Shown here in pieces: positions 1 to 64,000 of a DNA stretch of 64,000 nucleotides (the first letter of the stretch is position 1; every line of letters begins with the position of its first letter). The DNA comes from Haliotis rufescens (taxonomy: Eukaryota): NCBI RefSeq assembly GCF_023055435.1, contig NW_025963909.1, positions 1 through 64,000 of the forward strand, given 5' to 3'. The notes below the pieces were generated by a model, which did no database searches, was not told the origin of the DNA, and saw nothing but the letters and a program-made list of their open reading frames with translations. The position numbers and the translations under genes are program-made.

Positions 1-276
1 AAACAAGAGCGAAGTCCGGTCACGTAATATGCAAATTAGCCGGTGGCAGTGGTGTTATGCTGAGTCACCACTGCGCCGGAGTGTGTGTAGGCGTGTCAAG
101 TTATGTGCAGAAATTAAACGATCACCTGATTCATGTCACGCCACTCGTATGTATTCCTACACCTGGAATGTTTATCAATGTCGTCATTTTTGTCTGTTTT
201 GATATATGCAACCGTTTTGGGTTAAACTATTGTAAATAAACATGTTTTACGTAGTCGAATTTAATTATAAGCTTAA

Positions 277-1674
277 ATATTTCAATTTACATACGGCATT
301 GCCACTTACGCGTTCATTCATTCGGACGACTCCGACTTCAACTATTTACTTAGAGAATTCACAGACTACGGTGTTTTCCGGACTAAAGAGTATGACCGTG
401 ATGTTATTGCTACCAATCGTCGGTTAAATCTCCCAAAACGTTTCAACTAAACAAAAAGATAGGCAAAGGAAAAACGACGGCTGTCTGCGAGTGTTCCGTG
501 TGAACCCAAACCTACAAATCCATTGTTGGTTTTGCGATGCATGTGAAGAAATACAGATCCGATTTCAAAGGCTTTAAATAATGTTTTTTTTTATATATAT
601 AAAATATCAGTAAATAGGATCTATATCTTATTTTATGTTACAATTGTATAACTATTATTAAGAAACAAAGCAACAAAAATCCACTACGGATGCCACAGAA
701 ACATACGATCTGGTAAATTGCACAGGAAGTGTGAAAGAAAATCATCCAGACGCAAGCAATACAGTTTTAAAAGCTCACACAGAACATATCTCCAGATTAT
801 ATTATATCATACACTAAATACAGGGTAGATGTATCAGCAAATATTCATGGCCAGTGGCTGGTGTAAATGCTTTCCTATTAGCCAGTATAAACATGACAAT
901 ATTAATCTAGGGGTCATAATTATTCGCTACTGGTTTATAAAGCAAGTAGTTCCAACGAATTTAACTTACACATTAAACTGCGAGCGTTCTTAAATATATA
1001 TTTCCATGTGACCCAGAATGCGCTTCGCCAAAAATCCAATGTTGTTTGATAATGCCAGTTTGGGGCTAGCAGTGATAATAATATTTGCCGTACCGAGATA
1101 CAAGGGGCGTTTGTAATGTTTGTAATCGATACTTAACATTGCCCGGTGAATTTGAATAGTTCAGTATACAATTAATTGATCATTTTCTCCATGTCAGATT
1201 GAAGAGATATGATTTGTTCACGTAATATTGATCAAATACTTTATCGTACCTTAGATCAAAACACTAGATTCTGATTAGTTAAGGAGCGGGCAGATATCTT
1301 TCACGTGGCCAGCTCGTGTTGCCAGGTCCGTATACCGTGTAGAGAAGACAACCGTAACACACCTTAGCTAACTTGCATATCTGGCTTAAGTAACGTTGAG
1401 CTGAAATGTTTATACCTTACACCTGACAGACCTTATAAGTTGTCAGACTGCCTCCGTGGTCTAGGTTCGATCTCCGGCCGCGTCATACCGTTAAAAGACG
1501 TTAACAGACGGTACTTGTTGTTACCCTGTCTGGCGCTCGGCATTAAGAGGCTAAAACAAGGACTGGTCGGGGTCGGAGTCAGTATACTGTGTCTGAGTGG
1601 GGTATTCATGTCAAACTTCGGCATGGTATCTCAGTGAGCTAGCACTATAGCATCAGTTCGAAAGGAACAAGCAG

Positions 1675-1740
<66 letters not shown>

Positions 1741-1892
1741 GGGCATATACCGCTATAGGTGGTAAACGTCTTTTTCGAAAATGAATTTAACTATTTATTT
1801 CGATGTGAAGCTTTTCACCAACAGAGATCTAAAAGGCCTATCTATATCTATATCCTTAACAACGCAAGGCCGTAGTTAACCTTTTTTTGACA

Positions 1893-1923
<31 letters not shown>

Positions 1924-2697
1924 ACAAATAAGATTATTCATTTCTTATTCACAAGGGAAAATGTTTTCTATAAAAATCCAGAGGGGGCCCCAATTTTGAC
2001 TGAACAAGATGGTTTTTGTTATGTTTCAACCTGTTTGTACTCCAAATAATGATACTTTCGAAGTTAATGGGAAAAAAAATTGTCCCTGAAAATTCTTGAG
2101 AAAGTGCTTGAGACTGTTCAGGCTCAAAGTTTGAAATTAAAAAATATCTGGGTTTGTAGCTGTAGCTGACTAAAATATCTATTCGCTTGTGTTTCTCCTC
2201 CTGTCAGCCATTTTGTGTTAAAGCTAATGTTGGATTTAATGCGATATATTCTACTTCCCTAAGTTATTCTTGGTTAACTCAGGTTGAATTTAGTCAACCC
2301 TGGTTGCCAGAAAAGTGGAAACTTAGGTTGACTCAAGCTACTCAATGGTTAATAGTCAAACATAGGTAATAACACTGAGTCGCTCTTACCCTGCTGTGAC
2401 TGCGTCATACCACCTGGACACGTTGTACGCCGACTGAGAGACGACAATCTGCTACGGCTTTCCGAGAAACCGCCTGACAAAGCCTTACACAGAATACACG
2501 GGCGAAACGAAAGTAGGTTATTGTAATCGATGTTCCAGGAAACTACAATATGGAATGCTTACTATATACAATGCCGTCCGTTTATTGTTACATTGGCATA
2601 TAGGGAGCACGCTAGGGGGCACGTGCCAGTGTCAAGCCCGTAGGAACGAGGGGGTGATGGGGTGTGTGTGTGTGTGTTGTGTGTGTGTGTGTGTGTG

Positions 2698-2730
<33 letters not shown>

Positions 2731-3249
2731 AGGGCTTCCGGGGGAGTGAAAACTCGACTCGTACTCGAGTACCCGAAAATAGGACGTCCTTTAAGAATAT
2801 TGGTTCATTAGATCAAAATTGCCATCTAAAAGTATTAAAACATGTTATAGGTATAATTGAACTACACTGAAATGTAAATAGAGAGCGTCTACGGAACTTG
2901 TTTATCTGTCAAAGTGAATGGAAGTGTTCAGTGTTAATGTTTGCTTGTAACTGCACTAATCTTAATCACGACCTTCAAAAACATTACGCCACGTCTACAA
3001 AAACTACAATACATACTGAACACAAAACAAGTTGGTTTTTTCTGACGATCAGCGTTTCATTCGACACCTGCCAACAAGCACGAACAATAATTCGCAGGAA
3101 GAAAATCGATAATGTGCATCACGTGACATACACATATACACAGCTACTGGGCTGCAAGACTAAGGCCGCTTAACATGGAAATGTTGTACTATAAGTTCAT
3201 TCATTCATGAGTTGGTCACGTTTTCAAATTGTACCAAACTGTCGACCTG
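277..3249. repeat. Copy 1 of a ~3-kb direct segmental duplication
   Basis: Colinear and highly similar to 4004-7105, from tatttcaatttacat...gccacttacgcg to ...caaactgtcgacctg; both copies contain the same SINE, (CA)n and poly-G tracts. Confidence 0.9.
1447..1740 (+). mobile_element. tRNA-derived SINE, family A (internally deleted head), followed by (CA)n
   Basis: gcctccgtggtctag/ggttcgatctcc head and body ggtacttgttgttaccctgtctggcgctcggcattaag...gagtcagtatactgtgtctgagtggggt, shared with 5367, 26045, 51938 and 59020. Confidence 0.75.
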
Positions 3250-4003
3250 GTATGCGGGAAGAAAGTATGAAAGTTGTACTTTAACTATAAATGTGTAACC
3301 TTAACGCCGGAGAATAACCAGTCTCGATTATCCACCGAAACGCATTCCATCGGACGTGAAAGGCAAAATAACGGTAGAAATTATTATGAATGGATCGATG
3401 AAAAGAGTAAGCATGTCCGCCCTAACGGTAATACCCGCCACTCACACAATTTGCATAAAGGGGAGTGTTTGCTTCGTGACGCCGCATAGCAGCACGTATG
3501 CCATGCGGCGGTGGCCAGTAATCAAACCAGACAATCGAGCGATCGAAGGACCAGAAAATCAAGTTGCACGAAAGCGCTTTTATTGATTTTGTTGAAAATT
3601 AAATCGATATGCGTTATTAATCATGAAATACGTCTGGTGTGTAGAGATTATGTTGCTTATATAAGGACGGCCACCCGTTAAGCTATCGGCGCTACGATCT
3701 GGCATGTAACTGATACCCCCTGACACCTGGTGCTAACCTCCCTGTGCCGCTGCCGTTCCGCAGACATTCCCAACTAACTATTCTGCTTACCACGTAAACA
3801 ATAATACTTCATATCTGGAGTTTATTCCCACAGCCAAGTTCTCCCCATCTTCCACCAGCGACAATCTAATAAAAGGACTTCTCTTAGCTGATAAGGATAT
3901 TCTTTATCTTATCTCTCGTTAATTAAATCTCCATGTCAATTGGCTGCAAAACGTTCGCTTGACATGTGTGTCTTACGCGAAATACATGCTCCTATAAGCA
4001 CAT

Positions 4004-5594
4004 ATATTTCAATTTACATTCGGCATTGCCACTTACGCGTTCATTCATTTGGACGATTCCGACTTCGACCATTTACTTAGAGAATTCACAGACTACGGTG
4101 TTTTTCGGACTGAAGAGAATGACCGTGATGTTATTGCTACCAATCGTCGGTTAAATCTCCCAAAAACGTTTCAACTAAATAAAAAGACAGGAAAAGAAAA
4201 CACGACGGCTGTCTGCGAGTGCTCCGTGTGTACCCAAACCTACAAATCCATTGCTGGTTTTGCGAGGGCATATGAAGAAAACAGATCCGATATCAAAGGC
4301 TTTAAATAATGTTTTTTTTCTATATAAAATATCAGTAAATAGGATCTATATCTTATTTTATGTTACAATTGTATAACTATTATTAAGAAACAAAGCAACA
4401 AAAAATCCACTACGAATGCCACAGAAAAATACGATCTGGTAAATTGCACAGGAAGTGTAAAAGAAAATCATCCAGACGCAAGCAATAAAGTTTTAACAGC
4501 TCACACAGAATATATATCCAGATTATCTTTATATCATACACTAAATACAGGCTAGATGTATCGTCAAATATTCATGGCCAGTGGCTGCTGTAAATGCTTT
4601 CCTATATTAGCCAGTATAAACATGACAATATTAATCTAGGGGTCATAATTATTCGCTACTGGTTTATAAAGCAAGTAGTTCCAACGAATTTAACTTACAC
4701 ATTAAACTGCGAGCGTTCTTAAATATATATTTCCATGTGACCGAGAATGCGCTTCGCTAATAATCCAATGTTGTGTGATAATGCCAGTTTGGGGCTAGCA
4801 GTGATAATAATATTTGCCGTACCGAGATACAAGGGGCGTTTGTAATGTTTGTAATCGATACTTAACATTGCCCGGTGAATTTGAATAGTTCAGTATACAA
4901 TTAATTGATCATTTTCTCCATGTCAGATTGAAGAGATATGATTTGTTCACGTAATATTGATCAAATACTTTATCTTACCTTAGATCAAAACACTAGATTC
5001 TGATTGGTTAAGGCGCGGGCAGATATCTTTCATGTGGCCAGCTCGTGTTGCCAGGTCGTATACCGTGTTGAGAAAACAACCGTAACTCACCTTAGCTAAC
5101 TTGCATATCTGGCTTAAGTAACGTCGAGCTGAAATGTTTATCCGAATGCAATCAATTTGAGGGAAGGGAAGTAACTCTGTTAGTGTGTGTCGTCTGCTAG
5201 CTGTCAAACTGACTGAATCAAAGCGCTTTACTTACTAAGTGAATCTTCGGACATACAATCTGGGGTTTTATGAATGAATGTCGGTGAGATAATTTCGTTT
5301 TTAATATCTAGTACCATGGTTGTTGATGCTATACCTTTACACCTCACAGACCTTATAAGTTGTCAGAATACCTCCGTGGTCTAGGTTCGATCTCCGGCCG
5401 CGTCATACCGTTAAAAGACGTTAACAGACGGTACTTGTTGTTACCCTGTCTGGCGCTCGGCATTAAGAGGCTTAAACAAGAACTGGTCGGGTCGGAGTCA
5501 GTATACTGTGTCTGAGTGGGGTATTCATGTTAAACTTCGGCATGGTATCTCAGTGAGCTAGCACTATAGCATCATTTCGGAAAGGTACAAGCAG

Positions 5595-5630
<36 letters not shown>

Positions 5631-6528
5631 TGCATATACCGCTATAGGTGGTAAACGTCTTTTTCGAAAATGAATTTCACTATTTATTTCGATGTGAAGC
5701 CTTTCACCAACAGAGATCTAAAAGGCCTATATATCTATATTCCTTAACAACGCAAGGCCGTAGTTAACTGTTTTTGCGAATAAGATTATTCATTTCTTAT
5801 TCACAAGGGAAAATGTTTTCTATAATAATCCAGAGGGGGCCCCAATTTTGACTGAACAAGATGGTTTTGTTATGTTTCAACCTGTTTGTACTCCAAATAA
5901 TGATACTTTCGAAGTTAATCGGGAAAAAAAATTGTCCCTGAAAATTCTTGAGAAAGTGCTTGAGACTGTTCAGGCTCAAAGTTTGAAATTAAAAAATATC
6001 TGGGTTTGTAGCTGTAGCTGACAAAAATATCTAATCGCTCGTGTTTCTCCTCCTGGCAGCCATTTTGTGTTAAAGCTAATGTTGGATTGAATGCGATATA
6101 TTCTACTTCCCTAAGTTATTCAACTCAGGTTGAATTTAGTCAACCCTGGTTGCCAGAAATGTGGAAACTTAGGTTGACTCAAGCTACTCAATGGTTAATA
6201 GTCAAACATAGGTAATAACACTGAGTTGCTCTTACCCTGCTGTGACTGCTTCATACCACCTGCAAACGCTGTACGCCGACTGAGAGACGACAATCTGCTA
6301 CGGCTTTCCGAGAAACCGCCTGACAAAGCCTTACACAGAATACACGGGCGAAAAGAAAGTAGGTTTTTGTAATCGATGTTCCAGGAAACTACAATATGGA
6401 ATGCTTATTATATACAATGCCGTCCGTGTATTGTTACATTGGCATATAGGGAGCACGCTAGGGGGCACGTGCCAGTGTCAAGCCCGTAGGAACGAGGGGG
6501 TGATAGGGTGTGTGTGGGGTGTGTGTGT

Positions 6529-6559
<31 letters not shown>

Positions 6560-7105
6560 GGGGGGGGGTAGGGCTTCCACGAGTCCAAATTTTTGGACTC
6601 GAGTACCCGAGGGGTGAAACTCGAGTACCCGAAAATAGGACGTCCTTTAAGAATATTGGTTCGTTAGATCAAAATTGCCATCTAAAAGTATTAAAACATG
6701 TTATAGGTATACTTGAACTACACTGAAATGTAAATAGAGAGCGTCCACGGAACTTGTTTATCTGTCAAAGTGAATGGAAGTGTTCAGTGTTAATGTTTGC
6801 TTGTAACTGCACTGATCTTAATCACGACCTTCAAAAACATTACGCCACGTCTACAAAAACTACAATACATATTGAACACAAAACAAGTTGTTTTTTTCTG
6901 ACGATCAGCGTTTCATTCGACACCTGCCAACAAGCACGAACAATAATTCGCAGGAAGAAAATCGATAATGTGCATCACGTGACATACACATATACACAGC
7001 TACTGGGCTGCCAGACTAAGGCCGCTAAATATGGAAATGTAGTACTATAAGTTCATTCATTCATGAGTTGGTCACGTTTTCAAACTGTACCAAACTGTCG
7101 ACCTG
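4004..7105. repeat. Copy 2 of the ~3-kb direct segmental duplication
   Basis: Matches 277-3249; has an extra ~190 bp (~5142-5330) absent from copy 1. Confidence 0.9.
5367..5630 (+). mobile_element. SINE family A (duplicated copy)
   Basis: Near-identical to 1447-1740. Confidence 0.75.
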
Positions 7106-7224
7106 TCGCTTGTTTTGTGAGCACTGAAATAACACATATATGTCAGCTAATTAGTTGTTAATCTGTGTGAGGGAATACACTTGGCATTTGATGTCGGAGC
7201 AAAGAAGCAATAATCGCCTTGATG

Positions 7225-7541
7225 CAAATCAGCGTATTCACGTATTTAATAATTGATACAGAACACGTTTCGCTGTCCCCGTCCTTTGGTGACATTGTAG
7301 ACTAAACAACTCACATACTCATATGTACGGTGGCCCATACCCGCCACTGGTGAGATCATTTTCCCCTGTAAACCTCTGTATTTTATCTCACCAGTAAAAC
7401 ATAGAGGCATACAGTGAAAAGTGATCTCGCCAGTGGCGGGTATGGGCCACCGTACAAATGAGTATGTGAGTTGGTTAGTCGGGGACAGCGAAAGGTGTTC
7501 TGTAACAATATTATTATTAAATACGTGAATACGCTGATTTG
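7225..7541. repeat. ~315-bp imperfect palindrome (fold-back/MITE-like)
   Basis: caaatcagcgtattcacgtattta...gtacggtggcccatacccgccactgg is the reverse complement of ccagtggcgggtatgggccaccgtac...aaatacgtgaatacgctgatttg. Confidence 0.85.
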
Positions 7542-9257
7542 TCTATGTGGGGCTTAGCGCTCCCGACCACAACCCCATCACCCCCTCGTTCCCTCACCAG
7601 TGGCGGGTATGGGCCACCGTACATGTGTTAGTAGGTATACATGTCCTACTGCAATGCGAAGTATCTAGTTACATCTAACAAATAAAGTTACATAGTATTA
7701 TGCTGTATTTAACTAATATTCCGCACACATATGTGAGAAGATAGAACCACACACCTACATACACCACGTGAAACGCGTCTAATAAAGTCTTATGACGTCA
7801 TTCCTTTATCAATTGGCACCAATGACGTCATATTGCAAGGGGCATAAGCCATCGTGTGTTTATTATGGAAATAGAACTCTCTGTAAATGTGAAAAAATAT
7901 GAACCGATTTTATTAATAAAATACATTTGATACGTGTGATATTTTCATTGTTTTGCCTCCGAAACTACTAGGTAAATACTTTTCATGATGAAAAAGTACA
8001 AGAAAAATAGGTTTGCTAGTTCCGGTCACAAAATATATGCTTTACCTTTTACTGATTTTTGTATTAATAACATTACAACGTTTCTCAAGGTTACAGACTC
8101 CAAGGATTCATTACAGTGTATTTTAAGCACCTAAAATTGACAACTAACACCCTGATCGCAAAACTCCTAACGGTTTTTACTAAAAATAGATACGAAAACC
8201 TTTGTTGAACCCGAGATTTGAATGACTGACAAATACGTACTTTCTTGTGTTCTCATACATAAAACAGCAGTGAAAACATGATCTAACATGGCTTAATGTG
8301 AGTAGTATAGTCTCAGTCCGCAGAAACCTTTTTTTGGTTGAGGGAGGTTGAGTGAAAATAGGGAAGGTGATTGGCTGATCCAAGTCACGTGATCGGATAG
8401 GATGACTCATGGATCAACAGAACGTCACAGGTGTGGGGGAATGAAAGGTGTGTGTTTATAAGGCAGAAAAGAATTCGTAAGTAAACAAAAGCAAAGGGTA
8501 TTCAATAGAGCTATGTGTGTGGCGTGCTGCCCTGAATACACTCTAAATCTATGTGTTCTAATATAGAACACTGGACGCGTCCATACGTTCTGCCACAGAA
8601 TACGAATGTTCTAATTCGTGCAGCACGTGTTCTATTGCTGAACGCCTGTGATCTGATGTAGAACGCGTGTGTTCTCTCCTGGGAGAAGTCCATGCACATT
8701 AGCAGAGATAATGTGCTGAATGCTGTTAGACAAATTTAAATTCGACCATCATATTTGTGTTTTCGGAATATTTATTTTTGAGAAGAGAGGCTGGTAGATT
8801 GGTATGTCAAACAGAAAATGTGTATAAGAATGGTTATATTTTGAGTTTGATGAATAATAAATAGTTTATAAACATGGCATACTTTGTGTTAATAATAACT
8901 CATATGTAGCCTGAATAAATACAACAAGAAACATTACTGAAATACATCTCATTGCTAATACATGGAAATAACTTGCTTGCATTGGGGACATTTACGTGTA
9001 TCAGAACACTGGCATTCTGATGGCTAATTTGAGCTGGATCTTTAATGGGTGCTCTGGAACATATACGGTCTATTTGCTGAACGCCTGCGTTCTCTCCTAG
9101 AACGCGTGTGCTCTGCTGTGTTCTATAATGTTATATGCGAGAACACGTGTTCCATTAATAGAACAACGGTGTTCTGTTTTTCTAACAAGCATTCAAAGCT
9201 GTCCATGCTCTGTGATTCACATCCGTTATGTGAGAAACTGGCGTGACGTCGCATGTA

Positions 9258-10852
9258 TACTACCCATCAAAAGTTTAGACTCACTGAAACCACTCACTAT
9301 ATCTCGTAAGAAAATCGTATTTGTGAAATCTACCGATAAAAAATAACAAAATCATTCATTTAGGTCTTCATATCCTTGTTCACAAGGACGTGTGCATTGA
9401 TGATTAGTGAACCAGAATGCCGTATTGGCTAGTACCATACAAAAGTGAAATTGCAAAATTTAATAACGGGTATGACCACCCCTGGCTCTAACACAGACAT
9501 TGCATCGACGTTGCATACCACGAAAGAACAGTTCAATCTGCCGCTGGGGAATGTTTGCCACTCCTCAAACAATGCATTGCGAAGTTGGCGAAGGTTAGCA
9601 GGGGGAGGAACTCTGGCATAAACACGCCGTCCCAGCAGATCCCAAACATGCTCAGTGGGGTTCATATCGGGCGATAATGCTCGCTAATCCATTCCATTCA
9701 CCCCATTTTGTTGTAAACAAGCTGACACGATGCGAGCTCTGTGAGGCCTGGCATTATCATCTTTGAAAACCGCGTGACCTGGCATGGCCCTTAAGAATGG
9801 AAGCACAATAGGAATGATGATCTCGTCCCTGTATCTCTGGCCAGTCAGATTTCCATCCTGTACCAGTAAATCAGTTCTTCCAGTCAGGGTGATACCTCCC
9901 CAGACGATAACGGATCCACCTCCAAATCGATCATGCTCCACAACAGCAACGTCAGCGTACCGCTCTCCCTGACGTCTGTAGACTGGGATCCGACCATCGT
10001 TGAAATGCAGATTGAACCTTGATTCGTCGGAGAAGAGTACCCTTGCCCATCTGCGGGGACCCCAGCGTAAATGTCCATTTCCCCAATTCAGTCTGTTCTG
10101 ACGGTGGCGTGGTGTAAGAGGGGGTCTTACAGCAAGACGACGTGCCCGCAGTCCGTAGTGACGTAATCGGCGGCGTATTGTTGATACAGATACACGTCGT
10201 CCTGTAGCTTGTTGGAAAGCATTATTGGCTGCTGTGGCTGTAATGTGTCTGCCCCTGAGAAACAGCAAAAAGACGCATCGGTCATCTTGCTGTGATGTTA
10301 CCCTGGGCCTACCCGACCTGGGTCGATCCTGGACGGTGGTGGTCTGTTGAAAGCGTACCCAGAGGTTGGATACTGCCTATTGGGATACGCCAAGACGTCT
10401 TGCAACATACCGTTGTGATCTGCCATCTTGTAGCAGTGCCAAGGCTTGATGTCGTTCCTCAATACGGAGATTCTCCCTCTACCCATGCTTGCATCAAAGA
10501 AGAATTTCTCCACTAACTCAGAAGAGCCAACTGCAATCCTTATAAAGATGAATTGCACGAGTATCCCGCGTCAAATTGCTCCTAAAACACGTGCATTATC
10601 GTGCACGTGAACACCTGCGTTTTGGTGCGAATTTTGTTTAAAAATGTGCGACATTTCACAGAGTTTTATCAATTAATGAACGAAAAACTCTCATCTTTTC
10701 ACCGTTACAGATTTGGTTTTACGCCACATCAGTTCATGTGCTAACAGTACCTGTAAAAAGTTTAGAATATTTGGCATTATCTGGTTTGAAACAGTTGAGT
10801 ATAGTGAGTGGCTACATTTACACTGGTGAGTCTAAACTTTTGATGGGTAGTA
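9258..10852 (-). mobile_element. Tc1/mariner DNA transposon, full length (~1.6 kb), decayed
   Basis: TIRs tactacccatcaaaagtttagactcac / gtgagtctaaacttttgatgggtagta flanked by TA; internal transposase. Confidence 0.93.
9460..10486 (-). pseudogene. Tc1 transposase pseudogene (DDE)
   Basis: Paired-like N-terminus with RSGRPR, then FSDESRF, FKDDNARPH and SPDMNPTEHVWD; frameshifts and an in-frame stop. Confidence 0.9.
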
Positions 10853-13419
10853 TATTTGGCGCTACAATTTCCTATGATCTGAGGTGTGTCTGTGGTAAGT
10901 ATCCATCTAGGAATACTTTTGTTTCATATTTTATACGTACCTAAAATAATGTAATATTTCGGCGATATATTCATATGCTGATCGCAAGCGAAGTAAAACC
11001 GGCCCCTTACAAAACGCATAGGAGACGACATATTACTCGCCATTTTGACCGTCATTTCTGCCATTGTTCCACGCGCTTTATTTATAAATTATGAGATGAA
11101 ATTCCAATCCAAATTGCAAGTGTCACTATTTGAACGTTTCCGTTTATTTGAATGATGTTCAAATAAAATGAATATATATTTCAGGTTCTATATGAATCAC
11201 CTGAAAGTTCGAAGCAGGCTACATGCAACAAATCTCTGAACATCTAAATTTGGGATCCGAGGGCATGATCAGCAAGCATCGACAACGCATCGAAATCAGC
11301 AGAGAGTAGTGTAAGTATGTAATGAACAAAAAGAACTAAACCTTCACAGGACATGTTTTGGCTATTTTATGTGAAATATTTTAGAGAATCAGTCTTGTTG
11401 TTTCTATTTCAGGGTGCATTGCAGATAATCAGTACCATCCATGGAAATTATTGCACAGGGCACACGTCTACACAAAGGAGGAAAAGACACAAGGTTTTGC
11501 AGATCAAATAAGAAGGTACTTGTGTATATTTTGCCCTAACCTTTATCCAAGTAAGTGGTAACTTTGTTAGTCAAATGACATTTTTGGCAAAACATTTTGC
11601 AACCTGTAAATAATGAAACAAATGTCACGGTAATCTTGGGTTTACTAACGAACATTTGTTAGAATAATGTCTTATGTAATATGTACGAGTTTGATAACTT
11701 TATGACTATGATCAAATAAATGTTTTGTGTTGTAGGATGTTGGGGAGTCATTTTTGACATGAAGTTTCCTGAAGCCAGCGATGGTCATGTCGCTGTTACG
11801 AACATCGTCCTTTGGGGATATTTACCCACAAGAAACATCTGCGAAGTACATGCGCTTCGTGAAAGACTTGAAACTTAAGTTATCTTAAGTATGGAAGTAT
11901 GCTTCAATTTGCTACACGACAGTTTGTAATGTTTCATGAAGAACTCTGACTCATAAGTGACTTGAATATCCATGATCATCCCAAACAAATATAATAAAGA
12001 ATTCATGGTTGCAGTTCAGAATTTCGTCTGTGTGATTTTATGCTAGAGAATATGCATGGGTGTATGGTTTAAATTCTTACACCTTGAAAAACATCGGGTA
12101 AATTGTTTTCGACACACACGATGAGTTGTCGTTTCAGTAATGTGGAAGTACGTGTCCGAGAACGTGTAGTGTTCTGAATCTCGGTCCAGAACCAGTGCGA
12201 CCTTGTTTGATGAATGCAGGGTGTGTGTTGAAAGTACAACCATACCGCAATAGAGACGGGTTGTGTCAACATGATATACGCCGGGTAATGTAGGGGAGGG
12301 GGAAAAAATGTACGTTTAGCTGGATCAAATCCATCTTATACAGTCTACACGTTGTACACCATGAACGTTAGACAACCTGTATAGAAAAAAATATAGACAA
12401 AATAGATAAGACTACACAATCAGCAAGCTAGCAGTGTCGTTTAATTACATTTAGCGCGCAACAACGAGGTAGTCACGTCACCCTGCATTGACTATAACGC
12501 TGAAGGCAGCTGGATTTCGAATCACCCACGCTGCGTACTATTGTGAACCATTTGTAAAGAATTATTCAGCCCTGTCCCGACTTGCATAGTTGATGTTTCA
12601 ATGCTAGCTTTTCCATTTAACGCAATGACAAATAAGCCCTACGGTTTGAGTTTTAACCGTGTAACATGCTATTATGAAAATAGATTTTGTTGTTTACAAT
12701 ACTCACCCTTAATTCGACGAGAGAACAGAGTTTATCATGGAAAATTGATTGACAAGGAAAATGTTTTATTGGAAATATATGTCGAAGCAGTTTTATTCAT
12801 AGCTAATGTATAGCAGAGAGACTAAGTGACCGACCGCCCATAACAATGTCTACATACCCCGGCCTTACAATTAATGTCAACATACCAGCCTCGCCTGAAG
12901 CTTCCCATTCATAAATTGTGTGACCAGTGTCCCGTATTCATGATATGTTAGGGAAGATGTGTTGTACATTTGTTAATTTAAAAGGGAGTTATTTCAGAGA
13001 GGATATATATGGGTATTCCCCCTCATTAAACTTTTCTTTCGTTGGTGTCTATTAAACCTATCCGGTATTTAATACATTTGAATGATGTAAGAAAGTATGT
13101 GTGTGTAGATGTTGTACCTATATCCGAACACGAATGTATGACACCTTTCAATAGATCAATTACGGTTCTAACCACGACACGCAACATGACTATAAGCGTG
13201 GTTAGCAGTTCATATTTATAAACACATCGTAAATGACAGATTTCTGATGAATGAACTCGCCCGCACACATGTCTATAGGGTTATGTTCGCCCGAACTGTA
13301 AACAGTGACACATTGATAACAGGAAGGGTGTGTGGAATGCACTCGTCCTTGTAAGGGTAAAATACGCGTTTAAACTCACCATTTAAACGATGACATTACT
13401 TTTTAGATGTATTGGTATC

Positions 13420-13660
13420 AGTGAGTGAGTGAATTTAGTTTTACGCCACACTCGGCATTATTCCAGCTCTAGGACGGTGGTCTGTCAATAAACGAGCTTG
13501 GACCAGACAATCCAGTGATCAACAGCATGAGCAGCGATCTGTGCAACTAGGAACCGATGGCACGTGTCATCCGAGTCGGCGAGACTGACCAATGGATCCC
13601 CGTCAGTCGCCGATAAGCATGGCTTACTGAAGGTCCATTCTATAACCCGGACCTTCACGG
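13420..13660 (-). mobile_element. SINE-like repeat, family C
   Basis: ggaccagacaatccagtgat...gcatgg...gaag...ttcta core shared with 16228, 30790, 41102 and 44720; (gagt)n tail. Confidence 0.65.
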
Positions 13661-15120
13661 GTGTAGTATGACGAAGACTATATACTAATATGATCGAAAA
13701 CTGAGAAAAAACAAACAATTCATTCGTATCATTTATTGATTCGAGTCAATCGGTTCCATACAAAGCCGTGATATACGAATGGACAATAGTATTCACTCTG
13801 GAACATTATTTAGTCACTCATATACACATGCTGCTGCTGCTCGAAGGCCCTATTGTTTAAACAGCGAGTCCATGTTTTGAAACACATTTCGCACTGTTGA
13901 ATGTTTCCTTTTCTACGCTGTTTTAAGGTTGAATGGTTGTCTATAGTCTATGCTTTATCCATTGCTTGTAACGATTTCCGTCCAGGAGGTCCCAGTTTCA
14001 CAATTCCTCTCACGTAGAGGGAAATTCGGCGTGGTCTCTTATACGAAGTGACGCCATATCTCCATCAGCAACTTGGGAGCTTATAAAGCAACTTCCAACA
14101 GAATTTGTCTCACGTATGAGCATAATACCACTGGATGATCACTTAGCGCCGGTGTCATTCGGATAGGACTCAGAACTACGAGTCATGGGGGTTTCCAATA
14201 GATCCAGGTTACTTAGTATAAGGTGATATACACACCGGATAATCGAGTATGTTACCAGACAGAAACCAAATCCCTTGTACACGTAAACCGTAAGTAACGT
14301 AGTTTGAAGCCAGGCGTATTATACCAAGCAACCCTTTCTCCGGACTCCAAAAATTCAATGAATTCAATGAACCATCGGAGAAGATTGCTTGTATTTTTGT
14401 TTGAAACGTGGCTCATTGGGTTAATGTATCTGCTTGAAAATCCTATGTTTAAAGTACCCCATGTTCCCGCGGCAAAGGTGTTAAAGCCCCACCCTGAATA
14501 TAAATAGCCCGCAAGGTGGAGGTGTATCAGTGTCGAACAGTGACTGACAATGTAGACACAACCGAGTGTCGGGAGAAGCTTTTTGAAAACCATACGGGAA
14601 CCAGATCACCAAAGACCGTCAAACTTCGTATCAACTTGAATGACAAACCATGTATACAACAAATGGCTCCATATCAAGATGTAAGTCAATAAATTTTCTA
14701 CAAGTGGAAACTTGACTTTTATGAAATCAGGTAACACCTTTGCCGCGGGAAGATGAAAGTGCACCTGCGGCTAAACTGATTGTGATCAATCAACAATGGC
14801 GTTCTCCGTGACACCAGTTTCACCGTAGTGGTAAACGTCTGAGACCTGCATCACTTCGGGCTTTCATCCAACATTAAGTTGACACGCCGCGTTATAACTG
14901 GAATATTGTTAAAAACCCAACTCACTCACTCATTCTCCGTGACACCAAACATAGCCTGTAAACTCACTTCCTTGAACTCATATAGAGACAGAAGCGAAAG
15001 AGAAAGTAGGTCTCTATTCTCGAGGCAGACTCGTACGTTCGCCTTAAATGGTATTGCCTGCCGATATGTATCCATTTTCAATTGGTGTAGTTCCTGATAA
15101 AGTGAGTGAGTTGGGCTTAC

Positions 15121-15395
15121 AGTGAGTGAGTGAGTTGGATTTAACGCAGATTTTAACAGTATTCCAGTTATATCGCGGTGTGTCAGCTTAATGTGGGAGG
15201 AAAGCCCGAAGTGATGCAGGTCTCAGACGTTTACCACTTCAGTGAAACCCACGAGCACGGGCATGGTGCTGACAAACCTAGAAACATAATCGGGGCGAAC
15301 CGGGATTCGAACCCACAATCATAGGTTTCTGTCGTGCCCAAGGGACGCAACCCAAATCGCGGCGCCTTAGACGACTGGGCCACCCGTGCCCCCAG
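15121..15395 (-). mobile_element. tRNA-derived SINE, family D
   Basis: Minus-strand head ggggcacgggtggcccagtcgtctaaggcg (A box) ...gggttcgaatccc (B box), (actc)n tail; near-identical copy at 48232-48516. Confidence 0.8.
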
Positions 15396-16227
15396 GTGGG
15401 CTTAGATAGTATATCACAACAACCTGTTGAACAACTTGTCAAACAGCTCACTGTCAGGTAGCTCTACCCAACAGCTAGTAACAAACCTTCCAAACCTTTC
15501 ATTAGAGTATATTAATCTAACAAAGATTTGAATGAATTACGAACTGTCTTTTTTTTTGTCACACACATACAAATAGGCCTAACTGGTGGCGAAATTTTGA
15601 CATGCATGTCATTGTTGGCTAGTGAAAAGAAGCCAACCTCTCAGTTGATTTTATCATATGTTTGATTTTCGGTTTATAAAATCGATATTACAAATCGATA
15701 TTATGTTAGCAAAGTAACCGCACTGGCGCTTAGTCGGCACGCACAGAATACCTCTACATGGTTTTATGTTCTTGAATATCATTCTATTTAAAACTTTTAA
15801 AATGTTAGGAGAAAGGAGGCGAAGGACAGGGTGCAAGTCTAGGTCTGTCCGACCTATTTCCGTGAAGCGAGCCCGCCTGTCAAGAGATATTGGGACAGGC
15901 CTACGTGCGGGAAACGTTGACCCAGTGTACCTGCGGCGACGTGGTTCATGTTTTGTGCACGGTGCAACCGCATGTTGCGCAGTCAGCATTTTTTTATTGG
16001 CATAGTGTAAAGTATGGAATGGAGTTTTGATTGGAATACTGGAATGGAATCTGGAATGAAACAAGTGAAACATACCCTATTTACAAACAAGTCTCCAATT
16101 TAATATGCTAGGAGATGAAGGTGACACACGGTCACATATGAAGAAGTGACGCATTATGACACACATTCAGATTAGTCACCCATATATTATCTACTGTAAA
16201 TGATCGATTCCGGACCGGGCATTCGAG

Positions 16228-16475
16228 TGTTTGTTTGTTTGTTGTTTAACGCCGCAGTCAGCAATATTCAAGCTATATGACGGCGGTCTGTAAATAATCA
16301 AGTCTGGACCAGGCAATCCAGTGATTGACATCATGAGCATCGATCCACCTAATTAAGATACGATGGCATGCATGAACCAAGTCAGCGAGCCTGACCACCC
16401 GATCCCGTTAGTTGCCTCTTATGACAAGCATAGTCACCTTTTACGACAAGCATGGGTTGCTGAAGACCTATTCCA
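16228..16475 (-). mobile_element. SINE-like repeat, family C
   Basis: (gttt)n tail and body shared with 41102-41365. Confidence 0.7.
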
Positions 16476-16613
16476 ACGGCCAGCCAGTGACAGAAAGCAT
16501 GGGAGAAAATCCACACTTTCAAAGCAGAATGACACACTTTCAGATTAGTCACCCATACATTCTGCCTGTGTGATTCAACAAAGTAGTAACATCGACGACA
16601 TTCGCAAAGAAAA

Positions 16614-16711
16614 ACGTTAAGCACACCCCTATTTCTGTACACAAAGATAAAAGTTAAGCACACCCCTATTTCTGTACACAAAGATAAACGTTAAGCACAC
16701 CCCTATTTCTG
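16614..16711. repeat. Short tandem repeat, ~39 bp x ~2.5
   Basis: gttaagcacacccctatttctgtacacaaagataa repeated. Confidence 0.8.
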
Positions 16712-17554
16712 AACCATAACAAATGGCAATAATCATGGTATGGGATGACTGACAACAGGAGCTGTGCGATGCCAATGTCATCGGATAGAACAAACATTTG
16801 CCAACAAATAAAGAAGATATTGGTGAGTTGTGATTGAAATTTACTGACAAAACAGCAATGTAATACAGATATTGTTTTTCACCTTAGACAATACGTTAAA
16901 TAGGTTTGGAGCTGCAGGATTAAGTAAACGAGTTATGTTTCATGTTTCATGTGAAAATGTTCCTTCAGGTCTCTACTTGACATGACACGTGAAACAGATC
17001 AGTAGCGGGTTTAACCGCCACGTGCCCGGATGCCCTCATGCCTCCAGTCAGACGTTGGATCTATTGACAATCTCATTAAAATTAGACCTTAGTTCTCGCT
17101 ACCGCTAAACAAAGATCTGAGGACATCCCAGTAGAGGTCACGTCAGAACGACCTTTCATTCGACCAATCAGAGCGTCGCTTACCAGATCATGAGAGTCAC
17201 AGTTGGAATGTTATTTCTAATCATGCATCTTCGAAAACTTTAACACGGGGTGTTCCGAACGATAGTTACGGGTTTAACGACTGAATCCATACAATCTAGA
17301 CCATCTATTAGCCATTCCAGAAAGTTCTTTTGTTCAGGTTTCAAATTTTTAATCGAGAATTTGTCAAAATATGTTTCGAAGCGTTGTCACCAATTTGAAA
17401 ATAGTGCCATAAAGCACGAGAAAGCTGCCTTCTGATTGGTCATTCCATTAGTCGGACAAAGTTCGCGCAAGGTCGGTCTGACGTGTCCCGTAATGGGATG
17501 TTTAGCTGTTTCAGTTTATTTACCGTTCAAGTCAGTAGTCAGTAAATAACCGCT

Positions 17555-17910
17555 AGTAGAGAGAAAGTAATACCTTCCGGACAAAAGCATTCCTGTGGAG
17601 CATAGAATTTCCAACAATTCCTGTGGAGCATGGAATTTCCAACAAAAGCATTCCTGTGGAGCATAGAATTTCCAACAAAAGCATTCCTGTTACCTTCTGG
17701 ACAAAAGCAGTCCTGTTGAGCGTGGAATTTCCAACAAAGCATTCCTGTGGAGCGAGGAAATTCCAACAAAAGCAGTCCTGTGGAGCATGGAATTTCCAAC
17801 AAAAGCATTGTGGAGCAGCATTCCTATGGAGCGTAGAGTAAAGAAACAAACAAAAGCATTCTTGTGAAGCATACCACAGAGGCCAGTCAATACCTTTCAC
17901 ACAATAGAAG
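17555..17910 (+). repeat. Left TIR of the Maverick, built from ~33-bp tandem units
   Basis: Reverse complement of 28134-28392; unit aaaagcattcctgtggagcatggaatttccaac. Confidence 0.92.
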
Positions 17911-18139
17911 TTAACAATAACGTTCCATGATCAACGTTTCATCCACTCATAGAATGTATGGTGCGATGAATACTCAGTAACCAATGAAACGCTAAAGGAA
18001 GTCAAAGTACACCAATGAAATTCAACTTTATTGTTATAAGTTAAGCAGTGTTTAACTGTTGAAGCTTTCATTCGAGCTTAAACAGCGATCTTGTCAACAA
18101 GACGAAATCTTCACGCCAGTATACATCTTGAATCTGATC

Positions 18140-18649
18140 ATGGGAACCCGAACAACTGACAAGTATGTATTTTTTTACACCAGAACTTTAGTGTTTAGTC
18201 AACATTTTTCTACTGAGATTGTTATCGAAGGAATAGCATTTAACTGTGCTGAGCAGTATAACATGTATAAAAAAGCTTGTATGTTCAGAGATTGGGAAAC
18301 TGCGCATAAGATTTTAAAGTGTGTTTCTGCCACCGAACAAAAACGTTTAGGTAGAAGTGTGAGATGTTTTAATCAACGCCAATGGGATGCTGTGAGTTCC
18401 AATGTGGTGTATGCAGCATCTTCAGCTAAATCCACACAGTCTGTTTTTCTGAAGAAACAACTGTTAGACACTTTTCCCAAGATCTTGTTAGAAGCGAGTC
18501 CGTATGATCGTGCGTGGGGTGTGGGTCTATCACTGCATGACCCTAATATTCTTAATCCATCTAAATGGAAAGGCAGTTATAGACTTGGTCAGATCTTAAT
18601 GATGGTTAGAAATGAAATAATGAACACAGAGCCAAGTGAAAACTTATGA
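18140..18649 (+). CDS. NADAR/YbiA-family protein (element cargo)
   Basis: FSQHF...FNCAEQY.MYKKA.MF.D, EQKRLGRSVR.F, LLEASPYDRAWGVG and LGQILMMVR are typical NADAR motifs; first ATG at 18140. Confidence 0.88.
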   Translation: MGTRTTDKYVFFYTRTLVFSQHFSTEIVIEGIAFNCAEQYNMYKKACMFRDWETAHKILKCVSATEQKRLGRSVRCFNQRQWDAVSSNVVYAASSAKSTQSVFLKKQLLDTFPKILLEASPYDRAWGVGLSLHDPNILNPSKWKGSYRLGQILMMVRNEIMNTEPSENL

Positions 18650-18683
18650 CTTTAAATGTGTTACAGTGATGTAACTTGCTATT

Positions 18684-18971
18684 TTGAACAGAGGCAAGAA
18701 AACTACATTCTACTCGTGGAAGCAGGTCATGCGGATGCCACACACTCTAAATGACCCAGTCATAACAAGATCGCCTGAGTGGTTTCAAGATAGGGAAGAA
18801 TGCGCGAAAGATGCAAAGAGAAAATTTAAAGACGAATGCAAGACAACAAAGAGAGTCATTATCAAGAAGATTAAAACCTTACCACTCAACGCTGATGAAG
18901 TGGATATGGCTACAAAACTGAAACATGCAAAGGATCTTCTCACGTTGAGTTACTCTTTAGAAGTGATTTAA
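18684..18971 (+). CDS. Hypothetical small basic protein (element)
   Basis: Co-oriented open frame in the gene-dense element; no family recognised; start uncertain. Confidence 0.4.
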   Translation: MNRGKKTTFYSWKQVMRMPHTLNDPVITRSPEWFQDREECAKDAKRKFKDECKTTKRVIIKKIKTLPLNADEVDMATKLKHAKDLLTLSYSLEVI

Positions 18972-18986
18972 ACAATCAGCCAACTC

Positions 18987-19307
18987 GTGTGTGAAATGTG
19001 TATTCCTTGTCTGTTTAATGAAGAAGGTGATCCAATCTTTTTGGGAGAACATTCTTGTCGCATGACGGAGCAGGAGCAGGTGGATAAATACTTCAACGCG
19101 GCACTTGAGGATGCGGACAATGAACTGGTAATAGGAAAATGGATGAAACTTGTGACTGATGATCCAGATCTGTGCACAATGCCTGCTTTCCATTTAGTAC
19201 CTTACCAGTGTAAGGACTATCGTGACAATACATTCAAATCACCCGAATGGGTGAATGGTTTGAAGCAATGCGTTGTAAAAATGTTGAAGTTGCAAAAACG
19301 CTTGTAG
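18987..19307 (+). CDS. Hypothetical protein with CxxC...HxC motif (element)
   Basis: MCIPC...EHSC...DKYFNAA; followed by AATAAA near 19385; start uncertain. Confidence 0.45.
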   Translation: MCEMCIPCLFNEEGDPIFLGEHSCRMTEQEQVDKYFNAALEDADNELVIGKWMKLVTDDPDLCTMPAFHLVPYQCKDYRDNTFKSPEWVNGLKQCVVKMLKLQKRL

Positions 19308-19489
19308 ACTGTTTCCATGTCATATTATTCTATCAGTACCAAATTAAATGTGTGTGTGTGTACTTTAGCAATGTCCATACTATGAATAAAACATAAATTA
19401 TGCTTACATCTTTGTTTGTCTTCTTTTGATAGTTATCAAATGGTTGTTCTTTAATAGGTGTCTGTTGTCAGAGCTTCTCTCATTTCAAC

Positions 19490-20623
19490 ATGAAGCCACA
19501 ACAGAGAAAGGTGGTAACAAAGAAACAGGAGAAGATGTTAGAAAGTTACTATTTTAACCCACTTGAACCGGGGGCTTTTTATGGTCCTGAGAAACTTCAT
19601 AGCGTTCTGAAATTAGCTCGTCAACCAGATCTCAGACTGAGCACTGTGAAACGTTTTCTGAACAAACAGGACGCCTACAGTTTACACAGGCCACCCAAAC
19701 AGAGATTCAAAAGGCTGAGAGTTCGGGTATATTCTATAAATGAAATGTTTGATGTAGATTTGACCGACATGACTCGTTACAGCAAGGAGAATAATGGTGT
19801 GCGTTATTTACTGGTGGCTATTGACCTGAGTAGGTTTGCTTTCGCCCTGCCTTTAACAAATAAGGGACCAGAGACAGTATTGAAAGCTTTCAAAGAAATA
19901 ATTCAGGAACGAAATCCAATGAAAGTGCGTGTGGATGGTGGTTCAGAGTTTAAAGGAGTATTTAAAGTTTTTTTAGAAAAACACAATAGCACTCTGACTG
20001 TTGCACATAACGAAAACATCAAAAGTAATTATGTGGAACGATTCAACAGAACACTGAAATCACTTATTACGTGTTACTTGACCCATAATAACACCAAGTA
20101 TTATTTAGATGCACTGCCCAAGTTGATGGACAATTATAACAACACCTTACATTCTTCTTTGCCCAACCTTTCTCCAGTTCAAGTCAAGAAGAAGAATGAA
20201 CTGAAAGTATGGGAACATTTGTATGTGAAGCCGTTGTTACTTAAAAAAAGCTCCAAACACAACAGGTCAAAGTCATTTGTATTTAAAGTAGGGGATCTTG
20301 TTCGCATTCCATACATCCGGAGACCTTCCATTAAGGAACTTGATCTGAAGTGGACTCAGGAGCTGTTTAAGGTGGCTAGGCGATACAAGAGACAAGAGAT
20401 AGCACAGTATAAGATCAAAGACTTTCACGATAAACTGATAGAAGGTACGTTTTATGCCAACGAGCTACAAAAGGTGGAGAAAAAGGAAAATGTCTTGTGG
20501 CAGGTAGAGAAGATTTTAAAGAGAAAACGTGTGAAAGGGAAGACCTACCTGTTAGTGAGGTGGTTGGGCTGGCCGAGTTCCTTCGATTCTTATGCGGAGG
20601 AAAGTGAACTGAAAGATATCTGA
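19490..20623 (+). CDS. Maverick retroviral-like (rve) integrase with C-terminal chromodomain
   Basis: Catalytic D (FDVDLTDM), D (VRVDGGSEF), E (NYVERFNRTLK); GTFYANELQKV; chromodomain WQVEKILKRK...LLVRWLGWPSSFDSY. Confidence 0.95.
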   Translation: MKPQQRKVVTKKQEKMLESYYFNPLEPGAFYGPEKLHSVLKLARQPDLRLSTVKRFLNKQDAYSLHRPPKQRFKRLRVRVYSINEMFDVDLTDMTRYSKENNGVRYLLVAIDLSRFAFALPLTNKGPETVLKAFKEIIQERNPMKVRVDGGSEFKGVFKVFLEKHNSTLTVAHNENIKSNYVERFNRTLKSLITCYLTHNNTKYYLDALPKLMDNYNNTLHSSLPNLSPVQVKKKNELKVWEHLYVKPLLLKKSSKHNRSKSFVFKVGDLVRIPYIRRPSIKELDLKWTQELFKVARRYKRQEIAQYKIKDFHDKLIEGTFYANELQKVEKKENVLWQVEKILKRKRVKGKTYLLVRWLGWPSSFDSYAEESELKDI

Positions 20624-21037
20624 TTGAAAGGTACATATTTCTCAAAAGCTCAGACTCCAAACAATCTTATTTTAACGAGAATACGCCTTATCATTTTCGT
20701 GTCAAACTAAATCAAAGGTTGAATTTTGATGGATTCTGGGTTGTGTCTTTAACGGAGATTAATTTTGGTAAACTTGAATGATCCATATGTGGACGTGTTA
20801 TGCAATCTGTGTGATAGTTCTTTGGCAGGTGAACAGCAGTTGCCTTTATTGAGACGGCTTGATCTCAGACAAGGTCCTTACTATAGCTTTGCCCATGAAT
20901 ACAATATTCCGATTAAAGTCAAAGAATCTCCACACATAGAGGTGCGTATAAAGGCCAGTAACGGCATGTCACCCTCATTTCTAAAGGAAGTGACATATGT
21001 GACACTGCACTTGAGACGGTATCCCTTCGTTGATTAA
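20623..21037 (+). pseudogene. Minor capsid (penton) protein, short; lost start codon and frameshift
   Basis: Frame 1 from 20623 reads IERYIFLKSSDSKQSYFNENTPYHFRVKLNQRLNFDGFWVVSLTEI (Polinton mCP N-terminus); frame 2 continues LCNLCDSSLAGEQQLPLLRR...VTLHLRR (mCP C-terminus). Confidence 0.8.
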
Positions 21038-21039
21038 CC

Positions 21040-21390
21040 ATGGAGTCCACACCTTTGTATGTTCCCGATTATGTCAAATGGACCCACTATTTCAAGAAAC
21101 ACATGAAAGGAACATCTGCCTTAGTGAATGGTAAACCACAGGTGAAAGTGATCCTGACACGACTTCAAGTGAAGACCGAAGAACCCAAGATCAAACTGGA
21201 AGTGACATCAGAGATGCAGAATATTGTTGAGAGAGCCAATGCCAAAGAAAAGCGATGGAAATCTTTAAAACGAGCTGCAGGTGATCGAATCACCACTTCA
21301 AAGAAGATCCGTCAGACAGATAACATTCCATCCAAGACCGCTAAGGTTCTCCAGTGTACCCCTGTTCGAGAAAACGACGTTTTCAGTTAA
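21040..21390 (+). CDS. Small basic hypothetical protein (possible virion core protein)
   Basis: Tightly packed between mCP and MCP; K/R-rich. Confidence 0.55.
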   Translation: MESTPLYVPDYVKWTHYFKKHMKGTSALVNGKPQVKVILTRLQVKTEEPKIKLEVTSEMQNIVERANAKEKRWKSLKRAAGDRITTSKKIRQTDNIPSKTAKVLQCTPVRENDVFS

Positions 21391-21392
21391 TC

Positions 21393-22694
21393 ATGTCACT
21401 ATTGAATGATAAAGACTTTGAGGAACTGATACCGCCCTCTCTCAATCTGTTTATTTTACCACCATACCAGACCAGCATCCATCAACATTATTTTGATGAA
21501 GTGCGACCACTCAGCCAAATCAATGATTCTTCACCGTTGGAATTTCAAGTAATGAATGCTGGAAGTGATTACATTGACCTGAACCGTACCCGCCTACATG
21601 TGAAGCTCAAGGTGAAACATGCAGATGGCACTGATCTTGATGACAAGGAACATATTGTCCCTGTCAACTTGTTTCTGCAGGCCCTCTTTTCCCAGGTGTC
21701 AGTGTACCTGCAGAATCAGTTGGTATCTTCTACAAACAACCATTATGCTTACAAGAGCATGATGAAAACTCTACTCAACTATGGAACAGAAGCTAAAACT
21801 TCACAGCTGTCATCTCAACTCTTCTACAAAGATGTGTCTGAATCCAACAATGATGTGGAATCGACTGATCCCTACACTGGTCTCAATACAGGAGTGCAAT
21901 CTCGTGGCGGTTTCATTAATACTAGTAAAGTCTTGACCATGTCGGGGCCATTGTATGAAGATATCTTTCACATGAACAGACATTTGGTCAATGGAGTGGA
22001 TTTGACAGGGAAGCTGTACCGCTCCTCGCCCCAGTTCTGTTTGATGAGTGGCAAAACAGGTCAAGGTTACAAGGTGGAAATTCTGGATACCTACCTGAAG
22101 GTATGTAAACTGAAAGTCAATCCAGCTCTTATTTTGGCACACAACACCTTGTTTCAAGACAGCAATGCTTTGTATCCTTACACCAAAAGTGAGGTCAAGG
22201 TGACAAGCATCCCCACCACTCAACTGACACATACCATTGACAATCTGTCGAATCCTATTGCTAATCGTTACATCGTAGGCTTTGTACTCAGCAACAGCTT
22301 GAATGGATCTTACACTGGTAACCCCTACAACTTCCAATCTAGTATGGTGAAAAACATCAGCCTGTACATCAATGGTGCCAGTGTCCCCGGACAACCCATG
22401 CAGGCAGATGACGTTGAGTCCTTTGTGCAGATGTTCGATGGGATGTGTCTGTGGAAAGAAAATACAAGAAACGGAATAACTCGGGGCGACTTTTTGCTCG
22501 GGAGTGCCCTGTACGTCTTCGACATTGATAAAGTATGCAGTGAATCCGACTATCTGAATCTGTTGAAATCCGGTAGCACCCGACTAGAAATCGAGTTCAA
22601 ATACGCCCTCACCGAAACACTCAGTTGTGTTGTTCTGAGTGAAAGAAATTCCCTCATCGAAATTGACAAGACCAGGAACGTGTTTGTGAAGTAA
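21393..22694 (+). CDS. Major capsid protein (double jelly-roll, Polinton PY-type)
   Basis: SLNLFILPPYQTSI...EVRPLSQINDSSPLEF...DYIDLNRTRLHVKLKV, LFSQVSVYL, YAYKSMMKTLLNY, NPYNFQ, LEIEFKYAL, IEIDKTRNV; 433 aa from ATG 21393. Confidence 0.93.
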   Translation: MSLLNDKDFEELIPPSLNLFILPPYQTSIHQHYFDEVRPLSQINDSSPLEFQVMNAGSDYIDLNRTRLHVKLKVKHADGTDLDDKEHIVPVNLFLQALFSQVSVYLQNQLVSSTNNHYAYKSMMKTLLNYGTEAKTSQLSSQLFYKDVSESNNDVESTDPYTGLNTGVQSRGGFINTSKVLTMSGPLYEDIFHMNRHLVNGVDLTGKLYRSSPQFCLMSGKTGQGYKVEILDTYLKVCKLKVNPALILAHNTLFQDSNALYPYTKSEVKVTSIPTTQLTHTIDNLSNPIANRYIVGFVLSNSLNGSYTGNPYNFQSSMVKNISLYINGASVPGQPMQADDVESFVQMFDGMCLWKENTRNGITRGDFLLGSALYVFDIDKVCSESDYLNLLKSGSTRLEIEFKYALTETLSCVVLSERNSLIEIDKTRNVFVK

Positions 22695-22699
22695 AAAAC

Positions 22700-23194
22700 A
22701 TGAAAGCCTCTGACCTTGCATGTGCTATTCAAAGCTACTCCATCTTAAAGTACCATGTCTTAGGTGTGTTTGCCAAAGATACTTTACCTGTGCTAACTAG
22801 AGTCATGCTTGCACGTGGAGTGGGTCTCATTGTCAATACTGAACCATCTGGAAGACCGGGTCGTCCCTGGGTGGCTATGTACTTCAAAGGAAATACAGGG
22901 GAACTGTTTGACAGTCTGGGTGAGCCAGTGAATTCCGTTTTTGACTTGTACTTAAAAACATATGTCAATCAATACCAGCACAACAGAAGACAGTTACAGT
23001 CCTCATCATCCAACCTTTGTGGTCATTATTGTTTATATTATTTGTTGTATAAATGCAAAACAGAACTTACCCTTCAAACCCTTGTGCAGATATTTGATGT
23101 GCAAGTCCGTTTTAACAATGATGAGCATGTGTCAAATTGTATCTGTAATTATTTTAGATATTGTTTGTTATCTTGTCATACCTGTGTCATGTAA
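22700..23194 (+). CDS. Adenain-like cysteine protease; catalytic His apparently replaced by Pro
   Basis: IVNTEPSGRPGRPWVAMY, FDSLG, QLQ...NLCGHYCLYYL. Confidence 0.88.
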   Translation: MKASDLACAIQSYSILKYHVLGVFAKDTLPVLTRVMLARGVGLIVNTEPSGRPGRPWVAMYFKGNTGELFDSLGEPVNSVFDLYLKTYVNQYQHNRRQLQSSSSNLCGHYCLYYLLYKCKTELTLQTLVQIFDVQVRFNNDEHVSNCICNYFRYCLLSCHTCVM

Positions 23195-23326
23195 CATAAT
23201 ACTGTACTTGTGTAACCCATTAACAAAATGAAATAAAAAAATTAGTGTAGTCATTCGAGTTTTTCTATAAATATAAGTAACTCAGCTGTATTGTCACAGT
23301 TGAATTATTGTGCTCAGGGTGAGATC

Positions 23327-23992
23327 ATGGAACGTAAGTGTCTCTTACCAATACAAACACCTACCGCCATATCTGTGATTGGTGGATCTTCCTCAGGGAA
23401 AACAGTTTGGGTGAAAAGGTTGTTAGAGCAAGCTAATCTGATGTTTGACAAACCTCCCAACCTTATTGTGTACTGCTATGCCGTATGGCAAGACATCTAC
23501 AGTGACATGCAGCAAAACATTTCTAACATTCTTTTTATGGATTCCCTTCCAACTGAGAATGATTTGAAAATGTGGTCTGAGCAATCTGAAAAGAACATGG
23601 TGTTGGTCATGGATGACATGATGATGGATATATGTAAAAGTCCACTGATGTTAAATCTCTACACTATATTGTCTCATCATTGGGGAATCAGTGTTATAAA
23701 TATTCAACAGTCTGCTTATCCTAAGGGGGATTGTAACCGAACTATTTCCTTGAATACACACTACTTCATTTTGCTATCTAACCCACGTTCTGCACATGAA
23801 TATAAAATCTTGGCATCTCAAATATTTCCAGGACAAGCCAAATATTTTACTGAATCATTTCGTGACGCAGTGGAGGGAAAGAAATTTCAATATTTAATGA
23901 TTGACGTATCACCCTATTCCGATCCTCAGTATGGGCGTCTGCGCAGTGGTGTCTTTCCAGATGAAGTATGTATTGTGTACCAACCCAAATAA
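23327..23992 (+). CDS. A32/FtsK-like genome-packaging ATPase
   Basis: Walker A GGSSSGKT, Walker B LVMDDMM, SHHWGISVINIQQ, RTISLNTHY, YLMID. Confidence 0.93.
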   Translation: MERKCLLPIQTPTAISVIGGSSSGKTVWVKRLLEQANLMFDKPPNLIVYCYAVWQDIYSDMQQNISNILFMDSLPTENDLKMWSEQSEKNMVLVMDDMMMDICKSPLMLNLYTILSHHWGISVINIQQSAYPKGDCNRTISLNTHYFILLSNPRSAHEYKILASQIFPGQAKYFTESFRDAVEGKKFQYLMIDVSPYSDPQYGRLRSGVFPDEVCIVYQPK

Positions 23993-24067
23993 AAGCTACT
24001 GCTGAAAGTTATACCCACCAGTTGCCCGTCTTACCAATGAACACATCAGTTGCTTAATGAGGTCATC

Positions 24068-24379
24068 ATGGATGTTTGCGGACGATTTGAAGATATTGCT
24101 AACGATTGTTCATTGATTTCAACCAATGCTGAAGTGTATGGGGATAGCTTTTGTGAGAGATTAAAGTCCTTCGCCAGTTGGCCCGTGCAAATGAAACAGT
24201 CTCTGAAGACTATGGCACAAGCAGGATTCATTTACACGGGTCAATCAGATAAAGTCTACTGTTTCATGTGTCGATTGCGTGTACATAAATGGATGCCAGA
24301 AGATGAACCACTAACTGAACATTTCAGGTTATCACCTCAGTGTAGTTACATAAACGTGATAGCTTCTAATACCGAATGA
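24068..24379 (+). CDS. Single-BIR inhibitor-of-apoptosis-like protein (element cargo)
   Basis: ERLKSFASWP...MAQAGFIYTG..DKVYCFMC...W...DEPLTEHFRLSPQC matches the BIR CX2CX16HX6C pattern; no RING. Confidence 0.9.
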   Translation: MDVCGRFEDIANDCSLISTNAEVYGDSFCERLKSFASWPVQMKQSLKTMAQAGFIYTGQSDKVYCFMCRLRVHKWMPEDEPLTEHFRLSPQCSYINVIASNTE

Positions 24380-24486
24380 GAGACATCGGCTATTGTGTAT
24401 GAGGAATATTAGGGTCTAAGCATACATATATAAAAGTCACAATAACCTAGTTGGATCATTTCACATCGTGATCTCTTCACATCAAT

Positions 24487-24945
24487 ATGGGTGATTTACT
24501 GGAAAAACATCTGTCTTTTCTTCAGACACTACTGCAGGCTAATGTGAAGCAGAGGAAAGCTTTACTTCAATATGTGTCATGTGAACAAATGCATGCTATT
24601 AATAGCATGATGTTAAACACTTTGAAAGGGAATATTCCGCTCTCACTGATGGATAAAACTCGCTTGCACCGTCATAGGTTTCACATTAGAACATTGGCTG
24701 CCAAAGAAGGTTTTCCCAATCGGATTAAAAAGGAGGTGTTGATAAGACATCATTCGATCTTGCCTATTTGCATTGCTGCACTGTTAGATTACCTACATCA
24801 TGAGCAGACCTATGGTTCTCCTGAACAGGAACACATACCAACGCCTGATAGACAACCAGGAAAAGGAGAAGACAGCGACTCAGGAACAACAACAACAACA
24901 GATAATGACTCCGGATCGGGAGACGAGTCCTCTGAGACTGAATGA
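24487..24945 (+). CDS. Conserved Polinton-type small helical basic protein
   Basis: HLSFLQTL...KQRKALL...QMHAI...LNTLKGNIPLS resembles the small ORF typical of animal Mavericks; TATA tatataaaag near 24427. Confidence 0.65.
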   Translation: MGDLLEKHLSFLQTLLQANVKQRKALLQYVSCEQMHAINSMMLNTLKGNIPLSLMDKTRLHRHRFHIRTLAAKEGFPNRIKKEVLIRHHSILPICIAALLDYLHHEQTYGSPEQEHIPTPDRQPGKGEDSDSGTTTTTDNDSGSGDESSETE

Positions 24946-25327
24946 GACCCCTGAAAAAATCACCCATGATGAAGCACAGATTAAAGCGAATACGAACTTG
25001 ATTCTGGATCTACTTCTTAAGGATGTGTCATTAACTAAAACGATTGGCAAACTCACCAAACTATGGTACTTTATCAGGGATCAGATCAGAAACGCTCACT
25101 TCAGACTGAATGATCAGTTAGAAATTGTGTTAGATAATGAGAATGTGTAGATCGGAACTAACGTTATTGACCTCATTCGTTTTACTGTGATGCATCGTGG
25201 GGCTGTTCCTACAGGCTACCGTGACTTTCTCAAACTTTTAAAAATGCTCCATGTACCAAAGCGGCTTTTGTAGAAGCCAGATGCAAAGAAAAAGAACGAC
25301 AAAAGAAAGAAGGCAAAATCATCTTGA
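24800..25327 (+). pseudogene. Conserved Polinton-type ORF interrupted by premature stops
   Basis: Starts MSRPMVLL...YQRL; the frame continues past the TAG at 25148 as IGTNVIDLIRFTV...PTGYRDFLKLLKMLHVPKRLL, completing an (L/W)ND..EIV.D....G.N..DL motif seen in Maverick ORFs. Confidence 0.6.
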
Positions 25328-26044
25328 TATCTAAAACGACAAGCACAACATGGTGTGCCCGGTGCTAATACTACTGCAAAATTAAGAAAACTACAGTCTT
25401 TCTAACTGTACATGCACATTGAATTCATGACATGTATTCTATGTAACTTTCTGATTGTAAAGCAATAAAATAATGCTAACACATGCGTCTTTAGTTATTA
25501 CTATCTTCCATGTTCATGAGGACTCTGAGCTGCAGCTCAAGTCTTTCTTTTTTGTCATCACAGAAGAAATGTCTATGCATATAATCCGAGTCATTGTAAC
25601 GCACAGTGTGCTGGTCCTGAAACTCTAGCCCAAGGCTTACCCTCTGTTCTTGGCTTTTTCCAAGATGGTATGAAGGGGCAGCTCATTCACTGCACGATCA
25701 AAGTATTGAGTAATACACTCGTCACAAACTATACATTTTGGAGCTCTATAGAAATATAAGTTCAAACTTAAGTGCAAACAGCTGCACACAATGAACATGA
25801 GTGGTGTGGCTGCTATTCAAAACAGTTTCAGATTGCTTCAAGACAGATGTATCAAGCGGGTGTATAATAGGGTAGTACTAAGAACTGCTGAATCACCTTG
25901 ACCGAGTACACAAGCTATACAATATTTTTAAGAAAATGTTTACCATGGGATGGTACTGAAAACGTGACACTTTAAAAGCACAGGTGTTCCATTATGAAAG
26001 ACTACATAAAAGGGATACACTTAATGAAAGAGCCGTATAGAGAG

Positions 26045-26388
26045 GTGGTGAGGTGAGGTGAAATTGGGTTTAACGTCGCGTCCAAGATTATTGCACTTAT
26101 ATAGCGACGTGCATGCACGTGTGTGTGTGTGTGTGTATATGTGTGGCTGCTTGTACTAGTCCGGACTGATGCCGATTTATAGTGCTAGCTCACTGAGATA
26201 CCGTCCTGCAGTTTAACATGAATACCCCACTCAGACACAGTATAGTGACTCCGAGCCAACCAGTCCTTGTTTTAGCCCCTTAATGTCGAGCGCCAGACAG
26301 GGTAACAACAAGTACCATCTTTTAACGTCTTTTGGTATGACGCGGCCGGGGATCAAACCCCGGACCTTCCGCTCTCCGGGCGGACGCT
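26045..26388 (-). mobile_element. SINE family A inserted in the Maverick
   Basis: 13-bp TSD gccgtatagagag at 26032-26044 and 26389-26401; body matches the other family A copies. Confidence 0.88.
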
Positions 26389-26758
26389 GCCGTATAGAGA
26401 GTGTGTTACTAAAAACTCGATATTGATTAAAAATGAGAGAGTAACAAGTGGTGGCTTTGTGGATTCGTTCTTGTTAAGTCAATAGGGCTGCTGTCTGGTC
26501 AAACAGAAATCTAGAAAACGTACTAATTAAAAATCGTATGCCATCACTCACAAGCAAAGTATAGTGAGTCAGAAGTATATGTATACACCATGTGTATGCG
26601 AGGTGTAACAGTTGATACCATTTGAAAAGAACAAGGCAACATAATGAAGTAGTTTTTCCCGTGAGAAAGTGACAACATGCTGAATCACCTTTCTTGCAGA
26701 GTGAATATAAATATAACGTGTTAGTGGTTCATTTCGGGAGAAGACACTTTACTCGAAA

Positions 26759-26974
26759 ATGTCTGACAATCACATCCACACTACGTTTGAGTGGGCTGCT
26801 GGCCATTGGCTGTCCATCAACTTGTTCCGTGATGATGCTTGGGTGCATCTTTCAAACTACAACAGCAAAAAGGAAAGGAAACCCATTTCCTTGAAAAGCA
26901 GTGTATTTAGAAAACTGACTGAAGATCGCGAACAAATTCTATCTGCTTTGGAGGACTATTTCAAGTGCTTTGGC

Positions 26975-27004
<30 letters not shown>
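26759..27004 (+). CDS. PC4/Sub1-like ssDNA-binding protein (putative)
   Basis: F....HWLSINLFRDDAWVHL..Y....KPISL...VF..L....EQI..AL resembles the PC4 core; TATA at ~26707; 3' end runs into (TAT)n. Confidence 0.5.
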
Positions 27005-27005
<1 letters not shown>

Positions 27006-28133
27006 TTATCCTTCCTTTTCAGCCATCGTGGGGTACAATGCTCAGTGAGACGAGAAAGGAAAAGACTGCTTCGGCGTAGATTGCATCGCGGGTATTATCG
27101 ACACATACGCGAGCATCTCACTGTGTTTTCTAAAATAAAAGCATATTTTTAATCAGAATGTGTGTATGTTTTATGTTTCAATTCGCAGTTATTCGCTCTC
27201 ATGGTCTATCAATGTGATATGAGCCACTAGTGTGATACGAGTTACCTCCCTTGGATCACGAGGGCAGGCCGCTCGCTTCACCCGTCTTTCGGTGTATGTA
27301 TTCATGCCAGCCAGCATTCATTGTTTCTTCACTGTCAATAGTGTATTACCTCCCTTACACCGGTAAGCCGTTCGTCTGCAGGTATCCGGTGTAGCCGAAC
27401 GGTTTGACCGTTGTTTTTCCAGCTAAGTTTACTACATGATGATATATAAGAAGAAATTAAATCCAGCCATGTACAATTGATGGAATAAATATGATTAAAC
27501 CAAATATGAACTGAGCGAATGGTTAATTCAAACGGAATATATGGAGGAATGATTAATGAAACAGTGTTGTACAGTCATAAGGTAAGTTCACTTATTTTCA
27601 TTATTACTATTACATCAATTAGTTTGTGTCATAAAGCAGAAAACATACGAATTACACATCTGCAGATGGGTATAATGTATACTTTCTACTCAAGTTCTAA
27701 CATAATGGCGAACACAAGTAACAGCGATATTATCTAGTTGGTGATCGCCTGAAAGCAACATTTAACCCTTAATGTTACGTTAGCACACTGAAACAGATAA
27801 AAAGTTAAAGAGTGATAGAAATGTTAATAGATAAAGGTTAATAGATATAGGTGAATGAATACCGCTATAAACAATAACATAATATTTTAACACTTAGTGA
27901 AACGTGAATGAAGTAGAGAAAAATGTTTATAAATGAATTGACATCGGTGAAAGGGTTAACAGGTTCAGCGGCTAAAACCCACACACGAATAGATTTACTC
28001 TTGCGTGTAAAGCGTGGGTGAGAGAGCTACCCCTAGTGTATTGATACTAATGTGCGGTGACATAGTTACATGTTTGAACAGAGCGAATATATACAGAGCC
28101 AGCCTTACTGCTAGTCTCCTTTAGCAAAATTTG

Positions 28134-28392
28134 CTTCTATTGTGTGAAAGGTATTGACTGGCCTCTGTGGTATGCTCCACAAGAATGCTTTTGTTTGTTT
28201 CTTTACTCTAACGCTCCACAGGAATGCTTTTGTTTGTTTCTTTACTCTACGCTCCACAGAAATGCTTTTGTTAGAAAAATTCCATGCTCCACAGGAATTT
28301 GTTGAAATTCTATGCTCCACAGGAATGCTTTTGTTGGTGCTCCACGCTCCACAGGAATGCTTTTGTCCGGAAGGTATTACTTTCTCTCTACT
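28134..28392 (-). repeat. Right TIR of the Maverick
   Basis: Reverse complement of the left TIR with a different number of internal tandem units. Confidence 0.92.
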
Positions 28393-29072
28393 ACCGCTCT
28401 CAATGCGTCATATTACCACTCTCGAAAAAAAGGGCAATCGTGGTGTATAAGATAACACTGAAAAAGTAGTCAACTTGACATGCATGTCTTTAGATGCTTG
28501 CTACAACAGCTTTATTAATCACAGCGAAGTAGATTTCGCTTGACAAAATATTATCGCTCCGCTCTTATATGTAAATGTACCTGGGAATCTATGCACTGCA
28601 TAGACATTTGCATTTATCCTAAATGACTGGCTTTCCTTTGTTTCGAAGTTCTAAACAACGAAAGTAGCTCTTCTTGTCTCGCCTCTATCTATAAAGAGAA
28701 GCCAACTCATCAACTTCAGCGAATTCAGCCTGGTTCCCTGGGTATGTAGAACAAGCGCAGCATACCCAGGGACCAGGCTGGAGTGAATTTTGAGTGATTA
28801 TTTTACGGCGCTTCACGTCTTTCGCACGTCGATGTTAATGGCGTAAACATAGATAATATTGCTAAAACAGTCAACACTGTCGTCGTGGTTTTCAGATTGA
28901 ACCCATGTCAAGGAAATAGAGTTGTGAATACATGAGATTTCAGGTTATAATTGTTTAATGTCGTTACAGCACGGAAAATAACATTTATGGCAGTGACCTT
29001 CACCCCTTAACATATCCGGTTGTAAGAAAGACGTGTGAGTTTTAAAAACATTTACATTTGTTTTAATTCATA

Positions 29073-32000
29073 ATGAAAGGGGTAGAAAAGAAGGGATGTG
29101 AAGCGATCTTACGTAAACTTGACCAAGAAGAAGTTATGTCATTGAAAGACACTGTCACAAAGCGGCAGATTGCAGCTGAAAATAAAACAGGTTTGTAGGC
29201 TAGAACTCCAAATGGCCTCATGTCGTCATGACGGAAGATAGGCTACACATTAACTGTATAGGATGTAGGACTACTGCACTTTACCATGCTTATTGGACTA
29301 TTTATATCTTGCAAGTGTTGAAACATTGCGGGTACCGATCGGAATTTCCGGCTTGTCTAAGGCTACATGGGAAGGTGCTGTCGTTCCCATGTACCGTGCA
29401 TAGCGCAAAAGATACGAGTGTCTGTGGTCCCATGCAGAGGAGCAAATGCTGGTTATGCGATAAATAAATCCAAATTAATTTACAAATTTATCATTGTCTC
29501 CTGATTTGGGTCTGAAATGAACCTGTTGAAACTAAGGGTAATTTGTTATTCTAATTAGCCAACACTTTACCATGGTTGATATCACAAATAATTAGTGCAC
29601 TTATAGCCTACCTGATGATCAGCGTCTGATTGTTTACCTAGATGCACTTGCAGGGTAGCCATTTTTTTCCTCAAACTTGAAAGTTCATTTACATGACATG
29701 GGTTTACTTTAAAATAATTAAATTTTCGTTGTGTTCATTGCAACTCATACAATCTGATAAGCTGAATTGGTCACGTGTTATTGCATTCATTTCCCAATGA
29801 AGGTAAATGATTAAGCCACGCCCACGCCACGCTTAATATTACAGTCGAGGGAATGCCCTTTCTGCTCGTGTGTATTGTCATGCACAGGGCATATAGCGAA
29901 ATTCATTCATATTCATTGTCCAAACAACCCTTTGAGACCGAATGCAGAGAAGGAATGAAAAAGCAAATGATCAGGCTCGCTCGACTGTTATTTTTCCCGC
30001 TCGCCTCGATTCCACAATTTTCATGTCTTCAGGTTTTATTCCTAATTGGCATTTTCCTTGTGTGTCTTCCTGTTCTCCAGGAACAAATGTTTGAATCTGG
30101 CAGTAACTGACCATGTCATATGAAACACCCGCCTTCTCCCGGGAAATATCTGTTCCGGTTTGTTCAGTCTTACTGTTGCAGTTCTTCTCACCTCTTGCCT
30201 TGATTGACAGTTCCTATGAACATTGTTTGGATCCTACTCTCCATTGATTGGCTACTGACTTTGTACACCTGTCAAGTTATGTGCATAAACTAAACAATCA
30301 CCTGATTCATGTCATGCCACAGTATGTATTCCTACACCTGGAGTATTTATCAATCTCGGCATTTTTGTCTGCTTTGATATATACAAATGTGTTTGGTTAA
30401 TCTATTGGAGATGTTTTCATTGTCAAATTTAATTATAAGGATTAACTGTGAATTTTTTTCGGTTAATTGAGGTTTTTCGACTCCTACCTCAATGAACCCC
30501 CCAAAATACACAGTCAATCCTTAATTACAATGTATTACTTCATTTAAAAGGGTGAGATTCCTAACCCTAATCCTGAGGCTTGTAAACGATAGTGTCCTTA
30601 GTCATCAGGATAAGGAATTATCGACTGAGTTAACTCCCTTGCGGCATGGCATGTTGTCTGCTGATCAAACCAGATTTTTTGCTATTATTGTTAACAGTTT
30701 GGCATTGGATATGTACATCAATACCATGATTGCACTGTTTTTTTGTGGTTATTATCATGATTATAGTACATTATCAGGATACGCTTCTTTTCCATCAAGA
30801 TTGCCTTCTGTAACATGTGGTTGATGCATGTCATCGTATCCCATTGCGTGGATCGATGCTCGTGATGTCAATCGCTGGATTGTCTGGTCCAGACTTGATT
30901 ATTTACAGACCGCCGTCATATAGCCGAAATATTGCTCAGTGCGGCGTTAAATAACAAACAAACCAAACAAATCTGAAACGTGTGATGGAAATCTATTTGC
31001 AGATGCCATTCGTGCTATAATAACATACAGTGAAACATCGGGTGAGCTGCTGAGGAGGAAGAAGATTCGCAGGGAGCTGTTGTTCCAGTACCTCGATGAC
31101 AACAATGTTCCCGTCTCAGTGAATGCTGAAAAACACCAGTTAATCCTGAAAATACTGGAGTACTGGGGTGTCAGTGTCAGCAATGGTACCCAAAACAAAC
31201 AGGTATGCTAGATTTATGAATCAGAACAGACTTTTTGTATACATGGTATGACCTACCAGTCACTCCACCCCACACACAGGTCAGTAGATGAATGATATGA
31301 AATTTTACCTTCTTTACCAGCCAAACATTTTCTTCTTTATGCTGTTTTATGTTATAGCATTGAAAACAATCATCAAAATAATAGATAATTTATTTACTTG
31401 GCATATGTGTGCTTGAAACTGTATTGATGCTCAGGATCTTCTGTTTAATATTTGAACTATGATGCCCAGGAATCTGTCATATTAATTCTGTTGTCACCAC
31501 AGAATATGTTGGAAGTTTTACTGGAATATCCAACTGATAATCATGATAATGATAAGCCAATTTATGATTTATCAGATTCCAGTCACCAAGTGGGGCCAAG
31601 GGTGATTGTGGTTCCAATCCCAGTTCGCCCCAATTCTAAGTTTGTGTCAGCACAATACCAATGTTCGTAAAAGTCTTGAGGCCTACATCACTTTAGACCT
31701 TCCTCTCAAATAAGCTGACATACTATGATAAAACTGGATTGCTGTTAAAAGTGTTGTTAAACCCAATTCACTCACTCACTCCCATTCACCAAGTGGATGC
31801 TCATAGTGCTATGTTAATATTAGTCCGGTCAATGGATCAGTGTGCAGTCAAATTTCATTCTCAGCTCTCTGAGGAGTATTTAATCAAAGTGTTTAGACAT
31901 TGTTTACAAATTAGGTGTTAAAACATTGTAGCTTAAACATGTTACATCAATGAGAAGGATGAATCTGGCTAAATCAAACACTTTATCAATCTGTGTACTG

Positions 32001-34204
32001 GCTGGCGACCATTCTCCCGGAGGACCAATTATCGCCAACTCACCGTCATGGTGCACACGTGATAGCATCTGGTTTTACTTTTGCTCGATTTCATTCGAAG
32101 AGAAGAATATTTGTCCAAAAGTGATGAAAAAAACCAACTCTTGTGAAGAAAGATTAAAAAACCAAACCATATATAATCACCTTATTCAATTACAATTTTG
32201 GAAGAGATGTGCACACAGTGTTACATGACTAATTCGGGCATACAGTAAAACCCAGACACGATGATGCATTTTCAGTTGTCATAACTTACTATCTGTCATT
32301 TCTTCCCCAAATTACAATTCCTCTTCAACTATTTGTCCATAAATGCATAACCCTGTTTATATCGTGAAATCATTAGTACAGGGTGTTGAGGATTAGCATG
32401 TGTAAATCGAATTTGAGGACTATTGGTGTACGTCAGTTTGCAGACGACAAATTGATAAAAGCATTTCTTATTAATTGTAATGAATATAAAAATTGAATGT
32501 GACATGTAATTTGTGTAACTGAAGCTGTCCACGTGATTACGTGGCACATGCTGTTTAGATGATGGCAATTACTGGTACAGTTGGTCGTTAGGAAATTTCT
32601 GTTTCCACGGTTTTGATCCCTGTTGTCGCATTGAAACAGAAATCTACGGATTTTCTTTTTCCACAGACAGAAACACACGCATTTCCTCATAGTTCCACAC
32701 AAATCAAAGTTATTTGCAGTTAACTTTGTGCATGTAATATTTCAGAAATAACATTGAATAAATGGTGATAACTAGTCAGTGACCAGTACATCTTTACATC
32801 AATACATGGTGCAGGTGCACAATTTCTGAAACAGGTGCATCTTATCGCTGTATATGTCTGACTTATCCTGTAACCATGGTAACAACTAGCTAGTTTCAGT
32901 TTCACATAGAATCTTTCAGTCAGACACATAACGTCATGAAGTGTAACATTGATTCATACAGATACAGGGCAGTCGTGTAGCCTAGTGGTTAAAAGCGTTT
33001 GCTCATCACGCCGAAGACCCGGGTTCGATTCCCGTCATGGGTACAATGTGTGAAGCCCATTTCTGGTGTCCCCCCGCTGTGATATTGCTGGAATATTGCT
33101 AAAAGCGGTGTAAAACCAAACTCACTCACTCATACAGATACAGGACATAGTCATAGATAGGGAATAGTTGCTTCAGAGCTGTTCCCTTCTTGTTGTAGCC
33201 AGACTGAAAATCCTTTTACCTGACTGAAATTCATGTGAGCTTATGTCTTGGCGCATTGTCATTCATTTGTCTGTACAAGGCCTATGAACACAATGAAGCA
33301 GAAATATTGCAAGTATGGTCCTTGCTATGGTGTCTTTTACAAGATGGCGACTGGTCATTCAGACAGCTGGATTTTATTATGAGCAATGATAAGTTGTTTT
33401 TTGTTGGTTTCACAGGCTAACAGTGCAGGTGGAGACTTCAGTCACAGCACGACAGAATGTCAGACAGATGTTCCCAGCAGGACGTCCAGTGGAACCCAGT
33501 CACCGCCTCCTGACGCTGCAGCCAAACACTCCATGGCAACCCAGGCTGGAGAAACACCTCCAGATACACAGATGCAGCTGCGGCAACAGCATCAGCCTGT
33601 TCCAGTACCTGTTCCTTTAGTCCTCGACCTTCAGGAAGATGAAGCATCCTCTGTGGTAGTCCCACCACCTGCTGCAGCAATGAGACTCCAGCCTCAACCC
33701 GAACATCAAAAGCTTGGAGAAACGTTTGTGTCGTGGTTCTACAAGATACTGAACTCGCACAATCCATCATTGAATCAGGTTCCCGAGGATTTTGGTCCAC
33801 ATCACTTCTGGAATGATGTGAAGTTGTATCTGCTGACTCGAACTCCTCATGAGAGCAGTGAGGAATATGAAGGAGGTGTATTGGTGTCACAGAGGTTCCT
33901 GGCTTTAGTGAAGGAAGAGCAGCTCCTGTTCAATCCTAACGTCACTGGAGATGGGGTGCAGGTCAAGTCTGATCCTCATGGACTGGTCATAATCATGGTG
34001 TGTGGAACAATTCACAGGAGTAATGATTGCCTAGGGGTCTTTCAACAAATGTTTGGGTTAATAGGTGATCCAAGGTATGACAACAACTGGAAGGTGAAGG
34101 TCACTAAGCTGAGGATTCAGAGCAGTCAAGTGACGTCTATCCCGAGGCTTCAGGACAGTGATAATAACGATTTGTTGGCCGTCATACCTTCTTCCACCAG
34201 ATGA
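29073..34204 (+). CDS. C3orf38: C3orf38-like (DUF4518) protein; exons 29073-29190, 31003-31202, 33416-34204 (368 aa)
   Basis: EKKGCEAILRKLDQEEVMSLKDTVT / DAIRAIITYSETSGELLRRKKIRRELLFQYL / LGETFVSWFYKILNS...FGPHHFW...PHGLVIIMVCGTIH...CLGVFQQMFGLI; GT-AG introns with consistent phases (1, 0); AATAAA near 34229. Confidence 0.9.
30790..30968 (+). mobile_element. SINE-like repeat, family C (3' part)
   Basis: ggattgtctggtccagac...gcggcgttaaataacaaacaaac. Confidence 0.6.
32969..33129 (+). mobile_element. tRNA-derived SINE, family B
   Basis: tagcctagtggtta (A box), gggttcgattccc (B box), (actc)n tail; 15-bp TSD tcatacagatacagg. Confidence 0.88.
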
Positions 34205-34717
34205 TGGATTCTGGTCATATGTGTGCCAAATAAAGTAATGTTGATATGGTGATGGATGCAAACTTGGTCGCTTGAGCTTTATGTTTATTAAATACATGTC
34301 TCTGTGCTAGTGAACTATTTGTATGTATGCATATACTGATGATGCTTATGGAATGGTATATTGTCAGTTTCTGGTTTGCAAGGATTGCTTTCATGGCAGG
34401 TTACCACGGTAACAGTGATATCCAAGTTAACAAAAGCACCTGTTAGCTTTTCAATATGAATATTGAGACAGACAGATCGAATGTTGGCATGGGTAGCCCA
34501 TCTCTTTCCTCACACAAAGATGAGCACACAAGATATACACTCACTCACTTGCACATAAATGAGCCATATTGTCATGATTACAGCACACAAGATATACACT
34601 CACTCACTCACTCAAATGAGCCAATATTATCATGATTACAGCACACAAGATATACACTCACTCACTCAAATGAGCCATATTATGATAATAGCACACAAGA
34701 AATACAAAAGCTCACGT

Positions 34718-35852
34718 AGATGGTAAGCATGTACTAGTATCAGATATGGAAATCATGTAACAGAGATGGTAAGCCTGTATCAGAGTGAGGCTAGGCATGT
34801 GTCAGAGATGTGGAAAGCCTGTATCAGAGATATGGTAAGCATTCATCAAAGATATGGTAAGCATGTATCAGAGAGATGGAAAGCATGTATTGGAGAGAGG
34901 GAAAGCATGTATCAGAGATAGGGAAAGCATGTATCAGAGATAGGGAAAGCATGTATCAGAGAGAGGGAAAGCATGTATCAGAGATGTGGAAAGCATGTAT
35001 CAGAGAGAGGGAAAGCATGTATCAGAGATGTGGAAAGCATGTATCAGAGATATGGTAATAATGTATCAGAGAGAGGGAAAGCATGTATCAGAGAGATGAA
35101 AAGCATGTTTCAGAGAGATGGAAAGCATGTATCGGAGATATGGTAAGCCTGTATCAGAGATGTGGTAAGAATGTATAAGAGAGAGGGAAAGCATGTTTCA
35201 GAGAGATGGAAAGCATGCATCAGAGATATGGTAAGCCTGTATCAGACATATGGCAAGCCTGTATCAGACATATGGTAAGCATGTATGAGAGATATGGTAG
35301 GCATGTATCAGAGAGATGGTAAGCATGTATCAGAGAGATGGGAAGCATTTAACAGAGATGGAAAGCCTGTTACAGATATGGTAAGCATGTATCAGAGATT
35401 GAAAGCATGTAACAGAGATGGAAAGCATGTAACAGAGAGATGGTAAGCATGTATCAGAGATGTGGAAAGCATGTTTCAGAGAGAGGGAAAGCATGTTTCA
35501 GAGATATGGTAAGCCTGTATCAGACATATGGTAAGCATGTATGAGAGATATGGTAAGCATGTATCAGAGAGATGGTAAGCGTGTATCAGAGAGATGGTAA
35601 GCATGTATCAGAGATGGAAAGCATGTAATAGAGATGGAAAACATGTAACAGAGAGATGGAAAGCATGTAACAGAGATATGTTAAGCATGTATCAGAGATG
35701 TGGAAAGCATGTATCAGAGAGAATGAAAGCATGTATCAGAGATGTGGAAAGCATGTATCAGAGAAATGGAAAGCATGTAACAGAGATGGAAAGCATGTAT
35801 CAGAGAGAGGGAAAGCATGTATCAGAGATGTAGTAAGCATGTATCGGAGAGA
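34718..35852. repeat. Minisatellite, ~21-23-bp unit
   Basis: gagatggaaagcatgtatcaga repeated about 50 times. Confidence 0.93.
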
Positions 35853-37380
35853 TTATAAACCTATTCAGATTGATTTGATATTTTGGTATCATGTCTGGTT
35901 TGCCTCCTATTTACAAATGATAATCATGCTACTAATTGTTAGATATCAATGTATGTACCTTCAATTTGTTTAAGGTATTGTTGGAAGGTAAATATATGTT
36001 ATCATTGTTTGACGTTTTAGTTTTGTGTTACTGTTGCATTTACCATTAAATCCACATCAGAGGGAATAATAAGTAGTAAATATCTACAGGAACAGATTCC
36101 ATAGGGTGTAAAAGAGTGATGACAATTTTATCAACTGATCACTGACAATAAGTGATGACACCAGGTGTTCGCATAAATGGAAAGCTTGTCCTGCCCCTGG
36201 TAGTACCAACAATTCACTCAATTTTATTAAAAACGTAATCAGATATTGTGGACAAAAATGCTTTCCTTGAAACTAAATGTCAAGTAGACACAAAAGGCTT
36301 ATTTCAAATCCCAACTTGAAAGTCATTTTGCTGAGACCATAATTCCAGAGCATATCTGAAGAAAATGAGAAAATAGTTAACTTCTACTAGCATGTTATTT
36401 GGGTGTCAAATGATTTTGTATAATGGACAAGAAAATCCTACTCTCCTCATCCTTGCTGGCTTGTCTATTGCCTCTCTCTAGCTTGGCACAATGGCAGCTG
36501 ACAATCATTACATGGCTGACTGCCTCCAAGGTAAAGTGGACAGAGCCGGCAAGAGAAAGTTCGGAGATCAATCCCGGTTGCCATATCAAAAGGCGTTAAA
36601 ATGTGGTACATGTTGTTACCCTTCCTGGCACTCAGCATTATCGGGACAACACTGGTCAGTTCTTAGTCAATATACTGTATCCATATTAAAACTGTGACAT
36701 GGTAGCTCAGTGGACTAGTCCGGACTAGTATCCGCACACACCCCCACATGTGCACATGACTATGTAACTGTAATGATCTGGAATTCAACATTTAACCCGA
36801 TTTCACCTGACCTCACCTCATTATATGACTGAAATAAACAACCTTCAAACCAAAGTAGTTGAACAACCATATCTGTCTTAGTGATGGGACATTTTCAAAT
36901 GTAAGTCTATCCAAACTTTTGAAACATAGAAATAAGTTAATTCAAATAGTATTTGACTGCAGATAGTGTGTACTGAATGATGTGTTTACTGTCGATGTAA
37001 TGAATACTGTCAAATGTCCCTCCTGGGGTTCCATCCAATACTGGGACCCTGACAACGGTGACAACACAATCATGTTTATTATCCTTGAGGGAACACATAT
37101 ACAAATAAATAGTCATTTACCAGCAAATCTATTTTGATGACTCGCTGACCACATACACCAAAAAAGCAGCCTGTCGCAATCCTGCCGAAATGTTAATATT
37201 CACAGTGTTTGAAACAAACACATTAAACTGATGGTAAGATAGTGTGGATAATCTGCTTCTTTATTACAACTGTAGCAAGGTCATCCATTCTAACTTGCCA
37301 GTTACACATCAAACTTATAAATGACACTCAAAGATATGGAAAATTATAAACATTGCCCATTGACATTCCTATTAACAGGC

Positions 37381-37552
37381 GGGGCCGTCGGGTAGCCTAG
37401 TGGTTAAAGCATTCGCTCGTCACGCCGAAGACCGGGCGGGTTCGAATCCCGACATGGGTACAATGTGTGAAGCCCATTTCCGGTGTTCCCCGCCGTGATA
37501 TTGCTGGAATATTGCTAAAAGCGGCGTAAAACCAAACTCACTCACTCAATCA
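37381..37552 (+). mobile_element. SINE family B
   Basis: Matches 32969 copy; flanked by ttaacaggcg direct repeats. Confidence 0.85.
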
Positions 37553-39229
37553 CTTTTAACAGGCGATGTTGTATTATACGCACTCATCACCGAGTTTGGT
37601 TCAAGACATGCTTTAGCCTCCTGCCTGGATTAAATGCAGGAATGTAAACACTCGGGATAGTCAGGATGCATGGGCTCCGTGTAGCTTTGCATTGTGATAA
37701 TGGGTTAATTCTCAAATTGATTAATAAAGCGTAGTAAGTCGTTTCTTTATCACGTTAATGGTGTAGTAAAGCCTTGTAATATCAACATAGGGAAACCTAG
37801 TCTGTGGTCTTGTTTTACTGTGACGGTGAGTGTGAGGAAACAATTTCCATTCTGCACGTCTGTGCCTGACACGAACGGGAGACGCGCATGGTTACGATCT
37901 CAGGTCAGTGGTTGAAATCCTACTGCGTTACATTTGGCTTCAAGGGTTCTCTCCCCTTGATCAGAAGTCCACTCCGTGGCTGAACCCGTATGTTCGTCTG
38001 ATGCTCTCCCTTGCTCCTGTTGGGTTATACTGTTAAAAGATAAAATGATATACAGAAACTCAGTTTAGCCACGTTAGTTACACTTCCTTTATAGGTAGAT
38101 GAGGTGTAATTAGTGGCACTTAATTAGAGCTGGGGCGATCTAGATTTACCAAATCATTCTAGACTTCATTATCTAAATATATATTGCCACGAGTCAATTG
38201 TTAACCGGAATCCAGATCAACACGATGTAAACCTGTACCATCACATTAGCGTTATTCGTATCTTTGGTTAAAAGTAATCATTGATCAGCAAAAGAAAACC
38301 CCATCATATATAACGGTTAATAATCACGGCAAATGAATATGACAATATTAATATAGCGATTACTAAGCTGCCTGGCAACAGAAAGTATACACCCATGTTT
38401 GGTGGTGGCAAAAAATGAAACAAACAAGAAGCAGATATTCGGGTGTACGGGTATTATAATTGTGTTTTCGGCCTTTAGTTTGCAGTGTTTCGGCGACTGT
38501 TTTGAGCCTAATAGCGTTTTGATCGATCCAAATTTCAAGTATACACTTTCTTTTTCCCTCTAGTTATATAAATAAATTACTATCAAGGCCGTAGTTAACC
38601 TAGGATTATTCATTTTACATTCAAGTTAACTTTCACAAGGAATTTTTTTTCTATAAAAAACCAGGGGGGCAACTGCCCCAAAACACACCCACCCACCCCA
38701 CCCCCTCTGCTCCCCCAGGCTGGCTACGGCAATGACTATCCGTGTACAAATGCAAATCAGCTTAAGCTAGCGACTGCATTAGCATACATGTAAAACGAAT
38801 CTCGTGTCGTGACAAAAAAGAAAAGAAAAAAAAATTGAAGTAAAAGTTCAATTAGTGAAGATTTGAAGTGTACCCTCGTGCATATCTACTTAGTTGTGGT
38901 TAGTGTGCAAAGTGCAGGTGTTGATGTGGTACCTCTATCACATAACGATTGAAGGAGTGTGTTGGGTAACTGCCGCCATTACGCCTAGACTGCTCGTACA
39001 TGCGTATCCATGACAACACTGCGGCCTCGCCAGCCAGCTGAAACCACACGTGAATCATCATACGTGCCCTTGGCCTTCAGTTATTAAATCAGAAACCGAG
39101 CTCTCATTTTTACCTAGGATCTTAATATTATCTTACATGATAATACGATACACTTACTCTTTAATACAGGACATGGCCCTTGCTAGCGAAATAAATGTTC
39201 AAAATTATTCAATTTTGTCTCCACTAACG

Positions 39230-39392
39230 GGGCGCGGTCGGATAACCTAGTGGTTAAAGCGTTCGCTCGTCACGCCGAAGACCCGGCTTCGATTCCCGAC
39301 ATGGGTACAATGTGTAAAGCCCATTTCTGGTGTTCCCCGCCGTGATATTGCTGGTTTATTGCTAAAAGCGGTGTAAAACCAAATTCACTCAC
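39230..39392 (+). mobile_element. SINE family B
   Basis: Matches 32969 copy; flanked by ctaacgg direct repeats. Confidence 0.85.
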
Positions 39393-40275
39393 CCTGCTAA
39401 CGGACCCAATGATTTGGTCAGGCTTTTGGTGACATACCCCTTCTTTGGAGACGAGAAGAACAGCCAAGTTGCAAATACATACCTAACATTATTGATCAAG
39501 TTAGAAATTGGGTGTATATTTTCATGTGTGCGCAATTGAAGATTGTGTTGTATTATCTGTCGTCTGCTTTCTGTACCCAACCCGTTGTCATTGAGGAGCT
39601 CGGGTGGTCTAGTGGTCTGAGGCGAAACAGGTCGTGACCCCTAGCAAGCCAGGGTAGGTGGTCGTGCATAGCCTCGCAATGATCCTTGGTCTGTTGCACC
39701 CTTATGTACTGCTTGTGTGTTTCAACAAAGTAATAAACATCGACGAATTCGCCCTTTCGGCTTCCACCTATATTAAGCTGACACGTCGTGATCCGCTTGT
39801 AACTGAACTTACTCACTCACTCCAGGGTGTGATCTAGGTGAATATGCCGAACTATTTGTAGTCATGCTGTCAAAGGTCTGAGGCGTGATGGTAGAACTGG
39901 TCGTCTGTTTAGAGCGATTGAACCATAAAGTAACTACATGAGTGTGACTGGAACTATCCGAAATCGCTGCTAGTCCACTCACTGTTTTGACACGAGTGTC
40001 CCATTCGTATAAAGCGTCGCGGGTATCTTATCTGAGTTGCGTCGTAGATCCAGTGATCAAGAGTTCGAAAACTACATCCGCCCTGCGTATAATTCGTGGT
40101 TTCTCAACACTACACACGCACCTATAAGTTTCACCAAAGTGACTTCTGAGACCTGCATCACTTTAGCCTTTCCCCCAACAGTAAGCTGACACGCTGTGAT
40201 ATAACTGGAATACTGTTAAAAGGGGCATTCAACCCATCTCACTCACTATGTCTAGCATTAATCAATAATTACATT

Positions 40276-41067
40276 TTAAAAAACCGTGTTTACCTCCATG
40301 GATCTCCTCAAGTCGTTGGAGTATTGCCGTCTCAAGCTGTCTTCGTCGTAGTTCGTCCCCATCGTCGCCATCGTCGCCATCGTCACTGCAGTCGTCGCGT
40401 CTACCTCCCTGTTGCCACTGCTGTACACTACGGGCGCACTATCCTTGATCTGAACCTTCTTGCTACTCTTCGATGTCTTAGCAGCAACTATTGGCTTCGC
40501 CACGCGTTTCTTGGGACGGGTTGCTTTCTCTGCACCATACTCCTTGTATTCATACTCTCTGTATGGGGTGATGTACTGCTTGAACTTCACCTCCTCGTAC
40601 GGTTTGTCGTAGGGTTTGTATTTATATTCCCTGTGCCTTATGTCCGGGCCAAGTGGCAACCCCATTGAGATTGGGATTTTCTCAGCAAATTGGTTTGTAT
40701 TCTTGCCATGGTACTTGTTTCGTGATTTGGAAACTTTATTCATCTCCTCATAACTCTTATACTTGTACTCCCTGTACGGGATATCGGGGCCGGTAGGCAT
40801 GGACATGGAGATGGGCAGCTTGTTGGCATAGTATGGTCCTTCTGTGACGGTGCCGCCATGGCGACTCTGGTTCGACTTGGCTCCCTGGAACCCGACGGCG
40901 ACGGCCCTGGTGGTCCTGGGCGTGTCGTATTGGTAGGGTTGGGGCTGGGGGTACGTGGGGACGAGGTTTGGGTTGTACTGGTACTGGTTCGTGGGCACAT
41001 ACGGCACAAAGTCGTCGTCAATGGGTGCGACCCGTTTTACCCACATGGGTGATAAACCTGTCGCCAT
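40276..41067 (-). CDS. Uncharacterised Tyr/Pro/Lys-rich protein (large coding exon)
   Basis: GC-rich open frame; acceptor tttttcttccag just upstream of MATGLSPMWV; internal repeat KLPISMSMPTGPDIPYREYKYK / KIPISMGLPLGPDIRHREYKYK; possible donor GAG|GTAAAC near 40293. Confidence 0.65.
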   Translation of the reverse strand: MATGLSPMWVKRVAPIDDDFVPYVPTNQYQYNPNLVPTYPQPQPYQYDTPRTTRAVAVGFQGAKSNQSRHGGTVTEGPYYANKLPISMSMPTGPDIPYREYKYKSYEEMNKVSKSRNKYHGKNTNQFAEKIPISMGLPLGPDIRHREYKYKPYDKPYEEVKFKQYITPYREYEYKEYGAEKATRPKKRVAKPIVAAKTSKSSKKVQIKDSAPVVYSSGNREVDATTAVTMATMATMGTNYDEDSLRRQYSNDLRRSMEVNTVF

Positions 41068-41101
41068 GTCCTGGCCGTTGCTGGAAGAAAAAACAGCGAT
41101 T

Positions 41102-41365
41102 AAGTTTGTTTGTTTGTTGTTTAACGCCGCACCCAGCAATATCCCAGCTATATGACGGCGGTCTGTAAATAATCGAGTCTGGATCTGATAATCCAGTGAT
41201 TGATATCATGAGCATCGATCTGCGCAATTGGGATACAATGACATGCATCAACCAAGTCAGCGAGGCTGACCACCCGATCCCGTCGGTCGCCTCTTACATC
41301 AAGCAAAGTCGCCGTTTACCGCAAGCATGGGTTGCTGAAGACCTATTCTACCCCGGATTTTCACG
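41102..41365 (-). mobile_element. SINE-like repeat, family C
   Basis: Same body as 16228; gcgattaag direct repeats on both sides. Confidence 0.75.
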
Positions 41366-41492
41366 GTCCAGCGATTAAGCACAGAGACCGACAAACTAGG
41401 AGCATTTGCGACACTCAAGAAATCTAGTAATTTCTACGACTGACTACGTAGGTTTGTAAGTATAAAAAGGGGATATCATAGCCTTGTGAGAA

Positions 41493-43048
41493 TAAACTGG
41501 GCGGCAAAAGAAAGTATAGGTAGAGTTCCATGATCGATAAGAAAATAACAAGAAGGAGTTTTCTTGTGAATTATAATATAATTTAGGGAGGGGTAACAAA
41601 TGATTGATCAACCACAGTTTGAATGAATCTGTGCAATCACAGGTAATGTAAGATCAAGGTAAACAATGATGGGGTAAGAAATTTCATTTTCAAAAGTTGT
41701 CTGAAATGTCACCAAAAAATTGTCAGACACACTACAAGTTCATTGTCGACACAGTTGCCTTCAATAGCGTGTATGACCTCAATGCATGCTGTGATACGCC
41801 GCCTCATCGATGACGTCAGTCTTCTGATGACGTGGACTGGAATCCGTTGCAACTCGTCTCTCAGGGCCTGCTGCAATTCTTGTCTGTTGACGGGAGGCTG
41901 ATGGCGTGCTCTAATCTATCTGTCAAGATGGTCCCACAGTCCCACAGATGTTCAATAGGATTCATATCGGTTGAGTGGGCAGGCCAGGGCAAAACGTCAA
42001 CGTTCTGCTGGTTTAGAAAGTTCCGAGTCAAACATGCAGTATGGGGCCTGGCATTGTCGTGTTGAAACAATGTCCCCTGCTGTTGGCTTTGTAGGAACGG
42101 AAGCACAACTGGCTGCAACACTTGGACTCTGTACTGCACAGCGTTCAGGTTTCCCTGTATAATCACTAAATCAGTCTACTGATCTCCGCAAATACCGCCC
42201 CACACCATGACACCTCCCCCGCCGAATGGATAGACCTGTCGAATACACGCCGGAGCCAAAAGTTCCCCTCTGCGTCGATAAACTCGTTCTCTGCCGTGAT
42301 TTCGAAACAAGTTAAACCGACTTTCATCAGTAAACAGCACTCGACGCCTGTTTCTCACTTGCCAGCGTCGAACCTGCCTCGCCTATCGCAGTCTCAGGCG
42401 TCGATGTTGAGCAGTCAGTACCATTCCTCGGAAAGGACGATACGCTCGGATTCCAGCAGCACGAAGTCGTCGTAGTACAGTACGTTGGCTAATGGGATGT
42501 CCCAACGCTGTTGCTGCCGTCGTCGCCGTCGCCGTTACGAATCTGTTTCGCAGGTGAATGAGCCGTATCTGACCGTCCTCCAGTGATGTTGTCACTTAGG
42601 GTCGTTCAGTTCTAGGCCTGTTCTGTGTCCTCCCTGTCTACCTATACCGTTGAATCAGCCTGGCTACTGTCAATGGTGTACAACCAAACCTTCTGCCAAT
42701 TTGGACCTGTGTTGCCCCCATTTTGGCCATACCGATGGCTCTCTCTCTGCTCCTGTCACAGTCGTGGAATTTCTTTTGTGTGCTTTCATCACGTGTGGTT
42801 ATACCCTGCAGGCGAATGCATTTATACAGCTAACTTGCACGTGCAGTTTATACCATAGGCGGGAAACCTGTTTCACCTTTTTTTTGTTACCGCACGAGCG
42901 CCGTCAAAGGTGGCGCCTTCGGGTGAGGTGTTTTTTGGTACCTGTTCCTGGGCAGTCATATACCCAAAAACCCACTTTCCACTAGTTATCGCTGTTTTTA
43001 GGAAAATTACAAATTGCCAACCTATACTTTCTTTTGCCGCTTAGTTTA
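41493..43048 (-). mobile_element. Second Tc1 transposon, decayed
   Basis: TIRs taaactgggcggcaaaagaaagtatagg / cctatactttcttttgccgcttagttta; fragments FTDESRF, FQHDNARPH and WPAHSTDMNPIEHLWD lie in different frames. Confidence 0.9.
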
Positions 43049-46000
43049 TATTAGGTTGCGCCTGATTTTATTCAACACTTACTATCCATGCTCAGTCGGA
43101 ATTGACAATTGTTGGTTATCTTGGTCATTGATAATGGAGGAGTAAGAGATAGGAAATTAAAATACGTTCTCCAATTTTCCTGCAGCTGTGTAAAGGGGTA
43201 GGTGGAGCGAGAACGATTGCTTGTGAGTCATTTGGAAGGGCGTGGTTTTAGCACAGGTCTGTTTAAACCCCAGTTAAGCTTCTACATTCACGATTTTACA
43301 TTTCATAATCAAGCTTCACTGCAAAATTGTCCAATACAGTACAGCGATTAGGTCTGTTTACGAGTATTTGAAAGAAATAATATCTCTCAATTGTCCAAAA
43401 CAGAACACCAGTTAGGCCTGTTTACGAGTATTTGATAGAAATAATATCTCTCGATGTCTTATTGTCCTATAAACATACTTACCCAAGATTTAACATAAAA
43501 ACATACATTTTGACATTATCTTTACTGTATTAGTTATCAACCACTAAGACAAGCTAATTATCATCAAGTTCTTTACCATTAAGCTAAAAATCCACATACA
43601 GAAACAAATACGCACCTCACTGGCTGATGAATAGTATTGAAATACTCTGATAGTAGATGAAGCAGTACTTCCCAATATTATGACAACGTCAGTGAACGCC
43701 AATTAGCTGCCTTCCGCTGTGTCAACAGGGAGCGTGATGTCGTGTCCTCCAGTCTCTAACGTGTTGACTTAGTACCTAGCGTTGCCTTCTTCTAAAAGGG
43801 CTCTAGTCATATAAATAAATACTTTCAGTCACACCCACATATGGGGTGACCTGGTCGCCAATACATGTTCAAATGTTTGTGAGACAGCAGCGATAGTCGA
43901 CATGGGGTGGGGGGGTGGGGGTGGGGTGTGGGGGTGGGGGGTGTGGGGGGTTGGGGGGGGGGTGTGGTGGTGGTATTGCAATGGGACTATCTTATGTTTG
44001 TTTTAATATTGACTTAGTTTACATTACACCCGTAATGAGGTCATGGATTTTACAACCTCGTGTTGTATGTTCGATGACTTTCTATGACTGGGCTCTTTTC
44101 TACACAAGTGAGTAAATGGCTGAAGGTGCTAAGCTTGCTGCGCGAACCAACAATGGAACCAGTTTACGTGGTTCTAATACTCACAGTATTTTATTGAACA
44201 CGTGCGCGCAATAACAATAATTATTTATGTCACATATAACGTTGTCGTCTATCGATATGGCACCTGATCCTGTGCACAGCGTGCCGGCAACAAATCGGGC
44301 GAAGTTACGTCGAAGGATTACATGGACCCGATAATAATGGTGTTTGCCTTTTGGATACATTAACGGATGGTCTACANNNNNNNNNNNNNNNNNNNNNNNN
44401 NNNNNNNNNNNNNNNNNNNNNNNNNNNNNNNNNNNNNNNNNNNNNNNNNNNNNNNNNNNNNNNNNNNNNNNNNNNNNNNNNNNNNNNNNNNNNNNNNNNN
44501 NNNNNNNNNNNNNNNNNNNNNNNNNNNNNNNNNNNNNNNNNNNNNNNNNNNNNNNNNNNNNNNNNNNNNNNNNNNNNNNNNNNNNNNNNTGCGCTAAGTT
44601 ATTGTGTGTGGGTGAGTGGTCACCCTGCTGTGTCATGGCGATTGTACTTTAAATAATTCAATCAAGAATTAATTTCGTGGTCAGGCTGGGTTGATTGCAG
44701 GGGGTCGTACCCCGATGGAGCCTAACGGCGCTCATGTTGCACACTGGATTGTCTGGTCCAGACTCGATTATTTATAGGCCGATGTCATGTAACTGGAATA
44801 CTGCTGAGTGCGGCGTTAAACAACAAACATCTTTTGAAAGTACCTTGGATATTTCAAAATCCTTTAAACAAATATTCTTTTTTTTACTCTCGTGTATTGC
44901 AATCACGGCTTGTCAGCTTAATGTGAAGGGAAAGCCAGAAGGGATGCATGTATCAGATGTTTACCACTTTGGTGAAACCCACGAGCACGGGTATGGTGCT
45001 GACAAACCTGGGAAGCTAATCGGNNNNNNNNNNNNNNNNNNNNNNNNNNNNNNNNNNNNNNNNNNNNNNNNNNNNNNNNNNNNNNNNNNNNNNNNNNNNN
45101 NNNNNNNNNNNNNNNNNNNNNNNNNNNNNNNNNNNNNNNNNNNNNNNNNNNNNNNNNNNNNNNNNNNNNNNNNNNNNNNNNNNNNNNNNNNNNNNNNNNN
45201 NNNNNNNNNNNNNNNNNNNNNNNNNNNNNNNNNNNNNNNNNNNNNNNNNNNNNNNNNNNNNNNNNNNNNNNNNNNNNNNNNNNNNNNNNNNNNNNNNNNN
45301 NNNNNNNNNNNNNNNNNNNNNNNNNNNNNNNNNNNNNNNNNNNNNNNNNNNNNNNNNNNNNNNNNNNNNNNNNNNNNNNNNNNNNNNNNNNNNNNNNNNN
45401 NNNNNNNNNNNNNNNNNNNNNNNNNNNNNNNNNNNNNNNNNNNNNNNNNNNNNNNNNNNNNNNNNNNNNNNNNNNNNNNNNNNNNNNNNNNNNNNNNNNN
45501 NNNNNNNNNNNNNNNNNNNNNNNNNNNNNNNNNNNNNNNNNNNNNNNNNNNNNNNNNNNNNNNNNNNNNNNNNNNNNNNNNNNNNNNNNNNNNNNNNNNN
45601 NNNNNNNNNNNNNNNNNNNNNNNNNNNNNNNNNNNNNNNNNNNNNNNNNNNNNNNNNNNNNNNNNNNNNNNNNNNNNNNNNNNNNNNNNNNNNNNNNNNN
45701 NNNNNNNNNNNNNNNNNNNNNNNNNAACGGACGCAAACCTGGGAAGCTAATCGGNNNNNNNNNNNNNNNNNNNNNNNNNNNNNNNNNNNNNNNNNNNNNN
45801 NNNNNNNNNNNNNNNNNNNNNNNNNNNNNNNNNNNNNNNNNNNNNNNNNNNNNNNNNNNNNNNNNNNNNNNNNNNNNNNNNNNNNNNNNNNNNNNNNNNN
45901 NNNNNNNNNNNNNNNNNNNNNNNNNNNNNNNNNNNNNNNNNNNNNNNNNNNNNNNNNNNNNNNNNNNNNNNNNNNNNNAACGGACGCAAACCTGGGAAGC

Positions 46001-46780
46001 TAATCGGNNNNNNNNNNNNNNNNNNNNNNNNNNNNNNNNNNNNNNNNNNNNNNNNNNNNNNNNNNNNNNNNNNNNNNNNNNNNNNNNNNNNNNNNNNNNN
46101 NNNNNNNNNNNNNNNNNNNNNNNNNNNNNNNNNNNNNAACGGACGCAAATCTGCACAGCGAATTGCGGCGCCTTAGACAACTGGGCAATCCGTTAAACCC
46201 ATCTATCGGGGGTTCCCTTTCTCTTAAATGGTTTTTAAGTGGTAAAATAATTTCCGAAAAGTACCTCTTTTTTCTTCTTCCGCTTAGTGGAAGCTTATAT
46301 GTCACCACGAAATACTTGAATAAACGCCAGAATGGCGAACGCTGCACTGAAAATCTATGCAAGCATGAACGAAAATCAAGCATTTATTTTTTTACCATAT
46401 ACACATAAAGCAGGTTTTTTTTTCAGATATCCGAAATCCAAGAGCTCAAAACAACCTTGGTTTAATTAGTTCCATATGGACTCAATAACTCGATGACTTG
46501 GTTGAAATGTAACCATGTTTATTATGTAACCACTTGGTGATATGTAACCATGGTTATTATGTAACCACTTGGTTAATATGTAACCACTTGGTTATATGTT
46601 AATATGACTTGGAAAAAATGAGACATAAAAGTATGAAAATCAATGTATTTTGAAAAGACAGATTTCAGGTTTGAACTCTGTTCTCGTGAATATTTTACGA
46701 TTCCGTCTCACTTTTCCAATGCATTAAGCAGATTAGAGTGAGCTCCCTTTGTTTACAAAGGCGATTTCTCAGTACATTTC

Positions 46781-46797
46781 TGGCGCGTCGTTTTGAA
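46781..46797 (+). promoter_or_regulatory. CDE/E2F-like plus CHR cell-cycle promoter element (putative CENP-O promoter)
   Basis: tGGCGCG-tcgt-TTTGAA with the canonical 4-nt spacer, 26 bp upstream of a candidate ATG TCT G|GTAATT first coding exon. Confidence 0.5.
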
Positions 46798-48231
46798 ACA
46801 AGGATATCACAGTTCATGAAAGATGTCTGGTAATTATTATTAGTTCATTTGCTTGTGTGTGTCCCCGGACGATGATTGTACACCGACGCCGATATCGCCC
46901 AGTGACACTTTACAGAGTTGCACACATTCCCAACAAACACAAAACACTACAGTTATGCGTACAAATGAGCAGAGAATATATCATCAGTCATATAGTATTC
47001 AACATTTGTGGTTCTTACCCACCCTTGACTAAAGATGATTATGAGACAGTAGTCTGTCAATGAAGAACAAAGACGCTAGTTATGACATACATCATTGCAT
47101 GGTATCAGCTGGGTATTATTACAGTTGAAGGGGTCGTTGTTGGCACAAGTATTAGGCCTACAGATATGTACCCACGGTACGTTTGTGTATACAGAACTGT
47201 AGCCAAGCCAAAATCAGAATACATAATCGTACCGGTACCTAAACGGCCGACGAGTCCATATTCCTCAACCCGAAACCGAAACCGGTTCATGTTGCAGTTC
47301 TCAGTTCTGGTTCATGTGATGATGAGTGCATGCTGGATAAATCTTAGACTAACATTTAGTCTCTGAAATCTTATATTACACAATATCCTTCTTGACTCTA
47401 AAAATAAAATAAAAATCCCTATGCTGATTTGAATAGAGCTAGCTTGAGCTGGCTAGACTTGCTTTTGTGTGCATTTCTAGATTATTATTTTTTCATAAAA
47501 TAAATATATTCCACGGTCATGGTGCAGGACTAGATAAATCTGTGCATCATGGAATATTAGAGTAATGTAGATGTCTTACTGTGTTTGCTCGTTTTTTATA
47601 TAGTACACTTTAATGCATCTCATACAACACTATGACAGCACTAAGGCCAGTTAAAGAAGAAGTCTTGTATCTTGTGACCTTTTTCAAAACTGATTGGGTA
47701 AGGAGGAGTTCCTTATTTTGATTTTGTAATTTGGTTGAAATTGACAAAGTAGACACAATTTATGGATGACAACTTCTTTAATACTGTAAAAGGCGACGTT
47801 TCGGTATAGACCCTTCTACCGTTGTCAAGCAAACCTTAAGGACCTTTTAAAGAAGTTGTGTCTAAATTGTGTCTACTTTGTCATCCGTCAACTTCTAAGT
47901 AATGTCTATCTGTTTGATAGAGCCCAGCAGTTAGGGAGGATTCCCCACACTCATATTTGCAATTTCAACCAATTGTTTATTGGTTGAAATTGCAAATATG
48001 AGTGTGGGGAATCCTCCCTAACTCCCGGGCTCTGTTTCAGTAGACCTACACTAACCCCTGGATCCAACCCGTGGTTCTTGCAATCCCAAGTTACCCACTC
48101 TTGGTTTTCATTAACATTTTACCAACCAATCAAACATTGATATGAGCATGATTAGGAAAAAAGGAAATGTTTGAGGGACTTTATGGACATGTGGTCGACT
48201 CAGGATTCTGCCGTTAATTTATATCTTTAGA

Positions 48232-48516
48232 GTGAGTGAGTGAGTGAGTTGGGTTTAACGCAGCTTTTAACAGTATTCCAGTTATATCGCGGCGTGTCAG
48301 CTTAATGTGGGAGGAAAGCCTGAAGTGATGCAGGTCTCAGACGTTTACCACTTCGGTGAAACCCACAAGCACGGGTATGGTGCTGACAAACCTTAGAAAC
48401 ATAATCGGCGCGAACCGGGATTCGAACCCACAATCATAGGTTTCTGGCGTGCCCAAGGGACGCCATTCTGCACAGCGAATCGCGGCGCTTTAGACGACTG
48501 GGCCACCCGTGCCCCC
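48232..48516 (-). mobile_element. SINE family D
   Basis: Near-identical to 15121-15395; tctttaga direct repeats at the flanks. Confidence 0.8.
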
Positions 48517-49799
48517 TATTTCTTTAGAAACGTAGCAGGTGGTTAGTTTAAGAGGAATTGGGAATCTCACGTAGTACCTACCTTTGAAGTCCTTATTGTC
48601 CTTATTGAGAGAGTCGGGATGTAAGGAGCGTGGTCATTGGTTGTGTTCGTTTTCCTGGTCACATGGTCCGCTGTGTCGGCTGTATACGCCTATCCTTCAT
48701 AGGGAATCGTGAGTTGTCCTTTATCCAATATCTGGTAAAGTATAGTCAGCTCCCACGTCCTGCAGCAAGACCTTTTCCCTTTCATACATCTAGTATTTTC
48801 TTGTCTTGGATAATTGTTAGATTAGTGTCAGATATGGATGGGGAGAAATAGTATAGGAGTTGGATAGGTTTGTTGTAGGATATTTTATTACGTATGTTAG
48901 AGGGGTGGATGTAATATAAAGTTCAGTTGTTGTATGACAGTTTCACATAGGCAGGGAAGTGGGGAAAGTATGTAGGTTTTTCTCTATATCATGTATATTA
49001 AGGTCAATAAGGTTTGTCCCTGTTTTCTGTTGAAGTAGTAAACTCCAGGTTAGACTTCATTCCTTTTTATGTTTATTTTTCCATGTCTATAAGTAGAGTG
49101 GATAACTTGGTCAGGAGCATTGCAGGAGATATAAGCAAAAACATACTCCTCAGGGAGAAGAGAACACAACGCAAAGCACCACAGTAAACATCAGTCATTT
49201 GCCATCTTTTCATATTGTTCTGTCACTGCGCGCCTATTAGAGGGAGCCTATTACAGATTTGGTTCCATTATACCAAATTTGGAGACGTTAGACACCTATT
49301 ACAGACACAAAGACTTCCTTTCATCAAACAGATTTTTTAGGGCTATCTTTTGCGTGTCAGTCAGTTTTTCAATGTTTAATGTTTCGCAAACTCTGTATGA
49401 GTAATTATTGGGACCGGCTGCTTCAATATTGAAACTGGTCGACAAAACACATTCTGATTGGTCCGTTCAACTGAGTAGCGTAGCAAATCGAATTGGTTAT
49501 TGAAGATTAAATATCGTGAGAACCATGGGAATGGATCCAGGGGTTTGTGTGGGTTAAGCATGTTTACCGAAACGTGAGCCCTGCAGATATAGAGGATGGA
49601 GGGTGGGGTTGGTGAGGTGGACTTCAGGAACATGTAACCATGGTAACTAAGAATATTAGTTCCATGGTCCTGTGAATGGACAGACACTGTGAGCAAAAGA
49701 CCTTAACAATAGTCAGTATTGGAAAGTGTGTTTATTTTAAGATTCAACTTATAGTCACCATCATAAATGCTTAATCTTGTTAAACAATTGTGTTTGCAG

Positions 49800-52700
49800 G
49801 TGCCCTTTTTGACCTAGATAGGTTAGAGGCCAATGCAAGGGAGGTGGAGCGAAGTCAGAAAGAGGTTGAACTGGCGGACAGGAAGTCCCACCACCTGCAA
49901 CAGAAGATACTCACTTTACAAGCTCGTCGGAACGAACTCCGCACCCAGCTGCCACAGGTTACATCTCAGGTGAAGAATGTGGAGTGATGTACCAACGTCA
50001 AACTAGTTATAGCTTCATTCATTGAATTTTAGCACCTGGCACAGATTAAAATCTGTTAAGATTTTCATGATCAGTGTTGTATGGACTTGTAACATTTACA
50101 ATATGGACACTGACTATTCAGTGTTGTTGTGTTGTTGTTGTTGGCTGGTGTGTTGCACACACTCGGTATCACTGTTGTTGTTGCAGCCTCCTGACCTGGA
50201 AGCCGCCACTAAAGAGGGCAAGAAACTGATGTCTGCCCTGAAGAAACTCCGGCAGCTACAGGAGATCCAGAAGCTCTACAGGCTGACAGGTGAGTCCATG
50301 CATGGTCAGCAACATACCCAGCAACATGCTCAGCAACAAACCCAGCAACATGCCCAGCAATATGCCCAGCAACATGCCCAGCAATATACCTAGCAACATG
50401 CTCAGCAACATACCCAGCAACATACCCAGGGATATGCCCAGCAACATGCCCAGCAACATGCCCAGCAACATGCTCAGCAATATGCCCAGCAAGATACCGA
50501 GCAACATGCTCAGCAACATGCTCAGCCACATACCAAGCAACACACCCAGCAACATGCCCAGCAACATGCTCAGCAACATGCCCAGCAACATACCCAGCAA
50601 CATGCTCAGCAACAAACCCAGCAACATGCCCAGCAATATGCCCAGCAACATGCCCAGCAATATGCCCAGCAACATGCCAAGCAACATACCCAGCAATATG
50701 CCCAGCAACATGCCAAGCAACATACCCAGCAACATGCCCAGCAACATACCCAGCAATATGCCAAGCAACATGCCAAGCAACATGTCCAGCTTCATTCCCA
50801 GCAACATGCCCAGCATCTGCCCAGCAATATGCCAAGCAGCATACCCAGCAACATGCCAAACAACATGCCCAGCAATATGCCAAGTAACAAGCCCAGCAAC
50901 ATGCCAAGCAACATGTCCAGCTTCATTCCCAGCAACATGCCCAGCATCTGCCCAGCAATATGCCTAGCAGCATACCAGCAACATGCCAAACAACATGCCC
51001 AGCAATATGCAAAGTAACAAGCCCAGCAATATGCCAAGCAACATGCCCAGCAACATACCCATCAATATGCCAAGCAACATGCCCAGCAACATGCCCAGCA
51101 TCATGCCCAGCAACATGCCCAGCAACATTCCCAGCATCATGCCCAGCAATATGCCAAGCAACATGTCCAGCAATATCCCCAGCAACAAACCAAGTACAAA
51201 TAAAGTTATAAAATGTTAATAAACATGATAAAGGAATAGCTTATCCCCACATTCAATGTGTTTCTTTAGATTTTTAATGTTTGTTTTAGTACTAAGCATG
51301 ACTGCTCTTCATTTCCATGTGCCAGCAAGTTGAACTTCCCTGTAGTGTATTCTGCACAGTGATGTATTGCTCCATACAAATCATGTGTCATGCACAGCAC
51401 TTCTCACACAAACCCTTTGTTGTATTTGCCTTTTGGTAACCTTATGGCGAGTGTGTTGGGTTTAACACCGTTTTGATCAGTATTTCAATCATAGCACCTC
51501 ATATCTGCTTCATGTGGAAGAAAGCCTGAAGTTAGATATATGTCACTTTGGTGAAAGCCATTAGCACCGGTATGGCACTGATTTACCTGGTGTCATAATA
51601 AGGATGAATTTGGAATGCAAACTCATTTCTGGCATGCCTGCCTAAGACCACAACCCTGCTCAGCCAATNNNNNNNNNNNNNNNNNNNNNNNNNNNNNNNN
51701 NNNNNNNNNNNNNNNNNNNNNNNNNNNNNNNNNNNNNNNNNNNNNNNNNNNNNNNNNNNNNNNNNNNNNNNNNNNNNNNNNNNNNNNNNNNNNNNNNNNN
51801 NNNNNNNNNNNNNNNNNNNNNNNNNNNNNNNNNNNTCATGAATAGTGCAGCAATAATTGTCATTTTATTTAGCAACTGATATTTTCACAAAAAGCACTTT
51901 AATGACATATTTTGGTTAGTGTCTACCTATATCAAGTGACCACCTCAGTGGTGTAGTGGATAGAGAGGAAGGTAGGTGGTTCGATACCCTGGTTAAGAGA
52001 CGTTAAAAGATGGTACTTGTTGTTACCCTGCCTTGCTTTTATGGCATAAACAAGGACTGGTCGGCTCGGAGTCAGTATACTGTGTCTGAGTGGGGTATTC
52101 ATGTTAATCTGTTGCATGGTATCTCAGTAGGCTAGCACTATAAAACAGCAATAAGTTTTGACTTGTACAAGTGAGTGAGTGAGTATGGTTTTACACCGCT
52201 TTTAGCAATATTCCAGCAATATCATGGTGGGGGACACCAGAAATGGGCTTCATACATTGTACCTATGTCGGGAATCGAACCCTGGTCTTCGGCTTGACAA
52301 GCGAAGGCTTTAACCACTAGGCTACCCGACCGCCTCTTGACTTGTACAAGCAGCCATTCACACATCCCTGTCGCTGTATAAGAGAAACACATTGGAATAT
52401 GACGTTAATCCCTATTTCACCTCACCTCAGCCCTATAAAGTAAAACACATCTAGCAAATATGCTATCTATTGTACAAGTTGTACTTACATTGATCATTTG
52501 ATTACATTGCTGTGAATATTATATCTGCAGGTGTTTCAGTTCAAGAAAAGACTGAGAACAAGCTTATGTTACGGTTTGACACCAGTTACAACCATGAATA
52601 TGTTGATGAACACTACATAGAGCTGATCCGCAGCAAGAAACAAGATGGCTACCAAGTGTCCCACCACACACTGCCAGCTTTCATACCCTTGTCCCAGCTT

Positions 52701-53889
52701 GAGGTACATCTGGAGACGGAGATCAAGGTCTTCGTGGACACAGTTAGGGAGTATCTGCAGGCATTTGTCATCCGGCGCGGCCAAGTCAAGATGTTGGAGG
52801 TGAGTTTAGTAAAAAAAGTTATTTTATGTTGTGAAACAATCTCATCAGTGCCGTAGCCAGCCGGGGGGCAGGGGGTCAGTTGCCCCCCCCTGGATTTTTT
52901 TATACAAAACAGTTTTATTTGAATCATGAAAATACAAGTTGTGGACAAGTGATACTTGTATAAATATTTGCCCCCCCTGTCAAAAAAAGTTAACTACGGC
53001 CTTGATCATTAAAATCAGATCTTTGCTTACGGGTCCAGTTAGAACGACCTTTTCATCCAACCAATCAGAGCTTTGCTTGCCAGATCGGGAAAGTGATAGT
53101 CGGAATATGTTTTCTAATCATGGAACCTTGAAAATGTTAACATGGGATATTCCGAACGACAGTTATTTGCTGTATGTCTATCTCTCGCTTCAATAGGATG
53201 GATATTTGAAACAGAGGAGACTTTCCATAGCCAGTGAGAAGTTCTGCCATACAATATCGGACATCTATTTTCTTTTGTTAAATTTTCAAATTTTGAATCG
53301 ATATTTTTAAAAGCATAGTCTTGAATGGAAGTCGCCATTTTGAATCAAGCACCATAAAGCTTGAGAAAGCGGCTATCTCACTGGATAACGTCAACTTCTA
53401 GTCAGTCATTTCATTGGTCTGTCCCAGTTTGCGAAAGGTCGTTCTGACGTGACTAGCAAGAACTGAGATCTGATTTTAATGAGATTGTGTTGTGAAATAT
53501 CATTCCTTTTGTTCTATGAGATCATAATGAGATCATGTTGTTGGATACACAGCGGGTTTAGTTCTCTCGATGGTAATTGTGAACCATTCATTATCACAAT
53601 TGTATCCAAATAGATACGGTTTAATGTACATAACTGAATAGGCCTGAGAAGAAATACCATATACAATTTACCATGAGAATAATTTGAAAACAATACCTTT
53701 TGCTATTTTGTTTTTAGACTGAACTGGCTGAAATTCTCCGAAGTGAGATTGAGACGAGTTTCCCGGTGGACTATGTGAGCATGTCTCTACAGTCAGCAGA
53801 CGATGTACCTATCAGAATAACACTGTGCTACACTGACCTGCGGTCTGCACACCCAGATAAAGCAGAGGTCAGCCCTATAGAGACTCCAG
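49800..53889 (+). CDS. CENPO: Centromere protein O (Mcm21) homologue; exons 49800-49969, 50187-50289, 52531-52799, 53718-53889; candidate first exon 46823-46829; last exon not located
   Basis: GALFDLDRLE, KLYRLTG, RFDTSY...HYIEL...HHTLPAFIPL...EYLQAFVIRRGQV, ITLCYTDLRSAHP; GT-AG junctions with compatible phases. Confidence 0.82.
50305..51192. repeat. Intronic 12-bp minisatellite
   Basis: (cccagcaacatg)n directly after donor ag|gtgagt at 50290. Confidence 0.93.
51938..52430 (+). mobile_element. SINE family A interrupted by a family B SINE (52172-52336, minus strand)
   Basis: 14-bp TSD ttgacttgtacaag at 52158-52171 and 52337-52350. Confidence 0.85.
52838..53489. mobile_element. MITE with TIR acaatctcattaaaatcagatct, whose left TIR is interrupted by a small gccgtag...ctacggc element
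   Basis: acaatctcat|insert|cattaaaatcagatct versus agatctgattttaatgagattgt; related sequence at ~17066-17510; the insert resembles 38584-38735. Confidence 0.6.
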
Positions 53890-53894
53890 GTAGG

Positions 53895-54830
53895 TTTTTA
53901 ATGCCGGGCCAGAATGGCCGAAGGGGAATTATGTCGTAGCGCAGTCCGTCCTTCCGTCTGTCCGTCTGCCTGTCTGTCCGTCCGTCCATCTGTCCATCCC
54001 ACAGAGGGTACTAAGCTTGTGAAATCAACTCCTCCTACAGTTTCCAGAGGATATCCCTGACACTCTACACACAAGAGGTCGACATGTTGATGATACGCAT
54101 ATCGCAGTCCCGTTTCATTTCGACTAATTTTGACAGAGTTACTGCCCCTGTTATATGGAGCTTCATTTGCCTAGTTGTGAGAGAGGGTACTAAGCTTGTA
54201 AAATCAACTTCTCCTACAGTTTCCAGAGAATATCCCTGACACTCTTTACAAAAGATGTCGACATGTTGATGATTCGCATATCGCAGTCCCTTTTCATTTC
54301 GACAAATTTTGACAGAGTTACTGCCCCTGTTTTACGGAGCTTCATTTGCCTAATTGTGAGAGAGGGTACTAAGCTTGTGAAATCAACTCCTCCTACAGTT
54401 AAAATGTGCACATGTTTAATATATCCATATCACAGTCACGTTTCATTTCTTTTCATGTTGAGAGAGTTGGTTTATGAAGCCTGATTTGCACAACTGTGAG
54501 AGAGGGTATACTGTTTTTGTGATGTCAACTCCTACATTTTTCAGGGAATATCCCTGATGCTCAAAACACATGCCGCTCTACACACAACATGTGCTATTTA
54601 TACACATATCGCAGTCGTTATAAAATTGATTTATTTTAACAGAGTTACTACCCTGGTTTATGATCCTCATTTTTGTCAACTGTAAGATTCTATGAAATCC
54701 AGAATTTTTTTTGGAAACAATACATTGGATGCATGTATGCTGTTAGTAAACATATGACGATGATGTTCCATTGCTATCAGTTTCAAAAGAATTCATGCGG
54801 GGGATGTTGTGCTCTCAGAGCACTCTTGTT
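53895..54830 (+). mobile_element. Non-autonomous Helentron/DINE-like element with internal ~180-bp tandem repeats
   Basis: T-rich start, (ccgt/ctgt)n microsatellite, ~180-bp repeats (agagggtactaagcttg...), terminal palindrome gtgctctcagagcac. Confidence 0.65.
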
Positions 54831-55104
54831 GCTGTAGTGAGGGTTTGTTGATGTGACCTTGACCTCTTGACCACTCAGATCAGGAAGATGTATCATCAGT
54901 CATATAGACTCCAGATAGGTTTTATTGAGGGTCTTTCAGACTTCCTATCTGGCCAACTTGATTAAGCAAAGTCCGGCCAAGTATGTTGTGTTGAATATTA
55001 CTCTGTGTGACCTTGCCTTCTGTTTGCACTCTGAGATGTAGCAGAGAACGGGGCAATGTTTTGTTCTGCTGGCAGTTATATACAGAACATCAGCAAAGCC
55101 AGTA

Positions 55105-55530
55105 CAGTCGTGCCTCGTTTATACGGACACTTGCGCCATTTCACAATTCGTCCGTATAAACGAATTTCCGTATAACTGAAACCAGCTTCTTACTGGAAGA
55201 GTTACTTCCCTTCAATTATGCAACTCATGACAGATGACAGAGGAAACAGATACATCCACTCAATGTTTATTCAAGACATACTCACTGTCACTTGGTTAAT
55301 TGACTTCTCATGAATCAAAGGATTACCACCAGCGGAAGTGTATTGTCTGGGTAAGTGAGACAATTTTGTGTGCATTTCAGTGTTTTGTGTATGAAAATGA
55401 CCATCCGGTTCCGGAAACTGAATTTCCGTATATACGGGTAAATTTATATAGTACTTATTTTGTTTTGAATGAAAATCGTCCGGGAACCGAGGTTTCCGGA
55501 TATCTGAAGTGTATTAGCGGGGCATGACTG
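55105..55530. mobile_element. pogo/Tigger-like MITE
   Basis: TA|cagtcgtgcctcg...gcggggcatgactg|TA termini. Confidence 0.7.
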
Positions 55531-56791
55531 TACTGTACACAGTGAAAAGCCATTATCTTAAGTATACATGTAAACTGCCTGATTTCACTTCATAAGGTTA
55601 GGAAATATTTCACTGACCATTGCAAAATCTAGTATCATTTTTGTGAAGGAAGACACTAACGGAATTCGATATAAGCTGCATATTTGTGTAAAATATTCAT
55701 TAAAGAAACTGAAATACACAGACACACCAAATCAAACCCGCAACAAAAACTATAAATACGCTATTGAAATAAAACTAATGCATATATTACAATTATTAGA
55801 TACAACGTTTACATAAATTACAACTGTTAGATAAAATGAATTCGCTTATGACAGTTACATTCAGAAAAGCTTGTGAGACAAACAAACTCAAATACTGATA
55901 GATGCCAATTGAAAAGCACATTGTGTCTAGTCAATGTATCTTAAACAGTCGTTGATTGGTGATTTAAAAAATAGCGCCTTTCCAACAATACTATGTTTTG
56001 CAAACAAAAATGGCTTCTCGGAGAAGGAGCTGCAAGCAGACAGACAGGTATGCTCCAATTCATTTAGTTTTAAATGATTTACAGGGATTGTTACAAAACA
56101 GGTTTTCAAGTTAAAATACCCAAATGTCAAGAAACAGGTGGGTAAAAAACAATTGAATACCCTCTAAAAAGTATGGATACCCAAACCAAATCAAACCCCT
56201 GGGTAAAATACCCAAATAACCAAAAGCTTATCTATAGCTGTGCACTGAGACATGATATTGCATCAGTACTCATGCCGATAAAAAACACTTGGTTAACATA
56301 TCAGATAACCTTTTAGTGGAGAATAAAACTAGGTTTACACTTTCAGGATGCTAAGAAATGTTGTTTTGTAAAAAAGGAAACATTTTATTTTCATTTTTTA
56401 CAAGGAAAGCTGATTTTGCACTTAAAGATTTCAACATCTCTCAACTTCTTGTACTTGTAGGCTGAGTGCAGTAAATTAAGATGAATGTGACAATGACAAT
56501 GTCAATAATACAAGCTGTCTCAATATATCTCCACTGCTAGTTAGACACTAAGTGTTTCTTGTATCCGTGGTTACTAAAGGAGATTTCTGATCATATAGAA
56601 TGTGTTTGGATGTTATTATGCCATAAATGATGTTTTGCAGCTAGCAGTAATGATGTGCTATAAAACACTTCACATCAATATCTGTGCTGAGCATTCTGGG
56701 CTGGCAAGAGGTGTTGTAAATCTTTCAAGTACTTCGTGGGTTTTATGGGCTCCTGGGTAGTTTTTGTTAACCCTATCTCAGTGGTGATCGA

Positions 56792-59010
56792 CTGTCTCCG
56801 TGGTCTAGAGGATAAAGCGTTTGCCTCCGTGATCTAGAGGACAAAGCGTCTGCCTCTGTGGTCCAGACGATGAAGGGTCTGTCGCCATGGTCTAGAAAAT
56901 AAAGCGTCTGTCTCCATGGTCTAGAGGATAAAGCTTCTACCTTTGTGGTCTAGAGGACAAAGTGTCTGCCTCCATTGTCTAGAGAATAAAGCGTCTGCCT
57001 CCATAGTCCAGAGGATAAAGCATCTGCCTCTGTGGTCTAGAGGATAAAGCATCTGCCTCTGTGGTCTAGAGGACAAAGCTTCTGCCTCCCTGGTCTAGAG
57101 GATAAAGCATCTGCCTCTGTGGTCTAGAGGATAAAGCATCTGCCTCCGTGGTCTAGAGGATAAAGCTTCTGCCTCCCTGGTCTAGAGGACAAAGCGTCTG
57201 CCTCTGTGGTCTAGAGGATAAAGCTTCTGCCTCCATGGTCTAGAGGATAAAGCTTCTGCCTCCCTGGTCTAGAGGACAAAGCGTCTGCCTCTGTGGTCTA
57301 GAGGGTAAAGAGTCTGCCTCCGTGGTCTAGAGGATAAAGCATCTGCCTCCGTGGTCTAGAGGATAAAGCTTCTGTCTTCATTGTCTAGAGGATAAAGCAT
57401 CTGTGTCCGTGGTCTAGAGGATAAAGCTTCTGCCTCCATGGTCTAGAGGATAAAGCTTCTGCCTCCCTGGTCTAGAGGACAAAGCGTCTGCCTCTGTGGT
57501 CTAGAGGGTAAAGAGTCTGCCTCCCTGGTCTAGAGGATAAAGCATCTGCCTCCATGGTCTAGAGGATAAAGCTTCTGTCTCTGTGGTCTAGAGGATAAAG
57601 CATCTGTGTCCGTGGTCTAGAGGATAAAGCTTCTACCTTTGTGGTCTAGAGGACAAAGTGTCTGCCTCCATTGTCTAGAGAATAAAGCGTCTGCCTCCAT
57701 AGTCCAGAGGATAAAGCATCTGCCTCTGTGGTCTAGAGGATAAAGCGTCTGTCTTCATGGTCTAGAGGATAAAGCGTCTGTCTCTATGGTCTAGAGGATA
57801 AAGCTTCTGTCTCTGTGGTCTAGAGGATAAAGCATCTGTGTCCGTGGTCTAGAGGATAAAGCGTCTGCCTCCATGGTCTAGAGGATAAAGTGTCTGCCTC
57901 TGTGGTCTAGAGGATAAAGCGTCTGCCTCCCTGGTCTAGAGGATAAAGCATCTGTTGACGTGGTCTAGAGGATAAAGTGTCTGTCTCCGTGGTCTAGAGG
58001 ATAAAGCATCTGCCTCTGTGGTCTAGAGGACAAAGCGTCTGCCTCTGTGGTCTAGAGGACAAAGCATCTGCCTCTGTGGTCTAGAGGATAAAGCATCTGC
58101 CTCTGTGGTCTAGAGGACAAAGCGTCTGTCTCTGTGGTCTAGAGGATAATGCATCTGCCTCTGTGGTCTAGAGGATAAAGCCTCTGCCTCCGTGGTCTAG
58201 AGGATAAAGCATCTGCCTCTGTGGTCTAGAGGACAAAGCGTCTGCCTCCCTGGTCTAGAGGATAACGCATCTGCCTCCTTGGCCTAGAGGACAAAGCGTC
58301 TGTCTCCCTGGTCTAGAGGATAATGCATCTGCCTCCTTGGCCTAGAGGACAAAGCGTCTGCCTCCATGGTCTAGAGGATAAAGCATCTGTTGCCGTGGTC
58401 TAGAGGATAAAGTGTCTGTCTCCGTGGTCTAGAGGATAAAGCTTCTGCCCCCCTGGTCTAGAGGACACAGCGTGTGCCTCTGGTCTAGAGGATAAAGCAT
58501 CTGCCTCCTTGGTCTAGAGGATAAAGCATCTATCAGCGTGGTCTAGATGATAGAGCGTCAGTCGCCATGGTCTAGAGGATAAAGTGTCTGTCTCTGTGGT
58601 CTAGAGGATAAAGCTTCTGCCTCCCTGGTCTAGAGGATAATGCGTCTGCCTCCTTGGCCAAGAGGACAAAGCATCTGCCTCCATGGTCTAGAGGATAAAG
58701 CGTCTGCCTCCATGGTCTAGAGGATAAAGCATCTGTTGCCGTGGTCTAGAGGATAAAGCTTCTGCCTCCCTGGTCTAGAGGACACAGCGTCTGCCTCTGG
58801 TCTAGAGGATAAAGCATCTGCCTCCGTGGTCTAGAGGATAAAGCATCTGTTGCCGTGGTCTAGAGGATAGAGTGTCTATCTCCGTGGTCTAGAGAATAAA
58901 GCTTCTGCCTCCCTGGTCTAGAGGACACAGCGTCTGCCTCTGGTCTAGAGGATAAAGCGTCTGCATCCGTGGTCTAGAGGAGAAAGCATCTATCAGCGTG
59001 GTCTAGAGGA
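56792..59010 (+). repeat. 29-bp satellite (~75 copies) derived from the family A SINE head
   Basis: (gcctccgtggtctagaggataaagcgtct)n running directly into the SINE B box and body at ~59020-59260. Confidence 0.93.
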
Positions 59011-61565
59011 CAGGAGGAAAAAGCGTTTGCCTGGAGAGCAGAGGGTCGGTGGTTCAATCCCAGGCCATGTCATACCAAAAGACATTAAAAGATAGTACTT
59101 CTTGTTACCGCGCCGGGCACTCTGTATCAAGAGGGTAAAAAAAGGACTGGTCGGCTTGGAGTCAGTATGCTCTGTTTGAGTGGGGTATGCATGTTAAACT
59201 CTGTGTCTCAGTGGGCTAGCACTATAAAACCTGCATTATGTACACGGACGCATGCATGCACACAAAAATTCAAGTAATATTATGTTCTTTTTGTTTATGT
59301 GTACCAGTAGCTATCTATTTTGTGCTGAATTTGGTGTCTGGGAAAGTTCAGACATGTACGTAAGACATTGACAGCCCAAGAGCATCAGGGTACATAAATG
59401 ATACGTACAGTGATACGTTCTGTAATACGTTCAGATACATAGTGGTACATGCAGTAATACTTAGTGGTTATTACATGGCAGTTTTCATGTCATACCCCAA
59501 ATCAGCCTTAAACCCCGGAGGCCAGATTGGTGGGTTGAGGGTTGATATGGGTATGATACGAAAACTGACATATAAGAACAATTTTATCATATACCATAAC
59601 ATTAAATTGTATCTAGTCGCAAGTGACTGCCGGGTCGTGTGTTCAAGACGCGGTATGTTTAAAGATATTTTTATATAAAAAAATGGAAATACAAGCAAAA
59701 TGTGCAGCGGAGTTTATGATGATGCAGCGGTGCCTGAGAACCAAGACTTATTTTTTAAGCCTAATGGTACACACAGTGCTGCATATTTTATTCTATACAG
59801 TAGTACATAAGGTGATATGTACGGTGGTACATACATTGATACGCACAGTGATACAGAGCAAAGAAAAACAATCCGATCATTTGCCATGTGTGACTTTCTT
59901 ATGGACTCACAAAGAGGGCAATACTATAATACATATAATAAATGTTATATTTGGGAAAACACTTTCTTAGTTGAGTACAGATTCTCGTACTTTTTTTTCT
60001 TTTTTCTTTTTTTTTTGGGGTGGGGAGGGGGGTTGTTCATAATGAAATACTTGTTTGTGAACAAATCCAACAGTAGTAATGGGAATCCATATCAGCAGTC
60101 AACAAGACTAAACAGGAATGGTGTCTGTAGGGCAGTGCATTGGCAAAAACATTGTATTGCTACAATATAAGTTGTAGCAGGATCCCGACAAGAAGTAACA
60201 AGGTAATAATTTAAGTCATACATTCTAATGGACGTCCTTTACAACACAACCAAATAAAACACGAAAACAATTATGCCACTACAAGTAAATATGATAAATC
60301 TTCTGATTGACTCAGTAACTAAGGACTTTGTTTCATATTTAATGGTGTTATTTGTACTGGAAAGTGGATATACTGTGAATTTCTTGCAGGCCGCTATATT
60401 CCTTTTGTACGATAGAACAATTTTCCGTTTCCATTCGTTAATTCACAAGAATGTCTACGAATACATATAGTTACTTATATGTTATAGATGTCCATTAACA
60501 AATCAAGAAAACTTACATAACTGAACATTTGTAAATAAGGGTTGGACAACTGATTAGTCAAGTCCAGAAAATCTCGCATGTAAATCTTCAAATCTTGCAC
60601 AGTCTCGCACGAAAGTATCGTTTGGTCTCAAGGCCCATCCCTCTGTTTATGGTCTCTATTCCAGGCAATCTGAAAAGACATGACTCAATACTATCCGATG
60701 TCAAGATACCGTCCCCACTAGTCAAGCATTTTGCTCTGGGCCTTTTGACTAGCCTGTGGTTCAGTACACATTAACATTATCGACTAATAGCTCATGGAAT
60801 ATACATGTACTATGGTAGTCAAGAGGATGGATATTTCCAGGGTTGCAACTTGACCTGAATTTTCACTTGCCTGAATAGTGATTACATATTGGGACACCCC
60901 TAAAAAATCTGAAATTATGCTAATCTTCAGGATAACTTAATATGTGTGAGGGAACAAATTTAGATTCATATCATTTCAAACTACTCATTTCCATTTCCAA
61001 CTTCTTATGATGTGCAAGTGATCATCACCTCCATGATTTTGAGGCAACTTTGTTTCAGATTGTTGTGACTTAGCTCTATTTCTCCTCGTCATGAAGATAA
61101 CACAATGTGTTTGGAGTCGTGACTCACTTAGGGTTAATACCCTTCATAGATAGCTCATGATCGAACAGGACATGCATCCTTTATATTATCAGGTGAGTTT
61201 CAACAATGACATATTGTCAATTCCACAGACTGAACCTTTACAGGAGGAATATCGTCAATTGTTTCTTGGTCTGTGTTTTCACTCGTGCCCCTGTTGGGGT
61301 TACGCTATATCATAAACAGATAAAGTAGTACTAAGCCTTACCAAGGACCATGAAGTGGCCAAGGACACTGTCACATTGACTTTTACGATGTTACTAAGCT
61401 GCCATGACGGTAGTGTCCTACAGCCAGTCACCAGTGGATCATGGAAGGCATCTGCAGCATCTTGACTTTAGGAGGGTGATAACGCTGTTTGTGTTTCTGT
61501 GCCAAGTGGAAACAGGCTTGTCGGATTCCTTTTTGGTCTGATATAGTGAGATTCAGGTCTTCACG

Positions 61566-62798
61566 ATGGTAGTTCTGGAGAATTTGGAGCACCTCGGATC
61601 TAGGGGGGAGGAAGGAGACATAGTTCGTGTTGGCCTGAATGACGCTGTGGCATTGAATATTGACAGTATGGACTACAGTGCCAGGGTTGTGGGCTATCTC
61701 ATTCTTGTGCCATTTATTTGCATTTTTGGCATAATTGGTAACATTGTGAATATTCTGATCCTCCACAAGGGACCGTTCTCTGGAGCTGCGTATGTGTACT
61801 TAAAAGGCTTGGCATTCTATGACATGCTGAGTTTGATTTTCATTCTGCCAATTTGTGCAATCCGTTGCCCAGTGTGTTCTGTGGCAGAGCGCTCCTGGAG
61901 TGTTTACGAGGCGTACATCTATATTCCCGTTGGTGACATATTTATCAAGGCCAGTGTTGTGACAACGGTTGTCTTCACCATCGAACGCTGTCTCATGATT
62001 TGTTTCAACAATCATTTCCGTTTTGAGGTTAAAAAGACAAAGTCGGCCATAGTAACCGTTTCGCTTATTGGTTTTTTTTGCACAGTGGAAAACATTCCAA
62101 CATTCTGGATGTATCACATCAGCATAAATGGATCCATTGTCCAGACTGATTTTGCAAGTTCAACATTTTTTGCTTTTTATGGATGGCTTGATGCTGTACT
62201 CTTCCAGTTTATTCCAATGATTGTGTTGTTCATATTCAATATCATACTAATAATCTACCTCAGGAAACATCGTCTGGTTCAGCGCGACCTTCAAACTCCG
62301 ACCCAGATTGCCAAAAAAAAATACAACCTTGAACAGACACGTATGATTTTCTTGCTTATAGGTATTATTGTGTTATTTTTCTCAACCATGGTACCAAGTT
62401 CGGTGATGCAGCTGATTGGCTACAGTATACAGTTTGGTTCGGATGTCTTCACCAAGTTTCAAGTCACAACAACTGTTCTCATAGCATTAAACTTCTCATG
62501 CAATTTCCTTTTATATTGTGCCATCAACAAAAGGTTTTGGATGACCTTCAAGAGGATTTGCTGCTGTTGCTGCCAGAATCGAATTCATCCGGTGATGGAT
62601 GCTGTTGTGGCAGAGCAAGCTGTTGTGACCAGACTAAGATTTTCTTATGCCAGGAACAGGACAGAGTTTTCCAGGGGAGCCAGTGCTTTAACAACAGGGA
62701 TGACTCTCACCACTGATATTTCCCGATCCAGGCCAAATCCAGAACTTGTAGAACCTGTCTCAGAATGTGATAAAGAAAATAGTGACGCGAGTAGATAG
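61566..62798 (+). CDS. Class A (rhodopsin-like) peptide GPCR, FMRFamide/sex-peptide-receptor-like, single coding exon
   Basis: Seven hydrophobic segments; GIIGN, LAFYD, FTIERC, FIP, NFSCNFLLYC; C-terminal Cys cluster. Confidence 0.9.
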   Translation: MVVLENLEHLGSRGEEGDIVRVGLNDAVALNIDSMDYSARVVGYLILVPFICIFGIIGNIVNILILHKGPFSGAAYVYLKGLAFYDMLSLIFILPICAIRCPVCSVAERSWSVYEAYIYIPVGDIFIKASVVTTVVFTIERCLMICFNNHFRFEVKKTKSAIVTVSLIGFFCTVENIPTFWMYHISINGSIVQTDFASSTFFAFYGWLDAVLFQFIPMIVLFIFNIILIIYLRKHRLVQRDLQTPTQIAKKKYNLEQTRMIFLLIGIIVLFFSTMVPSSVMQLIGYSIQFGSDVFTKFQVTTTVLIALNFSCNFLLYCAINKRFWMTFKRICCCCCQNRIHPVMDAVVAEQAVVTRLRFSYARNRTEFSRGASALTTGMTLTTDISRSRPNPELVEPVSECDKENSDASR

Positions 62799-63194
62799 GT
62801 GCAGTTTGAGAAGCTGGTTTAGAGAATCTGATGGCTTTGTCCGATGCAGGTATTTCTACATCTGGAGCAGAACAGTCCTCTTCAGAACTATGTGACAAAA
62901 CTGGACAAATGTTATTTGTGAATGTTTAACAAAAGAACAACTTACTTTCTGCAATGTGGTTATTGAAAAGTGAAAGAGATTCATTTTTATATAGAATGTT
63001 TTACAAGTGAAAAATGTATAATCACACCTCCATACTGAGACGTTGTTCAGATACAGTTGTTGTTATTCAGCAGAGTCCGTTTTATTGAATGTGAACACTG
63101 AAGGGAACACAACACAACCATAAGTGGTTGCAACGTGATGTAACTTCCAACTCAAGAAGACTGACCATCTCAGGGGTAGTCACTTGGAAGTGAA

Positions 63195-64000
63195 TTCTGG
63201 TATGACCAAGTCTTGTCCACGACAGGACATGGCGTTGGATACCAGGTGTGACCAAGTCATGTCTAGGACAGTGCGTGGGGTTGTTTACCAGGTATGACCA
63301 AGTCTTGTCTAGGACAGTACGTGGGGTTGTATACCAGGTGTGACCAAGTCTTGTCTAGGACAGGACATGGGGTTGGATACTAGGTGTGACCAAGTCTTGT
63401 CTAGGATAGTACGTGGGGTTGTATACCAGGTATGACCAAGTCTTGTCTAGGACAGTACGTGGGGTTGGATACTAGGTGTGACCAAGTCTTGTCTAGGACA
63501 GTACGTGGGGTTGTATACCAGGTATAACCAAGTCTTGTCTAGGACAGGACATGGGGTTGGATACTAGGTGTGACCAAGTCTTGTCTAGGACAGTACGTGG
63601 GGTTGTATACCAGGTATGATCAAGTCTTGTCTAGGACAGTACGTGGGGTTGGATACTAGGTGTGACCAAGTCTTGTCTAGGACCGCATGTGGGGTTGTAT
63701 ACCAGGTATGACCAAGTCTTGTCTAGGACAGTACGTGGGGTTGGATACTAGGTGTGACCAAGTCTTTTCTAGGACAGTACGTGGGGGTTGTATACCAGGT
63801 GTAACCAAGTCTTGTCTAAGACAGTACATGGGGTTGGATACTAGGTGTGACCAAGTCTTGTCTAGGACAATGCGTGGGGTTGTATACCAGGTGTGACCAA
63901 GTCTTGTCTAGGACAGTACATGGGGTTGGATCTTAGGTGTGACCAAGTCTTGTCTAGGACAGTATGTGGGGTTGGATACTAGGTGTGACCAAGTCTTGTC
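63195..64000. repeat. 46-bp minisatellite with alternating A/B variants
   Basis: ggtgtgaccaagtcttgtctaggacagtacgtggggttg(g/t)atac; runs off the window end. Confidence 0.93.

What the first reader, a model, noticed from the sequence alone, without database searches (positions are those of the whole stretch)
17555..28392. Compact Maverick/Polinton-type virus with both ends intact, a full virion module and integrase, but no DNA polymerase
Seen: both TIRs, AG...CT ends and a perfect 6-bp TSD define a 10.8-kb insertion containing INT, mCP, MCP, protease and ATPase. No ORF or gap is long enough for a pPolB; the largest unassigned spaces are about 1 kb. Established: canonical Mavericks are ~15-20 kb or more and encode pPolB. 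Inference: this is either a polymerase-less, helper-dependent (satellite or virophage-like) lineage that keeps its own capsid and integrase, or a copy that lost pPolB by deletion after insertion.
Basis: partly seen in the sequence, partly recalled or inferred. Interest (0 to 1): 0.9.

Follow-up and report, generated by a model that had tools for sequence, protein, structure and literature searches.

The report
Polymerase-deleted Maverick copied to two sites
This is a decaying, shortened copy of an ordinary 19-kb Maverick virus-like element that lost its DNA polymerase in one 5.1-kb deletion; the same deleted form sits at a second chromosomal site, likely because intact relatives copied it there.

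Summary
In detail: 17555-28392 has AG...CT ends, the 6-bp duplication ACCGCT, integrase, capsid, protease and ATPase genes, and no polymerase. Sister copies with the same ends are 18-22 kb and carry a 1388-aa pPolB in a 5096-bp segment missing here at 25725|25726. The window copy is decaying: private changes in four core genes are neutral (6 synonymous, 32 not), the protease has lost its catalytic His, and the minor capsid gene is broken.

One twist survives. The identical junction, the same SINE-like insertion and five private substitutions spread over 8.9 kb also occur at a second site with unrelated flanks and another duplication (ATTAAC). So the deleted form was copied once more. Most likely it was replicated and integrated with a helper's polymerase (0.6). 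In-place gap repair from one copy into another is not excluded (0.33), because the ends of the two copies come from different sub-lineages. The junction also stands in 4 of 4 public runs laid, under four organism labels. polB-less polintons that carry TE cargo and stay mobile are already reported in insects (preprint). Modest interest.

The parts
17549..17554 (.). left target-site duplication ACCGCT
17555..17910 (+). left terminal inverted repeat with internal tandem unit of about 33 bp; AGTAGAGAG-type end
18140..18649 (+). NADAR-domain accessory gene, open
   Evidence: Pfam PF08719 E 1e-37
18729..19307 (+). unassigned ORF (192 aa in intact sisters), interrupted by a stop at codon 81
19490..20623 (+). 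retroviral-type integrase with C-terminal chromodomain, open
   Evidence: Chromo E 6e-7; PHROG transposase E 2e-10; DDE motifs
20623..21037 (+). likely minor capsid (penton) gene; start codon lost and 14-bp frameshift
   Evidence: for the sister's protein the Atlas gives viral clusters at 0.97 and PF21507 V18-19 at 0.94 in 19% of members, a lead only
21040..21390 (+). unassigned 116-aa ORF, open
21393..22694 (+). double jelly-roll major capsid protein, 433 aa, open
   Evidence: model pLDDT 83; Foldseek mavirus and PBCV-1 MCP
22700..23194 (+). adenain-like protease, open frame, catalytic His replaced
   Evidence: assignment rests on motifs and gene order, no Pfam hit
23327..23992 (+). A32-type packaging ATPase, open
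   Evidence: Pfam Pox_A32 E 4e-5; Walker motifs
24068..24379 (+). BIR (inhibitor of apoptosis) domain gene, open
   Evidence: Pfam PF00653 E 1e-22
24487..25400 (+). two overlapping unassigned ORFs (151 and 200 aa in sisters), with frameshifts and three stops
25725..25726 (.). junction J1: 5096 bp missing, including the whole 1388-aa pPolB and the 5' part of a 243-aa ORF; 1 base of microhomology
26032..26401 (-). SINE-like host repeat (26045-26388) between 13-bp duplications GCCGTATAGAGAG; shared only with the other J1 copies in G000
   Evidence: 'SINE' rests on dispersed copies, the duplication and a tRNA-like head recognised from memory
26759..27004 (+). 3'-truncated unassigned ORF (154 aa in a sister)
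27458..27459 (.). junction J2: older loss of several kb of accessory DNA, shared with two copies that keep pPolB sequence
28134..28392 (-). right terminal inverted repeat
28393..28398 (.). right target-site duplication ACCGCT

Best explanation
This is a Maverick/Polinton copy that lacks its polymerase through one 5096-bp deletion, and the same deleted form lies at a second site, likely because it was replicated and integrated with a polymerase supplied by intact family members. Shown: the parent family is 18-22 kb with pPolB; an older sub-lineage lost accessory DNA (J2); one member then lost pPolB (J1) and gained a SINE-like insertion; that form stands at site A (window, and the same site on C1) and site B (C583, itself doubled in a 24-kb tandem duplication), each with its own 6-bp duplication; site A has since decayed neutrally. 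Inferred: intact ends are enough in cis for protein-primed replication and integration, so the short genome behaved for a short while like a defective-interfering genome and exchanged its ends with a co-replicating relative.
For: Spacer between the J1 flanks in 18 copies: 5089-5097 bp in 6, 5169 in 1, 0 in 4 (window, C1, two on C583), other sizes in 4, not found in 3. A and B flanks (3 kb each side) share only short dispersed repeats; the duplications are ACCGCT and ATTAAC. The SINE-like insertion has the same left junction in the 4 J1 copies and is absent from the 12 other copies that cover the site. Five substitutions are private to all four J1 copies (18872, 19798, 21215, 25806, 27772; 8759 columns). 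Copy against copy, A-B pairs share 6-7 such sites, against 0-2 in 15 control pairs. A and B share only 5-8 private changes but have 35 and 39 of their own, so the copying came early, when this sub-lineage was spreading. Other copies are mosaic too (C423, C445c). One public contig (X12) crosses J1 and the SINE site without the SINE, hinting at a third form.
Against: Only two independent sites in G000 (4 matches). The ends of A differ from those of B on both sides and beyond the inverted repeats (terminal positions 7 and 54; 17942, 17948, 18013; 27996, 28153). A free genome needs two crossovers for that; in-place gap repair needs one event. Six interior or near-terminal sites pair A or B with the more distant sub-lineages, which could be short ectopic conversion tracts. 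In the interior tree the branch uniting A and B is short, with support 86. C445c and C368, which have no junction in common, share 9 private sites, so shared sites show kinship, not the route. The X12 contig is a single low-depth assembly contig.
Confidence: 0.6

Rival explanations
1. Same deleted derivative, but it never moved on its own: a full-length Maverick already sitting at one site had its interior overwritten by ectopic gap repair using the deleted copy at the other site as template, keeping its own ends, flanks and target duplication.
For: One event explains shared interior (18872-27772, J1, SINE, J2) together with discordant ends on both sides. Possible short conversion tracts elsewhere. 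Replacement of one element by an ectopic copy during gap repair is known for P elements (recalled, no call).
Against: It needs a tract of about 9 kb replacing about 14 kb between different contigs. Mosaicism is common among copies of this family, so swapped ends need no special event. The SINE-less J1 contig in run X12 suggests more than two forms.
Confidence: 0.33
2. A stable polymerase-less, helper-dependent lineage that keeps its own capsid, protease, ATPase and integrase under selection.
For: Two insertion sites; four core frames are still open in the window copy while same-age copies carry 6-8 breaks in them; the junction stands in 4 of 4 runs laid.
Against: Changes private to site A in those four genes are 6 synonymous, 31 missense and 1 stop, against a neutral ratio of 1:3.7, whereas the branch to the young intact group has 23:6. 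The protease His and the minor capsid gene are lost. The element nests inside the pPolB-bearing family at 2.0-2.2% from three pPolB-bearing copies. Site B private changes (22 synonymous, 41 not) do not differ significantly from neutral branch by branch (p 0.07-0.2), though they lean synonymous.
Confidence: 0.05
3. Assembly artefact: the deletion or its two placements come from misassembly of repeats.
For: The window's contig repeats C1 flanks and may be a haplotig.
Against: The exact 5096-bp skip stands in 4 of 4 public runs; A and B differ by 2.3% with private breaks and different ends.
Confidence: 0.02

Closest known systems
Maverick/Polinton elements of animals (Barreat and Katzourakis 2021, PMC8097293; adintoviruses, PMC8502044)
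   Same: 6-bp duplication, terminal inverted repeats, integrase, pPolB in the parent family, MCP, minor capsid, protease, ATPase; intact lineages under purifying selection beside defective fossils; IAP accessory genes are noted in adintoviruses (passages read).
   Different: This copy has no pPolB. The vertebrate survey collected candidates by INT plus pPolB within 4-40 kb, so clean pPolB deletions like this one would not have been candidates.
polB-lacking polintons with TE cargo in insects (Pannagram preprint, 10.1101/2025.02.07.637071, section 'Transposons as polinton cargo' read in full)
   Same: Two or more related insertions lacking polB, carrying a host TE, beside similar complete polintons; the authors infer continued mobility and leave the mechanism open.
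   Different: There the cargo is a LINE or an LTR element in insects. Here it is a short SINE-like repeat in a gastropod-type family, the deletion junction is base-resolved, the target duplications differ, and the ends are shown to be recombinant.
Polinton-like viruses and Tlr1 elements (PMC5499653, passages read)
   Same: Virion module without an active pPolB.
   Different: They replace pPolB with an SF1 helicase fused to an inactivated polymerase and are old separate lineages. No replacement replicase exists here and the element is 96-98% identical to pPolB-bearing sisters.
Defective-interfering genomes of DNA viruses; non-autonomous DNA transposons (recalled; general definition of the latter in PMC6431247)
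   Same: Ends kept, replication gene deleted, dependence on a helper in trans.
   Different: Interference or amplification is not shown: two sites only.

Membership tests
Maverick/Polinton | Terminal inverted repeats with AG...CT ends and 6-bp target duplication | tested here: met
   13 copies with both ends define 11 different duplications
Maverick/Polinton | Retroviral-type DDE integrase | tested here: met
Maverick/Polinton | Protein-primed family B polymerase in this copy | tested here: not met
   0 of 1388 residues covered: it is a deletion derivative, not a complete Polinton
Maverick/Polinton | pPolB in the parent family | tested here: met
   1388-aa ORF with DFNSLY, KLMNNCVFGRF and MTDTDS motifs; Atlas 0.96 to clusters where 24-35% of members carry PF03175. 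Pfam DNA_pol_B_2 itself, PHROGs and PDB sequence search did not detect it
Maverick/Polinton | Double jelly-roll MCP | tested here: met
Maverick/Polinton | Packaging ATPase and adenain protease | tested here: met
   ATPase by Pfam; protease by motifs and gene order only, catalytic His lost in this copy
Maverick/Polinton | Single jelly-roll minor capsid protein | tested here: inconclusive
   Atlas lead only; not folded; gene broken in this copy
Polinton-like virus / Tlr1 | SF1 helicase or other replicase in place of pPolB | tested here: not met
   no such ORF or Pfam hit among 13 window ORFs
Helper-dependent satellite lineage | Own structural genes under purifying selection after polymerase loss | tested here: not met
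Non-autonomous Polinton derivative mobilised in trans | Same internal deletion at independent sites with different target duplications | tested here: met
   (two sites)
Non-autonomous Polinton derivative mobilised in trans | Second site made by integration of the deleted form, not by conversion | tested here: inconclusive
   recombinant ends fit both routes
Adintovirus Alpha/Beta or pPolB1/pPolB2 class | Placement in a pPolB phylogeny | not tested
   no reference polymerases were fetched

The most novel reading that the evidence does not exclude
A defective-interfering Maverick genome: a polymerase-deleted, SINE-carrying genome that co-replicated with an intact helper, swapped both ends with it and integrated at several sites across related species, giving base-resolved fossil evidence for trans-complementation and recombination in a free replicating phase of animal Mavericks.
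Probability: 0.3. Interest if true: 0.6.

Novelty: new member of a known kind. Interest (0 to 1): 0.33.

Why it matters
How animal Mavericks replicate and move is still inferred, and a recent preprint asks how polB-less polintons get mobilised. If the second site is a true integration, this case shows that the ends alone suffice in cis, that host SINEs can ride along, and that genomes swap ends with helpers. It also points to a blind spot: surveys that require integrase plus pPolB miss such copies. It is not a new virus lineage.

Tried and rejected
Pfam PF03175 scan of G000 scored 86 of 1124 candidates and listed no hit inside the sister copies fetched, so it could not answer the question. Pfam, PHROGs and PDB sequence searches did not name the polymerase. 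Single-sequence fold of the MCP failed (pLDDT 30); the alignment-based fold worked. The C1 copy first looked like a second insertion but has the window's flanks, so it was counted as the same site; the two C583 copies share flanks and count as one site. The idea that the window's open core frames reflect selection was tested and rejected. Rfam found nothing credible over 25700-28400 (one match far below threshold). No RNA holder is on record, so expression is untested; depth in the laid runs was not used. Seven MCPs from a related abalone species could not be tied to site A or B, and the DNA around them was not seen. Paper searches: one search gave 0 papers; one search gave 2; some searches gave listings with no description of this family's deleted form. 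Kapitonov and Jurka 2006 was not held, so earlier non-autonomous Polintons described there or in Repbase were not checked. No supplements were read. Earlier scan notes: none.
Full report
Observation. The element runs from 17555 to 28392, starts AGTAGAGAG, ends CTCTCTACT and is flanked by ACCGCT on both sides. The inverted repeats (about 356 and 259 bp) hold a tandem unit of about 33 bp. All genes lie on the + strand: NADAR, an unassigned ORF, integrase with chromodomain, a likely minor capsid gene, an unassigned ORF, MCP, protease, A32 ATPase, BIR, and further unassigned ORFs. The MCP folds with pLDDT 83 and matches mavirus, PBCV-1 and iridovirus capsids. Its closest named homologues are from abalones and another gastropod. 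There is no polymerase in the window.

Sister copies decide the first question. The terminal 28-mer occurs 18 times exactly in G000 and 30 times allowing variants. I examined 18 element stretches, the window included. Thirteen have both ends and define 11 different 6-bp duplications. Five near-identical copies of 19.0-21.8 kb, and a sixth cut by its contig start, have 5089-5097 bp between window positions 25725 and 25726. That segment holds a 1388-aa ORF on the opposite strand with family B motifs at 955, 1120 and 1219; the Atlas places it at 0.96 beside clusters in which 24-35% of members carry DNA_pol_B_2. Pfam, PHROGs and PDB sequence searches missed it, so the assignment rests on motifs, position and the Atlas. 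pPolB coverage in the 17 other stretches: complete in 6, 573-1375 residues in 7, none in 4 (C1, two on C583, and a 4.8-kb left-end fragment on C2). A second gap, J2 near 27458, removes accessory DNA and is shared with two copies that keep pPolB sequence, so it is older.

The window copy is a fossil. The minor capsid gene has lost its start codon and has a 14-bp frameshift, three unassigned ORFs are interrupted, and the protease has Pro at the catalytic His position. Integrase, MCP, protease and ATPase frames are open, against 6-8 breaks in copies of the same age, so I tested for selection. Changes private to this site are 6 synonymous, 31 missense and 1 stop, where neutrality expects 1:3.7; the branch to the young intact group has 23:6. 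The family was selected while replicating; this copy is not.

The twist. The J1 junction occurs four times in G000: window, C1, and twice on C583. C1 has the window's flanks, so it is the same site (A). The two C583 copies lie in a 24-kb tandem duplication and are one site (B), with duplication ATTAAC and flanks unrelated to A. All four carry the same SINE-like insertion at 26045, which has a 13-bp duplication in the window and C1 (its right end is deleted at B) and is absent from the 12 other copies covering that site. Five substitutions from 18872 to 27772 are private to the four; copy against copy, A-B pairs share 6-7 such sites against 0-2 in 15 control pairs. A and B have 35 and 39 changes of their own, so they separated early. 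The interior tree joins them on a short branch with support 86. The exact 5096-bp skip stands in 4 of 4 public runs laid, from four organism labels and four studies; one of them may be the window's own species. One contig in run X12 crosses J1 and the insertion site without the SINE. These contigs do not give flanks, so they show age and spread, not further sites.

Mechanism. Shown: order J2, then J1 and the SINE, then presence at two sites, then decay. Inferred: how the second site arose. B has the AGTAGATAG end type of its sub-lineage, while A has the AGTAGAGAG type and differs at sites on both sides beyond the repeats (17942, 17948, 18013, 27996). One of the two therefore has ends from another sub-lineage. 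Either the short genome co-replicated with a helper, swapped ends and integrated (0.6), or a resident element was overwritten in place by gap repair (0.33). For the first: other copies are mosaic as well, the copying coincides with the spread of this sub-lineage, and the SINE-less J1 contig hints at more forms. For the second: it needs one event, not two crossovers, and six scattered sites may be short conversion tracts. The data at hand do not separate them.

Comparison with print. Polintons by definition encode pPolB and integrase, and polymerase-less PLVs and Tlr1 carry an SF1 helicase instead (PMC5499653, passages); no such gene is here. Defective Mavericks beside intact ones are common, and that survey required INT plus pPolB (PMC8097293, passages). 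A 2025-26 preprint reports polB-lacking polintons with LINE or LTR cargo that appear to stay mobile in insects and leaves the mechanism open (10.1101/2025.02.07.637071, section 13 in full and passages). Passages were also read in PMC8502044, PMC3014272, PMC6431247, 10.1101/2024.01.15.575659 and 10.1101/2023.08.22.554363; the last describes pPolB exchange between Polintons. Six searches showed no description of this deleted form, but the founding 2006 paper was not held and subscription journals are not covered.

Verdict. A non-autonomous deletion derivative of an ordinary Maverick family: a new member of a known kind. The claim 'deletion derivative, not a distinct lineage' is about 0.95. Interest 0.33, carried by the two-site, recombinant-end evidence.

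Noticed in passing
G000 C112:78738781-78758458, C357:2261825-2280810, C583:87510-107207, C68:5988765-6010561, C614:871158-892633: A younger burst of the same family: five copies 0.5-0.9% apart with different target duplications and a strongly synonymous stem branch (23:6); four have an uninterrupted pPolB frame. An MCP from a related abalone species is 99.1% identical to one of them.
   Followed up: partly
G000 C445:38501421-38515950, C445:55079267-55097473, C368:402752-421124, C594:30290293 onward: Other older copies carry their own, different deletions inside pPolB (spacers 3480, 4055 and 2542 bp instead of 5096), so loss in this region recurs.
   Followed up: partly
G000 C5:710923-721652: A 10.7-kb copy with both ends and its own duplication that keeps nearly all pPolB sequence but has lost most of the integrase and the virion module: the mirror image of the window copy.
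   Followed up: no
G000: At least four more divergent MCP groups (about 70%, 52%, 31% and 28% identical) and many other pPolB frames: several Maverick families coexist in this genome.
   Followed up: no
L021:2820-6986: The family's pPolB has N-terminal C2H2 zinc fingers and a weak endonuclease VII match near residue 658-695, below the Pfam cut-off.
   Followed up: no
window 17123-17501: 33-bp inverted repeat arms 313 bases apart just left of the element; on C1 about 1.9 kb of extra DNA lies at window 17501|17502.
   Followed up: no
window 1-29552 versus G000 C1:10283001-10363000: The window follows C1 at 97-99% up to 29552, then no match of 500 bases or more: haplotig, allele or segmental duplicate, unresolved.
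   Followed up: partly
window 45001-46000: About 1 kb with GC 4% and strong A skew, a simple repeat or masked stretch.
   Followed up: no

Follow-up and report, generated by a model that had tools for sequence, protein, structure and literature searches.

Why would a small integrated virus in the genome of an abalone keep, next to its terminus, a gene of the NADAR family, and which ADP-ribose adduct would the encoded enzyme remove? The question is raised by one open reading frame in the window, i.e., the whole 64,000-nucleotide stretch of Haliotis rufescens DNA analysed here (contig NW_025963909.1, positions 1 to 64,000), for which it had originally been proposed that a virus may use NADAR to reverse host ADP-ribosylation of its genome. 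The present analysis shows that NADAR is genuine viral cargo, inherited and under selection, in a virus class that is new for this family, and renders a counter-defence role plausible.

The NADAR gene and its element

The element is a Maverick/Polinton (17555-28392) with AGTAG...CTACT ends. It is flanked by a 6-bp target-site duplication (ACCGCT, 17549..17554, matched at 28393..28398) and bounded by a left terminal inverted repeat (TIR; 17555..17910, + strand) that starts with AGTAG and contains internal ~33-nt repeats, and by a right TIR (28134..28392, - strand) that ends with CTACT; the identity between the two repeats extends to about 17910 and 28134. NADAR, orfAB, an integrase-chromodomain gene, the capsid genes, a protease, an A32-like ATPase and a BIR gene follow one another on one strand (+). 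The hallmarks of Mavericks found here are the AGT-type TIR ends, the 6-bp duplication and the Pfam matches of integrase and ATPase, together with a protease recognised weakly by Pfam, a major capsid protein recognised by named homologues and a minor capsid protein assigned by position only.

The NADAR (YbiA-type) gene (18140..18649, + strand) is an intronless ATG frame of 169 aa with Pfam and PDB matches. It begins 230 nt past the TIR and is the first frame there, which confirms the original placement of a NADAR/YbiA frame directly inside the left TIR; against the NADAR profile PF08719 (curated cut-off 35.1 bits), the window frame scores 130 bits (E=1e-37) and its counterpart in a full-length sister copy 153 bits. 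The profile and structure searches proposed at the time agree with this assignment, as the window frame matches PDB sequences 8BAU (E=6e-10) and 2B3W, and the structure predicted for a natural open-frame sister copy, from which the fold of the window copy is taken, reaches a pLDDT of 91 with TM scores of 0.83 to 8BAU and 0.77 to 2B3W. This model contains the helical core and two small flanking sheets of the YbiA fold. The concern that catalytic residues might be missing is dispelled, since E38, K45 and E118 are all present in the window protein, being mapped by alignment to 8BAU E43, K50 and E125 (the numbering is offset by two and was matched by residue identity), with the roles of catalytic and ligand-contact residues taken from PMC11543638 (in excerpt). 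Equivalents of 8BAU E43, K50, E125, K75, G78, R79, W89, D130 and W133 are all retained in the alignment; those of D86 and R93 are changed, both at positions that vary across the NADAR family. Among the Maverick rows aligned, the first-helix Glu (8BAU E43) occurs in 13/13, the Lys (K50) in 12/13 and the last-strand Glu (E125) in 11/13, and among the family-A copies tested, E38 and K45 occur in 10/10 and E118 in 8/10. The last-strand residue is Glu in the YbiA subfamily, Asp in DarG1 and His in T4-type proteins. With Glu instead of Asp, no N-terminal extension and no ART in the element, the Maverick NADAR belongs to the YbiA subfamily and does not qualify as a DarG1 antitoxin; as modelled, it is a bare YbiA core without the DarG1-style DNA-binding extension. 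Net charge is +7 to +10 in family A and +1 in family B, with a family mean of +1 (SD 5.8).

A pair of CCAAT boxes (17981-85 and 18012-16, + strand) forms a putative NADAR promoter. Of the 9 Maverick copies scanned, 8 have two or three such boxes in the 220 nt before NADAR and the ninth has one; none was found in two solo NADAR copies or before four other element genes, and one precedes BIR. A single AATAAA (19385..19390, + strand), the first past the TIR, lies downstream of orfAB and marks the predicted 3' end of both NADAR and orfAB. Together, these signals suggest an early transcript produced by host polymerase. Contigs from sequencing runs X2, X4, X9 and X10 (four studies) end at 19353-19401, a weak hint of a transcript end near 19385, given that these runs are only guessed to be RNA and that contigs of X16 and X18 continue past the AATAAA; the copy behind the contig of X2, X9 and X10 has lost 74 nt across the start of NADAR.

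The neighbouring genes all lie on the + strand. orfAB (18729..19307) encodes a Cys/His-rich, helical conserved protein of 192 aa in open copies and contains one stop in the window; it has no Pfam or Atlas match, and its single-sequence model (pLDDT 40) is all-helical at low confidence. orfAB (L037:2090-2665) and a 243-aa ORF beside the polymerase gene (L037:8937-9665) are distant paralogues (E=6e-5) with a common Cys/His pattern, and neither has a credible family match. A retroviral-like integrase with a C-terminal chromodomain follows (19490..20623; Chromo in the window, rve and Chromo in the sister), then the probable minor capsid gene (20608..21037), which has no family match and is split into two frames here compared with a single 142-aa frame in the sister. 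Next comes a small conserved core gene (21040..21390), which has no family match and which we take to be PZ-like. The probable major capsid protein (21393..22694) has homologues named F54H12.2-like and one named 'Capsid protein', and no Pfam or PDB sequence match was found for it; it is 99% identical to a Haliotis-named protein, and the capsid lineage extends to Gigantopelta at 79%. The adenovirus-like protease (22700..23194; weak Peptidase_C5 match, E=0.017, in the sister copy) differs from the sister by one change in the catalytic-motif region. It is followed by the A32-like packaging ATPase (23327..23992, PF04665), the BIR (inhibitor of apoptosis) domain gene (24068..24379, PF00653, E=8e-23), which is predicted to be a second counter-defence cargo, and two overlapping conserved core ORFs (24487..25401), presumably PW-like, of which the second is truncated in the window. 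Outside the element, the window contains a 272-aa ORF (33386-34204), a tandem-repeat ORF region (50256-50967) and a 410-aa ORF (61566-62798) whose translation gives the impression of a candidate seven-transmembrane receptor.

The possibility that this particular copy is decayed, raised at the outset, is borne out. Full-length sisters are ~19.7 kb long and encode a 1388-aa protein-primed DNA polymerase (PF03175 in a sister); the window copy lacks ~5.1 kb including this gene (sister positions 9169-14265, junction at 25724..25726) and is therefore non-autonomous. The same junction occurs in the window, at C1:10.30M and in both C583:49.7M copies (49.73M and 49.76M). Because flank and target site at C1:10.30M are identical to those of the window, this locus represents the same insertion and not an independent one. 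A polymerase-less sub-lineage with one common 5.1-kb deletion is found at two or more distinct target sites and therefore appears to have been mobilised in trans. Relative to 11 other insertions, the window NADAR carries six private non-synonymous and no private synonymous changes. The departures from consensus noted originally are real and lie at residues 98 and 147 of this protein, of which the former holds one residue class in 217/219 unrelated rows and the latter one residue in 216/219; the enzyme of this copy is therefore predicted to be damaged. On these sequence grounds, including the stop in orfAB and the split minor capsid region, the flagged copy is a decaying insertion, i.e., a fossil. 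Six of the ten family-A copies tested, including the window copy and its twin, combine an open frame with the full catalytic triplet; two have early stops and two lack E118. The window stretch was also found in sequencing runs of four organisms, with contigs that span NADAR beside orfAB; runs X2, X9 and X10 (two organisms) share the same flank at 17554 and the same 74-nt deletion, suggesting that the insertion at 17554 is old and common to different species.

Distribution, constraint and origin

A protein search of the host genome, in which 150 of 152 candidates were scored, returned 107 NADAR matches, of which 17 fall in a host gene cluster and the remainder correspond to 73 loci. orfAB lies within 2.5 kb downstream in 38 of these 73 loci, and among the other 35, of which 21 were inspected, Maverick genes occur within ~5 kb in 15. 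Maverick context is present in at least 53 of the 73 non-cluster loci and extends over six families or subfamilies. It had been cautioned that NADAR might be a one-off capture absent from sister copies; the many independent Maverick insertions in several families rule this out. The related claim that NADAR is the first gene of the virus is true of families A, A2, B and B2 but not of families C and D, where the BIR gene precedes it. Family A comprises 14 loci that represent 12 independent insertions, and left-end NADAR genes were likewise detected in families A2 (76% identity), B, B2 and C. Family D retains an N-terminal NADAR remnant, with six copies matching the N-terminal part only, and families E, F, G and H have none. 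NADAR is missing upstream of 44 of 82 orfAB loci and has been lost from one young family-A copy; four young family-A insertions retain an open NADAR frame with all three catalytic residues. The gene is dispensable for the element, as shown by the related families that do without it and by the weaker constraint inside family A.

The left-end slot is exchangeable: in A and B it contains only NADAR, in C and D it contains BIR followed by NADAR, in F a PC4 gene, and elsewhere nothing. NADAR-orfAB is still found at the TIR in family B, even though the orientation of the core block is reversed there. The NADAR and orfAB trees agree in separating A and A2 from B and C and conflict with the capsid and integrase trees, which place C with A, so that the left-end cassette must have recombined as a unit. 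Two other Mavericks show unusual architectures. One (G000:C68:30288400-30302500, L148-L149) is a 99% perfect 14-kb palindrome of the left half, from orfAB to ATPase, with neither polymerase nor NADAR between the arms. The other, a family-B element at C334:29.72M (L056, L054) with TIRs that are 99.7% identical, has received a ~4.5-kb insertion with gag-, RT/RNase H- and tyrosine-recombinase-like ORFs, which is presumably DIRS-like.

Pairwise Nei-Gojobori comparisons of natural copies give between-family NADAR dN/dS values of ~0.1-0.25, pointing to purifying selection on the gene between Maverick families. Between A and A2, the ratio is 0.18 for NADAR (dS 0.70), 0.31 for integrase and 0.22 for orfAB; NADAR values are 0.15-0.19 for A versus B and 0.17-0.25 in comparisons with C, dS being near saturation in both. 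Within family A, private NADAR variants show the neutrality (w 1.15) that insertion should bring about. For variants that at least two family-A insertions have in common, the non-synonymous to synonymous ratio is 7:3 in NADAR versus 28:71 in five core genes (Fisher p=0.012). The low between-family ratios and the 7:3 count within family A therefore indicate long-term constraint that has recently relaxed or given way to diversification, two outcomes that a count of only 10 shared variants cannot separate.

All sampled Maverick NADARs form one clade with the library proteins P0057 and P0059 from other samples (support 95/99, 100/99 and, among 378 rows, 0.985 in three trees). Of the proposed comparison with host and other NADARs, the single clade is well defined, but its sister group relative to the host differs among four trees: host NADAR domains are a weak sister in one, the Maverick clade falls outside them in three others, and grouping with Haliotis host domains is not rejected by the AU test (p=0.07). 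An aromatic/His-Pro signature before the catalytic strand occurs in 13/14 Haliotis, 10/13 Maverick and 26/219 other rows, and eight of the ten signature-bearing other rows looked up are named molluscs. At the level of sequence, this two-residue signature links viral to molluscan NADARs, and capture of the gene from a molluscan transcript is plausible. The host itself contains a tandem NADAR cluster (G000:C112:19970000-20090000, L113-L124), which is intron-bearing and multi-domain with 22 third-exon matches, three exons per domain and long acidic linkers; three of its domains lack the last-strand Glu. A Haliotis-named multi-NADAR protein matches the host genome at 97% identity or more over 3422 of 4240 positions. 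Elsewhere, a search of viral_contigs gave 12 NADAR loci with 36-48% identity that lie outside the Maverick clade, and a search of that collection with the NADAR alignment returned no match. A search of metagenome_contigs gave 12 loci with one clade member, on a 1.3-kb contig without a second gene, and phage records (n=730) reach less than 60% identity. In the clade member P0059/P0194 (L153:101-1036), which comes from a different sample, the N-terminus weakly resembles PC4, a ssDNA-binding domain, and is joined on by a proline-rich linker. As PC4, this N-terminus scores E=0.09 in Pfam and 0.87 in Atlas; a PC4 profile built for this analysis, of which two rows derive from the wrong strand, gives 9.6 bits, a value reached by 1/2000 shuffles, and pairwise BLAST against PC4 is negative.

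Proposed function and its alternatives

The reading that we favour, tentatively and at slightly less than even odds, is that an early-expressed NADAR hydrolase removes base-linked ADP-ribose from viral nucleic acid and thereby counters host ADP-ribosylation. Host RNA polymerase II would transcribe NADAR early from the paired CCAAT boxes, a host transferase would add ADP-ribose to guanines or cytosines in the nucleic acid of the virus, and NADAR, like its YbiA-type relatives, would hydrolyse the N-glycosidic bond between base and ADP-ribose. Exposure would probably be greatest for the single-stranded DNA displaced in protein-primed replication, or for viral transcripts. Erasure of base-linked ADP-ribose is favoured because tested NADARs clear guanine-ADPr and phage AdfN rescues viral DNA: guanine-ADPr was hydrolysed in vitro by all NADARs tested in PMC11125620 and PMC11543638, and the AdfN work describes counter-defence by this hydrolysis (PMC11825919; all in excerpt). 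Some NADARs also clear ADP-ribose from cytosine and RNA (PMC12945103, in excerpt), and the substrates named include cytidine-ADPr, RNA and small ribosides; the DNA-guanine reading is therefore one of several, and in-vitro guanine activity is no predictor of the in-vivo role (PMC11125620, in excerpt). Counter-defence is further supported by the BIR anti-apoptosis gene in the same element, by the left-end slot, which swaps with PC4 or BIR, and by the weakly PC4-like N-terminus of P0059/P0194.

The host genome contains 24 PARP matches and five ARTC-type (PF01129) matches. The ARTC-type genes form a small single-frame group at C90:28.658-28.671M and C112:43.853M (L165-L169). Scabin-like/pierisin (PF22596) and DarT (PF14487) profiles gave no match in the host genome, with the controls silent too. 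We know of no guanine-DNA-modifying PARP in animals. The link to pierisin or CARP-1 drawn in the original prediction is unsupported in this host, and a PARP-type or ARTC-type host enzyme is the more likely writer. CARP-1 homologues are mainly bivalve (PMC12945103), and CARP-1-type proteins are described from six clams (PMC11209040; both in excerpt). A broader proposal, which we consider unlikely, is that gastropods use antiviral base-linked DNA ADP-ribosylation by an unrecognised non-pierisin transferase, which Mavericks would counter with NADAR and against which the host would protect itself with its multi-NADAR cluster; if true, this would amount to an animal version of the DarT1/AdfN conflict known from bacteria. 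A link between NADAR and nematode irg-1 found no support in the literature.

The enzyme may instead act on a protein that carries ADP-ribose or on a small signal derived from ADP-ribose, still as a counter to host ADP-ribose immunity, a possibility that we rate as unlikely. In the excerpts available, PMC9503650 argues that phage NADARs act on soluble ADPr derivatives and that NADARs of animal RNA viruses act, like Macro domains, on host-made macromolecular adducts; the host has PARPs, the viral protein resembles a bare YbiA core without the DarG1 DNA-binding extension, and the charge in family B is close to the family mean. However, the ADPr substrates shown so far for NADARs are all nucleobase-linked, and the family-A proteins are basic. 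If ordinary protein ADP-ribosylation were the substrate, the gene would represent one more viral anti-PARP enzyme. A different source of damage is invoked by the improbable view that NADAR shields the infected cell, or the genome of the virus, against bacterial ADP-ribosylating genotoxins and not against a host antiviral enzyme. Such a role is proposed for animal NADARs in PMC12945103 (in excerpt), citing antibacterial ladybird NADARs, and is consistent with an expanded host cluster, which indicates a pressure that is not virus-specific, and with the failure of profile searches, whose controls were silent, to find a host guanine transferase. Yet with ~22 host NADAR domains a viral copy would add little against outside toxins, and long-term selection on the viral gene is easier to explain by virus-directed pressure.

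Loss of the gene from a young copy, its absence or truncation in several families and the near-neutral shared variants within family A could also mean that NADAR is an old capture, once useful and now a passenger being lost. This is quite improbable in view of the A versus A2 dN/dS of 0.18, which is equal to or below that of integrase, and of the four young family-A insertions that remain open with all catalytic residues, the shared variants numbering only 10. An addiction module, with NADAR as antitoxin and orfAB as toxin, could account for the adjacency of the two genes, their one predicted poly(A) site and their concordant trees, unlike those of capsid and integrase. It is very improbable because the 13 ORFs of a full-length copy include none that is ART-like and orfAB stays open in families and copies without NADAR; orfAB itself has no ART family match and is predicted, at low confidence, to be all-helical, so that the toxin-antitoxin pairing is largely rejected. 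Animals do not make riboflavin, and the element contains no riboflavin-pathway gene. Hardly credible, then, is the notion that NADAR acts on riboflavin intermediates as a metabolite-damage N-glycosidase, in the manner of E. coli YbiA, even though this was the first activity described for the family (PMC11125620, PMC11543638; in excerpt).

A 12-gene virus that keeps NADAR under selection implies a host factor that ADP-ribosylates a viral substrate. What NADARs and guanine ADP-ribosylation do physiologically in animals is described as an open question (PMC11125620, PMC12945103; in excerpt). The system offers a practical handle on it, as it combines an enzyme that is small and can be expressed in bacteria, a host genus that is defined, elements with and without NADAR and a host cluster for comparison.

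Comparison with known systems

The element resembles published animal Mavericks/Polintons (PMC8097293, PMC8502044; in excerpt) in its AGT-type TIR ends, 6-bp duplication, integrase, ATPase, protease and capsids, as well as in the pPolB of full-length copies and the accessory regions at its ends. NADAR is absent from the main text of the Maverick and dsDNA-element papers examined, and a literature search covering non-subscription papers found no report of NADAR in Polintons/Mavericks or mollusc transposons. As cargo of eukaryotic viruses, NADAR has precedents in giant DNA viruses and invertebrate RNA viruses, and it is also known in phages (PMC9503650); the hosts listed there include molluscs, crustaceans and annelids, and the available part of this survey names Polintons/Mavericks 0 times. 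Structural matches were found in BFVD. The Maverick clade is separate from the seven IMG/VR proteins sampled. With Mavericks, the range of NADAR now takes in a class of small viruses besides the large ones.

Among cellular proteins, the Phytophthora nicotianae NADAR (8BAU) and E. coli YbiA (2B3W) have in common with the Maverick protein their fold, the catalytic Glu-Lys-Glu set and most of the residues in contact with ADP-ribose, although identity is ~30% and those enzymes are cellular whereas this one is viral. The molluscan host NADARs (C112:19.97-20.09 Mb) share the aromatic/His-Pro signature, but they are multi-domain and intron-bearing, in contrast to the single-domain, intronless Maverick gene. 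A functional parallel is phage AdfN (T4 gp30.3, Bas32 and Bas60; PMC11825919, in excerpt), likewise a stand-alone viral NADAR without a cognate toxin; the working model there is that it counters the ADP-ribosylation of viral DNA by the host. The Maverick differs in being an integrating virus of eukaryotes and in having the YbiA-type Glu rather than the T4-type His, and the abalone genome yielded no DarT match (controls silent); by analogy, the Maverick NADAR may nevertheless work like AdfN.
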